NCBI GenBank assembly: GCA_036497345.1
Contig: DASXJP010000193.1
Span: 1 to 51,813, forward strand
Length of the DNA stretch: 51,813 bases
DNA from: Thermoanaerobaculia bacterium
Lineage (GTDB): Bacteria; Acidobacteriota; Thermoanaerobaculia; Multivoradales; UBA5704
Direction: 5' to 3'
The notes below the pieces were generated by a model that was given only the letters and a program-made list of their open reading frames with translations, was not told where the DNA came from and made no database searches. The position numbers and the translations under genes are program-made. Position 1 is the stretch's first letter. Each line of letters begins with the position of its first letter. Below are positions 1-51,813 of this stretch, piece after piece.

Positions 1-6
1 CCTTTT

Positions 7-1941
7 ATGCTCAAGGTATTTCGCGACAATCTGAAGAATCTCGCCTGGATCCTCTGGGTGGTCATCGCCATTTTCGTCCTCGCGATCGCCGCCGACTTCG
101 GCGCCAGCGTACGGGGGCGCGGCAACGCGGACACGGTCGCCAAGGTGGGCAGTGAGACGGTGTCGCGGGAGGAGTTCAAGCGCGCCTACCAGAGCCTGAG
201 CGAGATGTACCGCCAGATCTACGGCGGCCAGCTCCCCCCGGGGGCGGAGAAGCAGCTCTACCAGCGGACGCTGAGCCAGACGGTCGTCCAGAAGACGCTG
301 ATCCTGGAGGCCCGGCGGCTCGGCCTCGCGGTGACCGACGCCGAGCTGCGGAACCGCATCCTCTCGATGCCCAACTTCAAGGACGAGCAGGGGAATTTCC
401 TCGGCGAGGAGGCCTACACGCGCCTGCTGCAGGCCAACCACATCACCGTGGCGGACTTCGAGTCTCAGCTGCGCGACGAGCTGCTGTTGAAGAAGCTCAA
501 CGACGCCCTCGCGGCCAACCTCTACGTCAGCGAGGAGGATGTCCAGCGCGCCTACCGCGACCAGGTCGAGCGGGCGAAGATCCGCTACATCCAGGTGCCG
601 CGCGCCCGCTTCACCGCACAGGCGTCGGCGACGCCGGACGAGGTGTCGGCCTACTATCAGATCCACAAGCAGGAATTCAGCCTGCCCGAGCAGCGCGACA
701 TCGCCTACCTCCTGGTGAACGGCTACCAACTCGCCGACCAGGTGAAGGTGAGCGACCAGGACCTCCGGAGCTACTACGACGCCCACAAGGCCGAATTCTC
801 CCAGGAGGAGCAGGTCAAGGCCCGGCACGTCCTGGTGGCGGTCAACGACCAGCGCAACGACGCGCAGGCGCAGGCGCGCATCGCCGAGGTGAAGAAGAAG
901 CTGGAGGGGGGCGCCGACTTCGCCGCGCTGGCCCGCGAGTACTCCGACGATGCCGCCTCGAAGGCCAGCGGCGGCGATCTCGGCTGGTTCGGCCACAACA
1001 AGATGGTCAAGGAGGTCGAGGACGCCGCCTTCAGCGCCCAGCCGGGCAAGCTGACGGGGCCGGTGAGGTCCTCCTTCGGCTACCACCTGATCGAGGTCAC
1101 CGACAAGCGCCCCGGCGGCGAGCAGCCCTTCGACGCGGTCAAGGAGCAGATCCGCGTCCGGCTCAGCGCCGAGCGCGCCCGGGACCTCGCCGAGAGCAAG
1201 GCCAAGGACCTCGCCGCCCGCCTCAACGCGAAGAAGCCCGCGGACGCCAACGCTCTGAAGAGCCTGGCGGCCCAGAGTCCGGGCGTGACCTTCGGCGAGG
1301 CCAAGATCGGCGCCGCCGACCCGGTGCCGGGCGTCGGCATGGGTCTCAGCGCCGCCGCCGTCTCCCTCAAGAAGGGGGAGGTCTCGCAGGAGGTCCAGAT
1401 CCCGCAGGGTTGGGGCATCGTCTACGTCAAGGACGTCATCGCGGCCCACGTGCCCGAGCTGAAGGAGGTCGAGCCGAAGGTGCGGGCGGCGGTGACCAAC
1501 CAGAAGCTCCAGCAGATGACGATGAAGGCGCTGGACGACGCGAAGCGCCAGATCGCCCAGGGCAAGACGCTGGACCAGGTGGCCGCCGAGCTCGGCGCGC
1601 AGATCCGGGAGACCCCCGAATTCGGCGCCCAGGCGGCGGTCCCCGGCATCGGCTACAACCCCGAGCTGACGAAGGCCGTCATGGCCCTCCAGACCGGCCA
1701 GGTGGGCGGCCCGGTGGCGGACGCTCAAGGGGGGCTGCTGTTCCAGGTCACCGATCGCAAGGGGTGGGACCCGAAGCAGTACGCCGCCAACCGCGAGCAG
1801 ACCCGCTCGACCCTCCTGCAGCAGAAAGTGGGGGAGGTCGAGGGCGCGCTGATCCTGCAGCGGCAGCGGGAGCTGAAGGTCTCCTACGACCAGCAGTTCC
1901 TCGAGCAGCTCGGCATCGCGGCCCCCCAGTCGGGCGCCTGA
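7..1941 (+). CDS. Membrane-anchored periplasmic chaperone / parvulin-type peptidyl-prolyl isomerase (PpiD/SurA-like)
   Basis: 644-aa ORF. N-terminal TM anchor LAWILWVVIAIFVLAIA, a long SurA-N-like region, and the parvulin rotamase signature GGDLGWF...SSFGYHLIEV. Confidence 0.85.
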   Translation: MLKVFRDNLKNLAWILWVVIAIFVLAIAADFGASVRGRGNADTVAKVGSETVSREEFKRAYQSLSEMYRQIYGGQLPPGAEKQLYQRTLSQTVVQKTLILEARRLGLAVTDAELRNRILSMPNFKDEQGNFLGEEAYTRLLQANHITVADFESQLRDELLLKKLNDALAANLYVSEEDVQRAYRDQVERAKIRYIQVPRARFTAQASATPDEVSAYYQIHKQEFSLPEQRDIAYLLVNGYQLADQVKVSDQDLRSYYDAHKAEFSQEEQVKARHVLVAVNDQRNDAQAQARIAEVKKKLEGGADFAALAREYSDDAASKASGGDLGWFGHNKMVKEVEDAAFSAQPGKLTGPVRSSFGYHLIEVTDKRPGGEQPFDAVKEQIRVRLSAERARDLAESKAKDLAARLNAKKPADANALKSLAAQSPGVTFGEAKIGAADPVPGVGMGLSAAAVSLKKGEVSQEVQIPQGWGIVYVKDVIAAHVPELKEVEPKVRAAVTNQKLQQMTMKALDDAKRQIAQGKTLDQVAAELGAQIRETPEFGAQAAVPGIGYNPELTKAVMALQTGQVGGPVADAQGGLLFQVTDRKGWDPKQYAANREQTRSTLLQQKVGEVEGALILQRQRELKVSYDQQFLEQLGIAAPQSGA

Positions 1942-1965
1942 TCCCGATCTGATCCATCCCCGGTT

Positions 1966-1994
1966 GCGGGGCGGCCGCCGCCGGGCCGCCCCGC
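1966..1994 (+). terminator. GC-rich hairpin after the ppiD-like gene (possible U-tract-less terminator)
   Basis: Perfect 11-bp stem gcggggcggcc / ggccgccccgc with a 7-nt loop, 25 nt after the stop codon. No T-run follows. A TACAAT hexamer at 2000-2005 lies 7 nt before the ruvA ATG. Confidence 0.4.
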
Positions 1995-2012
1995 CGTTCT
2001 ACAATCCCTCCC

Positions 2013-2609
2013 ATGATCGGCTATCTCCAGGGCACCCTCCTCCGGGCCGATCCGGAGCGCCTGCTGCTCGACGTGCACGGGGTGGGCTACGAGGTCAACG
2101 TCCCCCTCTCCACCTGGTACGAGATCGAGAAGCGGCGCGACGAGCCCGTTCGCCTCTTCATCCATACCCACCTGCGGGAGGACGGCATCGCCCTCTTCGG
2201 CTTCTGGACCGAGCGCGAGAAGGCGCTGTTCGAGAAGCTGATCGGGGTCAACGGCATCGGCCCCCGGCTGGCGCGGGTGATCCTCTCCGGGATGGCGCCG
2301 GACGACCTGCTGGGAGCCATCGCCCGCGGCGACCTCGGGCGCCTGGCGACCATCCCCGGCGTGGGCAAGAAGACCGCCGAGCGGATGGTCCTGGAGCTGC
2401 GGGAGAAGATGCGGGAGCTGGCCGCCGGCCTCCCCGAGGAGACCGCCGCCGCGGCGCCCGCCGATCAGGACGTGGTCTCCGCCCTGGTCAACCTCGGCTA
2501 CAAGGCCGGCCTCGCCGAGCGGGCGGTCGCCGAGGTGCGCCGGGAGAAGCCCGACGCCGCTTTCAACGATCTGCTGCGGGCCAGCCTCAACCGTCTCTCC
2601 AGGGCGTAA
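2013..2609 (+). CDS. ruvA: Holliday junction branch migration complex subunit RuvA
   Basis: 198 aa. Starts MIGYLQGTL, has the HhH segment IPGVGKKTAERMVLEL, and sits immediately upstream of ruvB. Confidence 0.95.
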   Translation: MIGYLQGTLLRADPERLLLDVHGVGYEVNVPLSTWYEIEKRRDEPVRLFIHTHLREDGIALFGFWTEREKALFEKLIGVNGIGPRLARVILSGMAPDDLLGAIARGDLGRLATIPGVGKKTAERMVLELREKMRELAAGLPEETAAAAPADQDVVSALVNLGYKAGLAERAVAEVRREKPDAAFNDLLRASLNRLSRA

Positions 2610-2682
2610 CCCTCACCCTACCCTCTCCCGTCCCCTCCCACCTCCTCACCGGGAGAGGGGAAGAAACGGCTAGAATGGCGCC

Positions 2683-3711
2683 ATGTCCGCCGTCGACGAC
2701 CGCATCCTTTCCGGGGTCCCCGATCCGGAGGACCTCGGGGTCGAGCTGTCGCTGCGCCCGCAGCGGCTCGACGAGTACATCGGCCAGAAGAAGGTCATCG
2801 ACAACCTGCGGGTGTTCATCCGCGCCGCCCGCGAGCGCCGCGAGCCGCTCGACCACGCCCTCCTCTTCGGCCCGCCCGGCCTCGGCAAGACGACGCTGGC
2901 CAACATCATCGCCGCCGAGATGGGGGCCCCCCTGCGTACCACCGCCGGGCCGGTGCTCGAACGGGCCGGGGACCTCGCCGCCATCCTCACCAACCTCGAG
3001 CCCGGGGAGGTGCTGTTCATCGACGAGATCCACCGCCTGGGCCCCACGGTCGAGGAGATCCTCTATCCGGCCCTGGAGGACTTCCGGCTCGACCTCGTGA
3101 TCGGCCAGGGGCCGGCGGCGCGCACGGTGAAGATCGAGCTGCCGAGGTTCACCCTGGTGGGAGCGACCACCCGGGCGGGGCTGATCAGCGCGCCGTTGCG
3201 GGCCCGCTTCGGCATCGTCCACCGGCTCGACTTCTACCGCCCGGAGGAGCTGACGGAGATCGTGCTGCGCTCGGCCAGGCTGCTCGGCGTCCCCGTCGAC
3301 CGGGAAGGGGGGACCGAGATCGCCCGCCGCAGCCGGGGGACCCCGCGCGTCGCCAACCGCCTGCTCCGCCGGGTGCGCGACTTCGCCCAGGTGGAGCGCG
3401 CGAAGATCATCGACCTCGCAATCGCCCGCCGCGCCCTGAGCCTCCTGGAGGTGGATGAGCTCGGCTTCGACGACGTCGACCGCAAGATCCTCACCACGCT
3501 CATCGAGCACTACGACGGGGGCCCCGCCGGCCTCAAGGCGCTGGCCGTCTCGGTGGGCGAGGACACGGGGACCCTGGAGGACCTCTACGAGCCCTACCTG
3601 ATCCAGGAGGGTTTCCTCCAGCGCACCCCCCGCGGCCGGGTCGCCACCCGGCGGGCCTACCAGCACCTCGGCTATCCGCAGCGCCCCGGCACCGCGGGGA
3701 CGCTCTTCTGA
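2683..3711 (+). CDS. ruvB: Holliday junction branch migration DNA helicase RuvB
   Basis: 342 aa. Walker [10 protein letters not shown], Walker [17 protein letters not shown] sensor region, and conserved C-terminal [17 protein letters not shown]. Confidence 0.97.
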
Positions 3712-3719
3712 TCCCCCGC

Positions 3720-4613
3720 ATGCGCTCCGCGTCCCTGATCTACAACCCCCGCTCGGGGCGCCAGCGGCACGCCCAGGTGCTCGACGCCCTGCTCGCCACC
3801 CTGCGCGGCGGCGGTCTCGACGTCGAGCCGGTGCCCACCGCCTTCCCGGGGCAGGCGACCGCGCTCGCCCGCGAGCGCCGCCAGAGCGCCGAGGTGGTCT
3901 TCGCCTTCGGCGGCGACGGCACGGCGCGGGAGGTGGCGAGCGGCCTGATGGGTGGGCCGGCCGCGCTCGGCGTGCTCCCCGGGGGGACCGCCAACCTGCT
4001 GGCCCTCGCCCTCGGCCTGCCGCGCGACCCGGTCGCCGCCGCCGCGGCCCTGCTGCAGCTCCCCGCCCGGCCCTTCGACGTGGGGCTCGCGGGCGGCGTC
4101 CCCTTCCTGATGATGGTCTCGGCCGGCCTCGACGCCGTGCTGCTCGCCGCCCTCAACACCCGGCTCAAGTGGCTCTTCGGCAAGCCGGCCATCGCCGGCC
4201 AGGGGCTCCGCGAGTGGTGGCGCTACCCCTACCCGGCGCTGGAGGTGACGGCCGACGGCGAGCGCCTGGAGGCGTCGTTCGTCTCGGTGTCGAACATCCC
4301 CTACTACGCGGGGGCGTACCGGCTGGCGCCGGCGGCGCGCACGGACGACGGCCGCTTCGAGCTGGTGCTCTTCCGGGGGACCGGCCGCGCCGCCACCGCC
4401 GCCTTCGCCCTCGACGTGTTCCGCTCCCGCCACGTGCTGCGGCATGACGTCGAGATCCGCCAGGTGCGCGAGGTCTCCCTCGCCGGTCCGGCCGGCACGC
4501 CCGCCCAGGTGGACGGCGACGTCTGCCAGGAGCGGCTCCCCCTGAGTGTCCGCTTCGCGCCCGAGCGGCTCCTCGTGCTGGCGCCGGACCCCGCGCCGGG
4601 GGAGGCTCGATGA
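3720..4613 (+). CDS. Diacylglycerol kinase-family lipid kinase (YegS/BmrU-like)
   Basis: 297 aa. Catalytic-domain motif FGGDGTAREV and LPGGTANL. Stop overlaps the next start by 4 nt. Confidence 0.8.
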   Translation: MRSASLIYNPRSGRQRHAQVLDALLATLRGGGLDVEPVPTAFPGQATALARERRQSAEVVFAFGGDGTAREVASGLMGGPAALGVLPGGTANLLALALGLPRDPVAAAAALLQLPARPFDVGLAGGVPFLMMVSAGLDAVLLAALNTRLKWLFGKPAIAGQGLREWWRYPYPALEVTADGERLEASFVSVSNIPYYAGAYRLAPAARTDDGRFELVLFRGTGRAATAAFALDVFRSRHVLRHDVEIRQVREVSLAGPAGTPAQVDGDVCQERLPLSVRFAPERLLVLAPDPAPGEAR

Positions 4614-6733
4614 CCGCCCGCGCCCTCGACCCGATCTTCTCCCCCCGCTCGATCGCCGTGGTCGGCGCCTCGCGCCGGCGCGACTCGATCGGCTTCGCCC
4701 TCCTCCACAACCTGCTGGTGAACGAATTCAACGGCGCCATCTACCCGGTCAACCCCCACGCCGAGTCGGTCCATTCGTTGAAGTGCTACCCCTCGCTGGC
4801 CGCCATCCCCGACCCGGTCGACCTCGCCATGATCCTGGTCCCCAAGCGTCTCGTGCAGGGGGCGGTCGAGGAGTGCGTGGCCAAGGGGGTGAAGGGGCTG
4901 GTGGTGATCACCGCCGGCTTCTCCGAGACCGGCGAGGAGGGGGCGGCGCGGGAGCGGAAGCTGCGCGAGACCGTGCGCGCCGCCGGGGTGCGGATGATCG
5001 GCCCCAATTGCATGGGGGTGATCAACACTTCCTCCGACATCAGCCTCAACGCCACTTTCGCGCCGACCCCGGCCCGCCCCGGCGCCATCGGCTTCGTCAG
5101 CCAGTCGGGCGCGCTGGGGGTGGCGATCCTCAACGTCGCCCAGGACCTCGGGATCGGCCTCACCCAGTTCGCCTCCATGGGCAACAAGGCGGACGTCTCC
5201 GGCAACGATCTCGTCGAATACTGGGAGGACGACCCCGCCACGCGGGTGATCGCCATGTACCTCGAATCGTTCGGCAACCCGCGCCGTTTCACCGAGATCG
5301 CCAAGCGGGTGACGCGCAAGAAGCCGATCCTGATCGTCAAGTCCGGCCGCACCGCCGAGGGGGCGCGGGCCGCCAGCAGCCACACCGGCGCCATCGCCGG
5401 CACCGACGTCACCGTCTCGGCCTTCCTCGACCAGTGCGGAGTGCTGCGCGCCAACACCATCGAGGAGCTGTTCGACGTGGCCCGCGCCCTGGTCCGCTGC
5501 CCGCTGCCGGCGGGGGACCGGGTGGCGATCGTCACCAACGCCGGCGGCCCCGCGATCATGGCGACCGACGCCTGCGTCAACCTCGGGCTGCGCATGGCCG
5601 AGCTCTCCGAGGGGACCCGCGCCGGCCTGCGCGCCGCCCTGCCGCCCGAGGCGAGCGTCGCCAATCCGGTGGACATGATCGCCTCCGCCACCGCCGAGAG
5701 CTACTCCCGCACCCTCGCCGCCGTGCTGGACGATCCGGGGGTGGACCTCACTATGGTGATCAACGTCACCCCCCTCCTCTCGAACCCGATCGACATCATC
5801 GCGGCGGTGGGGGAGGTCGCCCGCGATCGGGCCAAGCCGGTGCTGGCCGTGGTGATGGCGACCGACGAGTTCTACGAGGCGGTGAAGACGGCGCGCGACC
5901 TGCCGCCGGTCTACCGTTTCCCCGAGTCGGCCGCCCGGGCCGTATTCCTGCTCTCCCGCTACGCCGCCTGGCGGCGAAGGCCCGCCGACGCGCCCATCCC
6001 CCGCTTCGAGACCGACGACGCCCAGGTGGCCGCCATCCTCGACGCCGCGCCGGACGGCTATCTCGATCCCGGAGCGGTCTTCCGCGTCCTCGAGCTCTAC
6101 GGCATCCCGGTCATCCAGCAGCGGCGCGCCGCCGGCCGCGCGGAAGCCCTGGCGGCGGCGCGCGAGATCGGCTACCCCGTGGTGCTCAAGGCGGTGGCGC
6201 CCGGCCTGGTCCACAAGAGCGACGTGGGGGCGGTGCGGATCGACCTCCGCAACGAATCGGAGCTGGCGCGGGCGCTCGCCGAGATGGAGGACGCCCTGGC
6301 CCGGGCCGGATTCGCGGCCGAGGGGTTCCTGGTCCAGGAGATGGCGCGGGGCGGCCACGAGGTGATCTTCGGCATCACCACCGATCCACGCTTCGGGCCG
6401 CTGCTGATGTTCGGGCTGGGCGGCAAGTACGTCGAGGTCTTCCAGGACGTCCGCTTCGCCGTGCCGCCGCTCGACGCCCTGGAGGCGCGGGAGGTGGTGC
6501 GGGGCATCCGCGGCTTCAAGCTGCTGGAAGGGGTGCGCGGCGAGCCCGGTGCCGATCTGGATCTTCTCGCCGAGATCCTCCTGCGCCTCTCACAGCTCGT
6601 GCAGCGCCATCCGGGCATCCGCGAGCTGGACGTCAATCCCTTCCTCGCCGGGCCGGACCGGGAGAGCGCCCGGGCCCTCGACGCCCGGCTCCTGCATGAG
6701 AAGATCGTGAGGACCGATTCGAAAGGGGGCTAG
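4610..6733 (+). CDS. ADP-forming acetate/acyl-CoA ligase family protein (CoA-binding + ATP-grasp)
   Basis: 707 aa. N-terminal CoA-binding fold (SIAVVGASRR, YPVNP), succinyl-CoA-ligase-like middle (GPNCMG, SQSGALG, SSHTGA) and a C-terminal ATP-grasp domain. Confidence 0.85.
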   Translation: MTARALDPIFSPRSIAVVGASRRRDSIGFALLHNLLVNEFNGAIYPVNPHAESVHSLKCYPSLAAIPDPVDLAMILVPKRLVQGAVEECVAKGVKGLVVITAGFSETGEEGAARERKLRETVRAAGVRMIGPNCMGVINTSSDISLNATFAPTPARPGAIGFVSQSGALGVAILNVAQDLGIGLTQFASMGNKADVSGNDLVEYWEDDPATRVIAMYLESFGNPRRFTEIAKRVTRKKPILIVKSGRTAEGARAASSHTGAIAGTDVTVSAFLDQCGVLRANTIEELFDVARALVRCPLPAGDRVAIVTNAGGPAIMATDACVNLGLRMAELSEGTRAGLRAALPPEASVANPVDMIASATAESYSRTLAAVLDDPGVDLTMVINVTPLLSNPIDIIAAVGEVARDRAKPVLAVVMATDEFYEAVKTARDLPPVYRFPESAARAVFLLSRYAAWRRRPADAPIPRFETDDAQVAAILDAAPDGYLDPGAVFRVLELYGIPVIQQRRAAGRAEALAAAREIGYPVVLKAVAPGLVHKSDVGAVRIDLRNESELARALAEMEDALARAGFAAEGFLVQEMARGGHEVIFGITTDPRFGPLLMFGLGGKYVEVFQDVRFAVPPLDALEAREVVRGIRGFKLLEGVRGEPGADLDLLAEILLRLSQLVQRHPGIRELDVNPFLAGPDRESARALDARLLHEKIVRTDSKGG

Positions 6734-6735
6734 CG

Positions 6736-7191
6736 ATGCTGCGGAAGCTGATGCGGACGGACGACGACATCGGGATGCTGATCGTGCGGGTCTTCCTGGG
6801 GCTGGTCATGTTCCCCCACGGCGCCCAGAAGCTGCTCGGCTGGTTCGGGGGCGGCGGGTTCTCGGCGACCCTGCAGGGGATGACCTCGATGGGGCTGCCG
6901 GCGGTGATCGTCCTGCTGGTGATGATCGCCGAGTTCTTCGGCGCGATCGGCCTGGTCACCGGCTTCCTGGGCCGGGTGGCCGCCTTCGGCATCTTCTGCG
7001 TGATGGTGGGGGCCATCCTCACCGTCCACCTCCACAACGGCTTCTTCATGAACTGGATGGGGAACCAGAAGGGGGAGGGGTTCGAGTACCACCTCCTGGC
7101 CATCGGCATGGCCGTCGCCGTCATGGTGAAGGGGAGCGGGCGGCTCTCGGTCGACCGCTCGATGACGCCGGACCGGCGGATCTACCGGTGA
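6736..7191 (+). CDS. DoxX family membrane protein
   Basis: 151 aa with four hydrophobic helices and a DoxX-like FPHGAQKLLGWFGGGG motif. Confidence 0.8.
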   Translation: MLRKLMRTDDDIGMLIVRVFLGLVMFPHGAQKLLGWFGGGGFSATLQGMTSMGLPAVIVLLVMIAEFFGAIGLVTGFLGRVAAFGIFCVMVGAILTVHLHNGFFMNWMGNQKGEGFEYHLLAIGMAVAVMVKGSGRLSVDRSMTPDRRIYR

Positions 7192-8757
7192 TCAACCCTG
7201 GCGCATGAAGTGCCACCGGAGGTCGCCGTCGAGGCGGCGGTAGACCTCCGGGTGGATCTTCGGGGCGAGGCGGTGGAGGAGGGCGTTGATCGGCTCCCCC
7301 TGGGCCGCGGCCTCCAGCGCCTCGGCCGCGTCGCTCCCCGCCTTGCTGATGTAGGTCTGCCAGATCCCCTGGCGCACCGAGACCGAGCCCATCGAGACGT
7401 TCGGCATCCGCGCCACGCCCTTGCGGAGCGTCGCGATCTTCTCCTTCAGGCTCTTCTCGTCGTCCATCGGCTCGCGCTGCCACGGGGTGAACGGCTTCGG
7501 CACCAGGACGTTGACCCCCAGATGGATGTTGCCGATCAGCCCCTGCTTCGGCAGCTCCTCCAGCATGATCGCCCGCGCCTGGGCCACCAGGTCCAGGATG
7601 CCCTGGACGTCCGCGTCCGTCTCATCGGGCAGCCCGACGATGAAGTAGAGCTTGAGCGACGTGAAGCCGTGACGGAAGATCAGCCGCACCTTCTCCAGCA
7701 GGACGGAGTTGGGAATCGGCTTGCCCATCTTCACCCGCAGCTCGTCCGTGCCGGTCTCGGGGGCGAGGGTGATCGAGCGGTCCCCCGAGTCGTGGAGGGC
7801 CTCGAGCACCCCCTCGGTCACCGCCGGGATGCGGATCGACGACACCGAGGTCCGGAACCCGAGCCCGTTGGCCTCGCGCAGGATCTTCTCGATGTCCGGA
7901 TGGTCCCCCACGGCGGTGGCCACGAAGCCGAGCTGGTTGGTCACCGGCCGCGCCCGCTCCAGCGAGGCCAGGATGTACTCCGTGGGATGCCAGCGGAAGC
8001 GCCCCATGCCGAAGCTGGCCCAACAGTAGCGGCACTTCTCGGGGCAGCCGCGCGACATCTCGATCAGGAACTTCTCGGAGAATTCGGTGTGCGGGGTGAC
8101 GATCGCCGTGGTGGGCAGGTGCCCCGGCTGCTTCATCTGCTCCTCGGTCAGCTCCCGCTTGTTGAGCTTGGGGAGGGCGTCCCCCTCTTCCTCATAATGA
8201 TGGAAGGCAGGGACGTAGAAGCCGTCGCGGGCGGCCAGCCGCTCGATCACCGCCTCGCGCTCCTCCTCGTCCTGCAAGGCCGCGAGCAGGTCGGGCAGCA
8301 CGTTCTCGGCGGCGCCGATGGCGAAGACGTCGACGAATTCCGATATCGGCAGCGGATTGATCGAGGCGCAGGAGCCGCCCATCACGATCACCGGGTCCCA
8401 GGGGCCGCGGTCCTTCCGGCGCAGGGGGATGCGCGCCCGGCCGAGCATCTGGAGAAGGTTGACGTAGTCCTCCTCGAAGGAGACCGAGAAGGCCACGCAG
8501 CCGAAGTCGTTCAGCGGCCGGCCGCTCTCGACCGAGATCGGCATGCCCACCCCGTCCGTGAAGAAGCGCTCGACCGTCCACTCCGGGGTCCGGTGGACCA
8601 GCTCGTAGACCCGCTGGAACCCCAGGCTGGACATCGCCACGTGGTAGGTGTTGGCGTACGCCAGCGCCAGCCGGTAGCGGCCGTGGGGAGAGAATCTCTC
8701 CACGGGACGCTCGGCGGCGAGGATGGGGGACCAGTCGTGGGCGGCGGATCTCTTCAT
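7192..8757 (-). CDS. B12-binding-domain radical SAM protein (TIGR03960-like, function unknown)
   Basis: 521 aa. CxxxCxxC cluster motif CPEKCRYC preceded by an N-terminal Rossmann-like region. Same strand as, and 40 nt downstream of, the YceI gene. Confidence 0.85.
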   Translation of the reverse strand: MKRSAAHDWSPILAAERPVERFSPHGRYRLALAYANTYHVAMSSLGFQRVYELVHRTPEWTVERFFTDGVGMPISVESGRPLNDFGCVAFSVSFEEDYVNLLQMLGRARIPLRRKDRGPWDPVIVMGGSCASINPLPISEFVDVFAIGAAENVLPDLLAALQDEEEREAVIERLAARDGFYVPAFHHYEEEGDALPKLNKRELTEEQMKQPGHLPTTAIVTPHTEFSEKFLIEMSRGCPEKCRYCWASFGMGRFRWHPTEYILASLERARPVTNQLGFVATAVGDHPDIEKILREANGLGFRTSVSSIRIPAVTEGVLEALHDSGDRSITLAPETGTDELRVKMGKPIPNSVLLEKVRLIFRHGFTSLKLYFIVGLPDETDADVQGILDLVAQARAIMLEELPKQGLIGNIHLGVNVLVPKPFTPWQREPMDDEKSLKEKIATLRKGVARMPNVSMGSVSVRQGIWQTYISKAGSDAAEALEAAAQGEPINALLHRLAPKIHPEVYRRLDGDLRWHFMRQG

Positions 8758-8797
8758 GACGCTCTTTCCAGAACCACTTACGGGAGGGCGGCATTCC

Positions 8798-9391
8798 TTA
8801 GTGAGATTGAGCCGCTTGCGCCCCGCCGCTCAGGCGTCCCACGGCGTGGATCGTCACCCGCACCTCCTTCTCCACCCGCAGGAGGAAGAAGCTGGGGTCC
8901 TTGAGCCCCCAGTCGAGGTAGCGGACGATCATCGTGCCGGTCCCCTTGACCTGGGTGCCGTCGCTGGTGGCGACGACCGTCAGGTCCATCGGGCGCTTCG
9001 TCCCGTGCAGCTCCAGCATACCGTGCAGCTCGAGCTGGCTCCGCCCGACCGGGTTGAGCTCGCCGCTGAAGCGCTGCGGCTCGAAGATTATCTCGGTGTA
9101 GCTCGGGCTCTCCAGGATCTTCTCATGCATCTTGTGGTCGCGCCGGGAGACGCCGGTCTCGGCGCTGGTGGCGTCGAGCACGAACCGGCCGCTGGCCTCG
9201 TGGGTGTCCGGGTCGATGCGGACCGACCCCTCCTTGGCCCGCAGGAAGCCGTCGACCGTATGGAGGGTGGCGCCGAAGGTGAAATCGACCTTCGTGGCGG
9301 CGGGATCGATCTCGAAGGTGTAGGTGGCGGCGGACAGGGGGAGGGCGAGCAGCAGGGCCAGTGGGAACCAGACGACCTCCTTGCGAAGCAT
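8798..9391 (-). CDS. YceI family lipid/polyisoprenoid-binding periplasmic protein
   Basis: Internal ATG at 9391 of ORF 8798..10012 gives 197 aa with a signal peptide (MLRKEVVWFPLALLLALPLSAA). YceI-like IDPAATKVDFTFGATLHTVDGF...DATSAETG...RDHKMHE. The upstream 207 codons are Arg/Gly/Pro junk. Confidence 0.85.
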   Translation of the reverse strand: MLRKEVVWFPLALLLALPLSAATYTFEIDPAATKVDFTFGATLHTVDGFLRAKEGSVRIDPDTHEASGRFVLDATSAETGVSRRDHKMHEKILESPSYTEIIFEPQRFSGELNPVGRSQLELHGMLELHGTKRPMDLTVVATSDGTQVKGTGTMIVRYLDWGLKDPSFFLLRVEKEVRVTIHAVGRLSGGAQAAQSH

Positions 9392-9435
9392 CGGGTCTTC
9401 CTCCTCGTCGGTTCGGTCGGTTCGGAGATCAGAGA

Positions 9436-10548
9436 TCAGACGGCCATCAGCCTCCAGGCCAGCCGCAGCGCCCCCAGTCCCAGGCGACGCGGCGGCAGGG
9501 TGCGGGCGTGGATGCCCAGTAGACGCGAGAACAGGGCCGGCTCGGCCGCGAGCGCCCGGACGGCGCGGACGCGCAGCCGGGGGCGTCGCTCCAGGGCGAG
9601 CACCAGGCCGGTCATGAGGTCCGGCAGACGGTTGATCCGGCGATGCGCCACCGCATACCGGCCGAGGTCTCCGGCGAGGATCGCCTCGACCAGGGCCGCC
9701 GATTCGTGGAGGGCCACCGCCAGCCCCTCGCCGGTGATGGCGTCGAAGTAGCCCGCCGCGTCCCCGACCAGCGCCAGGTTCCCCTTGCGCACCGCCCGGG
9801 CGCGCTGGCGCAGGGGGCCGGTCCCGCGGTCGCGCGAGGCGAGGGGCGCTCCCGCCACCCGGGCGCGCAGCTCGGGGAGGGTCGCCAGAAGATCGTCGAA
9901 ATCCGCCTTGCGCCCGCTCCAGAGGAAGGCGATCCCCACCTGGTGCGCGGCGACCGGCGTCACATAGGCCTCGCAGCCGGGGCCCCAGTAGACCTCCACG
10001 AAATCGCTCCACGGCGCCATGGCGAAATGCCGCCGGACGCCATACCGGAGCCAGGGCCGAAGCAGGGGATCACCGCCGCCGTCGAGATCCGCCCACTGCC
10101 GGACCCGCGACCGCAGCCCGTCCGCCCCCACGATCCAGCGGGCGGTGAGGATCCCCTGATCGGTCTCCACCCCGCCCTCCCGCAGCCCCTCGGCCTTGAC
10201 GCCCCAGCGCAGGTCGACCCCCACCTCACCCGCCCGGCGGACGAGCGCCTCGTGCAGCTCGGTCCGGCGCACCCCCAGCCCGCCGGCCTGCGGGCCAACC
10301 TGAGGGAAAACCCCCTCGGCCACGACCCCGCGATCGACATAGCGGATCCCCCGGAAGGGGAGCCCGCGCGGCACCACCCCGATCTCGCGGAGCCGCGCCA
10401 CGGCGTCGGGCATCAGACCCTCGCCGCAGGCCTTGTCGACCGGCGGCTGGGCGCGGTCGATCACCGTCACCCCGAGCCCCGCCATCCGCGCCCGGATGGC
10501 GGTCGCGAGCCCCGCCGGCCCGCCGCCCACGATCAAGAGATCATTCAT
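9436..10548 (-). CDS. FAD-dependent oxidoreductase/monooxygenase (geranylgeranyl-reductase-like; FtpE/SrsC-type role inferred)
   Basis: 370 aa. N-terminal dinucleotide fold LLIVGGGPAGLATA and GDAAGYFDAITGEG. Start overlaps the FAAL stop (ATGA). Confidence 0.8.
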   Translation of the reverse strand: MNDLLIVGGGPAGLATAIRARMAGLGVTVIDRAQPPVDKACGEGLMPDAVARLREIGVVPRGLPFRGIRYVDRGVVAEGVFPQVGPQAGGLGVRRTELHEALVRRAGEVGVDLRWGVKAEGLREGGVETDQGILTARWIVGADGLRSRVRQWADLDGGGDPLLRPWLRYGVRRHFAMAPWSDFVEVYWGPGCEAYVTPVAAHQVGIAFLWSGRKADFDDLLATLPELRARVAGAPLASRDRGTGPLRQRARAVRKGNLALVGDAAGYFDAITGEGLAVALHESAALVEAILAGDLGRYAVAHRRINRLPDLMTGLVLALERRPRLRVRAVRALAAEPALFSRLLGIHARTLPPRRLGLGALRLAWRLMAV

Positions 10549-12287
10549 TCTTCCCGCCGATCCCAGCGCATCCGCGCGTAGGCCTGGCTGGAGCGGGCCA
10601 TCGCCCCGGCGAGCCGCAGGGGGGTGACCGGCGCGGGGGGAGTGAGCTCCCCCGCGAGGTGAAGCCGCAGCGTCTCCCCCCGGCGGAGCTTGCCGGAGGA
10701 GGTGCGGGGGAGGGTACCCGGCGCGAGAACGATCACCTGGTCAGGGGAAAGGTTGGTCGCCCCCAGCACCGCCTCGCGGCAGGCCTCGGGCAGCGCCTCG
10801 ATCTCCGAGGCCGTGGCCTCGCGCGACGACTCGACGAACAGCGCCAGCACCTCGCCGGGAGCGTCCTCCGGCAGCCAGCTCACGGCCACGGCGCAGCCGG
10901 CGCGCACGCCGGGGATCTCCTCGACCGCCAGCTCGATCTCCTCCGGCGCGTAGTTGCGCCCGCGCAGGATGATCACCTCCTTGGCGCGGCCGGTGAGGTA
11001 GAGCTCCCCCTCGTGGAGGAAGCCGAGGTCTCCGGTGTCGAGCCAGCCGCCCCGCAGCGCGCGGACAGTGGCCTCGGGATCGCCCAGATAGCCGTCCATC
11101 AGCGAGGGCCCCTGGGCCCAGACCCGCCCCACCTGCCCTTCCGGGAGATCGCGCTCCGTCTCGTCCACGATCCGCAGGCGAAACCCCGGCACCGGCCGGC
11201 CAACGGAGACGATCTCGCGGCCAGCCGGCGCCTCCAGGGCGGCGCGGTCCCGGGCCAGCGCCTCGCGGTCGAAACGCCGGCCGCGGAATGGCCGGTCGAG
11301 ATCCGAGAAGGTGACGGCGAGCGCCGCCTCCGAGAGGCCGTAGACGGGGGTGAGCGCCTCGGGCCGGAAGCCCCAGCGGGCGAAGCGGTCGCGGAAGGCG
11401 CGCAGCACCGAGGGGGCCACCGGCTCGGCGCCGGTGAGCGCCGTCCGCCAGATGGAGAGATCGACCCCCTCCATCTCTTGCTCAGAGACGCGGGTGACGC
11501 ACAGGCTGTAGGCGAAATTCGGCGCTGGCGAGATCGTCCCGCGGTAGCGCGAGAGGGCCCGCAGCCAGAGGGCCGGCCGGGCCACGAACAGCTCCGGCCC
11601 GAGCAGCGTCAGCGTGACGTCGCGCGCGAGGGCCGGAAAGACGCAGCCGATCAGACCCATGTCGTGGTAGAGCGGCAGCCAGGAGACGCAACTGTGGCGC
11701 AGCCCCGACGTTTCGGGCCAGAAGCCGCTCAGGATCTCCACCTGGGCCGCGATCGCCCGGTGGCTCAGGGCGACCGGCTTGGGATCGACGGTGGTGCCCG
11801 AGGAGAACTGGATCACGGCCAGGTCGGACGGCTCGACGGGGACCGGAGCCACCGCCGATCCCGGCAGGTCGCCGATCGTCCGGCAGCCGAGATCGGGGCG
11901 TGCTTGGGCGACGGCCTCTCCGAGGATGCGGCGCACCCGGGAATCCGCCAGCACCAGGCGGGCGCCGGAGCGCTCCAGCATGCGGGCGGTGCGGCGGAGG
12001 TACTCGTTCATGCGGCCCAGCCGCACCGGCGGATAGAGCGGCACGGGCACGGCGCCGGCCAGGAGGGCGCCGAAGAACCCCTCGAAGAATTCGATGCCGG
12101 TGGGGAAGACGAGGGCGACGCGGTCCCCTTTCCGGACGCCCAGGCTCAGCAGCCCGCCGCAGACGGCGAGCGCCCGCTCCCGCACCTCCCCCCAGCCGAG
12201 CCAGGTGGCCGCCTCGGAGCGGTCCACGAAGCGGAGCCCCCCTTCCGGGTGCTGCCCCGCCGCGGCGAGCCAGTCGTTGATGATCAT
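10545..12287 (-). CDS. Fatty acyl-AMP ligase (FAAL)
   Basis: 580 aa. Adenylate-forming cores SSGTTVDPKPVALSH and WLDTGDLG. FAAL-type N-terminus (ALLAGAVPVPLYPP). ATGA overlap with the ACP stop. Confidence 0.85.
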   Translation of the reverse strand: MIINDWLAAAGQHPEGGLRFVDRSEAATWLGWGEVRERALAVCGGLLSLGVRKGDRVALVFPTGIEFFEGFFGALLAGAVPVPLYPPVRLGRMNEYLRRTARMLERSGARLVLADSRVRRILGEAVAQARPDLGCRTIGDLPGSAVAPVPVEPSDLAVIQFSSGTTVDPKPVALSHRAIAAQVEILSGFWPETSGLRHSCVSWLPLYHDMGLIGCVFPALARDVTLTLLGPELFVARPALWLRALSRYRGTISPAPNFAYSLCVTRVSEQEMEGVDLSIWRTALTGAEPVAPSVLRAFRDRFARWGFRPEALTPVYGLSEAALAVTFSDLDRPFRGRRFDREALARDRAALEAPAGREIVSVGRPVPGFRLRIVDETERDLPEGQVGRVWAQGPSLMDGYLGDPEATVRALRGGWLDTGDLGFLHEGELYLTGRAKEVIILRGRNYAPEEIELAVEEIPGVRAGCAVAVSWLPEDAPGEVLALFVESSREATASEIEALPEACREAVLGATNLSPDQVIVLAPGTLPRTSSGKLRRGETLRLHLAGELTPPAPVTPLRLAGAMARSSQAYARMRWDRREE

Positions 12288-12532
12288 TCAGTCCCCCCCA
12301 GCTTCCTGCGCACGACGGCCACGAGGTCCCCCACGGTTTCGATGGAGCCCTCGTCCAGTTCGTCCAGGCGGACCCGGAATCGGTTCTCCACCTCGGCGGC
12401 CAGCGTCAGCAGACGGATCGAGTCGAGCCGCAGGTCCTCGACCAGCCGCATCTCCGGCGTCAGCTCATCCTCCCAGCCGAGATGGGCCCGCGCCACCTCG
12501 GCCACGCCGTCGAGGATCGCCTCGTCGCTCAT
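12284..12532 (-). CDS. Acyl carrier protein
   Basis: Internal ATG at 12532 gives 82 aa with the phosphopantetheine site LRLDSIRLL. ATGA overlaps at both ends. Confidence 0.85.
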   Translation of the reverse strand: MSDEAILDGVAEVARAHLGWEDELTPEMRLVEDLRLDSIRLLTLAAEVENRFRVRLDELDEGSIETVGDLVAVVRRKLGGTE

Positions 12533-13107
12533 GGTCTCTCTGGAGTACCCGGCATCAGACGGGGACGGCTTGCGAAAACGGTGCCGTAGTCGGTCATCCG
12601 CGCCAGCGCCTCCTCCTCGGCGCGGATGCGGACGCGGAGGATCAGGCCGTTGAGGACGCTGAAGACGGCCGCCGTCAGCCACGCCGTATGCACCAGCGGC
12701 AGGGCGAGGATCTCCGTGATCACCGCCAGATAGTTGGGATGCCGCAGGAGCCGGTACGGCCCGCCCGTGACGGGAGAGGCCCCCGGCAGGACCACGATCC
12801 GCGTGGTCCACCGGCCGTCGAGGGTGGAGATGACCCAATACCGCAGCCCGGTCGCCAGGACCACGAGCAGGAGCATGGGAATCCCCAGCGCCGGCACGAA
12901 CGGCCGATCGAGGAGCCAGACCTCCAGGGGGCAGCAGATCAGGAAGGCGGTGTGTAGCAGCACCATCCACCGGTAGTGCCCCGGCGCCGCCTCGACCCCG
13001 CCCCGGGCCAGCAGCGCGCGCCGGTTCCGCCCCGCGATCCGCAGCTCGATCAGCCGTCCGAGGGCGACGAGGAGGACGAGGAGGGTGTAGAGGAGGCGGG
13101 TGCTCAA
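12529..13107 (-). CDS. Isoprenylcysteine carboxyl methyltransferase (ICMT)-family membrane methyltransferase (BpsB/FtpB-like)
   Basis: About 192 aa, multi-TM, with LLRHPNYLAV and RIRAEEEAL motifs. No in-frame ATG near the family-typical N-terminus, so I infer a TTG start at 13107 that overlaps the Fic TGA (TTGA). The start is uncertain. Confidence 0.72.
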   Translation of the reverse strand: MSTRLLYTLLVLLVALGRLIELRIAGRNRRALLARGGVEAAPGHYRWMVLLHTAFLICCPLEVWLLDRPFVPALGIPMLLLVVLATGLRYWVISTLDGRWTTRIVVLPGASPVTGGPYRLLRHPNYLAVITEILALPLVHTAWLTAAVFSVLNGLILRVRIRAEEEALARMTDYGTVFASRPRLMPGTPERP

Positions 13108-14234
13108 AGGGGTCTCTCGGCAAAAGGATCCTCTACTCTTCGCGTCTCCCGGGTCTTGGCTCGAATCGCTTTGAGCTCCTCGGAAGCCACGTAGAAGCGT
13201 CCTCGCTTTTCTCCCTGCGGAACGAGCAAGCCCTGCGCCACGAGAGTCTTCAGGTCTTTGCTCGCCAGGCCTTCGGTGATGTCCGCGATCGGCCGATACG
13301 TAGCGTTCCGCACTCTCAGCCCGACCGCGGCATCGGCCATCGCCAGAAGCGTGCGTTCCGGCAAACCTCTCCTGGCGATCTCCTCCTCCAGCGCGTCCCA
13401 CAGCCGCCCGATCTCCCGCGTGCGCAGCAGCAGCGTGGACGCCTGCCGGTAGTGGGCCGTGAGGCAAAATCGTATCCAGGGCCGCGCGTCACGCTCCGGC
13501 TGCCAGGAGCCGTCCCCGACCGTCGCCAGGACATCGTAGTAGGCGCGGGTATTTCTACCCAGATACTCCTCGATGCTGGAGAACGGCGCGGCCAGCACCC
13601 CGCTCCGGGCCAGCACCATGGTCTGGAGACAGCGCGCCATCCTTCCGTTGCCATCCGAAAAGGGGTGAATCATGACCAGGTTGAGATGGGCCATCGCCGC
13701 CTTAATGACCCCGGGCATTCCGGGATTCCCATTGAGGAAGCCCAGAAGCTCGTCGACGAGCCCGGGCACCAGCTCGGCGTCCGGTCCCACGTAGACCCGC
13801 TCTTCCCTTTCGTCGTCATACACGAAGATCGGCCCCGGCCTCCATCTCCCTGGATTCTTGGCCAGGGTGTGTTGCAGCATCATGAAGTGCAGGCTCCGCA
13901 ACAGGTCCGCCGAGTAGCGAAAGTGGATGTCGCCCGCGAGCTGCAGGACGTAGGTCATGGCGACCTGATAGCCCCTCACATTCGCCCAGGCTTCGGTCTT
14001 GGCGTCCAACGGCTCTTCCCCTTCCGCCGCCGCGATCGCATCGTCCAGGGATACGTCGTAGCCCTCGATGCTGTTGGAGCCTTTGACCGCTCGCGCGAAG
14101 GTGGTGCGACGGAGCAACCCGTACCACCGTCTCGGCTGGTCCGAGACCGCATGGCCGAGGACCCTCTTGAGCTCGTCCACCCGATGAAGGACGTCTTCCT
14201 CTTGGGGATCGAGGTCTGGTGTTTGGAAGAGCAT
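13104..14234 (-). CDS. Fic family protein (AMPylase-type, class with N-terminal inhibitory helix)
   Basis: 376 aa. Canonical Fic motif HPFSDGNGRMAR, an inhibitory-helix-like SNSIEG ([S/T]xxxE[G/N]) upstream, and a C-terminal winged-helix-like tail. Visibly lower GC than its neighbours. Confidence 0.9.
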   Translation of the reverse strand: MLFQTPDLDPQEEDVLHRVDELKRVLGHAVSDQPRRWYGLLRRTTFARAVKGSNSIEGYDVSLDDAIAAAEGEEPLDAKTEAWANVRGYQVAMTYVLQLAGDIHFRYSADLLRSLHFMMLQHTLAKNPGRWRPGPIFVYDDEREERVYVGPDAELVPGLVDELLGFLNGNPGMPGVIKAAMAHLNLVMIHPFSDGNGRMARCLQTMVLARSGVLAAPFSSIEEYLGRNTRAYYDVLATVGDGSWQPERDARPWIRFCLTAHYRQASTLLLRTREIGRLWDALEEEIARRGLPERTLLAMADAAVGLRVRNATYRPIADITEGLASKDLKTLVAQGLLVPQGEKRGRFYVASEELKAIRAKTRETRRVEDPFAERPL

Positions 14235-14265
14235 AGGGGAGGATATCCGGTTTTTAACTAGCCTT

Positions 14266-14286
14266 GGGGTAGATAATATCTACCCC
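14266..14286. repeat. Perfect 9-bp inverted repeat (ggggtagat-aat-atctacccc) between the T3PKS stop and the Fic start
   Basis: Read directly. It lies in an AT-rich 87-bp spacer, 35 nt after the T3PKS stop and 31 nt before the Fic ATG. A second 8-bp palindrome, ggatatcc, sits at 14241-14248. Confidence 0.6.
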
Positions 14287-14321
14287 GACAGAGGATTACA
14301 ACTGTTCTTGCGGAAGGAGGT

Positions 14322-15383
14322 TTACCACCGCAGCAGCACCAGCTCCGAGCAGAACCCCGGCCCCATCGCCAGCAGCATCCCCCAGCTTCCGGGAGGCGGC
14401 CGGTGATTCGCCAGGGTCTCCTCCAGGACGAGCAGGACCGAGGTGGAGGAGAGGTTCCCCACCTCGCGCAGGCTGCGCCAGGTGACGTCGAGCGCCCCTT
14501 CCGGGAGCTCCAGCGACTCCTGCATCGCCTCCAGCACCTTGGGGCCGCCGGGGTGGCAGACCCAGGAGGCGATATCGGCGCGGGTCAGCCCCTGATCGGC
14601 CAGGAAGGCGTCGACGTCAGGACGCAGCTTCTCGCGGGCCACCAGGGGGACATCCCCCGAGAGGACGATCTTGAAGCCGGTCTCGGAGATGTCCCAGCCC
14701 ATCACCCGCTCGGAATCCGGATAGAAGACCGAGCGGGTGGCGACGATCCGGGGACCGTCGGCCGGCCGCTCATTCCCCCGCTGGTCCCCGACGACCACCA
14801 CGGCGGCGGCGCCGTCGCCGAACAGCCCCGAGGCGATGAGGTTGGGGATCGAGAGGTCCTCCGGCTGCAGGGTCAGCGAGCAGAGCTCGACCGAGAGAAG
14901 GACCGCCACCTGGTCCGGAAACCCCCGGACATAATCGGCCGCCCGCGCGATCCCCGCCGCCCCCGCCACGCAGCCGAGGCCGAAGATCGGCATCCGCTTC
15001 ACCCGCGGCGGCAGCCCCAGCCGGTTCATCAGCCGGGCGTCGATCGAGGGGGTGGCCACCCCGGTCACGGTGACGAAGATCAGAGCATCCACGTCGGATG
15101 GCGAGAGCCCCGCTTTCGCCAGGGCGTCCAGCACGGCGGCGCCGCCCACCTCCTGCGCCACCCGGATCCAGGCGTCGTTCGCCTTCCCCCAGGTGGTGAG
15201 GTGGGCGTACTCCTCGAGCGGCAGCGACAGGTGGCGTCCGCCCACCAGGACGTTCTTGTGCAGCCGCTCCAGCCGCTCGAGGTTGAAGTAGCGGTCCGCC
15301 CAGCGCTCACGGAACGCCGCCAGGAGCGTCTCCTGGTCGTAGTAGTGGGGGGGAAGGGCCTTCCCGACGGTCGCGATCTTCAA
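14322..15383 (-). CDS. Type III polyketide synthase (chalcone/stilbene synthase family)
   Basis: 353 aa. Active-site Cys in FGLGCVAGAAG, His in WVCHPGGPKV, Asn in VGNLSSTSV, and C-terminal GPGF. Confidence 0.92.
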   Translation of the reverse strand: MKIATVGKALPPHYYDQETLLAAFRERWADRYFNLERLERLHKNVLVGGRHLSLPLEEYAHLTTWGKANDAWIRVAQEVGGAAVLDALAKAGLSPSDVDALIFVTVTGVATPSIDARLMNRLGLPPRVKRMPIFGLGCVAGAAGIARAADYVRGFPDQVAVLLSVELCSLTLQPEDLSIPNLIASGLFGDGAAAVVVVGDQRGNERPADGPRIVATRSVFYPDSERVMGWDISETGFKIVLSGDVPLVAREKLRPDVDAFLADQGLTRADIASWVCHPGGPKVLEAMQESLELPEGALDVTWRSLREVGNLSSTSVLLVLEETLANHRPPPGSWGMLLAMGPGFCSELVLLRW

Positions 15384-15494
15384 GGTCCGAAAAGGCTAGC
15401 ACAGAGCTTGCCAGACCTTGGAAGAGGCTTGCGCTATGATCTGCGCGCTTTGAGACGCTTCCTCATCCTCGCCCTGCCGCTCCTCGTCCTCACC

Positions 15495-15860
15495 ATGGGC
15501 CTCTTCCGCTTTGGGCAGGAGATGCTCAAGGTGGCTCCCGACTCCGCGGCCCTCTCGCGCTCAGGAGTCGCGGTCCTGCCGGCCTGGGTGACCTTCGCCA
15601 CCTGGATCCTGGAGGCGGTGGGGCTCTCGGCCCTGTTCCTGCTGATCCTGGGGCGCGGCGGCTCGCGGTGGGCGTCCGGCCTGCTCGCGGGGTGGATCGC
15701 CTGGGTCTTCCGCGGCCCCCTGCTGGTGGTGACCGTGGTGGGTCTCGCCGGCCTCCCCCCGCGACCGTGGTGGGCGCTGGCCTTCTCCTGGTGGATCCTC
15801 TACACCCTCTGCGGCCTGATGCTGGGCGCCGCCGCTTCCGCCTCCCGGCTGCAGCCCTGA
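15495..15860 (+). CDS. Small integral membrane protein, function unknown
   Basis: Only the 3' part of ORF 14403..15860 is free of the antisense T3PKS gene. It has 3-4 hydrophobic helices. The start may instead be TTG at 15450 (RRFLILALPLLVL...). Confidence 0.5.
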   Translation: MGLFRFGQEMLKVAPDSAALSRSGVAVLPAWVTFATWILEAVGLSALFLLILGRGGSRWASGLLAGWIAWVFRGPLLVVTVVGLAGLPPRPWWALAFSWWILYTLCGLMLGAAASASRLQP

Positions 15861-15895
15861 AGGAGCGCGCCGCCCCGGTGTACACTGGGGAAGGC

Positions 15896-16645
15896 ATGCG
15901 CCAGACGCCGAACCCCACGCTGCTCGTCTTCACCCTCGGGGCCGCCCGCGAGAGCGCCCGCCGGTCTCTCGTGCCGGGTGAGCTCAGGGGGCTGGAGATC
16001 GGTCTGCGCGAGGGGTGCCTCGCCGCGGCCCTGGACGCGGGACGCGGGTGCGGATGTCGGTTGGAGGTCTCCTCGTCGGCCAGGCTCGCGCTGCCTCCCG
16101 AGGTCTCCCACGTCCCCCAGCCGGGAGCGGATTTCGGGGATCGCCTGGCGCGGGCGATGGACGCGGCCTTCGCCCGCGGGGCCGGCCCGTTGCTGGTCGT
16201 GGGGACCGACGTGCCGGGGCTCTCGGCGGAGCCTCTGCGAGAGGCCCTGGACCTGCTGGCGGACGAGCCCAACCGGGTGGTGCTGGGGCCCAGCCCGGAC
16301 GGCGGCCTCTATCTCCTGGCGGCCTGCCGTCCCATCGCGGGGCTCGCCACCGCGGTGCGCTGGTGCGGACGCGCGGCCCTGGGCGATCTCCTCCGCCATC
16401 TCGAAGCCGCCGGGCGGCCGGTCGTGCTCCTCACGCCGCTCGCCGACCTCGACCGTCCGTCCGACCTCGACGGCTGGATCTCCCGCGCCGGAGCGGACGC
16501 CCGCTGGCGCGGGCTGGCCCGCCTCCTCCGGCAGGCCCTTGCCGGCCGGCGCCGGCCGCTCGTCCCCGCGGCCCTCGGCGGACCGCGTTTCGCCTTCAGC
16601 CCTGTCTACTCCGGCCGGGCTCCCCCCGCGCCGCCCTCCCGCTAG
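15896..16645 (+). CDS. DUF2064 / TIGR04282-like glycosyltransferase-like protein (arsenosugar/rSAM-selenodomain-associated family)
   Basis: ATG at 15896 gives 249 aa. DUF2064-like QPGADFGDRLARAM...LLVVGTDVPGL...VVLGPSPDGGLYLLA. Lies next to ArsM. Confidence 0.68.
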   Translation: MRQTPNPTLLVFTLGAARESARRSLVPGELRGLEIGLREGCLAAALDAGRGCGCRLEVSSSARLALPPEVSHVPQPGADFGDRLARAMDAAFARGAGPLLVVGTDVPGLSAEPLREALDLLADEPNRVVLGPSPDGGLYLLAACRPIAGLATAVRWCGRAALGDLLRHLEAAGRPVVLLTPLADLDRPSDLDGWISRAGADARWRGLARLLRQALAGRRRPLVPAALGGPRFAFSPVYSGRAPPAPPSR

Positions 16646-16732
16646 CAGCAGTCATTCCAGGCTGAGTCGTCGACGGGATCGCCGCGCGCGGCATCCGTCT
16701 CTTGGGCCGTTTTTTCAGAGGAACCACATCTC

Positions 16733-17887
16733 ATGCCGACTTTGGTGGTGGAAGACGTTGTCCGCGAGCGGTATCAGCGGGGGGCCCAGGAGCGCGTGGC
16801 CGATCTCTGCTGCCCGGTCGACTACGATCCGCGATATCTCGCGGTCATTCCGGAAGAGGTGCTGGAACGGGATTATGGTTGCGGCGATCCCAGCCGCTAT
16901 CTGCGGGAAGGGGAAACCGTCCTCGATCTCGGCAGCGGCACCGGCAAGATCTGCTTCATCGCGGCCCAGGTGGTGGGGCCGGCCGGCCGCGTGATCGGGG
17001 TCGACATGACGGCCGAGATGCTGGAGGTGGCGCGCCGCAACGCCCCTGTGGTGGCCGGGCGGCTGGGTTTCGCCAACGTCGAGCTCCGCCGCGGCCGCAT
17101 CCAGGACCTGGCGCTCGACCTCGACCTGCTCGACGAGGCGCTGGCGCGCGAGCCGGTGACCAGCGCCGAGGGGCTGCTGCGCGCCGCCGCCCTCGCCGAC
17201 GAGCTCCGCCGCGCCCGGCCGCTGGTCGCCGACGCCTCGGTGGACGTGGTGGTCTCCAACTGCGTCCTCAACCTGGTGGACGGCCGCGAGAAGGGGCGCC
17301 TGTTCCAGGAGATCCACCGCGTGCTGCGCCCCGGCGGCCGAGCGGTGATCTCGGACATCGTCAGCGACGAGCCGGTGCCCGAGGAGCTGCAGCGGGACCC
17401 CGAGCTGTGGAGCGGCTGCATCTCCGGCGCGCTGACCGAGAGCGGCTTCCTCGCGGCCTTCGAGGAGGCCGGCTTCTACGGCATCCGCATCCTCGAGCGC
17501 CAGGAAGCGCCCTGGCGCACCGTCGCCGGCATCGAATTCCGCTCGCTCTCGGTCGAGGCCTTCAAGGGCAAGGAAGGCGTCTGCCTGGAGCGCCGTCAGG
17601 CGGTGATCTACAAGGGGCCGTTCCGCGAGGTGCTCGACGACGACAATCACCGCATGCGGCGCGGCGAGCGCTACGCCGTCTGCGACAAGACCTACCGCCT
17701 CTACCAGCGCGAGCCCTATCGCGCGTCGTTCGAATTCGTCGCGCCGCTGGAGGAGGTGCCGCTCGCGGAGGCGCAGCCGTTCGACTGCTCGCGCACCGCC
17801 CTGCGCCACCCGCGGGAAACCAAGGGTCAGGACTACCAGATCACCACGGAGGCCGAGGCATGCTGCGCGCCGGGAAAATGCTGCTGA
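16733..17887 (+). CDS. arsM: Arsenite S-adenosylmethionine methyltransferase ArsM-like
   Basis: 384 aa. SAM fold VLDLGSGTG. The four ArsM-type Cys contexts are present (DLCCP, YGCGDP, SNCVLNL, WSGCISGA). Cys-rich tail ACCAPGKCC. Confidence 0.85.
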   Translation: MPTLVVEDVVRERYQRGAQERVADLCCPVDYDPRYLAVIPEEVLERDYGCGDPSRYLREGETVLDLGSGTGKICFIAAQVVGPAGRVIGVDMTAEMLEVARRNAPVVAGRLGFANVELRRGRIQDLALDLDLLDEALAREPVTSAEGLLRAAALADELRRARPLVADASVDVVVSNCVLNLVDGREKGRLFQEIHRVLRPGGRAVISDIVSDEPVPEELQRDPELWSGCISGALTESGFLAAFEEAGFYGIRILERQEAPWRTVAGIEFRSLSVEAFKGKEGVCLERRQAVIYKGPFREVLDDDNHRMRRGERYAVCDKTYRLYQREPYRASFEFVAPLEEVPLAEAQPFDCSRTALRHPRETKGQDYQITTEAEACCAPGKCC

Positions 17888-18732
17888 CCGCGGGCCTGGG
17901 CCTGCTCGCCGCGACGATCGCCATCCAGGGCGCCGCCTCCCCCGCGGCGCTGCGGGTCAACGGCTCGACCACCGTCAACCCGGTGGTGGTCGAGGCCGCG
18001 GAGATCCTGCGCCGGGAGCGCGGCCTGGCCATCCAGGTCGACACCCAGGGGGGGAGCTCAGGGGGGATGGCCGCGCTGGGCGAGGGGCGGACCGAGGTGG
18101 CCATGGTCTCGCGCCCGCTGATCGACGAGGACCGCGCCCACTTCCCCAAGGCCCGCTTCCAGGCCGCCCGCATCGGCCTGGACGGGGTCGCGCTGGTGGT
18201 CTCGCGCGACGTCTGGCAGGGGGGTGTCCGCACCCTGACCAAGGTCCAGATCAGTGGGCTCTACGAAGGCAGGATCAAGAATTGGAAGGAGATCGGCGGG
18301 CCGAATCGGCGGGTCGTCTTCTTCAACAAGGAGGCCGGCCGCGGCACCTGGGAGGTCTTCGCGCGCTGGCTCTACGGCGATCCCAAGGCGGCCCCGCTGG
18401 TCAACCTGCCCGAGGTGGGGTCCAACGAGGAGGGGCGAAGCAAGGTCACGGCGACCCCGGGCTCGATCTCCCAGCTCTCCGCCGCCTGGGCGGACGGCCA
18501 GCACGTCTTCGCCGTGGGCATCCGGGATGACGGCGGCAAGGTGATCTCCCCCACGCCGGCCGCCATCCTCGACGGCGGCTACCCCTTGAGCCGGCCGCTT
18601 ATCCTGGTCACCAACGGCCCTCCGCAGGGAGCGGCGAAGGCCCTCATCGACCTGCTGCTGAGCCCGCGCGGCCAGGCGCTGATGCGCAAGAACGGCTACG
18701 AGCCCATCGCCGGCGGAGGGCCGGCCCGGTGA
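17860..18732 (+). CDS. PstS-family (PhoT-type) phosphate/oxyanion ABC transporter substrate-binding protein
   Basis: ATG at 17860 (alternative at 17878), with a signal peptide. VNGSTTVNP...QGGSSGGMAAL...VAMVSRPL. Overlaps the arsM 3' end. Confidence 0.8.
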   Translation: MLRAGKMLLTAGLGLLAATIAIQGAASPAALRVNGSTTVNPVVVEAAEILRRERGLAIQVDTQGGSSGGMAALGEGRTEVAMVSRPLIDEDRAHFPKARFQAARIGLDGVALVVSRDVWQGGVRTLTKVQISGLYEGRIKNWKEIGGPNRRVVFFNKEAGRGTWEVFARWLYGDPKAAPLVNLPEVGSNEEGRSKVTATPGSISQLSAAWADGQHVFAVGIRDDGGKVISPTPAAILDGGYPLSRPLILVTNGPPQGAAKALIDLLLSPRGQALMRKNGYEPIAGGGPAR

Positions 18733-19631
18733 GGGTCGGCGGCCGCCCGCTGGAGCTGACGCGGATTGTGAGCCTCGGCTTCACGGCCCTGGCGGCGGCC
18801 GCCTTCCTCGGCATGCTGGCGCTGTTCGCCGCCGGCAGCGCGCCGCTCTGGCGCCAGCCGGGGGCCGCCGGCTTCTTCGGCATCCGGTGGTTCTTCCGCG
18901 TCCACCAGTTCGGCTTCCTGCCGATGATCTACGGCACCCTCGCCGTCTCCGCCGTGGCCCTGGCGGTGGCGGCGCCGCTCGGGATCGGCACCGCCTTCTT
19001 CACCGCCGAGGTCCTGCCGCGTCGGGCCCGGCTGGCGGTCAAGGCGGGGGTCGAGCTGCTCGCCGGCATCCCCTCGGTGGTCTACGGCCTCCTGGGCGTC
19101 CTCCTGCTGCGGGACTTCGTGGTCCGGCTGATCGCCCGCTGGGAGCCGTTGAGCGGGGACACCCTGTTGACAGGGGGCCTGCTGCTGGCGGTAATGATCC
19201 TGCCCACCGTGATGACGCTGGCCGATGACGCCCTCTCCGGAGTCCCCGCCGGCCAGCGGCTGGCGGCCCGGGCGCTCGGCCTCACCCGGGCCGAGACGGC
19301 CCTGCGGGTGGCCACGCGCCAGGCCTTCCCCGGCCTCGTCTCCGCCGTGCTCCTCGGCCTCGGCCGGGCGCTCGGGGAGACGATCGCCGTCTTCCTGGTG
19401 ATCGGCCGGCAGGACAACCAATGGCCGCAGCGGCTGCTCGCCTTCGAGCCGCTCACCACCGCCGGCCAGACCCTCACCACCAAGCTCGGCGGCTCCGAGA
19501 CGTTCATCTCCTACGGCGACCCCGTGCACTGGGGGGCGCTCATGGGGCTGGCCCTCGTCCTCTTCGCCGTGGTGGCGGCGGTGAGCCTGGCGGGCGCCCG
19601 GCTGACCACCTGGAGGGGGCGCCGTGCGTAG
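18729..19631 (+). CDS. pstC: PstC-like ABC transporter permease
   Basis: 300 aa, multi-TM, with an EAA-like loop AARALGLTRAETALRV. GTG start overlaps the upstream stop. Confidence 0.85.
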   Translation: MRVGGRPLELTRIVSLGFTALAAAAFLGMLALFAAGSAPLWRQPGAAGFFGIRWFFRVHQFGFLPMIYGTLAVSAVALAVAAPLGIGTAFFTAEVLPRRARLAVKAGVELLAGIPSVVYGLLGVLLLRDFVVRLIARWEPLSGDTLLTGGLLLAVMILPTVMTLADDALSGVPAGQRLAARALGLTRAETALRVATRQAFPGLVSAVLLGLGRALGETIAVFLVIGRQDNQWPQRLLAFEPLTTAGQTLTTKLGGSETFISYGDPVHWGALMGLALVLFAVVAAVSLAGARLTTWRGRRA

Positions 19632-20478
19632 AGGGCTCGACCGCGTTTTTGTTTTTCTGGCCGGGGCCTGCGCCGCCGCCGTCTGCGCCCTGCTGCTGGG
19701 GATCGCCGGCGCCATCGTCTGGCGCGGCCTGGCGGTGCTCGACTGGCGGTTCGTCACCCGCCTGGCGGCGGGGAGCGGCGGCTCCGGAGGCGTCTTCTAC
19801 GAGATCCTCGGCACCCTTATCCTGGTCGCCGCCGCTCTCCTGGTGAGCGCCCCCCTGGCCACCGGCGTGGCGCTGACGGAGGCGGTCTATCTCGATTCCC
19901 GACCCCGCGCCGGCCGCTGGCTGCTCTCCGCCCTCTACGCGGCCAATTCCATCCCCTCGGTCCTCCTCGGCATCGCCGGGCTGATCGTCTTCAGCCGCTG
20001 GCTCGGCTGGGGCAAGTCGTGGCTGGCCGGCGGCATCCTGCTCGGCCTGATGATCCTCCCCACGGTGAGCGTCGCCCTCATCGAGCGCTTGCGCAGCCTG
20101 CCGCGCAAGTACGTGGAGGCCGCCACCGGCCTCGGCCTCTCGCGCTCGCAGGTGGTCCGCTCGGTGCTGCTCCGCCAGAGCCTGAGCGGCCTCGTCTCGG
20201 GGCTCCTGCTGGGGCTCGCCCGTGCCGCGGGGGAGACGGCGCCCATCCTCTTCGCCGCCGCGGTGTTCTCGGGGGCCGGCCTGCCGGCGGGCATCCGCGA
20301 CAGCCCGGTGGTCGCCCTCCCCTACCACATCTTCGTCCTCGCCCAGGACTCGCTCGACCCGGCGGTCCAGGACCACCTCTGGGGGGCCGCCGCCGTGCTG
20401 CTGGGGCTCGTCTTCGCCCTCAGCCTGCTGGCGCTGCCGGTCCGCCTGCGCATCCACGAGGAGGCGAAGCATGCTTGA
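19624..20478 (+). CDS. pstA: PstA-like ABC transporter permease
   Basis: 284 aa, multi-TM, with an EAA-like loop EAATGLGLSRSQVV. Confidence 0.85.
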   Translation: MRRGLDRVFVFLAGACAAAVCALLLGIAGAIVWRGLAVLDWRFVTRLAAGSGGSGGVFYEILGTLILVAAALLVSAPLATGVALTEAVYLDSRPRAGRWLLSALYAANSIPSVLLGIAGLIVFSRWLGWGKSWLAGGILLGLMILPTVSVALIERLRSLPRKYVEAATGLGLSRSQVVRSVLLRQSLSGLVSGLLLGLARAAGETAPILFAAAVFSGAGLPAGIRDSPVVALPYHIFVLAQDSLDPAVQDHLWGAAAVLLGLVFALSLLALPVRLRIHEEAKHA

Positions 20479-21280
20479 CGCGCTCTCCACCGAGGCCCTG
20501 GCGCCGGAGCCGGCCGAGCCCATTCTGGAGACCCGGGGGCTCACCGTCGCCGCCGGCCGGCGCACCCTCCTGCGGTCGATCGGCCTGCGGATCGAGCCTG
20601 GCCGGGTGCTCGGCATCCTAGGGGCCTCGGGGGTCGGCAAGACGACCCTGCTGCGCTGCCTCAACCGGCTGACCGACCTGACCCCGCAGCTCGCCGTGTC
20701 GGGGGAGGTCCTGCTGCACGGACGCCCGATCCACGGCCGGGACGTGGACGCCGACGCCCTGCGCGCGCGCATCGGCATGCTGTTCCAGCAGCCGGTGGTC
20801 TTCCCCGGCAGCATCGCCGACAACGTGATGTTCGGCGTCCGCCACACCGGCCGCCTCCCCCGGCGCGCCTGGCCGGAGCGGATCGAGCGGGCGCTGCGCG
20901 AGGCGGCGCTCTGGGAGGAGGTCCGCCACCGCCTCAGGGAGCCGGCGGCGAGCCTCTCGGCGGGGCAGCAGCAGCGCCTCTGCCTGGCCCGCACGCTGGC
21001 GGGGGAGCCCGAGGTCCTTCTCCTCGACGAGCCCACCAGCGCGCTCGACGCCGGCTCCACGGCGGCGATCGAGGAGCTGATCCTCCGCCTGCGCGAGCGG
21101 CACGCCATCGTCCTCGTCACCCACGGCCTGCGGCAGGCCCGCCGCGTGGCGGACTCCCTCGTCTACCTCGCCCCCCGCGACGGCGCGGGGGAGGTCGTCG
21201 AGAGCGGCCCCTGCCAGGACCTCTTCACCCGGCCCCGCTCTCCGGAGCTGGCCCGCTATCTCTCCCGGGAGCCCGCATGA
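20471..21280 (+). CDS. pstB: PstB-like phosphate-import ATP-binding protein
   Basis: ATG at 20471 gives 269 aa. Walker A GASGVGKTT, signature LSAGQQQRL, Walker B LLLDEPTSALD. Confidence 0.9.
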   Translation: MLDALSTEALAPEPAEPILETRGLTVAAGRRTLLRSIGLRIEPGRVLGILGASGVGKTTLLRCLNRLTDLTPQLAVSGEVLLHGRPIHGRDVDADALRARIGMLFQQPVVFPGSIADNVMFGVRHTGRLPRRAWPERIERALREAALWEEVRHRLREPAASLSAGQQQRLCLARTLAGEPEVLLLDEPTSALDAGSTAAIEELILRLRERHAIVLVTHGLRQARRVADSLVYLAPRDGAGEVVESGPCQDLFTRPRSPELARYLSREPA

Positions 21281-22152
21281 CCGCCGCTGAGACAACCGCC
21301 CCGGAGGTCGCCCTCCGATCGCTCGACACCCTCTGGTTCCAGGTGGGGGGCACGGTGTGCAACCTGGCCTGCGCCCACTGCTTCGTCTCCTGCTCGCCCA
21401 CCAACCACACCCACGAGATGATGCCCCTCGCCCAGGTGCGGCGCTATCTGGAGGAGGCGGCGCGGCTGGGGGTGCGCGAGTATTACTTCACCGGCGGCGA
21501 GCCGTTCCTCAACCCCGAGATGGAGGCGATCCTCGCCGCCACTCTTGAGGTCGGGCCGGCCACGGTGCTGACCAACGGCCTGCTGCTCGACCCCGGCCGC
21601 TGCGCCCGCCTCAAGGCGCTGGCGGACGCCTCCGACTATTCGCTCGACTTCCGGGTCTCGCTCGACGGCTGGGACGCGGCCAGCAACGACCCCATCCGCG
21701 GCGCGGGGACCTTCGAGAAGATCCTCGCCGGCATCCGCAATCTCCACGCGGCCGGGCTCAACCCCGTGATCACGGTGACCGAGGTCTGCGAGGGGGCGGC
21801 CGGCGACGCCGGCAAGAAGCTCTTCTTCACCCTGCTGCGGTCGCTGGGGATCGAGCGCCCGCGCCTCAAGATCCTCCCCGTCTTCCGCATCGGCGCCGAG
21901 GCCGAGCGCGGCGGCGCCTACGAGAGCTGGCAGCGGCTGCGGGAAGGAGAGGTACCCGACGGCGGCTGGGATCATCTGCAGTGCAGCTCCTGCCGGATGG
22001 TGACCGACCAGGGGGTCTGGGTCTGCCCCATCCTGGTCAACGAGCCGGCGGCGAAGATGGGCGAAGCCCTCGCCGACACCCTGGGCGGCTTCCCCCTGGA
22101 GCACCCGGCCTGCTGGACCTGCCACGTCTACGGCGTGAGCTGCCGGACCTGA
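21277..22152 (+). CDS. arsS: Radical SAM / Cys-rich-domain protein, ArsS-like (arsenosugar biosynthesis family)
   Basis: 291 aa. CNLACAHC radical SAM motif and a Cys-rich C-terminus (CSSC...CP...CWTC...C). ATGA overlap with pstB. Confidence 0.78.
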   Translation: MTAAETTAPEVALRSLDTLWFQVGGTVCNLACAHCFVSCSPTNHTHEMMPLAQVRRYLEEAARLGVREYYFTGGEPFLNPEMEAILAATLEVGPATVLTNGLLLDPGRCARLKALADASDYSLDFRVSLDGWDAASNDPIRGAGTFEKILAGIRNLHAAGLNPVITVTEVCEGAAGDAGKKLFFTLLRSLGIERPRLKILPVFRIGAEAERGGAYESWQRLREGEVPDGGWDHLQCSSCRMVTDQGVWVCPILVNEPAAKMGEALADTLGGFPLEHPACWTCHVYGVSCRT

Positions 22153-22164
22153 GGCGGACGACCG

Positions 22165-23139
22165 ATGTCCTCCAAGCTCACCGTCCACCGCGGCCTGGCC
22201 ACCTGGGGGGAGAAGCTCGTCCCCCTCTCCGCCTTCCGCGAGGCCGCGGCCCGGAAAGGCCTGCGGCTCCCACGGGAAGATAGAGAATCCGCCGTGCTCA
22301 CCTACACGGCCGGCCTGGACGACCCCACGCCGGTCGAGGGCCCGTATTCGCGCATCGCCGTCTTCGGCGGCGTCTACAGCAATCACCTCGCCCTGCTGGA
22401 GCTGCTGGAGGACGCCGCCCGCCGGGGCGCCGAGGCGGTCTACTGTCTGGGCGATCTGGGAGCCTTCGGTCCCAATCCCGAGAAGGTCCGGCCGCTGCTG
22501 GCGCAAGGCCAAGTGCTCGCCATCCAGGGGAACTACGAGGAGTCGCTCGCCGCGGGCCGCGAGGACTGCAACTGCGGCTACACCGATCCGCGCGACAACC
22601 ACTTCGCGGAGATCTCCTACCGCTACACCGAGCGGAATTGCTCCCCCGGATTCAAGGCCTGGATGGGCACCCTACCCCGGCGCCGCCGCGTGCGGGTGGG
22701 GGAGCGCGAGCTGCTGCTCGTCCACGGCTCGCCGCGCCGGATCAACGAGTTCCTCTTCCACAGCACCTCGCCGGTGCCGTTCCTGGAGGTGCTGCTGGAG
22801 CAGAGCCGCTGCGACGGTATCCTAGCCACCCACACCGGGCTCCACTGGCACCGCCGCCTCCCCTCGGGGCGGGACGTGGTCAACGTGGGCGTGATCGGCC
22901 GGCCAGCCAACGACGGCCGGACGAACGTCTGGTACGCGATGCTGGAGGCGCGAGACGATGTACGAGGAAACCGGTTGAAGGTCGAGCTGGTGCCGCTCGC
23001 CTACGACCACCTGGGACTGGCGGCCGAGATGCGGTCCGAGGGGTTGCCCGAGGAGTTCGTCGAAACCGTCCTGACCGGTTGGTGGACTACCTGTCTGGAG
23101 ATCCTGCCCGCCCGCGAGCGGGCCGCTTCATGCTTCTGA
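22165..23139 (+). CDS. Metallophosphoesterase family protein
   Basis: 324 aa. Calcineurin-like motifs VFGGVYSN, GDLGAFGP, QGNYEE, LVHGSPR, ATHTGLH. Confidence 0.75.
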   Translation: MSSKLTVHRGLATWGEKLVPLSAFREAAARKGLRLPREDRESAVLTYTAGLDDPTPVEGPYSRIAVFGGVYSNHLALLELLEDAARRGAEAVYCLGDLGAFGPNPEKVRPLLAQGQVLAIQGNYEESLAAGREDCNCGYTDPRDNHFAEISYRYTERNCSPGFKAWMGTLPRRRRVRVGERELLLVHGSPRRINEFLFHSTSPVPFLEVLLEQSRCDGILATHTGLHWHRRLPSGRDVVNVGVIGRPANDGRTNVWYAMLEARDDVRGNRLKVELVPLAYDHLGLAAEMRSEGLPEEFVETVLTGWWTTCLEILPARERAASCF

Positions 23140-23157
23140 CCCAGGGAGGATCGAGAG

Positions 23158-24363
23158 ATGTCCGACGCCAAGCCTCATATCGCCATCCTCGGGGCCGGTC
23201 CGACCGGCCTCGAAGCCGCTCTCGCCGCCGTGGAGGCGGGCCATCCGTTCACGGTCTACGAAGCCTCGCCTTCGGTGGCGGGCAACGTCCGCGCCTGGGG
23301 TCACGTCCGGCTGTTCACGCCGTGGAAAATGAACGTCTCCCCGCGCATGCGGCGCCACCTGGAGGCGGCCGGCCGCGAGGTCCCGGGCGGCTCCGAATGC
23401 CCCACCGGGCACGACCTCGCCGGGAAGGTCCTGGAGCCGCTGGCGGCTCTGCCGGAGATCGCGCCCCACCTGCGGCTGGGCACCCGTGTGCTGAGCATCG
23501 GCCGCCAGGGGCTGCTGAAGCACGAGGAGATCGCCACCCCCGAGCGCGGCCGGCACCCCTTCCGCCTGCTCCTCGCCGATGGCGCCGGCCGGGAATGGAC
23601 CGAGACGGTGGACCTCGTCATCGACGCCACCGGCACCTGGGGGAGCCCCAATACGCTGGGGGACGCCGGCATCCCCGCTCCCGGCGAGCGTTCCTTCGCG
23701 GGGGAGATCCGGCGCGACATCCCCGACCTCTCGGCGGAGAAAGAGGGTTGGGCGGGCAAAGCCATCCTTCTCGCCGGCGCCGGCCACTCGGCGCAGACCG
23801 CCGTCCGCGCTCTCGCCGAGCTGGCGAAGGAGGCGCCGGGGACGCGGGTGATCTGGGCCCTGCGCAATCCCGAGCCCTCCTGGGGCACTCATGAGGGAGA
23901 CCCTCTTCCCGATCGCGCATCTCTCGCCGCCTCCGCCGTGGATCTGGCCGGCGGCGCCTCGCCCGCCGTCGAGGCCCGGCGCGGCGCGGTGGTCGAGGAG
24001 ATCGCGAAGCCCAACGGCCGCTTCGAGGTCACCCTGCGCAACGGCGCGGGCCCCGAGACGATCGAGGTCGACCGCATCCTCTCGCTGACCGGCGCGGTGG
24101 GCGACCACAGCCTCTACCGCCAGCTCCAGGTCCACGAGTGCTACGCCACCTGCGGTCCGATCAAGCTCTCGGCGGCCCTCCTGGGCGCCGGCAGCTCCGA
24201 CTGCCTGGCCCAGACCACCCACGGCGCGGACACCCTCACCAACCCGGAGCCGGGCTTCTTCATCCTCGGCGCCAAGTCCTATGGGAGGAACAACACCTTC
24301 CTGATGCGGGTGGGGTGGGAGCAGGTGGGGGAGGTGTTCGGGATGTTGGCTGTGCCGGACTGA
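23158..24363 (+). CDS. FAD/NAD(P)-binding flavoprotein oxidoreductase (two-dinucleotide-fold)
   Basis: 401 aa. ILGAGPTG and LAGAGHSA Rossmann motifs, and IDATG. Confidence 0.7.
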   Translation: MSDAKPHIAILGAGPTGLEAALAAVEAGHPFTVYEASPSVAGNVRAWGHVRLFTPWKMNVSPRMRRHLEAAGREVPGGSECPTGHDLAGKVLEPLAALPEIAPHLRLGTRVLSIGRQGLLKHEEIATPERGRHPFRLLLADGAGREWTETVDLVIDATGTWGSPNTLGDAGIPAPGERSFAGEIRRDIPDLSAEKEGWAGKAILLAGAGHSAQTAVRALAELAKEAPGTRVIWALRNPEPSWGTHEGDPLPDRASLAASAVDLAGGASPAVEARRGAVVEEIAKPNGRFEVTLRNGAGPETIEVDRILSLTGAVGDHSLYRQLQVHECYATCGPIKLSAALLGAGSSDCLAQTTHGADTLTNPEPGFFILGAKSYGRNNTFLMRVGWEQVGEVFGMLAVPD

Positions 24364-24386
24364 CCCTCAGCTATGACACAATGGTG

Positions 24387-24413
24387 GGACCGGCGGGAGA
24401 GCTAAGCCGGTCC
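24387..24413 (+). promoter_or_regulatory. 8-bp hairpin abutting the ATPase start codon
   Basis: ggaccggc-(11 nt)-gccggtcc. It ends 4 nt before the ATG at 24418 and 24 nt after the upstream stop. No T-run. Confidence 0.35.
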
Positions 24414-24417
24414 TACC

Positions 24418-25641
24418 ATGCGCGATTCGGCCTTTCTCACCCGGGTTCTGCTGGAGAACTATAAGAGTATTGCGCGTTGCGATGTCTCTTTGTCTCCTTT
24501 GACCTTCCTTGTCGGTCCGAACGGTTCAGGGAAGAGCAACTTCCTCGATGTTCTCCGCTTCGTTGCCGATGCCCTGAGGACAGCGTTGGATCACGCGATC
24601 CGTGACCGGGGCGGAATCAAGGAAGTCCGCCGCCGGTCCAGCACACATCCGCCGACCTATTTCGGAATCCGGCTCGAATTTGCGCTGCCGACGGGCCAAA
24701 GAGGGTTCTATTCATTTCGGATTGGAGCCTTACGCGCGGCCGGCTATGAGGTCCAGCGGGAAGAATGTCTAGTTTCGGCGAAAACGGCACTAGAACAGGA
24801 CGCTCACTACCAAGTAGATCGAGGGGAGGTAGTGTCGAGAAGCGTATCCGTTTCTCCTGTAGCTTCAAAGGATCGACTCTATCTAGTCAGTGCATCTGGG
24901 CTGCCGGAATTCCGGCCAGTGTTCGAGTTCTTCTCAAATATGGGATTCTATAATCTCAACCCGGACGAGATCCGCGATCTCCAGCCACCGGACGTGGGAG
25001 AGATCCTGTCTCGAGAGGGAAACAATATCGCAAGCGTCCTCGGGCAACTTTCAGCGCACAATCCGGCAGCAAAGGAGCGAATCGAGGAGTACCTCGGCAA
25101 GGTCGTCTCGGGAATCCAGACGGTGGACGCAAGGTCAATTGGCTCGAAAGAGACTCTTGAGTTTAGGCAGCACATTGAGGGATCTCAGCATCCCTGGAGA
25201 TTCCTTGCTTCCAGCATGTCGGACGGGACCTTGAGGGCTGTCGGTATTCTTGTCGCACTTTTCCAATCATCCAATGGACAGCGGACCCGGGTACCCCTAG
25301 TGGGAATCGAAGAGCCTGAGGTTGCTCTTCATCCTGCAGCGGCCGGCGTCCTCTTGGATGCGCTTATGGATGCTAGCCGACACACGCAGGTCCTCGTCAC
25401 CAGCCACAGCCCTGAGCTGTTGGATGATTATCGAATTTCGGCAGATTCGATCTTGGCAGTAGTGGCCAAACGGGGAATCACCAGTATCGCTTCGTTGGAC
25501 GAGGTCGGAAGGTCGGTTCTCCGCGATCGCCTGTATACTCCTGGGGAGTTGCTGAAGCTCAATCAGCTCAAGCCGGATCCTGCCGAGTTAGATCGGCTCA
25601 TCAACAATCAGATGAATCTCTTCAAAAAGAACCTCGCCTGA
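24418..25641 (+). CDS. RecF/SMC-like ABC-type ATPase (AAA_15/AAA_21-like, OLD/AriA-like)
   Basis: 407 aa. Walker A GPNGSGKSN, signature-like SMSDGTLR, Walker B/D-loop LVGIEEPEVALHP, H-loop VTSHSP. Lower GC than the flanks. Confidence 0.85.
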   Translation: MRDSAFLTRVLLENYKSIARCDVSLSPLTFLVGPNGSGKSNFLDVLRFVADALRTALDHAIRDRGGIKEVRRRSSTHPPTYFGIRLEFALPTGQRGFYSFRIGALRAAGYEVQREECLVSAKTALEQDAHYQVDRGEVVSRSVSVSPVASKDRLYLVSASGLPEFRPVFEFFSNMGFYNLNPDEIRDLQPPDVGEILSREGNNIASVLGQLSAHNPAAKERIEEYLGKVVSGIQTVDARSIGSKETLEFRQHIEGSQHPWRFLASSMSDGTLRAVGILVALFQSSNGQRTRVPLVGIEEPEVALHPAAAGVLLDALMDASRHTQVLVTSHSPELLDDYRISADSILAVVAKRGITSIASLDEVGRSVLRDRLYTPGELLKLNQLKPDPAELDRLINNQMNLFKKNLA

Positions 25642-26256
25642 ATGTCACTCGGCCTAGCCTGTATCGTCGAAGGAGATGGGGATGTCGAGGCGGTCCCAAT
25701 CGCGATTCGGAGAATCATCCAGCAGATCGCTCCGGGGCTGGTCCCCCAATTTCATCCCCTTCGAGTCCCGCGGACCAAACTGGTGAAACCGGGAGAGCTG
25801 GAACGGTCCATTGAGCTCGCCGCCCGTAGGGCAGGTAGAGGCGGTGCTATTTTTGTCGTTCTGGACAGTGACGATGACTGTCCAGCGACCCTGGGGCCGG
25901 AGCTCCTCGACCGGGCCAGGAGGGCTCGCTCCGACCTCGCGATCAGTGTCGTGCTCGCGAAACGAGAGTTCGAGGCTTGGTTTCTGGCCTCCGCCAGATC
26001 CTTGCGCGGTCTTCGAGGGTTGGCTGACGATCTTGAGCCACCTCCCGATCCGGAAGCTATACGGGGTGCCAAAGAATGGCTAACAGCACGGATGCCGGAG
26101 GGACGCAGCTACGTGGAGACCCTGGATCAATCCGCGCTGGCCGCCTCCATGGATCTCCTTCAGGCGAGAGCGGCCTCCTCGTTCGACAAATTCTTCCGCG
26201 ACCTCGTGGCCATCGTCGAACAGCTCACGGCCGGTAAAGAAGACCTCCTGCGCTAG
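25642..26256 (+). CDS. DUF4276 family protein (Toprim-like putative nuclease)
   Basis: 204 aa. The ATG immediately follows the ATPase TGA. Toprim-style acidic motifs IVEGDGD and VVLDSDDD, plus the DUF4276-typical EFEAWFL. Confidence 0.72.
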   Translation: MSLGLACIVEGDGDVEAVPIAIRRIIQQIAPGLVPQFHPLRVPRTKLVKPGELERSIELAARRAGRGGAIFVVLDSDDDCPATLGPELLDRARRARSDLAISVVLAKREFEAWFLASARSLRGLRGLADDLEPPPDPEAIRGAKEWLTARMPEGRSYVETLDQSALAASMDLLQARAASSFDKFFRDLVAIVEQLTAGKEDLLR

Positions 26257-26269
26257 ACTTCCTCCCACC

Positions 26270-27406
26270 ATGAAGTACTTCGGCCAGCCCGACTTCCAAC
26301 ACGGGGAGGTACCGGCGGTAGGCGTCCTCCTGGCGAACCTGGGGACCCCCGACGCGCCGGACACGCCGTCGCTCCGCCGTTATCTGCGCGAGTTCCTGCT
26401 CGACCCGCGGGTCATCGAGATGCCGCGGGCGCTCTGGTGGCTGATCCTCCACCTGTTCGTGCTCCCCTTCCGGCCGGCCAAGTCGGCCGCGCTCTACCGG
26501 AAGGTCTGGACCCCGGAGGGCTCCCCGCTCCTCGTCATCGCCAACCGCCAGGCGGCGGCGCTCCAGCAGGTGCTGAGCCGGGAGACCGGCACGCCGATTC
26601 ACGTCGCCGTCGCCATGCGCTACGGCAACCCGTCGGTGCGGTCGGCGCTGCGCGAGCTCGCCGGTAAAGGCTGCCGGCGCGTCCTGGCGTTCCCTCTCTA
26701 CCCCCAGTACGCGGCGGTGACGACCGGCTCGACCATCGACGCCGTGGCCGCCGAGCTGATGACCTGGCGATGGGTGCCCGAGATCCGCACCATCCATCAC
26801 TACCACGACGACCCGGCCTACATCCGGGCTCTCGCGGCGAGCATCCGGGAGGTCTGGGAACGGGAGGGGCAGGCGGAGAAGCTCCTGTTCTCCTTCCACG
26901 GCATCCCGAAGCGCTACTTCCTGGCGGGCGATCCCTACTTCTGCGAGTGCCACAAGCTCGCCCGCCTGGCCGCCGCGGAGCTGGGGCTCCCCCGCGAGCG
27001 CTGGCAGGTCTCCTTCCAGTCGCTCTTCGGCAAGGAGGAGTGGCTCAAGCCCTATACCGACAAGACCATCACGGCGATGGCGAAATCCGGCATCCGCAGC
27101 CTCGACGTCGTCTGCCCCGGCTTCTCGGCCGACTGCCTGGAGACGATCGAGGAGATCGACGAGCAGAACCGCGAGATCTTCCTCCACGCCGGCGGCGAGC
27201 GCTACCGCTACATCCCCGCCCTCAACGACCGGCCGGACCACATCCGCGTCCTCGCCGACCTGGTCCACCGCAACCTTCAGGGGTGGGTGAAGACGCCCGC
27301 CGAGCGCGACGAGGAGGGGGAGCGCCTGGAGGCCGGCGAATCGCGGCGGCGGGCCGAGGTGATGCTGGCCGCGCCGGTGCTGGAAGACGCCGGCTATGGG
27401 CGCTGA
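26270..27406 (+). CDS. hemH: Ferrochelatase
   Basis: 378 aa. LLANLGTPD, RYLREFLLDPRV, FSFHGIP, SLFGKEEWLKPYT. Confidence 0.93.
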   Translation: MKYFGQPDFQHGEVPAVGVLLANLGTPDAPDTPSLRRYLREFLLDPRVIEMPRALWWLILHLFVLPFRPAKSAALYRKVWTPEGSPLLVIANRQAAALQQVLSRETGTPIHVAVAMRYGNPSVRSALRELAGKGCRRVLAFPLYPQYAAVTTGSTIDAVAAELMTWRWVPEIRTIHHYHDDPAYIRALAASIREVWEREGQAEKLLFSFHGIPKRYFLAGDPYFCECHKLARLAAAELGLPRERWQVSFQSLFGKEEWLKPYTDKTITAMAKSGIRSLDVVCPGFSADCLETIEEIDEQNREIFLHAGGERYRYIPALNDRPDHIRVLADLVHRNLQGWVKTPAERDEEGERLEAGESRRRAEVMLAAPVLEDAGYGR

Positions 27407-27460
27407 GCGCCGACTCTGGTAGATTTCAGAGTCTTGAGAGATTCCTAAGGAGGAGCCAAA

Positions 27461-28318
27461 ATGAGCACCCTTCGATTCCGCGCCGGCCTCGTCGCCGGCC
27501 TGCTGCTCGTCCTCACGGCGGGAGCCGCGCTCGCGCAGCAGCTCGACCTCCCCCGCCCGAGCCCCAACGCGTCGGTGACGCAGACGGTGGGGATCACCGA
27601 CATCACGATCAAGTACAGCCGCCCGGGCGTGAAGGGGCGGGAGGTCTGGGGCAAGCTCGTGCCCTACGGCGAGGTCTGGCGCACGGGGGCGAACGAGAAC
27701 ACCACGATCAAGTTCAGCACCCCGGTCAAGATCGAGGGGCACGAGCTGCCGGCCGGCCTCTACGGCCTGCAGACGTTCCCCGCCCAGGGGGACTGGACCG
27801 TGGTCTTCAGCAAGGACGCCAACGAGTGGGGCGCCTTCAGCTATAAGCCCGAGCACGACGCCCTGCGGGTCCAGGTCAAGCCGCAGCCGGCCCCCTTCCG
27901 CGAGCGCATGGGCTTCGACTTCGAGGACGTGACCGACACCTCGACCAAGGTCGTCCTCTCCTGGGAGAAGCTCCAGGTCCCCTTCACCATCGAGGTGGAC
28001 ACGCCGGCCCTCGTGCAGGCGAAGCTCAAGGACGCCGTCCGCTGGCAGGCGCCGTATCAGGCGGCGAATTACTGCGTCCAGAACAACACCTGCCTCGACG
28101 AGGCCTCGCGCTGGCTCGACGCCTCGATCGCGATGCAGGAGAACTACGCCAACCTCCGCGCCAAGGCGATGCTGCTCGCCAAGCGGAACGATCCCGGCGC
28201 GGCCGCCTACGCGCAGAGGGCGTTGGCCGCGGCGAAGACCGCCCAGCAGGCGCCGGACCCCCAGCAGATCAAGGATCTGGAGGGGATCGCGGCGGGCGGC
28301 GCGAAAAAGGGGAAGTAA
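27461..28318 (+). CDS. DUF2911 domain-containing secreted protein with helical C-terminal region
   Basis: 285 aa with a signal peptide. DUF2911-like ITIKYSRPGVKGREVWG..VPYGEVWRTGANE. AAGGAGG Shine-Dalgarno upstream. Confidence 0.75.
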   Translation: MSTLRFRAGLVAGLLLVLTAGAALAQQLDLPRPSPNASVTQTVGITDITIKYSRPGVKGREVWGKLVPYGEVWRTGANENTTIKFSTPVKIEGHELPAGLYGLQTFPAQGDWTVVFSKDANEWGAFSYKPEHDALRVQVKPQPAPFRERMGFDFEDVTDTSTKVVLSWEKLQVPFTIEVDTPALVQAKLKDAVRWQAPYQAANYCVQNNTCLDEASRWLDASIAMQENYANLRAKAMLLAKRNDPGAAAYAQRALAAAKTAQQAPDPQQIKDLEGIAAGGAKKGK

Positions 28319-28321
28319 GGT

Positions 28322-29005
28322 TTATGCGCTGACCGTGGCCGCCCGCTCGGCGAGCCAGGTCCCCAGGTCCACCACCTGATCCAGGCAGGCGAGGGGCTCC
28401 AGACGCAGGAGCTCCTCGCGGTCGTGCCCGCCGGAGCAGACGCCGACCGCGTGCGTCCGCGCGCTCCGCGCCATCTCCAGGTCGTAGGTGGTGTCGCCGA
28501 TCATTACCGCCTCGCGCGGCGAGACCCCCAATTCATCAAGGATGTCGAGCAGCATCTGGGGGTGGGGCTTCGAGAAGGCCTCGTCGGCGGTGCGGGTGGC
28601 CTGGAAGACCTCCCGCAGGCCGGTCTGCTCAAGGGCGTAGTCGAGACCGCGGCGGCTCTTGCCGGTCGCCACCGCCAGCAGGTATCCCTCGTTCGACAGA
28701 TCCCGCAACATCTCGTCCACCCCGTCGAAGAGCAGCGGCATGTCGCGGTAGGTGGTGTGCCAGTGCTTCCGGTACCCCTCCAGGATTTTGCCGTAGAGCG
28801 CGTCGTCGCAGCCGGGGCTCAGGGTCTCGACGGTCTCGCGCAGCCCGAGGCCGACCGTGCCGCGGATGATCTCCTCGGGCAGCTCGCCCAGCTCCAGCTC
28901 GCGGATCGTCGCCTGGGCGCAGGCCACGATGGGGCCGATGGAGTCCATCAGCGTCCCGTCCCAATCGAAGACGAGCAGGCGGAAGTGGTTTGCGTCGAGC
29001 GGCAT
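28322..29005 (-). CDS. HAD-superfamily hydrolase (phosphoglycolate phosphatase-like)
   Basis: Motif I FDWDGTLMDS and motif IV MIGDTTYD. I prefer the start at ATG 29005 (227 aa); the ORF extends to 29065. Confidence 0.8.
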   Translation of the reverse strand: MPLDANHFRLLVFDWDGTLMDSIGPIVACAQATIRELELGELPEEIIRGTVGLGLRETVETLSPGCDDALYGKILEGYRKHWHTTYRDMPLLFDGVDEMLRDLSNEGYLLAVATGKSRRGLDYALEQTGLREVFQATRTADEAFSKPHPQMLLDILDELGVSPREAVMIGDTTYDLEMARSARTHAVGVCSGGHDREELLRLEPLACLDQVVDLGTWLAERAATVSA

Positions 29006-29073
29006 CGTTGAGGGCCGGGGTGCGTCCGGATGGCCGATGATGACAGACGGGGGCCGATCGTTCAACCTTCGGA

Positions 29074-30129
29074 TCAGCTTTCAATATCCGGGCCGAACGG
29101 CGTATAGACCGCGCCGCCCACCACCGAATCGTCGAGCCCCGGGGCGAAGCCCGGGGATTGCGGCATGACGATCCGCCGCTCCACCCAGGTGCCCGGGGGG
29201 ACCGAGGCGCCGAAGCCCACGATCGTCTCGCGCACCACGCACCCCTTACCGATTCGCGCGCCCGGCAGCAGCACCGCCCTCTCGATCCGCGCCCCTTCTC
29301 CCACTTTCACCCCCGGCTCGATCGCCGACCGCCGCACCTTCGCTCCCGCCTCCAGGCTCGCCTCGGGGGAGATCCACGACCGCCGCCAGAGCCGCTCCGG
29401 CCAGTCCGCCCGCGCCCGGTCGAGCACGCCGTCGAGGAAGCGCTGCGGCGTCCCCATGTCGTGCCAGAGCCCGCCGTCCACCACCGAATCGATCACCGCT
29501 CCCTCGGCCAGCATCGGGATGTAGAGGTCGCGCACGATGTCGGATTTCCCCGGACCCACGCGATCAAGAAGATCCGGGGAGAAGACGTGCGCGCCGGCGA
29601 AGACGTAGCGCCGCGCCACCTCCCCTCGTTCCGGATCGCCGGACCGGAAGGAGAGGATGCGGCCGGCGCGGTCGATCCCCACGCCGCCGCCGAACCGCGC
29701 CGGGTCCGGCCGCGAGGTGAGGAGAAGAGTCGAACGGGCGCCGCTGGCGAGGTGCTTGCGGATCAGCTTGCGGAAGGGCCACTCGCAGAGACTGTCGCCG
29801 TTGACGAGCAGCACCAGCTCGGCGGGGGCGAGGAATTCCTTCAACGGATGGAGGGCGCCCAGGGTGCCCAGGATCTCCGGCTCCTCCGACCAGGTGAGCG
29901 GCATTCCCGCATGGGAGTCGCCGAAGCGCTGGCGGATCTGATCCCCCAGATAGTGGAGGTTCACCGCCACGGCCTCGCAGCCGACGGCGGCGAGCCGCGC
30001 CAGGGTGTGCCCGAGGATGGGCACGCCGCGCACCGGCAGCAGCGGCTTCGGGGTGAGGTCGGTCAGCGGGCGGAGCCGCGTGCCCAGCCCCGCCGCCAGC
30101 ACCACCGCACGGATCCGCCTACCCTGCAT
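29074..30129 (-). CDS. Sugar-phosphate nucleotidyltransferase with C-terminal left-handed beta-helix
   Basis: 351 aa. VLAAGLGTRLRPLT..PKPLLPV, and a hexapeptide-repeat-like C-terminus. Confidence 0.8.
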   Translation of the reverse strand: MQGRRIRAVVLAAGLGTRLRPLTDLTPKPLLPVRGVPILGHTLARLAAVGCEAVAVNLHYLGDQIRQRFGDSHAGMPLTWSEEPEILGTLGALHPLKEFLAPAELVLLVNGDSLCEWPFRKLIRKHLASGARSTLLLTSRPDPARFGGGVGIDRAGRILSFRSGDPERGEVARRYVFAGAHVFSPDLLDRVGPGKSDIVRDLYIPMLAEGAVIDSVVDGGLWHDMGTPQRFLDGVLDRARADWPERLWRRSWISPEASLEAGAKVRRSAIEPGVKVGEGARIERAVLLPGARIGKGCVVRETIVGFGASVPPGTWVERRIVMPQSPGFAPGLDDSVVGGAVYTPFGPDIES

Positions 30130-30151
30130 CGCGCATCGTGAGATTCGGAGC

Positions 30152-30703
30152 CTAGCGGAACACCATCTCGGGAGGGGCGTCCGGATGCTGCTTGAGGTAA
30201 TCCTGGTAGAGGCGCAGGTAGGAGCGGCGCTCCGACTTCGCCGGATCGAAGCCGCAGCGCTTGGCCACGGTCTCGGCGCCGTCCCCCTCGAACTCGGCGA
30301 AGTCGCCGATGGGCGTGTGGTCGAGCGCGATGGTGACGCCGCCGAGCTGCCACTCCTCCCGCATCTTTTGGTAACGGCGCACCACGGTGAAACCGAGGTT
30401 CGCGAACAGGGCCATCGCCTCCTCGGCGCTCTGCACCTCGATCTCGCGCTCCTCGCGCACCTTGATGTTCCCCTCGAGCCGCATCGGCCCCTTGAAGGTC
30501 AGCCGGGCCCGGGCGCCGTCGGTGCGCAGCCGCAGGATGCGGCCGGAATCCAGCAGCTCCTGCTCGCGGTCGAGGATCCAGTTGTCCTCGAAAGCCGAGG
30601 GCCCGACCCGCTCGGCTTCGAGCTCGATCAGGCGCTCGCGCAGCTTGTCCAGCTCCACCCGCGGGAATTTGATCTCGCGCTCGAAATTGTCCTTGCTCCT
30701 CAT
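30152..30703 (-). CDS. CYTH-domain protein / class IV adenylate cyclase (CyaB-like)
   Basis: 183 aa with the ExExK motif EREIKF near the N-terminus and alternating acidic/basic strands. Confidence 0.85.
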   Translation of the reverse strand: MRSKDNFEREIKFPRVELDKLRERLIELEAERVGPSAFEDNWILDREQELLDSGRILRLRTDGARARLTFKGPMRLEGNIKVREEREIEVQSAEEAMALFANLGFTVVRRYQKMREEWQLGGVTIALDHTPIGDFAEFEGDGAETVAKRCGFDPAKSERRSYLRLYQDYLKQHPDAPPEMVFR

Positions 30704-32082
30704 AGACTGCTCAGACGATCCAGCAACCGTGCGACGGAGCGGATACCGTTGTAGAAGTGACTGATATTGAATTTCTCATTGGGCGAATGCAGGCCGTCGT
30801 CGTTGAGGCCGAAGCCCAGCAACAGCACCGGGCACTGGAGGACCGAGGCGAAGGTCGAGACGATGGGGATCGAGCCCCCCTCGCGAATCCGCACCGGCCG
30901 CGCGCCCCAGATCTCTTCCATGGCGTCGAGAGCGGCGTCGACGATCGGGCCCTTCACCTCGACCACCACCGGATCGGCGCCGTGAAGGTTGGTCACCTCG
31001 ACCCTCACCCCCTCCTGGGCGACCGAGTGGACATAATCGGTGAACAGGCTGGCGATCTTCTTCGGGTCCTGGTCCGGCACCAGGCGCATCGATACCTTGG
31101 CGCCGCCCCAGGAGGGGAGCACCGTCTTCGCCCCCTTCCCCATGTAGCCGCCGAAGATGCCGTTGACATCGCACGTCGGCCGCGCCCAGGTGCGCTCGCG
31201 CGTGGTGTACCCCTCCTCGCCGAACAGCTTGGGGACGCCCAGCTCGGACCGGTAGGCGGCCTCGTCCCACGGGAGCTTGGCGAACTCCTCGCGCTCCCAG
31301 GCCTCCAGCGGCCGCACGTCATCATAGAAGCCGGGGATCAGGATCTTGCCCGTCTCCGCGTCGCGCAGACGGTCGACGATGTGGCAGAGGGCGTTGAGCG
31401 GGTTCCAGACCGCGCCGCCGAAGGTGCCGGAATGGAGATCCCGGTTGGGGCCGGTGACCTTGATCTCCATGTAGCACAGACCCTTGAGGCCGTAGATCAG
31501 CGACGGCTGCCCGGGCGCGAAGAGCGACGAGTCGGAGATCACCACGCAGTCGGCCGCGAGGCGCCGGCCGCCGTCCTGGCGGACGTACTCGTCGATCGCC
31601 TGCCCCCCCGCCTCCTCCTCCCCCTCGACCAGGAACTTGACGTTGACCGGCAGGCTCCCCCGCTCGGCCAGCATCGCCGCCACGGCCTTGAGGTGGGCGT
31701 AGGACTGCCCCTTGTCGTCCGTGGCGCCGCGCGCCACCAGCTTGTCCCCCTCCTCCGTGGGCTCGAACGGCGGGTTGCGCCAGAGCTCTATCGGGTCGAC
31801 CGGCTGCACGTCGTAGTGCCCGTAGAAGAGGACCGTGGGCTTGCCCGGCGCGCCGAGCCACTCCCCGTACACCAGCGGATGGCCGGCGGTGTCGATCCGC
31901 TCCGCCTGGAGCCCCGCCTCGCGCATCTTGCCCACCAGGAAGTCGCCCGCGCGCAACACCTCGGGCTTGTAGTCCGGATCGGTCGAGATCGAGGGGATGC
32001 GGATGTAGTCCTTCAGCTCCTCGAGGTACCTCTCCTTCTCCGTGTCGATGCGGGCGAGCACGTCCCGCGAGTCGCTAGCCAT
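30700..32082 (-). CDS. M20-family dipeptidase
   Basis: 460 aa. FYGHYDVQP, ARGATDDKG, VEGEEEAGG. Confidence 0.88.
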   Translation of the reverse strand: MASDSRDVLARIDTEKERYLEELKDYIRIPSISTDPDYKPEVLRAGDFLVGKMREAGLQAERIDTAGHPLVYGEWLGAPGKPTVLFYGHYDVQPVDPIELWRNPPFEPTEEGDKLVARGATDDKGQSYAHLKAVAAMLAERGSLPVNVKFLVEGEEEAGGQAIDEYVRQDGGRRLAADCVVISDSSLFAPGQPSLIYGLKGLCYMEIKVTGPNRDLHSGTFGGAVWNPLNALCHIVDRLRDAETGKILIPGFYDDVRPLEAWEREEFAKLPWDEAAYRSELGVPKLFGEEGYTTRERTWARPTCDVNGIFGGYMGKGAKTVLPSWGGAKVSMRLVPDQDPKKIASLFTDYVHSVAQEGVRVEVTNLHGADPVVVEVKGPIVDAALDAMEEIWGARPVRIREGGSIPIVSTFASVLQCPVLLLGFGLNDDGLHSPNEKFNISHFYNGIRSVARLLDRLSSL

Positions 32083-32692
32083 TCTTCGAGCTCTCCTTTT
32101 CGTCGCAGGCTTCGGCCCGCGGCAGTCTAACAGAGTCCCTCGCCAGGCGCCGGAGGTTCACGGCGTTGACCAGGAAGTGCCCGGCCACCGGCCCCAGCAG
32201 ATTGCCGCGCCAGGCCATGATGCCGCCGAACAGCGCGCCGGCCAGCACCGCGAACAGCGTCCAGAGCCGGAACGCCTTGCCCGGCCCGCTGTGCAGCAGG
32301 CCGAACAGGACCGTGGCCGCCCCCCAGCCGAGCGCCCCCTGGACGGCGCCGCGGAAGAACAGCTCCTCGGCGAAGCCGGAGAGCAGGGCGAGCGCCACCG
32401 CCTCCGAAGAGGTGATCGGCCCCAGCGCCTCGCCGAGCCGCGCCTCCAGCTCCTTCGCCAGAGGAAAGGTGCGCTCGGCCCCCCACCACGCGCCCAGGAG
32501 CAGCAATCCCGCCGCCAGCCCCACGCCCAGATCGATCCACCAGCCGGCACGATCGACGAACAGCGACAGCGGGATCACCCCGAGACGGAGGCCGAGCCAG
32601 AGCGCTCCGCCCAGGGCCAACACCAGGTAGAGCCCCCAGGCGAAACGGTAGAGGCGCCCCGGCCCGAGGGGGGTGATAGACGACGGCTCCAA
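32075..32692 (-). CDS. CPBP-family intramembrane metalloprotease (CAAX protease-like)
   Basis: 205 aa, multi-TM. AEELFFRG and HFLVNA motifs. Confidence 0.8.
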   Translation of the reverse strand: MEPSSITPLGPGRLYRFAWGLYLVLALGGALWLGLRLGVIPLSLFVDRAGWWIDLGVGLAAGLLLLGAWWGAERTFPLAKELEARLGEALGPITSSEAVALALLSGFAEELFFRGAVQGALGWGAATVLFGLLHSGPGKAFRLWTLFAVLAGALFGGIMAWRGNLLGPVAGHFLVNAVNLRRLARDSVRLPRAEACDEKESSKNG

Positions 32693-32698
32693 GGAGGT

Positions 32699-33355
32699 TT
32701 ACGAATCGAAAGTCTTGCCCGTCTTCTTCCAGTCGGCGAGGAAACGGTCGAGCCCGACGTCTGTGAGCGGGTGCTTGTAGAGCTGCTCCAGCACCTTGAA
32801 CGGGATCGTGGCCACGTCCGCGCCGAGCATCGCCGCCTGCACGATGTGGACCGGATGCCGCACCGAGGCCACCAGGACCTTGGTGTCGAACTCATAGTTC
32901 TGGTAGATCGTCAAGATCTGCTCGATCAGCTCCATCCCCTCCTCGGCCACGTCGTCCAGCCGGCCCACGAAGGGGGAGATGTAGGCCGCGCCCGCCTTGG
33001 CCGCGAGCAGCGCCTGGGTGGCCGAGAAGCAGAGGGTGACGTTGGTGCGGATCCCCTCCTTCTTGAAGGTGCCCACGGCGCGCAGACCGTCCGGCGTCAG
33101 CGGCACCTTGACCACCACGTTCTCGGCCAGCCCGGCGAGCCGCCGCCCCTGCGAGAGGATCTCGTCGTACGCGGTCGCCAGCACCTCGCCCGAGACCGGG
33201 CCCGGCACCAGCTTCGCGATCGCCTGCACGGTCGGCAGATACTCCTTGCCGGCCTTGGCGATCAACGAGGGATTCGTGGTGATGCCATCGACCATGCCCC
33301 ACTGGAGGCCGGTCTCGATCTCTTTGATCTCGGCGGTATCGAGGAAGAATTGCAT
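32699..33355 (-). CDS. tal: Short-form transaldolase / fructose-6-phosphate aldolase
   Basis: 218 aa. [30 protein letters not shown]. Confidence 0.92.
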
Positions 33356-33383
33356 GAGGCGGGCCCTCCCTTTCGTCCACGGT

Positions 33384-33414
33384 CAAAAGCGTCGCGCCCC
33401 AGGCGGGGCGCGAC
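33384..33414 (-). terminator. Rho-independent terminator downstream of gyrA
   Basis: 10-bp perfect stem gtcgcgcccc/ggggcgcgac with a 4-nt loop, 30 nt after the gyrA stop. On the minus strand it is followed by GCTTTTG. Confidence 0.6.
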
Positions 33415-33444
33415 TAGATTAGCACCGGAGGGGCGGAGCGGTCC

Positions 33445-36058
<2,614 letters not shown>

Positions 36059-36069
<11 letters not shown>

Positions 36070-36595
36070 AGCCCCGCTTTATTTCGAGTGCTCGGTTTAA
36101 GTTTTCAACAGCCTTATCTATAAATTTCTTTTCAATTCCGGTTGCCGCTCTAACTTTCAGGAGATAATGCTCCATCACCTTAAAGCCCAGATGGTCTGCT
36201 ATTTCGGTCGGCCTTTGTCGGGCGAAAACCAGGGCATAGTCCTCTGGACTATGTGCGCTTGCGAGCTTCTTCCCTAATAGCGAATCTCTGTAGGGAACCC
36301 TGATATCGAGAGCCGCCTTATCAGCTCTCATCAAAGCTCGTTTGGCTTCCGCAAAGGAGGCTTCTTCCAGCTCTACTCGTTCCTGAACAACCCTTGTCAG
36401 CCATTCTTCAACCCTGGCGCGGTGAATCCGCGCTAAGAAAGATGCTCGGGCGGCAAGGTCGACTGGAAGAGAAAAAGCTTCATCTACAACCCTCTTGACG
36501 TAAACCGGTTCTTCCCAAGCGGAATCGTCTTCAGCTTGACTAATTACCACGTCATCGATTTCGTCCCTGGAAAGCGCCTGTCGTTTCTTACTCAT
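36059..36595 (-). CDS. Putative antitoxin partnered with BrnT-like toxin, with extra C-terminal domain
   Basis: 178 aa from ATG 36595 (ATGA overlap with the toxin stop); the alternative ATG at 36604 gives 181 aa. The N-terminal half resembles antitoxins of DUF497 toxins (SAWEEPVYV...[16 protein letters not shown]...[14 protein letters not shown]). About 90 further residues are of unknown fold. Low GC. Its stop overlaps the gyrA start by 11 nt. Confidence 0.55.
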
Positions 36596-36843
36596 AGAGG
36601 CCATCCCGTGATGATACGGACAACGTCGTTCGTCTTGAGTTGGAAGATGATCTTCAAGAGGCGGCCACCAAAAGTCCGTCCGACCAGTTGATATCGGTCT
36701 TTATAGTCCTTGTTCCTGCGGACGTAGAAGTCCGAAAGGAAAGATTCGACGGCCTCTTCGAAGGTAACTCCGTGTACGGCGAGCTTGTCGCGATCGAAGT
36801 CATACTCGAAATCTGCAGGTTGAAACCGGCTCCAGTCAACCAC
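36592..36843 (-). CDS. brnT: BrnT-family (DUF497) ribonuclease toxin
   Basis: 83 aa. FEYDFDRDKLAVHGVTFEEAVESF...RYQLVGRTFGGRLLKIIF...VRIITGW matches the DUF497 pattern. Low GC. Confidence 0.78.
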   Translation of the reverse strand: MVDWSRFQPADFEYDFDRDKLAVHGVTFEEAVESFLSDFYVRRNKDYKDRYQLVGRTFGGRLLKIIFQLKTNDVVRIITGWPL

Positions 36844-36861
36844 AAGCTCGCCTTATCACCC

Positions 36862-39402
<2,541 letters not shown>

Positions 39403-39531
39403 TTAGCGCTGAAAATTCAACAGCTTAGACTCCAAATTCGGCGGGATTCCAGGGATCTGGAAAACGGGCCCCGGACACTATTTCAACAAGAAAAGGAGAG
39501 CAGAAGATTCCCGGAAGCGGATTTCCGGTTT

Positions 39532-40614
39532 TCACTCCGAGAGGAGCCGGATCTCCCCCCGTTCCATCTCCCAGATCGTCCCCACGTCGAGGGTGAGCCA
39601 GACCTGGGGACGGTTGGAGGTGGCGAAGAGCTGGGCGGCGCCGCGGAAGACCCCCCAGACGGCGGCCACGGTAGGCGGGGCGAGCTCGGCGTCCATGTCG
39701 TCCAGGAGGTAGAGCGGGGGCCTCCCGGTCTCCTCCATCACTCTGCCGTGGGCGGCGAGGAGCATGAGCGAGAGGGACTTGCGCTCGCCGGCCGAGGCCA
39801 CGCGGCGGATCTCGTGGCCTCCCCAGAGGATCTCGAGCTCGTCGCGATGGGGGCCGAGGAGGGGCGTCTGGCGGCGGCGCTCGCGGTCGGCGATGCGGTC
39901 GAGGGCGTCGGCGATCACCTCCGCCCCTTCGAGGCCGTTGGTGGGGGAGGGGCGGTAGTGGAGCTCGATGGGCGGAAAGGGGAGCCCGGAGGCCTCGATC
40001 ACCTTCACCAGCTCGACTTTCACCAGCTCGACGTAGCGGTGGCGCTGGGCGATGACGTCCGCCGCCGTGGCGGCCAGCAGCTCGTTCCAGATCTCGATGC
40101 CGACGCCGTCCGAGAGCAGGAGCCCCCTTTTCTGCCGCAGGGCCTCGCGGTAGCGGCCGAGCACCTCCAGGGCGGCGGGGCGGATTCCCACCACCCCGCG
40201 GTCCATGAAGCGCCGGCGCGCCTTGGGGGCTCCCACCAGCACCTCGGCCTCGGCGGCGGCCGTCCAGGCGACCACCGGGAGCACGGCCAGGTGCTCGGCG
40301 AGCGGCGTTATTTTTCCGTTCAGAGCCCGGATCCTCTGGCCGTCCATCCAGCCCACCTCCAGGGTGGAGCGGCGATCGGTCTCGATCTCCCCTCGAATGT
40401 GGAAGGAGCCGGCGCCATGGCGCGCGCAGTCGCCGATCTGGGCGGCGCGGAAGCTGCGGGTGGTGGCGAGGACGTGGACGGCCTCCAGAAGGCTCGTCTT
40501 GCCGGCGCCGTTGCCGCCCAGCAGGAGGTGCGACCCGCGAGCGGGAGCCCAGGCGAGGGGCTCCAGGTTGCGGAAGTCGCGGGCGGCGAGGTGGGTCAGC
40601 ATCGCGGGGATCAT
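39532..40614 (-). CDS. recF: DNA replication/repair protein RecF
   Basis: 360 aa. FRNL..., Walker A GGNGAGKTSLLEA, signature-like SAGERKSL, Walker B LYLLDDMDAEL. Confidence 0.93.
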   Translation of the reverse strand: MIPAMLTHLAARDFRNLEPLAWAPARGSHLLLGGNGAGKTSLLEAVHVLATTRSFRAAQIGDCARHGAGSFHIRGEIETDRRSTLEVGWMDGQRIRALNGKITPLAEHLAVLPVVAWTAAAEAEVLVGAPKARRRFMDRGVVGIRPAALEVLGRYREALRQKRGLLLSDGVGIEIWNELLAATAADVIAQRHRYVELVKVELVKVIEASGLPFPPIELHYRPSPTNGLEGAEVIADALDRIADRERRRQTPLLGPHRDELEILWGGHEIRRVASAGERKSLSLMLLAAHGRVMEETGRPPLYLLDDMDAELAPPTVAAVWGVFRGAAQLFATSNRPQVWLTLDVGTIWEMERGEIRLLSE

Positions 40615-40640
40615 GCCGCATCCCCGCGATCGGGGCTACC

Positions 40641-41738
40641 TCAGATCCGCATCGGCATGATCACGCAGAGGTAGCGGGTGTCGGGCCCGTCCTGCGGATA
40701 GCCGACGCACTGCGTGTTCTCGTCCTTGAGCTCCAAGCGGATCTTCTCGGTCTCGACCGCGGACAGGAACTGGGTGAGGTAGTCGGGGTTGATCCCCACC
40801 CGGAACTCGGGACCGTCGTAATCGCAGGCGACCTCCTCGACCGCCTCCCCGAGGTCGGAGTTGACGGCCGAGATCACCACCTGGTCGGTGGCGAACTGGA
40901 GGCGGACGGCGCGCGCCCGGTCGCCGGTCATCAGCGCGGCGCGCTGCACGGCGTCGACCAGGAGCTTGCGGTCGAACAGCACCTTCTTGTCGTTGTCTTT
41001 GGCGATCACCCGCTCGTAGTCGGGGAAGGTCCCTTCGAGGATGCGGCAGATCAGCTCGCGCCGGCCGAGGCCGAACGAGAGGTGGTGCTCGCCGCGGCCG
41101 TAGGCGAGCTTGCCGTCCCCCTCGAAGCGCTGGAGCTCCTGGAGGGCCTTGCGCGGCACCAGGACGGAGTCCTCGCCGCCGGCGCTCTCCAGGCCACCCT
41201 CGACCAGGGCCAGACGGTGGCCGTCGGTCGCCACCATTTCCAGCCCTCCGTCCTTCAGCTTCAGCAGGGCGCCGTTGAGCTGGAAGCGCGACTCCTCGGC
41301 CGAGACGGCAAAGAGGATCTTGGCCACCATGCGGCGAAACTCGGTGAAGGGGATGTCGACCTTGCGGCCCTCCTCGACGGTGGGGAGGGTGGGGAAGTCG
41401 TCCGGAGCGAGGCCGTGGATCTTGAAGCGCGACTTGCCGGCCCGGATGGTGAGCACGCGCGGCTCCTCCTGGACCAGCAGCACCTCCTCGCCGGTGAGCG
41501 AGCGGATGATCTCGATCAGCTTCTTGGCCTGGACGGCGATCCCCCCCTCGCGCTTGATGTCCGCCTCGCACCAGGAGGTCAGCGAGACGTCGAGGTCGGT
41601 CGCGGCCAGGTTGAGCCGGTCGCCACGCGCGGTGAGCAGCAGGTGGGAGAGGACCGGGATGGTGGTCTTGCGCTCGACGATGCCCTGCATCGGGCTGAGC
41701 TCGCCCAGGAATTCGCTACGGGTGACGCGGATCTCCAT
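40641..41738 (-). CDS. dnaN: DNA polymerase III beta sliding clamp
   Basis: 365 aa. Starts MEIRVTRSEFL..., has TIPVLSHLLL, a three-domain length, and sits between dnaA and recF. Confidence 0.96.
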   Translation of the reverse strand: MEIRVTRSEFLGELSPMQGIVERKTTIPVLSHLLLTARGDRLNLAATDLDVSLTSWCEADIKREGGIAVQAKKLIEIIRSLTGEEVLLVQEEPRVLTIRAGKSRFKIHGLAPDDFPTLPTVEEGRKVDIPFTEFRRMVAKILFAVSAEESRFQLNGALLKLKDGGLEMVATDGHRLALVEGGLESAGGEDSVLVPRKALQELQRFEGDGKLAYGRGEHHLSFGLGRRELICRILEGTFPDYERVIAKDNDKKVLFDRKLLVDAVQRAALMTGDRARAVRLQFATDQVVISAVNSDLGEAVEEVACDYDGPEFRVGINPDYLTQFLSAVETEKIRLELKDENTQCVGYPQDGPDTRYLCVIMPMRI

Positions 41739-41750
41739 TCACTCTTCCTC

Positions 41751-41996
41751 TTCTAGAAGACATCTGAATATAGCATAGCCGTAGTAGACCGTAGGCGCTG
41801 CGGAAACGGGGAAAACCGCCCTAAGCTGTTCCATCCTGGAGCCTTGCGATTGTACCCGGGAGCTGTGCAGAGCCTGCGGACGGGTTGAGGAAAAGGAGGA
41901 AAACCCGCAAAGACAGGAAAAAATCCGCAGAAGCTCCACAACCCTTCCGGAGCCCTCTCCGCAGGCTTTCCCCAGGCACACCGTGAGCCTGCGGGA
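41751..41996. promoter_or_regulatory. Candidate oriC segment in the dnaA-dnaN spacer (AT-rich stretch plus degenerate DnaA-box-like repeats)
   Basis: AT-rich run at 41751-41790. The motif CTGCGGA / TCCGCAG recurs at 41798, 41874 and 41990 (forward) and at 41924 and 41958 (reverse). There are also CTGTGCAGA at 41863 and GCTCCACA at 41933. The repeat differs by one base from the CTGTGGAAA boxes upstream of dnaA. Confidence 0.4.
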
Positions 41997-42026
41997 ACGG
42001 CGGAATCAAATGCAAGCCGCGTGCCC

Positions 42027-43316
42027 CTAAGCGAAGTGCTGCTCGAACCCATGCAGGGTGCGGTCGAAGTCAGGGTCGGAATCGCGCTTCTTCTGGACCG
42101 TCTCGCAGGAGTACATGACCGTCGAGTGGTGCTTGTCGTTGAACAGCTTGCCGATCTCCGGGTAAGAGAGGCCGGTCAGCCGCTTGCAGAGGTACATCGC
42201 CACCTGGCGCGGGATGACGATCTGGCGCGAGTTGCTCTTGCTCTTGATCTCGGAGACCTTGAGGTCGTAATGCCGGGCCACGAACTTGATGATCTCGGCC
42301 GCGGCGGGCTTCTTCCCCTCTTCCGGCAGGATGTCCTTGAGCGTCTCGCGGGCGAGCGCCGGCGAGAGCGGCTTGTCGGTGAGCGAGGAGTAGGCGATCA
42401 CCCGCGTCAGCAGCCCCTCGAGCTCGCGGATGTTCGACTTCACCTGCTGGGCGATGAACTCCGCCACCTCCTCGGGGAGCTGCACCCCCTCCAGCGAGGC
42501 CTTGCGCTGCAGGATCGCCACCTTGGTCTCCAGGTCCGGCGGCTGGATGTCGGCGATCAGCCCCCACTCGAAGCGGCTGCGCAGCCGCTCCTCCAGCGTC
42601 GGGATGTTCCGCGGCGAGGAGTCGGAGGAGAGGATGATCTGCTTCTGGCTGGTGTAGAGCGTGTTGAAGGTGTGGAAGAACTCCTCCTGAGTCCGCTCCT
42701 TGTTGGCGATGAACTGCACGTCGTCGATCATCAGCACGTCGATCGTGCGGTAGCGCTCGCGGAAGGCCGGCATGCGGTCGAAGCGGATCGAGTTGATCAG
42801 CTCGTTGACAAACTGCTCGGCCGCCAGGTAGAGCACGCGGAGCTGTGGCCGGCTGCGCTGGATCTCGTGGCCGATCGCGTGCAGCAGGTGGGTCTTGCCG
42901 AGGCCGACCCCGCCATACACGAAGAGCGGGTTGTAGGACTCCGCCGGCTTCTCGGCCACGCGCTTGGCGGCGGCCGAGGCGAACTCGTTCGACTTGCCGT
43001 CGACGAAGCTCCCGAACGTGTACTTGGGATTGAAGCTCGACGGCGCGGGCGGCGTCTCGTCGGAGTGGATCTCGTCCCTGTCGAGCGCGAAGAGCACCTC
43101 GAAGCCCGGATCGCCCAACCCGGCCACCGCGCGGTCGACCATCGGCCGGTAGCTCTCTTCCAGCGTGTGGAGGAAGCGGGAGTTGGGGGCTACCAGGACG
43201 AGCCGGCGCCCATTCTCATCGCCCACCTTCAGCGGGCGGAACCAGGTGGTGAACTCGTCGGGATCGAGCTGCTGCTGCAACTGTCTCTGGAGAAGAGACC
43301 AATAGGATTGCGACAT
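42027..43316 (-). CDS. dnaA: Chromosomal replication initiator protein DnaA
   Basis: 429 aa. Walker A GGVGLGKTHLLHA, Walker B MIDDVQF, C-terminal DNA-binding helix AMYLCKRLTGLSYPEIGKLFNDKHHSTVMYS. Confidence 0.97.
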   Translation of the reverse strand: MSQSYWSLLQRQLQQQLDPDEFTTWFRPLKVGDENGRRLVLVAPNSRFLHTLEESYRPMVDRAVAGLGDPGFEVLFALDRDEIHSDETPPAPSSFNPKYTFGSFVDGKSNEFASAAAKRVAEKPAESYNPLFVYGGVGLGKTHLLHAIGHEIQRSRPQLRVLYLAAEQFVNELINSIRFDRMPAFRERYRTIDVLMIDDVQFIANKERTQEEFFHTFNTLYTSQKQIILSSDSSPRNIPTLEERLRSRFEWGLIADIQPPDLETKVAILQRKASLEGVQLPEEVAEFIAQQVKSNIRELEGLLTRVIAYSSLTDKPLSPALARETLKDILPEEGKKPAAAEIIKFVARHYDLKVSEIKSKSNSRQIVIPRQVAMYLCKRLTGLSYPEIGKLFNDKHHSTVMYSCETVQKKRDSDPDFDRTLHGFEQHFA

Positions 43317-43346
43317 GGGACCTCAAAAGCTGCGCGACGATAAGCT

Positions 43347-43378
43347 ATTTCCACAGAATTTCCACAGTCTGTGGAAAT
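43347..43378. promoter_or_regulatory. Three DnaA-box-like 10-mers (ATTTCCACAG x2 direct, x1 inverted) just upstream of dnaA
   Basis: Boxes at 43347-43356, 43358-43367 and, inverted, 43369-43378, starting 31 nt upstream of the dnaA ATG. Each matches TTATCCACA at 7 of 9 positions. An 8-bp inverted repeat (aaatcctc/gaggattt) follows at 43375-43398, and an AT-rich run lies at 43487-43520. Confidence 0.6.
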
Positions 43379-43526
43379 CCTCTCTCCAGGGAGGATTTGA
43401 ATTCCTAGCGAAGCGGCTAAAGGTGACTACAACGGGACCATCATAGCACAGCCGCCAGCGCCCGCAAGCCCTCTCGGCACGAAGTCGAAAAGAATCTGTA
43501 ACGTTATTCAAATCAATGGTTTCCGG

Positions 43527-45233
43527 TTAAAAGGGCCGCGCGATCCTGGCGACCTCCGCGGGTAATTCAAGCAGGCGTGGCGGGGTCTTTTCAAGGGACT
43601 TGACAACGTCCGCCAAAGCTGCCGGGAGGCGCGGCTGCCGTTTCTCCAGGAAGAGGTCGAGCCACGACGGTGGCGACGGATAGAAATCGAGGCCCACCGT
43701 CTCGCCGGCGCCGAGGTGGGCCTGCTGGCGGGCGATCTCGACGGCGCGGTCGAGCCCTCCGAGCTCGTCGACCAGACCGATCTTCTGTGCCCTCGCGCCG
43801 GTCCAGACCCGTCCGCTCGCCACCCCCTCGACCGCCGAGCGGCTCATCTTGCGGCCGGTGGCGACGTGGCCGATGAACGCCTGGTAGGTGCGATTCATGA
43901 GCTGCTGGACCCGCGCTTCCTGTTGCGGTGTGTACGGCTGGAGAGAGGAGTAGAGGTCGGCGTTCGCGCCCCGCTTCTGGGTGTCGTGGCCGATTCCCAG
44001 GATCTCCTCCTCGAAGCGGCGGGTGACGAGCTTGCCGCCGAAGATGCCGATCGAGCCGGTCAGGGAGGCCGGCTCGGCCACGATCTTGTCCGCCCTGGCC
44101 GCGATGTAGTAACCGCCGGAGGCCGCCGTGTCGGACATCGAGACCACCACCGGCTTCTTCTCCCGGAGCCTCTCGACCTCGCGCAGGATGAGGTCGGAGG
44201 CCAGGGCCGATCCGCCGGGGCTGTCGATGCGCAGCACCACGGCCGCGATCGAGCGGTCCTTGCCCACGTCGCGCAGCACGCGCGCCATGTCGTCCGAGCC
44301 GAGGTAGAGATCGTCCGTCCAGGGGGCCGCGCCGCCGCCGCCACGCACGATCTCGCCGAGGGCGAAGACGACGGCCACCCGCTTGCCCGCGAGCACGGGG
44401 CTGGGGGTGTAGTCCTCGATCGCGAGCCAGGACGGCCGGCGCCCCACCCGCTTCTCCAGGTGGGCCTTGAATTCGTCGGGATAGGCGAGCCGGTCGACCA
44501 GCCCGCGCGCCAGGGCCTCGTCGGCCGACCAGGGTGCGCCGTCGATCAGGGCTTTCACCTCGGCTTCGCTCTTGTGGCGCGCCTCGGAGATGGCGGAGAC
44601 GATCTGCGCGTAGTAGCCGTCGAGCACCTCGGCGAGCGCCTCCTGGGCCTCGGGGCTGTACTGGCTCTGGGTATAGGTCTCGACGGCGCTCTTGTAGCGG
44701 CCCACGCGATTGAAATTGGGCTCGATCTTGAGCTTGTCGAAGGTGCCGCGCAGGAAGCGGGTCTCGGTGTAGAGCCCCAGCAGGTTGAGGTCCCCCGCGG
44801 GAGCGAGGTAGATCTGCTCGCAGGCGGTCGCCAGATAATAGACGAGGGTGCCGTTCGACCCCTCGCCGGCCGTCTCCAGGTAGCAGTCGACGAATTTGCC
44901 GGCCCGCCGCAGGGCCAGCATCTGGCGGCGCAGCTCCTGGGCCTTGGCCAGCCCCAGGTCGGCGTCCTGGATGTAGACGGCGAGGCCGCGCACACTGGAG
45001 TCCTGGCGGGCCGCGCGCAGGGCCGGATAGAGCTCGGCGATGCTGGCCGGCTCGGGCGAGCCGCTGAACGGCAGCCGGGGCTCCCGCTGCTCCAGGACCG
45101 GACCGGCGAGGTGCCAGACGAGCACCGTGGGGCCTTCCCCCACGGCACCTCTCCCCCCCAGAAGGAGGCCGGCGACCGTGGCCATGATCGCGATCCCCAG
45201 CAAGAAGGAAAAGATGAAGAGCAGCTTTTTCAT
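43527..45233 (-). CDS. sppA: Signal peptide peptidase SppA (67K type, two S49 domains)
   Basis: 568 aa with an N-terminal TM anchor and tandem ClpP/crotonase-like S49 domains. Ser motif SMSDTAASGGYYIA. Confidence 0.9.
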   Translation of the reverse strand: MKKLLFIFSFLLGIAIMATVAGLLLGGRGAVGEGPTVLVWHLAGPVLEQREPRLPFSGSPEPASIAELYPALRAARQDSSVRGLAVYIQDADLGLAKAQELRRQMLALRRAGKFVDCYLETAGEGSNGTLVYYLATACEQIYLAPAGDLNLLGLYTETRFLRGTFDKLKIEPNFNRVGRYKSAVETYTQSQYSPEAQEALAEVLDGYYAQIVSAISEARHKSEAEVKALIDGAPWSADEALARGLVDRLAYPDEFKAHLEKRVGRRPSWLAIEDYTPSPVLAGKRVAVVFALGEIVRGGGGAAPWTDDLYLGSDDMARVLRDVGKDRSIAAVVLRIDSPGGSALASDLILREVERLREKKPVVVSMSDTAASGGYYIAARADKIVAEPASLTGSIGIFGGKLVTRRFEEEILGIGHDTQKRGANADLYSSLQPYTPQQEARVQQLMNRTYQAFIGHVATGRKMSRSAVEGVASGRVWTGARAQKIGLVDELGGLDRAVEIARQQAHLGAGETVGLDFYPSPPSWLDLFLEKRQPRLPAALADVVKSLEKTPPRLLELPAEVARIARPF

Positions 45234-46261
45234 GGTCTGATCCTACTTCCCTTCTCCCCTTCTCCGCCGTCCTTCCAATCTTCCCAATAGGCCCGCCAGG
45301 CGTCCATCTCCCCGCGCTCGACGAGCGCCACGTGGCAGATGGCGTCCCCCGGGTGGACCAGCGGGAGCTGGGTGAGGCCGAGGACGATCCCCGCGCTGGG
45401 GGCCTTGAGCACGCTGCGCTCCCGGCCGAAGGGGTTGCTGTGGACCGAGATCTCCTGCCCCCGGCTCAAGGGCGCTCCGAGGTCCACCTTGAGGTCGAGG
45501 ATCCCCCCTTTGCGCGAGCGGATCCAGCGCGTGCGCTCGATCCACAGCCGCAGCGGCGGATCGGCGGGCTCGCCCGGCATCATCCGCAGATGCCGCAGCA
45601 CGTTGAGCACCCCCCGGATCCCCACCTCGATGAACGGCCGCTCCAGCCGGCGGGCGCTCCCCGCCTCGTAGACCACCGTCGGCACCCCGGCCGCCACCGC
45701 CGTGCGGCGCAGCGACCCCTCGGGGCCGGCGCCGGCGACGATCAGCGGGCAGCCGAACGCCCCGGCCAGCTCGGCCACGGCGGGGTTGGCGAGGTCGGCC
45801 CGGAGCTGGGGGTAGTTGGTGCGCTCGCCGCCGGCCGTATGGAGGTCGAGCCCGAAGTCGCTCTTGCGGATCACCTCGCGGAACAGGACGTCGGCCAGGC
45901 GCGAGGTGAGCGACCCCTTGCGGCTGCCCGGGAAGGAGCGGTTGAGGTCACGCCGGTCGGGCAGGCGGCGGTCCTGGTTGAGGAAGCCGGGGACGTTGAC
46001 CACCGGCACGGCGATCAGCGTCCCCTTGAGGCCGCTGAAGTCCGTATCGTTGAGCAGGCCGCGCAGGATGCCCACGCCGTTGAGCTCGTCGCCGTGGACC
46101 GTGGCGGTGACGAACAGGGTGGGGCCGGGAGCGCCGCGCACCACCGTCACCGGCACGGTCACCGGCTCGGCGGCGTAGGACTCGGCCACCTTGAGCCGCA
46201 GCTCGGCCGTGCTCCCCAGGGGGACCGGGGTGCCCGCGAAGGCGAGCGGCTCGCGCTTCAT
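45230..46261 (-). CDS. Succinylglutamate desuccinylase/aspartoacylase-family zinc deacylase (RimK-associated)
   Basis: Internal ATG at 46261 of ORF 45230..47056 gives 343 aa. [29 protein letters not shown] overlap with the rimK stop. Confidence 0.8.
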
Positions 46262-47163
46262 CCCCGGCCCCGGGTGTGCGGATGGCCGTGCGGCGCGCGC
46301 TCGAGGACGAAATCGATCATCGCGCCCGCCACGTCGACGCCGGTCGCCCCCTCGATCCCCTCCAGCCCCGGCGAGCTGTTGACCTCCAGCACCATGGGAC
46401 CCTCCTGGGAGGGGATCATGTCCACCCCGGCGATGTTGAGGCCGAGCACCTCGGCGGCGGCGACGGCGGTTTTTACATAGGCCTCCTCCAGCTGCACGCC
46501 GGTGGCCGTGCCGCCGCGGTGGAGGTTGCTGCGGAACTCCCCCTCCCCGGCCTGGCGCGCCATGGCCGCCACCACCTTGCCGCCCACCACGATGGCCCGG
46601 TAGTCCGTGCCGTGGGCCTCCTCGATGAAGGCCTGGATGAGGATGTTCTGCCGCAGCGAGCTCATGGCGTCGAGCACCGATTCGGCCGATTTGACCGACT
46701 CGGCCAGAATGACACCCGTCCCCTGGGTCCCCTCCAGGAGCTTGAGGATGACCGGCGCCCCGCCGACCTTGCGGATCGCCGAGCGCAGGTCCTCGCGGCG
46801 GCGGGCGAAGGCGGTGGGCGGGATGCCGATGTCGTAGCGCGAGAGGAGCTGCAGGCTGCGCAGCTTGTCGCGGCTGCGCGAGATCGCCTGGCTCTCGTTG
46901 GCGGGGAAGACCCCCATCATCTCGAACTGGCGCAGCACCGCCAGGCCGTAGAAGGTGATCGAGGCGCCGATCCTGGGCACGATGCCGTCGATGCCCGTCA
47001 CCCGCTCGCCGTTGTGGAAGACCTCCGGCCGCCGTTTCGACACCTTGACCACGCACTGCAGCGGGTCGAGCACGGTCACGTCGGCCTGGCGCTGGCGGCA
47101 GGCCTCGATCAGGCGTGAGGTCGAATACAGCGTCGCCTTGCGGGACAGGATGGCGATCTTCAT
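46258..47163 (-). CDS. rimK: RimK-family alpha-L-glutamate ligase (ATP-grasp)
   Basis: 301 aa from ATG 47163 (MKIAILSRK...). [11 protein letters not shown], and a RimK-like C-terminus [14 protein letters not shown]. Confidence 0.92.
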
Positions 47164-47630
47164 CAGCGCTGGGGTCTCCGGGGGTGCCACTTGCGGAGGA
47201 GGTACTTGGCGGCGACGTCCACCCGGAAATCCCCCTCCAGGGCCTTGCGGCCGAGGATCATACGAAACAGCATGCCCGTGCGGTCGGTCAAGGTGACCAG
47301 GATCGTCTTGCGCACGGGGCCGAGCACCAGCTCCGTCGCGATCACCGGCCGCACCTCCGGGTGCCCCCCCGAGTCGACCACGCGCATCCGGCGCAGCACC
47401 CGCGCCTCGGCCCGCACCCGCCAGTCCGGCCGGCGGCGGTCGGGACGGAGGTCGAGCTCCACCCGTTCGGTGCCGTCCGGCAGGACCTCCAGCACCCGGA
47501 GGGAGTCGACGTGGAGGGTCGAGGTACGGGCCCCGGTGTCCACCTTCGCCTTCAGGTGGAAGACGCCGAGCGCGGGGAGATCCAGGTACTCCTTCCAGCC
47601 GACGGTCAGCTCTTCCCCACGCTCCGGCAC
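47163..47630 (-). CDS. RimK-associated putative ATP-dependent zinc protease (retropepsin-like, COG4067-type)
   Basis: [12 protein letters not shown]...[14 protein letters not shown]...MILGRKAL. I prefer GTG at 47630 (155 aa, AGGAGA 8 nt upstream). The ORF extends to 47753 through low-GC, non-conserved-looking sequence. Confidence 0.75.
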
Positions 47631-47803
47631 CTCATCTCTCCTGGGAAATCGACGTCGGCATGTAGAAATCTCCCACTCGAACGTATGCCTTTGTACGAAT
47701 GAGCACAAAAAGGGATCGCCCGCCCGGGGGCCGGGAGGAAAAACCCCGCTCAAACCGGCCTTTCTGGGGGCTTGGGGCGCTCATCGGAGATCAGGCATGT
47801 TAC

Positions 47804-48022
47804 TTGCAGATAGAGAAGAGCACAAATCAGTTGGAACACGAGGAGGAGGTTCCGTCCAGCCAACCGTATCCCATCCCTTTCGAGATCCTACGCGATCTCA
47901 TCCTTGAGAAGCCCTCCTTGGATCCCCTCATCAGGGGTAGAGCCAACCAACAGCCAACCTGAAAGCAAGGAATCTCCTCCCTACAGCCCCCCAGCCCAGT
48001 GGCCGGGGGGCCTTTCTTTTTT
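47804..48022 (+). ncRNA. Candidate structured sRNA, copy 1 of a tandem paralogous pair
   Basis: 12-bp closing helix 47842-47853 / 47969-47980. Hairpins gagatc-6-gatctc (47882-47899) and cccct-4-agggg (47924-47937). Three AGCCAACC motifs. Intrinsic terminator 47986-48022 (7-bp G/C stem plus a T-rich tail). The 5' end is not defined. Confidence 0.5.
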
Positions 48023-48108
48023 AGGGGTGAGGGGAACGGCGGCCCGCGGCCGTTTCTGTCAGCACAGAGAAGAATGCCGACTCGGGAATCTAAGATCGGG
48101 CACGGCTG

Positions 48109-48313
48109 TTGCAGAGAGCAGAGAGAAGGAAACGACGTGGGGGAGGTTCCAGACCAACCTAACTAGATCCCACCAGCTTTCGAGATCTCAGGATCTCACC
48201 CTCTTTTGACCAACCGAAATCCCCTACACACAGGGGTATAGCCACAATAGCCAACCGGAGAGATGGGGCCTCCCCCCCAAGCTCCCAGCGAAAGCTGGGA
48301 GCGTTTCCTTTTT
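48109..48313 (+). ncRNA. Candidate structured sRNA, copy 2 of a tandem paralogous pair
   Basis: 12-bp closing helix 48139-48150 / 48265-48276. The same two hairpins with different loops (48182-48197, 48221-48236). Three (A/G)(A/G)CCAACC motifs. Terminator ctcccagc-gaaa-gctgggag plus a T-run (48281-48313). Confidence 0.5.
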
Positions 48314-48363
48314 GGCCGGTCCGTCTGCCAAATTGACCGGCACCGTGCGGTTAGAATGACGCG

Positions 48364-49467
48364 ATGCGGCAGGCCGAAGCCCTCCTGACCTGGTTCGATC
48401 AGCACCGGCGCGACCTCCCCTGGCGCCGGACGAGCGATCCCTACGAGATCTGGCTCTCCGAGGTCATGCTCCAGCAGACCCGGGTGGAAACGGTGCGCCC
48501 TTTTTACAACCGCTTTCTGGAAAGATTCCCCACCGTGGAGGATCTGGCGCGGGCGGAGGTCGAGGAGGTGCTGGCTCTGTGGTCGGGGCTGGGCTACTAC
48601 CGCCGGGCCCGCCAGCTCCACGCCGCCGCCCGCAAAATCACCGAGGCCGGGTCCTTCCCGTCGACGGTCGAAGGGCTGCTGGCGCTCCCCGGGATCGGCG
48701 CCTACACAGCGGCGGCCGTGGCGAGCATCGCCTTCGGGGTGGCCGCGCCGGTGATGGACGGCAACGTCGAGCGGGTCCTCTCCCGCGTCCTCGCCCAGGC
48801 GGACGATCCGAAATCGGGCGAGGCGCGCAAGCGGCTCCTCACCGCGGCGGCCGGGCTGCTCGATCCCGCCCGTCCCGGCGACGGCAACCAGGCCCTGATG
48901 GAGCTGGGCGCCACCCTCTGCTCGCCCCGCCGTCCCAAGTGCCTCCTCTGCCCCCTCCGCCCCGGCTGCCGGGCGGCCCGCGAGGGGGACCCGGAGAGCT
49001 ACCCCGCGCCCAGGGTGAAGCGGGACGCCGAGCGCCACAGTCTCCTGGTGGCGGTGGTGGAGGACGATTCCGGAGTGCTCCTCTTCCGCCGGCCGGACGA
49101 CAGCACCCTCCTCGCCGGCACCTGGGAGCTCCCCTGGATGACCCGCGAGCGCGACGGCGTCCCCGAGCCCGGCGATCCGCAGGCGGTCCTCGCCGAACGC
49201 TACGGCGGCCGCTGGACAATCGGCCCCCGGGTGGGCGGCGTGCGCCACGGCATCACCTACCGCGACCTGGAGATCGACGTCCACCGCGCGGAGCTCGCCT
49301 GGGGCGGCGAGGTGCGGGAGGGGATGGCCGCCGGCTTCTTCGATGAGGCCGGGCGGGCGGGCCTGCCGCTCTCCTCCCTGGTGGGAAAGGTGCTGGCGGC
49401 GGTGTCCGGGACAGAATCTATGTCGGCGGCGGCACCGGCCAGGAGATCCCGGAGCCGCCGGCGATGA
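48364..49467 (+). CDS. mutY: A/G-specific adenine DNA glycosylase MutY
   Basis: 367 aa. HhH-GPD region LPGIGAYTAAAV, Fe-S loop CSPRRPKCLLCPLRPGC (C-x6-C-x2-C-x5-C), and a C-terminal NUDIX-like domain. Confidence 0.92.
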   Translation: MRQAEALLTWFDQHRRDLPWRRTSDPYEIWLSEVMLQQTRVETVRPFYNRFLERFPTVEDLARAEVEEVLALWSGLGYYRRARQLHAAARKITEAGSFPSTVEGLLALPGIGAYTAAAVASIAFGVAAPVMDGNVERVLSRVLAQADDPKSGEARKRLLTAAAGLLDPARPGDGNQALMELGATLCSPRRPKCLLCPLRPGCRAAREGDPESYPAPRVKRDAERHSLLVAVVEDDSGVLLFRRPDDSTLLAGTWELPWMTRERDGVPEPGDPQAVLAERYGGRWTIGPRVGGVRHGITYRDLEIDVHRAELAWGGEVREGMAAGFFDEAGRAGLPLSSLVGKVLAAVSGTESMSAAAPARRSRSRRR

Positions 49468-50419
49468 TGAACCAGCCGATGATCTTGTCGTCCAGCTCGC
49501 GCAGGCGGCTCGCCACCAGGTTGCAGAGGATGGTGAGCAGCCGGATCGACGAGATCTTGTGGATGTCCAGGATCCCCTCGAGCACCTCGCGGGAGATGAC
49601 GAGCACCACGGCGCCCTCCTCGTGGGCCTTGGCGTCGGCCGAGCGGGGCTCGTTGTCGATCAGCGCCATTTCCCCAAAATAGCCGCCGCGCTCCAGGAAG
49701 GCGAGCGCCTCCTCGCCGGCGCCGGGAATGTACTTGCTGATCATCACCCGCCCCTCCAGCACCACGTACATCTCGTTGCCCATCTCCCCCTCGCGGAAGA
49801 TCACCTGGCTGGGGCCGTACTTCCGCTCCCTGGAGAGGGTCGCCAGGAAGTTGATCTCCATGCTGGAGAGCTTCTGCTCCTGGAACAGCTTGCGCTTGGA
49901 GGCCAGATCGACGCGGAACTCCCCCGTGGCCTGTTTGGGGGAGGCCGACTCGACGCTGGGCGGCTTGCCGGTCTGCGAGAAGAAGCGGGTGAGATTGTCG
50001 TTCGTCTGCCGCAGCTTGGACGACAGGCTCTTCCAGAACGCCCAGTAGAGCGCCAGCTTGAAGCGGGGATCGCTCTCCATCAGCTTCGACAGCGCCTCCG
50101 GATGGAGCCTGATCAGCTCCGTGTCGGCGGTGGTCACCGCGTCGCCCGAGCGGGGGACACGGTCGACGAAGGAGGTCTCGCCGAACAGTGTGCCCGGCTC
50201 CAGGGCCGCCAGGCTGAAGTGGCCGTAGGGGGTCTTGCGCTGGATGCGCACGCCGCCGCTCTCGATGAGGTAGGCGTCCTGCGTCTCCTCCCCCTCCTTG
50301 ACGATCACCGCCCCGGCGGGATAGCGATCGCGCGTGGCGTGCTGGGAGAGCTGGGCAAGCTGCTCGTCCGTGAAGTGAGAGAAGATCTCCCACCTGCGAA
50401 GAAGGTTCTCAATTCCCAA
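49418..50419 (-). CDS. Tandem cyclic-nucleotide-binding-domain protein
   Basis: Two cNMP-binding domains (GTLFGETSFV...RSGDAV and GGYFGEMALID..PRSADA). There is no ATG downstream of the neighbouring gene's stop, so I infer TTG at 50419 (333 aa). The start is uncertain. Confidence 0.72.
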   Translation of the reverse strand: MGIENLLRRWEIFSHFTDEQLAQLSQHATRDRYPAGAVIVKEGEETQDAYLIESGGVRIQRKTPYGHFSLAALEPGTLFGETSFVDRVPRSGDAVTTADTELIRLHPEALSKLMESDPRFKLALYWAFWKSLSSKLRQTNDNLTRFFSQTGKPPSVESASPKQATGEFRVDLASKRKLFQEQKLSSMEINFLATLSRERKYGPSQVIFREGEMGNEMYVVLEGRVMISKYIPGAGEEALAFLERGGYFGEMALIDNEPRSADAKAHEEGAVVLVISREVLEGILDIHKISSIRLLTILCNLVASRLRELDDKIIGWFIIAGGSGISWPVPPPT

Positions 50420-50463
50420 GGTGGGCCTATTGTAGCGGAGGTCGGGCGCGCTGCAACGCTCTT

Positions 50464-51039
50464 CTAGAGCGACGGCAGGGGGAGCTGGGCCGGGCGCAGC
50501 CGCTCCCAGGCGGTCCGTTCGACCGTGTCGAGCCAGTCGGGCCGGGCCGCCGCGTCGAGCCGCAGGACGGAGAGCCCGCGCGCGGCCACCTCGTGGGCGA
50601 GCCGTTCCTCGACCGCGTACTGGAACCCGGGATCGGGCGAGCGGATGCCGTCCGGTCTCAAGGATTCGACGATGGGGACGTGGATCAGCAGGTCGTACCC
50701 CTGGATCCAGTACTCGACCAGCCGCTCCGGCCCCTCCTGGCGTCCGGCGGCGAGCAGGAGGTAGACGTAGTTGTCGAGCACGCTGCGGTCGCAGACCACC
50801 ACCGGATACCGCGCCTGGGCCACCAGCTCCTCGGCGATCTGGGTATGGAGGATCCACGACTGCGCGGCGACCGACGTCTCCTCGTTGATCGGCAGCGGGC
50901 ACCGCCGCGCCACCTCGTGCACCACCTCGACCCCCACGTCCCGCCGCTTCAGCCGCGCCGCGAGCCCGTAGCAGAGCGTGGTCTTGCCCACGCCGTGGCT
51001 GCCGATGAAGGCGATCTTGGAGCGGGGGGTGGGGAGCAT
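50464..51039 (-). CDS. Small P-loop NTPase (AAA_28/nucleoside-kinase-like ATP-binding protein)
   Basis: ATG at 51039 gives 191 aa. Walker A GSHGVGKTT and Walker B-like VVVCDRSVLD. Confidence 0.68.
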   Translation of the reverse strand: MLPTPRSKIAFIGSHGVGKTTLCYGLAARLKRRDVGVEVVHEVARRCPLPINEETSVAAQSWILHTQIAEELVAQARYPVVVCDRSVLDNYVYLLLAAGRQEGPERLVEYWIQGYDLLIHVPIVESLRPDGIRSPDPGFQYAVEERLAHEVAARGLSVLRLDAAARPDWLDTVERTAWERLRPAQLPLPSL

Positions 51040-51052
51040 CGCGGGGACATTA

Positions 51053-51331
51053 TCAATCCTCGTCCTCCGGATCGAGGTGGAAGTCCTCGGGAGGCAGGTT
51101 GAGCTGCCGACAGAGGCTTCGGAGGAGAGTCGGGGTGAGGACATCGTCCTCTCCGACCCCGAGCATCAGGGAGAACGCGTCGGTCAAATCCTCCCTCTCC
51201 AGGTAGGAGAAATAGACCGGTCCGCGAGGGCCGAGCATGGGAAGCCCGAAGGTACGGATCGTGACCCCGTAATCCCTCCGCACCACTTCTACGAATTGGC
51301 GCAACGTGAGGCGCCACGGAGGAGCGGTCAA
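51053..51331 (-). CDS. Hypothetical 92-aa protein with HicA-like layout but no catalytic His
   Basis: LTLRQFVEVVRRDYGVTIRTFG...LTPTLLRSLCRQLNLPPEDF parallels the HicA N- and C-terminal segments. Acidic tail. Weak call. Confidence 0.4.
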   Translation of the reverse strand: MTAPPWRLTLRQFVEVVRRDYGVTIRTFGLPMLGPRGPVYFSYLEREDLTDAFSLMLGVGEDDVLTPTLLRSLCRQLNLPPEDFHLDPEDED

Positions 51332-51340
51332 GTCGCGGCC

Positions 51341-51649
51341 TCAGGCGGCTCTCAATTCGACGTCGGGGAGGACTTGGAAGGCGCCCTGACGGAAGGGGAG
51401 GGCTTCAGCGGGGATGGGCTCCGCCTGTTCGTACATCGCCCAATAGCGCCGTGGGGCCCGGGGCAGGTTGGCGAAGGGAATCCTCCCCTTCTCGGCGCTG
51501 ATGAAGAAGTGGCCGACCAGGATACGCTCCAGCTCATAGAGGAGGTCATCCCTGGTACGGGCCTGAGCGGCGATATCGTGCTCCAGGCATTGGGCGACCC
51601 ACCACCCCTCTTCCTGGAACAGAACTACCTGGATCTTCAGCTCTGCCAT
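51341..51649 (-). CDS. HicB-like (UPF0150-fold) protein lacking an obvious DNA-binding domain
   Basis: 102 aa. KIQVVLFQEEGWWVAQCLEHDIAAQARTRDDLLYELERIL fits the HicB N-terminal pattern. Confidence 0.55.
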   Translation of the reverse strand: MAELKIQVVLFQEEGWWVAQCLEHDIAAQARTRDDLLYELERILVGHFFISAEKGRIPFANLPRAPRRYWAMYEQAEPIPAEALPFRQGAFQVLPDVELRAA

Positions 51650-51813
51650 AGGGAGATTATAGCCTATCCAGGCCTCGATGAAAACGTCTCAGGTCAGGGC
51701 GAAGTTCTGGGAACTGAGAATCTCGTCTAGAATCCCATCACCTCTTCAATGATGTCCCTTGGTTTTGGATGACGGCCTGGAAGCTATTCACCCAACTCCT
51801 CGGCCAGCTTCCT

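Follow-up and report, generated by a model that had tools for sequence, protein, structure and literature searches.

[quoted passage not shown] 2024, bioRxiv 10.1101/2024.01.29.577857). The same study described a conserved metal site common to HEC-01 and BpOLD, and in its phage tests one HEC-01 representative, an allele other than the one analysed here, gave zero protection against the phages tried. In a 2026 paper (PMC12881386), whose text as available gives no effect size, another HEC-01, again not the present allele, conferred protection on E. coli B against T7, T5 or T4 (at least one of the three), and HEC-01 is reported to rank with the commonest candidate defence types in certain environmental surveys. 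In MADS, deletion of mad3 or mad4 weakens defence, and the models of that study treat MAD6-8 as mandatory (bioRxiv 10.1101/2023.03.30.534895). MADS3-4 was already listed among the ABC-ATPase/TOPRIM systems in the PARIS paper, with DUF4276 among the annotated domains; in PARIS itself, the AriA scaffold keeps the Toprim nuclease AriB inactive until a phage trigger frees AriB (PMC11464382). DUF4276 has been placed in the Toprim superfamily, where RloB and DUF4276 were presented together as new members (PMC12065111).

Here we analyse a two-gene cassette in a 51,813-nucleotide stretch of a Thermoanaerobaculia bacterium genome (contig DASXJP010000193.1, positions 1 to 51,813; referred to as the window). 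An initial annotation, made from the sequence alone, had taken the pair for an uncharacterised third arrangement of a split-OLD/PARIS-like module and cited no experiments on pairs of an ATPase with DUF4276. Profile comparison instead assigns the pair to HEC-01, a catalogued family of candidate anti-phage systems described in 2024 (A 5.4e-165, B 1.6e-71), and experiments do exist, namely one negative and one positive phage test of HEC-01 and the mad3 and mad4 deletions. The window holds a HEC-01A and a HEC-01B match that are adjacent and co-oriented. Embedding in Hma, from which the name derives and which is not needed for detection, is not seen here. Membership of PARIS was rejected because neither DUF4435 nor AriB matches B and because HEC-01A outscores the AriA models on A by a wide margin. 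Membership of MADS was also rejected, since A falls far short of the MAD3 cut-off, B has no mad4 match and the other mad genes are not nearby.

Boundaries and context of the cassette

The cassette lies between a flavoprotein ORF (stop at 24363) and hemH (start at 26270), which are on its own strand (Table 1). The low-GC segment and the exactly two abutting genes that had been reported at this place agree with the ORF coordinates and the composition. GC is 0.58 in the cassette and about 0.69 in the window, and local GC is 0.54-0.60 within the segment against 0.69-0.76 in the flanks. GC3 is 0.61 in A and 0.66 in B, and 0.89-0.97 in all neighbour genes. The TGA of A (25639-25641) meets the ATG of B (25642) with zero spacer; because these codons abut, translational coupling of A and B is probable. 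The start of the segment, first put at 24364, had to be moved upstream. In blastn comparisons of the window with relatives in which the junction is empty (L083, L089, L090 and L094), homology stops at 24345-24349 and resumes at 26264-26270. This places the start of the foreign segment at about 24346-24350, within the final codons of the flavoprotein ORF, and its end at the B stop codon.

Table 1. Positions of the cassette and its features in the window
Feature	Position	Strand	Basis
Cassette (~1.9 kb)	24346..26253	+	Insertion relative to relatives with an empty flavoprotein|hemH junction
Motif CTATGACACAAT (consensus CTnTGnCAnAAT), putative cassette promoter	24371..24382	+	Conservation across alleles
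Leader hairpin	24383..24417	+	12-bp stem, 24383-24394 with 24406-24417
Gene A, HEC-01A, 407-aa ABC ATPase of SMC/Rad50/OLD/PtuA type	24418..25641	+	PADLOC, Pfam, PDB search, Foldseek
Gene B, HEC-01B, 204-aa DUF4276/Toprim-like protein, putative metal-dependent nuclease effector	25642..26256	+	PADLOC, Pfam, model
Catalytic candidates of B	E10, 25669-25671; D75-x-D77-D78, 25864-25875; E109/E111	+	Homologue conservation

The neighbours of the cassette are genes for an ABC transporter, a radical SAM protein, a metallophosphoesterase, the flavoprotein, HemH, a DUF2911 protein, a HAD protein and a nucleotidyl transferase, and gyrA and gyrB lie within the same window. The flavoprotein has a generic Pyr_redox_2 match only, and its earlier label as part of an arsenic cluster is unsupported: the radical SAM neighbour reaches 54.6 bits with ArsS, for which the cut-off is 300. 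Further defence-type genes were not found within 10 kb of the cassette, and the window contains no homologues of HmaA, HmaB or HmaC. A defence island in the window was rejected because the neighbours are metabolic or core genes, the sole qualifiers being a SoFic-like gene and a BrnT-like ORF, each 10 kb away. The BrnT-like toxin ORF is situated between gyrA and gyrB.

Gene A

The PADLOC HEC-01A model PDLC04178 matches residues 3-403 of A on positions 3-395 of its 399-position profile (5.4e-165, 547 bits). In Pfam, A matches AAA_21 (9e-29), AAA_15 (1.6e-20) and also SMC_N, as expected from the earlier assignment to OLD/SMC-type ABC ATPases. Models of other defence ATPases match as well: two AriA models reach 1.4e-28 and 1.8e-21, AbiLi reaches 4.1e-24, and Old (2.4e-20) and GajA (2.3e-15) cover parts of A only. 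The NCBIfam model antiphage_MADS3 gives 100.8 bits against a cut-off of 420. A sequence search of the PDB returned OLD 6p74 as the best match (1.6e-12), followed by PtuA and GajA (about 1e-8). The structure model of A, of moderate confidence (pLDDT 70), matched an SMC head, PtuA, the retron I-A ATPase and Rad50 at about 1e-11 in Foldseek. The RecF/SMC-type motifs that had been read from the sequence (GPNGSGKS, MSDGT, IEEPE and SHS) are present and are kept in 39 homologues, where the Walker A residues G33, N35, G36, G38, K39 and S40, the signature M267-S-D-G-T271, Walker B E298-E-P-E301 and the H-loop S329-H-S331 are invariant or nearly so. The dN/dS of A is 0.11. On these profile and motif matches, A is classed as an ABC ATPase of the SMC/Rad50/OLD clade.

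Gene B

B matches the PADLOC HEC-01B model PDLC04196 with residues 4-193 on positions 3-193 of 197 (1.6e-71), and HEC-01B-type models are the only ones in PADLOC that match; AriB does not. The proposal that gene 2 encodes a DUF4276 protein was borne out by Pfam, where DUF4276 matches over the full length (3.1e-11, 44.3 bits against a cut-off of 30.2) and stands alone, with no DUF4435, Toprim_OLD or RloB match. Comparison with mad4 models gave no match at E <= 0.1, and the PDB sequence search found nothing (best E 1.5). The conserved motifs of B are E10, D75, D77, D78 and E109-x-E111-x-W113. In an alignment of 36 homologues, E10, D77, E109, E111 and W113 are invariant and D75 is nearly invariant. 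The Toprim-style acidic layout suggested by the initial annotation, a Glu followed by DxD, is thus kept in these homologues, and the published placement of DUF4276 agrees with it (PMC12065111). The dN/dS of B is 0.10.

The structure model of B (pLDDT 90.9) has the order b1-[E]-a1-b2-a2-b3-[DxD]-a3-b4, which is the Toprim secondary-structure order, and E10 and DxD sit at the ends of strands E2-10 and E69-76. Foldseek found no PDB or BFVD match to this model at E <= 0.001. The match to the BpOLD Toprim domain 6nk8 was weak (E 7.6e-3, TM 0.43), with lumazine synthases ranked higher. A phage RloB-like protein was the top viral fold match and was also weak (E 3.4e-3, prob 0.99, TMq 0.50, 13% sequence identity). 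The motifs and the order of secondary-structure elements would suit a Toprim fold, and B may act as a nuclease.

The leader region

The motif CTATGACACAAT lies upstream of A and has a layout like that of an extended -10 element, TGn followed by CAnAAT. Across 16 divergent alleles from Acidobacteriota the motif positions do not vary, and the motif occurs once in the 51.8-kb window when both strands are counted. A simple sigma-70 scan found no -35/-10 pair, and a terminator scan returned a single chance-level terminator, inside A. CTATGACACAAT may serve the cassette as a promoter of its own.

The motif is followed by a hairpin whose 3' arm runs up to the base directly before the A start codon. 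The leader RNA is predicted to fold with -26.5 kcal/mol (z = -4.72), and none of 200 shuffled sequences folds as well. The hairpin is found in most syntenic alleles, with 7 consensus pairs of which 3 have compensatory changes (covariation term -0.73, a weak value), and is missing in L022, L075 and L110. Because this covariation is real but weak, we do not claim a structured RNA element beyond the leader stem. The hairpin may function in the control of expression.

Polymorphism at the junction

The flavoprotein|hemH junction was compared in 38 relatives seeded with hemH. Ten are occupied, 21 are empty, one is decayed and six have other content. The occupied locus L082 and the empty locus L083 have flanks that are 99.5% identical, and a clean 1895-bp indel is the only difference between them. 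The indel holds no gene other than A and B, and it shows neither a target-site duplication nor terminal inverted repeats nor a recombinase; transposon- or integron-like mobility is unsupported. Alleles are mosaic, as in L028, where A is 84% but B only 61% identical. L106 and L107 carry a DUF433 protein at the same junction, and in L108 decay begins with B. At least 12 other Acidobacteriota genomes and 10 metagenome contigs also carry the cassette at this junction, and the alleles at occupied junctions go down to 62% (A) and 60% (B) identity with those of the window. A fresh one-off horizontal insertion was rejected, since diverged alleles occupy the same junction in many relatives. The junction appears to be a recombination hotspot and the cassette accessory cargo in the Thermoanaerobaculia-like lineage. 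The cassette is gained, lost or swapped there and at times decays, and homologous recombination within the conserved flanks is the most likely route. Such presence/absence and mosaic dynamics are typical of defence cargo.

Presence/absence polymorphism at a single site would also be shown by a selfish, toxin-antitoxin-like cassette in which A restrains a toxic nuclease B and cells that lose the pair are killed or penalised, with no net anti-phage benefit. The empty sites in 21 of the 38 relatives, the near-isogenic pair included, indicate that loss of the cassette is evidently tolerated, and decay in L108 starts with B and not with the presumed antitoxin. We consider such an addiction role improbable. 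Several features are nevertheless compatible with it. The two ORFs touch and are likely to be translated together, the hairpin in the leader hints at tight repression, and the DUF433 protein at the same hotspot in L106 and L107 is of a class often annotated as antitoxin-like. The BrnT-like ORF between gyrA and gyrB suggests that small selfish cargo among core genes is common here, and the Pfam description of AAA_21 ties such ATPases to AbiEii-type toxins. This explanation is only partly a rival, because abortive-infection systems and toxin-antitoxin modules overlap.

Homologous loci, distribution and selection

The proposed conservation of the two genes as a pair was confirmed: all 77 homologous loci, drawn from many phyla, have A and B as neighbours with order and strand unchanged, and the distances of A and B correlate (r = 0.79). 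Relatives are encoded in 383 of 185,579 species genomes. Homologues that share 57-66% identity occur within Hma systems or next to them, as in L011 with the order HmaA-[A-B]-HmaB-HmaC, and in L014 the pair adjoins Snf2/HKD and Type IIG RM. The loci inside or beside Hma are about 8 of 80 (L011, L021, L023, L038, L040, L058, L062 and L063), whereas Hma and RM genes are missing from the neighbourhood of most loci examined, among them those of Acidobacteriota and of more than 30 Poribacteria species. The suggested association with defence islands therefore holds for some homologues, which lie in or beside Hma or RM, but not for the window copy with its metabolic and core neighbours.

The occurrence within Hma raises the question of whether the window copy is an orphan of an Hma/MADS-type system, an accessory or effector module that needs partners at other places in the genome (helicase, methylase, ATPase) and is inactive alone. 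HEC-01 was discovered inside Hma, and deletions in MADS point in a similar direction: loss of mad3 or mad4 lowers defence, and mad5 can be deleted only together with mad2 or mad3, which suggests that Mad3 acts within a methylation-dependent pathway. Dependence on partners could explain why the stand-alone HEC-01 clone of Payne et al. was not protective. We regard this explanation as unlikely, because most loci lack an Hma or RM neighbour and yet keep both genes intact with dN/dS of about 0.1, the window is without an Hma homologue, and the MAD3 score (100.8 bits against 420) and the missing mad4 match set the pair apart from MADS. Moreover, PMC12881386 reports a cloned HEC-01 as protective in E. 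coli B.

In more than 30 Poribacteria species, the pair occupies a conserved syntenic position among metabolic genes and looks more like a stable resident than like defence cargo. Searches of phage records and of IMG/VR viral contigs found no match to the family, and its plasmid occurrences are limited to 3 Streptomyces megaplasmids. These searches do not support a phage or plasmid origin. With no member in the phage records or viral contigs and very few on plasmids, the family has no evident transfer vehicle. Purifying selection (dN/dS) on A and B is stronger than on neighbour genes. The synonymous divergence of the pair is 2-6 times that of the flanks, an excess that may partly be an artefact of the extreme GC3 bias in the flanking genes. 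[quoted passage not shown] Such a role is very improbable. Most close relatives do without the pair (21 of 38 sites empty), its composition is foreign in all high-GC hosts, few species genomes encode a relative (383 of 185,579), the RecF model gives A only 26 bits against a cut-off of 172, and homologues are embedded in defence systems.

Proposed function

We favour the view, drawn largely by analogy, that the segment is a stand-alone candidate defence copy of HEC-01, in which an ATPase would control a putative Toprim nuclease in an abortive-infection type of defence; on balance it is probable. It starts from observations, namely the family identity, the motifs, the conservation of the pair, the purifying selection and the polymorphism of the site, and goes on to a presumed A-B complex, its trigger and substrate, and a probable defence role in the source organism. 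The mechanism is borrowed from PARIS, where AriA restrains AriB, and from OLD and Gabija, where ATP controls a Toprim nuclease. A, as an OLD/PtuA-like ABC ATPase, would be the sensor and regulator, and B, as a metal-dependent nuclease with the DUF4276 Toprim fold, the effector. The two proteins would form a complex, in which a cue from a phage or from foreign DNA, coupled to the binding or hydrolysis of ATP, would activate the nuclease. Active B might then cut DNA or an essential RNA and so abort the infection. The cassette would supply its own extended -10-type promoter, and the strong hairpin over the ribosome-binding region of A may keep the expression of a potentially toxic system low.

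A more specific proposal is possible, although we hold it with considerable doubt. Stand-alone HEC-01 could be an autonomous abortive-infection system whose DUF4276 nuclease differs in its substrate or trigger logic from PARIS, OLD and Gabija. In soil Thermoanaerobaculia, its presence and its alleles could have stayed polymorphic for a long time at a single junction of core genes, kept so by balancing selection and by repeated allele replacement through recombination in the flanks. Balancing selection with replacement of alleles through the flanks would explain why GC3 never reaches the host level and why dS is 2-6 times that of the flanks.

HEC-01 is reported as abundant in some surveys, yet its two phage tests conflict. 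Most members of the family lie outside Hma, where they are stable or polymorphic residents of the chromosome in several phyla; this bears on whether the family acts autonomously. L082 and L083, from the soil metagenomes Ga0308176 and Ga0308175, represent near-isogenic populations of which one has the cassette and the other lacks it, and they provide a natural experiment on phage susceptibility in situ. Mutagenesis could be guided by the diverged alleles, in which purifying selection is strong and the catalytic residues are clearly conserved. New in this study are the conservation of the pair in 77 of 77 loci across phyla, the location of some copies in Hma and the polymorphism at the flavoprotein|hemH junction, together with the strong purifying selection, the mosaic alleles, the conserved promoter-like motif and the leader hairpin.

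Comparison with known systems

AbiL/RloA-RloB pairs also combine an ABC ATPase with a Toprim-like protein, RloB; the AbiLi model matches A, and an RloB-like protein is the top viral fold match of B. However, B has no RloB Pfam match and is 13% identical to the RloB-like structure. OLD and GajA of Gabija include the closest solved sequence relatives of A, the BpOLD Toprim domain is among the fold matches of B, and the metal site follows the same Glu/DxD logic. In OLD and GajA the ATPase and Toprim domains are fused, whereas the window has two separate ORFs, and unlike Gabija it lacks a GajB-like helicase partner.

PARIS shares with the window pair the split ABC ATPase and Toprim-type effector in a two-gene operon, and an AriA model matches A at 1.4e-28. 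Its effector AriB is a DUF4435 protein of about 35 kDa, whereas B is a DUF4276 protein of 204 aa. PARIS is often encoded by phages or satellites, whereas searches of phage records and viral contigs gave no match to the window family. PARIS is the best mechanistic template for the window pair.

Mad3-Mad4 of MADS likewise places an AAA_15/21-type ABC ATPase beside a DUF4276 protein, as Mad4 is a DUF4276 homologue (PMC12065111), and provides genetic evidence that such a pair contributes to phage defence (bioRxiv 10.1101/2023.03.30.534895). In contrast to MADS, the window has no mad1, mad2 or mad5-8 nearby, and A is far under the MAD3 cut-off. HEC-01 has the same order, with the ABC ATPase first and the small TOPRIM-like DUF4276 protein second, and its HMMs match both window proteins over their full length. 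The window copy stands alone in a core part of the chromosome, flanked by the flavoprotein gene and hemH and outside any defence system, whereas homologues of its exact subfamily occur inside Hma systems. The new data leave the classification of the pair unchanged, as a member of a catalogued candidate family.

Results

Between a flavoprotein gene and hemH lie two co-oriented genes, A (an ABC ATPase) and B (a DUF4276 Toprim-like protein). The stop of A abuts the start of B directly, and all four genes are on the plus strand. GC content is 0.54–0.60 within the A–B segment versus 0.69–0.76 outside it, and GC3 is 0.61 in A and 0.66 in B, compared with 0.89–0.97 in each neighbouring gene. ORFs, GC and GC3 therefore confirm the abutting low-GC two-gene segment described in the initial annotation, and all the motifs quoted there are found in A or B and conserved across the family. 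The segment had been said to start at 24364; comparison with relatives lacking the pair moves the start of the foreign DNA to approximately 24346–24350, within the final codons of the flavoprotein's reading frame. The label 'arsenic cluster' for the upstream genes was unsupported (ArsS 54.6 bits, cut-off 300). These genes form a syntenic block kept across the clade; none has an NCBIfam equivalog, and the best radical SAM match is the Rv1681 family (109.6 bits, cut-off 380).

Features of the window discussed in the text
Feature	Position	Strand	Remarks
Fic-domain protein	13104-14234	-	PADLOC SoFic 2.1e-51; GC3 0.79, below neighbours; 10 kb upstream
Radical SAM, metallophosphoesterase, flavoprotein block	21277-24363		syntenic across clade
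Pyr_redox_2 flavoprotein gene	ends 24363	+	upstream flank of A–B
CTnTGnCAnAAT block	24371-24382		35-45 nt upstream of A start
Hairpin, 12-bp stem	24383-24417		-26.5 kcal/mol, z = -4.72; 3' arm ends at the base directly preceding AUG
Gene A	24418-25641	+	ORF, 407 aa
Gene B	25642-26256	+	ORF, 204 aa
hemH (ferrochelatase)	starts 26270	+	8.6e-118; downstream flank of A–B
gyrA	33445-36069		neighbour of BrnT-like ORF
BrnT-toxin-like ORF	36592-36843	-	82 aa; Pfam 2.6e-08, exactly at gathering score; GC3 0.63
gyrB	36862-39297		neighbour of BrnT-like ORF
ORF	47699-47962	+	GC3 0.67; no Pfam/PADLOC match
ORF	50978-51730	+	GC3 0.70; no Pfam/PADLOC match

In Pfam, A matches AAA_21 (9e-29), AAA_15 (1.6e-20) and SMC_N. 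Among proteins of known structure it is closest in sequence to the class 2 OLD nuclease 6p74 (1.6e-12), PtuA and GajA, and its AlphaFold model, of moderate confidence (pLDDT 70, pTM 0.73), resembles SMC heads, PtuA, retron type I-A ATPases and Rad50 at about 1e-11 in structure search. Across 39 homologues the Walker A, signature, Walker B and H-loop motifs do not vary. B belongs to DUF4276, as had been proposed, and matches it over its full length (3.1e-11; 44.3 bits, above the cut-off of 30.2), with no solved-structure relative detectable by sequence search. The model of B is confident (pLDDT 90.9, pTM 0.87), with the order b1-a1-b2-a2-b3-a3-b4 ahead of a C-terminal half made up of helices. 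The invariant E10 ends b1, D75-x-D77-D78 ends b3 and E109-x-E111-x-W113 follows b4, a placement that is the Toprim arrangement. Foldseek matches were weak: the BpOLD Toprim 6nk8 (E 7.6e-3, TM 0.43) ranked below several flavodoxin-like folds, and the best viral match was an RloB-like protein (prob 0.99, TMq 0.50). PMC12065111 counts DUF4276 and RloB as Toprim superfamily members and gives them this Glu and DxD, in agreement with B.

In PADLOC-DB, A matches HEC-01A (5.4e-165) and B matches HEC-01B (1.6e-71), both at full length and with scores far above those of AriA, AbiLi, mad3, Old and GajA. By these profile matches the pair is a further member of the catalogued candidate family HEC-01. The proposed domain logic, an ATPase with a DUF4276/Toprim-like partner, holds in Pfam and PADLOC, but the view of the pair as a third, uncharacterised arrangement does not, because HEC-01 was already catalogued; the earlier interpretation is right in kind and not novel.

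In the protein database B has at least 1,919 homologues and A at least 7,662, mostly from environmental metagenomes. A relative of B is encoded in 383 of 185,579 species genomes, in Acidobacteriota (Thermoanaerobaculia, Holophagales), Poribacteria, Chloroflexota, Planctomycetota, Verrucomicrobiota and others. Relatives were found neither in IMG/VR viral contigs nor in phage records, and plasmids carry only three, all on large Streptomyces plasmids. Conservation as a gene pair was borne out: of the 80 top-ranking genome loci, 77 extend far enough to show the neighbour, and in each of these A directly precedes B in the same orientation. Pairwise distances of A and B correlate (r = 0.79), though some alleles are clearly recombinant. 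The mosaic allele of locus L028 (A 8759-9994, B 10001-10576) is 84% identical to the window in A but only 61% in B, a pattern that implies either a recombination event between the two genes or an exchange of B only. Discordant pairs of this kind occur in Poribacteria too (e.g. L020/L024 and L027/L048). Two other Poribacteria loci have only a fragment of A beside an intact B (L035:1798-2124, query residues 279-387; L066:9761-9919, residues 1-53); either pseudogenisation of the ATPase or misassembly may explain them.

Association with defence genes, which the initial annotation proposed to test, was found for about 8 of the 80 loci, in or adjoining the Hma defence system (e.g. HmaA-[A-B]-HmaB-HmaC in L011), and for L014, where a Snf2/HKD protein and a Type IIG RM enzyme flank the pair. 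The two other kinds of context are a position among metabolic genes, in more than 30 Poribacteria species, and the junction in the clade of the window. The Poribacteria pair keeps one position, with an ABC transporter, SDR and PhyH upstream and a sulfatase, GHMP kinase and PfkB downstream. A palindromic element, ATCGGGGTTACAAACCCCTCCTACA, lies there between the upstream gene and A, approximately 30–90 nt 5' of A (L012, L019, L027, L050 and others); it is REP/MITE-like in appearance and doubled in tandem in L050. The window's junction is shared by L001–L008, L010, L022, L028 and L075, in the order radical SAM, metallophosphoesterase, flavoprotein, A, B, hemH, DUF2911, with flank proteins 74–91% identical to those of the window.

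The window is core chromosome, containing gyrB, gyrA and hemH. No Hma was found in it, and its only other defence-like genes encode a SoFic-like Fic protein and the BrnT-like ORF. The BrnT-like ORF, between gyrA and gyrB, is another small foreign-looking insert among core genes; the gap of about 520 nt beside it might be an antitoxin site. The two plus-strand ORFs without family matches may be foreign genes or non-coding.

Invariant across the 16 Acidobacteriota alleles aligned, the CTnTGnCAnAAT block has an extended -10 architecture and a single occurrence in the window; a simple promoter scan gave no -35/-10 pair. A hairpin separates this motif from the AUG in most alleles and is lacking in three; its covariation is modest, with compensatory changes in 3 of 7 consensus pairs. 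Motif and hairpin could constitute a putative promoter of the cassette's own and a translation-limiting leader.

A metagenome scan seeded with hemH, which is unbiased as to the cassette, gave 38 informative relatives whose hemH is at least 70% identical. The flavoprotein–hemH junction was occupied by the pair in 10, empty in 21 (hemH directly after the flavoprotein), decayed in one and held other content in six. The occupied locus L082 and the empty L083 have flanks 99.5% identical; a clean indel of 1895 bp, in place of one base, distinguishes them, and the TAG of B coincides with the flavoprotein TAG of the empty allele. No target-site duplication, inverted repeat or mobility gene was found at this indel. 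In L108:3073-3285, what is left of B is a remnant of 70 aa in which the DxD region is deleted and the N-terminal part, Glu included, is fused to the C-terminal part; A is still recognisable (66% identity). This is a case of cassette decay beginning at the putative nuclease gene. The same junction carries other low-GC3 cargo in L106:1813-2314 and L107:269-770 (minus strand): a 107-aa DUF433 protein (7.9e-14), of a class commonly annotated as antitoxin-like, and a 90-aa ORF without family match. The junction is thus a hotspot for cargo in general and not for HEC-01 alone. A 707-aa pectate-lyase-like protein (GC3 0.90) replaces the flavoprotein upstream of hemH in L120:281-2407 (minus strand), and the flavoprotein gene is simply absent in L092:4323-4382, so structural variation upstream of hemH extends beyond the cassette.

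Across the syntenic loci A has a dN/dS of 0.11 and B of 0.10, compared with about 0.2 in flanking genes, indicating that both genes are functional. Median dS is 1.3–1.4 for the pair and 0.43–0.65 for the flanks, and between the window and L082 it is 0.18–0.25 for flanks, 1.43 for A and 0.79 for B, with dN also about twofold higher; these NG86 values are uncorrected for the extreme GC3 bias of the flanks, and the excess could be partly artefactual. Relative to the window, L122 has hemH 93% identical, A only 76% and B only 65%. GC3 of the pair lags behind every high-GC host and matches that of low-GC Poribacteria. Together with the mosaic alleles, this lag suggests, as the simplest reading, that alleles have repeatedly been replaced and lost by homologous recombination within the conserved flanks. 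This population-genetic setting is tidy and somewhat informative.

Discussion

Payne et al. (bioRxiv 10.1101/2024.01.29.577857) defined HEC-01 by an ABC ATPase paired with a TOPRIM protein and embedded in Hma, and noted that its metal-binding site is common with BpOLD; the representative that they cloned gave no protection against any phage tested. In a 2026 study, a different HEC-01, cloned from cold-seep metagenomes, reportedly protected E. coli B from one or more of the phages T7, T5 and T4 (PMC12881386). The best-supported model, which we consider probable, is that A–B, as a pair of the HEC-01 family, would be an ATPase-controlled Toprim nuclease in abortive-infection-type defence. ATPase A would control the candidate Toprim nuclease B, with PARIS, OLD and Gabija as templates. 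Among the rival readings, an orphan Hma/MADS effector module requiring partners in trans is unlikely, a selfish addiction cassette is quite improbable and a RecF/RecR-like housekeeping module is highly improbable.

In MADS, defence is weakened by deletion of mad3 and mad4, and mad5 can be deleted only jointly with mad2 or mad3. MADS3-4 has been added to the ABC-ATPase/TOPRIM systems in the PARIS paper, which lists DUF4276 among the annotated domains (PMC11464382). Membership of A–B in MADS is ruled out by its MAD3 score (100.8 bits, cut-off 420). PARIS is ruled out because its effector is DUF4435, whereas B is DUF4276. OLD and Gabija are likewise ruled out, since they fuse the ATPase to Toprim, whereas A and B are separate proteins.

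Follow-up and report, generated by a model that had tools for sequence, protein, structure and literature searches.

The gap between the divergent rimK operon and mutY in a Thermoanaerobaculia contig holds two similar, closely spaced stretches with stem loops. The question is whether these are two separate RNA genes, and if so what turns them on and on what they act. The window analysed is the whole 51,813-nt stretch of contig DASXJP010000193.1. An original prediction, made from the letters of the window, had described in each of the two units a 12-bp closing helix (P1), two hairpins (P2 and P3), three CCAACC motifs and a terminator. Every element is present at the positions predicted and is listed in Table 1, together with the predicted promoters. 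The reading developed below is that of two paralogous, independently transcribed, trans-acting sRNA genes that would be driven by sigma-54, with the single strands between their helices as the working surface and a decoy role preferred. On the sequence evidence we rate this combined reading at about an even chance.

Table 1. Features of the two RNA units and their upstream region (positions are those of the window)
Feature	Position	Strand	Details
Candidate enhancer-binding-protein site for promoter 1	47662..47696	.	35-bp imperfect palindrome GTAGAAATCTCCCACTCGAACGTATGCCTTTGTAC
Unit 1 predicted sigma-54 type promoter	47793..47808	+	aGGCATgttacTTGCA; GG 47794-95, GC 47806-07; predicted start ~47819
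sRNA unit 1 (type 1), ~200 nt	47819..48022	+	fold; covariance-model match 116.3 bits; covariation; terminator; 5′ end predicted from promoter; 5′ tail ahead of P1
Unit 1 P1	47842-47853 / 47969-47980	+	5′ strand GGAGGAGGTTCC; 3′ strand GGAATCTCCTCC
Unit 1 P2	47882-87 / 47894-99	+	GAGATC/GATCTC, loop ctacgc
Unit 1 P3	47924-28 / 47933-37	+	CCCCT/AGGGG
Unit 1 CCAACC	47860, 47943, 47954	+	in G-poor joiners
Unit 1 terminator	47986-48012; 48013-48022	+	hairpin; T-run
Unit 2 predicted sigma-54 type promoter	48098..48113	+	gGGCACggctgTTGCA; GG 48099-100, GC 48111-12; predicted start ~48124
sRNA unit 2 (type 2), ~190 nt	48124..48313	+	fold z = -5.6; covariance-model match 133.8 bits; terminator
Unit 2 P1	48139-48150 / 48265-48276	+	5′ strand GGGGGAGGTTCC; 3′ strand GGGGCCTCCCCC
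Unit 2 P2	48182-87 / 48192-97	+	GAGATC/GATCTC, loop tcag
Unit 2 P3	48221-25 / 48232-36	+	CCCCT/AGGGG
Unit 2 CCAACC	48154, 48210, 48251	+	
Unit 2 terminator	48281-48302; to 48313	+	hairpin; T-run

The two units are in register at a spacing of 297-300 nt, as found with a repeat finder, and both P1 helices are recovered as inverted repeats. Column identity between the units is 77%. Position 3 of P1 changes from A-U in unit 1 to G-C in unit 2, a compensatory change, and positions 8, 9 and 10 alternate between Watson-Crick and G-U pairs, both as originally described. The terminator and all three helices are recovered in minimum free energy folds of the predicted transcripts; z is -2.25 for unit 1 and has the value shown in Table 1 for unit 2. 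The hexamer CCAACC occurs 6 times in 495 nt, versus an expectation of 0.14 set by the remainder of the window (Poisson P ~1e-8).

The size of the non-coding gap depends on the start of the upstream Zn_protease/RimB-like gene. The 610 bp given earlier holds only if that gene starts at TTG 47753; a start at GTG 47630 widens the gap to 733 bp. The latter is the better-supported start, as it comes with an AGGAGA ribosome-binding site and puts residues 10-144 in the Pfam Zn_protease domain. ARAGORN detected no tRNA, tmRNA or tRNA-like gene in 47500-48500. No plasmid or phage match to the locus was found, and a mobile-element origin was rejected on that ground.

By its MutY homologues, the organism belongs to Thermoanaerobaculia in the phylum Acidobacteriota. 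Homologous units were collected with two exact-pattern scans. The first, with one genome per species, gave 73 loci (the genome set). The second, with a pattern that required neither P3 nor CCAACC, gave 77 loci (the metagenome set). A covariance model of the core, R1, with 146 positions and 23 pairs, recovers 123 units in the genome loci and 97 in the metagenome loci, i.e., 220 units of which 201 are distinct. All 220 carry the labels Thermoanaerobaculia or Acidobacteriota. The labels of the 73 genome loci are, for all but one, Thermoanaerobaculia, Acidobacteriota, Holophagales or Candidatus Multivoradales, an order of Thermoanaerobaculia. The exception, labelled cyanobacterium, is a chance match without a model hit. 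L058 of the genome set is a chance pattern match with no R1 hit, and the metagenome loci L085, L088, L096, L099, L101, L105-L107, L111, L113, L118, L122, L126, L127, L132, L136, L139, L141, L145 and L148-L151 are likewise chance matches without one. As far as the scans can see, the family would be confined to the class Thermoanaerobaculia; this range is bounded by the method, because exact-pattern scans of public collections would miss divergent relatives outside the class.

Genome loci have one unit in 31 cases, two in 34 and three in 8. Where there are two, type 1 precedes type 2 in 32 of the 34, and single units resemble type 2. The nearly constant order and the resemblance of single units to type 2 indicate that the duplication is old and that both copies have been maintained. 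At three syntenic loci, where MutY identity is 81-91%, both units are kept along with the two promoters and the motifs, and one of these loci has lost the rimK operon.

The original prediction had suggested that the RNAs might belong to Acido-1 or Acido-Lenti-1 and had proposed a search of Rfam. With Rfam 15, no family matches at the gathering threshold in the whole window or in 14 diverse homologous loci. Neither Acido motif gives any match, so the RNAs are not members of either. In E-value mode, positions 47600-48400 give sub-threshold matches only, and these fall on the terminators. A text search of the literature found no description of these RNAs or of any regulatory RNA of Thermoanaerobaculia. 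The two units are thus members of an undescribed RNA family, although of a known general kind.

Support for the secondary structure comes from compensatory changes among the homologues. In the genome set 96.3% of cells are in standard pairs, and both sides have changed in 15 of the 23 pairs (107 cells). As controls, the 3′ partners were slid by 1-3 columns, which gave 16-37 cells; none of 500 shuffles reached the observed count. The metagenome set shows 97.2% paired cells and both-side changes in 12 of the 23 pairs (37 cells, versus 4-9 in slid controls). Across both sets, slid controls are 3-6 times below the observed counts, and no shuffle reached the numbers of both-side pairs and cells. 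These counts come from alignments fitted to the model and number sequences rather than independent evolutionary events. Both halves of P1 covary, as does P2, with examples such as GAGACC/GGUCUC and GAGGCC/GGCCUC, and P1 and P2 therefore qualify as structured RNA. The covariation of the closing helix holds across roughly 200 homologues. P3 is nearly invariant even in the metagenome set, with few compensated changes (UA to CG four times); its conservation is independent in that set only, as in the genome set it is imposed by the search pattern.

The strand is given by two P1 positions at which about 40% of units have U-G where others have U-A. The alternation points to a plus-strand RNA, because the other strand would have A-C mismatches. 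Of 188 distinct units, 148 have a canonical intrinsic terminator, defined as a T-run after a hairpin with an energy of -9 kcal/mol or below. The possibility of a fourth hairpin, with CCNNCC displayed in its loop, was also considered for J2/3. It was rejected, as only 32 of 174 units fold there, the median energy is 0 and no consistent hairpin is seen.

Three readings other than separate RNA genes must be weighed against this structure. Small ORFs are present (47699-47962, 47904-48209 and 47999-48166), and the region could in principle encode small proteins. The G+C content of the window is 69%, at which spurious ORFs are common, and in relatives with MutY identities of 81-95% the ORFs are interrupted by indels of 1-2 nt and by in-frame stops. 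The original prediction had named codon-periodic substitution in the first two of these ORFs as evidence that would count against it; none is seen, as mismatches in the ORF region are even over the three codon positions with no third-position bias. With frameshifts and stops even where MutY is 95% identical, the small-protein reading is refuted for practical purposes and we give it next to no credence. The region is non-coding, and together with the terminators and the covariation of P1 and P2 this bears out the prediction of structured plus-strand RNAs with their own terminators. Conservation might instead act on the DNA, as binding sites for a protein or as elements near the origin. Both dnaA (42027-43316, minus strand) and dnaN are close, at 4.5 kb from the locus, P2 contains GATC, and P2 and P3 are almost invariant in sequence. 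However, the compensatory changes in P1 are long-range, across ~115 nt, G-U wobbles are tolerated on the plus strand only, the P2 variants cited above break GATC and keep the pairing, and directional promoters and terminators frame each unit. We consider a DNA element highly improbable.

The third alternative concerns the neighbouring gene. In 99 loci mutY is the next gene downstream of the units, in the same orientation, also where the identity of MutY falls to ~50%; the median distance from the end of the core to the mutY start is 119 nt. In nearly all cases the units directly precede mutY, with dnaA a few kb away, and the divergent neighbour is an S49 peptidase gene or an inserted rimB-rimK-astE block. 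They could then be cis-acting leaders or attenuators of mutY, with sigma-54 transcription and conditional read-through of the terminator. Against this, each tandem unit has a promoter of its own and a strong terminator, and no conserved alternative antiterminator pairing was seen. A conserved -10-like TAGAAT lies 6 nt before the ATG of mutY, which suggests that mutY is probably leaderless and independently transcribed. Another clade has its units between ligD and a convergent DEAD/DUF3516 helicase gene, and keeps the sigma-54 promoter; at L029 dnaA is the direct divergent neighbour of two units, and the stretch examined there has no match to MutY. As neither arrangement has a co-directional downstream gene, conservation is independent of such a gene. 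Thus a mutY leader is disfavoured and we hold it to be improbable. Own promoter, own terminator and unconserved ORFs, all found here, are the marks of an independent trans-encoded sRNA gene.

Each unit is preceded by a sequence of the sigma-54 type, for which GG at -24 and GC at -12 (TGGCAC-N5-TTGCW) at a conserved distance are characteristic. GGCAY-N5-TTGCA is found 3 times in the 51.8-kb window, where 0.07 are expected, and two of these, at 47794-47808 and 48099-48113, precede the two units. In the family, 117 units have enough sequence upstream to be scored, and 112 of them keep the promoter, its GC element 20-31 nt ahead of the start of the model; of the 5 units that lack GGCAY-N5-TTGCA, 3 have ATGC or GTGC variants. 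The pattern is rare elsewhere, with only 78 other matches in 1.19 Mb when both strands are searched. No sigma-70-like site is present in 47400-48500. A predicted sigma-54 promoter for each unit is the strongest evidence that the two genes are separate. Neither these promoters nor the upstream site described next figured in the original prediction.

The palindrome upstream of unit 1 has the family consensus GTAGAAATGC-N15-GCATTTGTAC and, in the multi-copy clade, is kept ahead of the first unit regardless of whether rimB or the S49 peptidase gene is the divergent neighbour. It lies ~110 nt upstream of promoter 1, its centre at about -140 from the predicted start of unit 1. Of 75 half-site matches in ~1 Mb of loci, 70 are placed 100-260 nt ahead of an RNA unit. 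Neither the single-copy clade nor the promoters of unit 2 have the palindrome. We take it as a candidate activator site for promoter 1, because its position is typical of a site for an enhancer-binding protein, which is usually about 80-150 nt upstream. It should be noted that the palindrome is also 30-75 nt upstream of the divergent gene, and for that reason the assignment is kept at the level of a candidate; it could instead be the operator or promoter of that gene. A six-frame scan for the GAFTGA signature detected no enhancer-binding-protein gene in the window or in any of 153 loci, and an adjacent activator gene was rejected.

Between the helices are three joiners (J1/2, J2/3 and J3/1) that total ~80 nt. 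Their G content is ~10%, versus 34% across the window; C makes up 33-39% and A 24-42% of them. CCAACC, which the original prediction had placed in apparently unpaired regions, is the commonest joiner 6-mer and is found in 185 of 194 units. At least one CCNNCC is present in J1/2 of all 194 units and in J3/1 of 187. Each unit has 1-7 CCA[AG]CC and 3-10 CC[ACT]NCC, i.e., the multiple unpaired copies of one motif that mark decoy-type RNAs. The sequence AGCCAACC, which precedes the 3′ strand of P1, keeps a conservation of at least 85% in the metagenome set, a set found without requiring CCAACC. What the RNA exposes is CCAACC, and a CCUCC-like sequence is hidden within P1. We know of no bacterial RNA-binding protein that recognises CCAACC. 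The tail of P2 presumably resembles the 3′ end of 16S rRNA, and CCAACC would complement GGUUGG of helix 45, a match that we take to extend over only ~6 nt.

From this anatomy we infer the following course of events. Transcription of each unit would start at its own sigma-54 promoter and, because of this promoter type, the genes are expected to stay silent as long as an unlinked enhancer-binding protein is inactive; the probable binding site of that protein is the 35-bp palindrome ahead of unit 1. Each transcript would end at the intrinsic terminator of its unit, and the RNA would fold into a three-way junction formed by the closing helix and the short hairpins P2 and P3. The junction is predicted to hold out three long, G-depleted, C/A-rich single strands with 3-5 copies of CCAACC or CCNNCC. 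These strands may be the working surface, acting in trans.

Two modes of action suit such a surface. By analogy with CrcZ, CsrB and RsmZ, the RNAs may be decoys that capture an RNA-binding protein by many contacts, a reading that we hold tentatively and at a little under even chances. Alternatively, CCAACC, ACCCUCUU and UCCNACC may be redundant seeds of base-pairing sRNAs for G-rich mRNA sites such as GGUUGG or the Shine-Dalgarno-like GAGGGU, on the model of Qrr, PrrF1/2, OmrA/B, AbcR1/2 and CcsR1-4; this is a real possibility to which we give a smaller share of belief. Single-stranded, G-free segments are ideal seeds, the motifs are conserved in sequence across the class, and the repetition of one motif would fit a set of pairing seeds just as well. 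A tandem layout, in which every paralogue has a promoter and a terminator to itself, is characteristic of base-pairing sRNA families, and the J2/3 motif ACCCUCUU, as read from the alignments, resembles an anti-Shine-Dalgarno sequence. However, CCAACC is not complementary to the Shine-Dalgarno sequence, and having 3-5 copies of one motif per RNA is commoner among decoys. Several genes here have a -10 hexamer 6 nt ahead of the ATG and appear leaderless, which would remove the usual target site. The start region of the neighbouring S49 gene (sppA), the one neighbour target examined, has GGTAGGAT, complementary to the UCCUACC motif. This is a -10-like hexamer 6 nt before the ATG, i.e., a promoter element of a probably leaderless gene and not mRNA, and it was rejected as a target.

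We lean slightly to protein capture, with base-pairing nearly as likely, because each RNA has 3-5 copies of the motif, with copies in all joiners and all paralogues, and because CCAACC is not anti-Shine-Dalgarno and several genes are apparently leaderless. In a more specific form of the decoy reading, which we regard as unlikely in its full detail, the RNAs would be sigma-54-induced multivalent decoys for a protein that binds C-rich, G-poor single-stranded RNA, coupling an environmental signal to global post-transcriptional or termination control. Candidate partners are the termination factor Rho and a KH-domain, S1-domain or Hfq-like protein. Rho is a candidate because the ~80 nt of C-rich, G-poor sequence per RNA resembles its preference. 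As the family always sits beside mutY, ligD or dnaA, a tie to DNA replication or repair might also exist.

Thermoanaerobaculia are abundant bacteria of soil and sediment that are known almost entirely from metagenomes. The family has an unusually complete and testable anatomy, with a conserved sigma-54 promoter, a candidate activator site, a fold supported by covariation and an exposed motif, in 1-3 tandem copies at a fixed chromosomal address. It may open the way to work on sigma-54 signalling and post-transcriptional control among these bacteria and, with promoters predicted from sequence, may add a new case to the small set of sigma-54-dependent sRNAs. The alignment could serve as a seed alignment for an Rfam submission. 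The family should be of interest to RNA biologists and to those who study Acidobacteriota.

Several described RNAs share parts of this anatomy. MmgR/suhB (RF00519, 18.8 bits versus a threshold of 41) and BjrC68 (RF02353, 25.6 bits versus 39), the best of the sub-threshold matches, have a CCUCCC stretch followed by a terminator, and their matches cover only the 3′ strand of P1 and the terminator. Acido-1 and Acido-Lenti-1 are alike in their acidobacterial origin and differ in that there is no covariance-model match at all. CsrB, RsmY and RsmZ, decoys for CsrA/RsmA, also have a hairpin scaffold that shows many copies of one motif, with several paralogues per genome; however, their motif is GGA in hairpin loops. 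The displayed strands here are nearly G-free, and CsrA is for that reason an unlikely partner.

The head-to-tail arrangement of paralogues with their own promoters and terminators is shared with PrrF1/PrrF2, OmrA/OmrB, AbcR1/AbcR2 and CcsR1-4. These RNAs differ in having sigma-70 or RpoH-type promoters and a length of 60-150 nt. AbcR and CcsR also have C-rich unpaired motifs, but those are anti-Shine-Dalgarno sequences (CCUCCUCCC, CUCCCA) in hairpin loops, whereas the CCUCC-like sequence here is within P1.

Qrr1-5 of Vibrio are sigma-54- and LuxO-dependent, Hfq-dependent base-pairing sRNAs. These paralogues are nearly redundant; a sigma-54 promoter and a terminator belong to each, along with a conserved single-stranded seed. 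They differ in that they are ~100 nt long, have four stem-loops and are at dispersed loci, whereas the present RNAs are ~200-nt three-way junctions in tandem, and no homology is seen. CrcZ, CrcY and CrcX of Pseudomonas are sigma-54- and CbrB-dependent decoy sRNAs for Hfq/Crc. They are alike in the sigma-54 promoter with an enhancer-binding protein, the repeated short A/C-rich unpaired motif, the paralogues and the terminator of each. Their motif is AANAANAA rather than CCAACC and their length is ~400 nt rather than ~200 nt; they belong to another phylum, the activator gene is not adjacent in the present case, and there is no sequence or structure similarity (no Rfam match). By analogy, then, CrcZ/Y/X and Qrr1-5 would be the closest known systems in function, and PrrF1/2, OmrA/B and AbcR1/2 the closest in layout.

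Genes for DNA replication or repair are found in every context in which the RNA units were seen, i.e., mutY, ligD together with the DUF3516 helicase, or dnaA. In the window, dnaA and dnaN (40641-43316; cf. homologous loci L002 and L029) are only a few kb from the RNA locus, which is thus probably close to the replication origin. In locus L029, two units are directly divergent from dnaA. The constancy of these neighbours may be meaningful, or it may merely reflect an origin-proximal neighbourhood.

A distinct RNA sub-family, with CGAGGGAGGTTC as the 5′ strand of the closing helix P1, is present in loci L016, L017, L027, L038, L045, L047 and L060. It is situated 3′ of ligD, convergent with the DEAD/DUF3516 helicase gene, and does not adjoin mutY. 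In assembly SMAG_U5484 (L023, L029), one locus is linked to mutY, and another adjoins dnaA and has no mutY in its vicinity. Thus some genomes hold three or more units, distributed over two loci.

The 288 nt spacer between dnaA and dnaN has at its start a third perfect match to the sigma-54-type pattern (Table), which may be due to chance or may represent a real promoter directed at dnaN. A repeat comparison within the window pairs 26 nt at positions 48047-48072 with the region of promoter 2, the sigma-54-type site before unit 2 (48103-48128), at 77% identity. These 26 nt follow the terminator of unit 1 and precede promoter 2. An intact GG/GC pair is absent from them, and they may be a decayed promoter copy.

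Features of the RNA locus, its homologs and the neighbouring genes
Feature	Position	Strand	Remarks
Third sigma-54-type match, gGGCACGCGGCTTGCA	42011-42026	minus	perfect; at dnaA stop codon
mutY -10-like TAGAAT	48352-48357		conserved; exactly 6 nt 5′ of mutY ATG
Palindrome TGCCAAATTGACC	window 48326-48338		ahead of mutY TAGAAT, within mutY upstream region 48326-48363
TAGGAT of S49 peptidase gene	within 45234-45250		S49 upstream region; 6 nt 5′ of S49 ATG
Extra type-2 hairpin	L001 3888-3930; L002 3858-3900; L003 3888-3925		

Both mutY and the S49 peptidase gene look leaderless, because a -10-like hexamer is positioned at the same short distance ahead of each ATG. The palindrome ahead of mutY is kept in relatives, where it reads GCCAA-A-TTGGC, and may be an operator.

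Type-2 units of most relatives display an additional G+C-rich hairpin between P1 and the terminator, e.g., CUUCCUCCUUCCCUCGGGAAGGAGG. Unit 2 of the window is without this hairpin (corresponding place, 48277-48281), and its nhmmer match length is ~218 nt vs 240-250 nt in relatives. Invariant in type-2 units is the sequence GGAGAGAUGGGG, directly 5′ of the P1 3′ strand (window 48257-48268). It is 92% complementary, on the plus strand, to positions 47630-47641, and thus nearly identical to the part of the rimB-like mRNA, encoded on the other strand, where ribosome binding and the start are located. GGAGAGAUGGGG also includes GAGAU, the same sequence as in the 5′ strand of hairpin P2, and therefore could act as a competitor for the P2 3′ strand.
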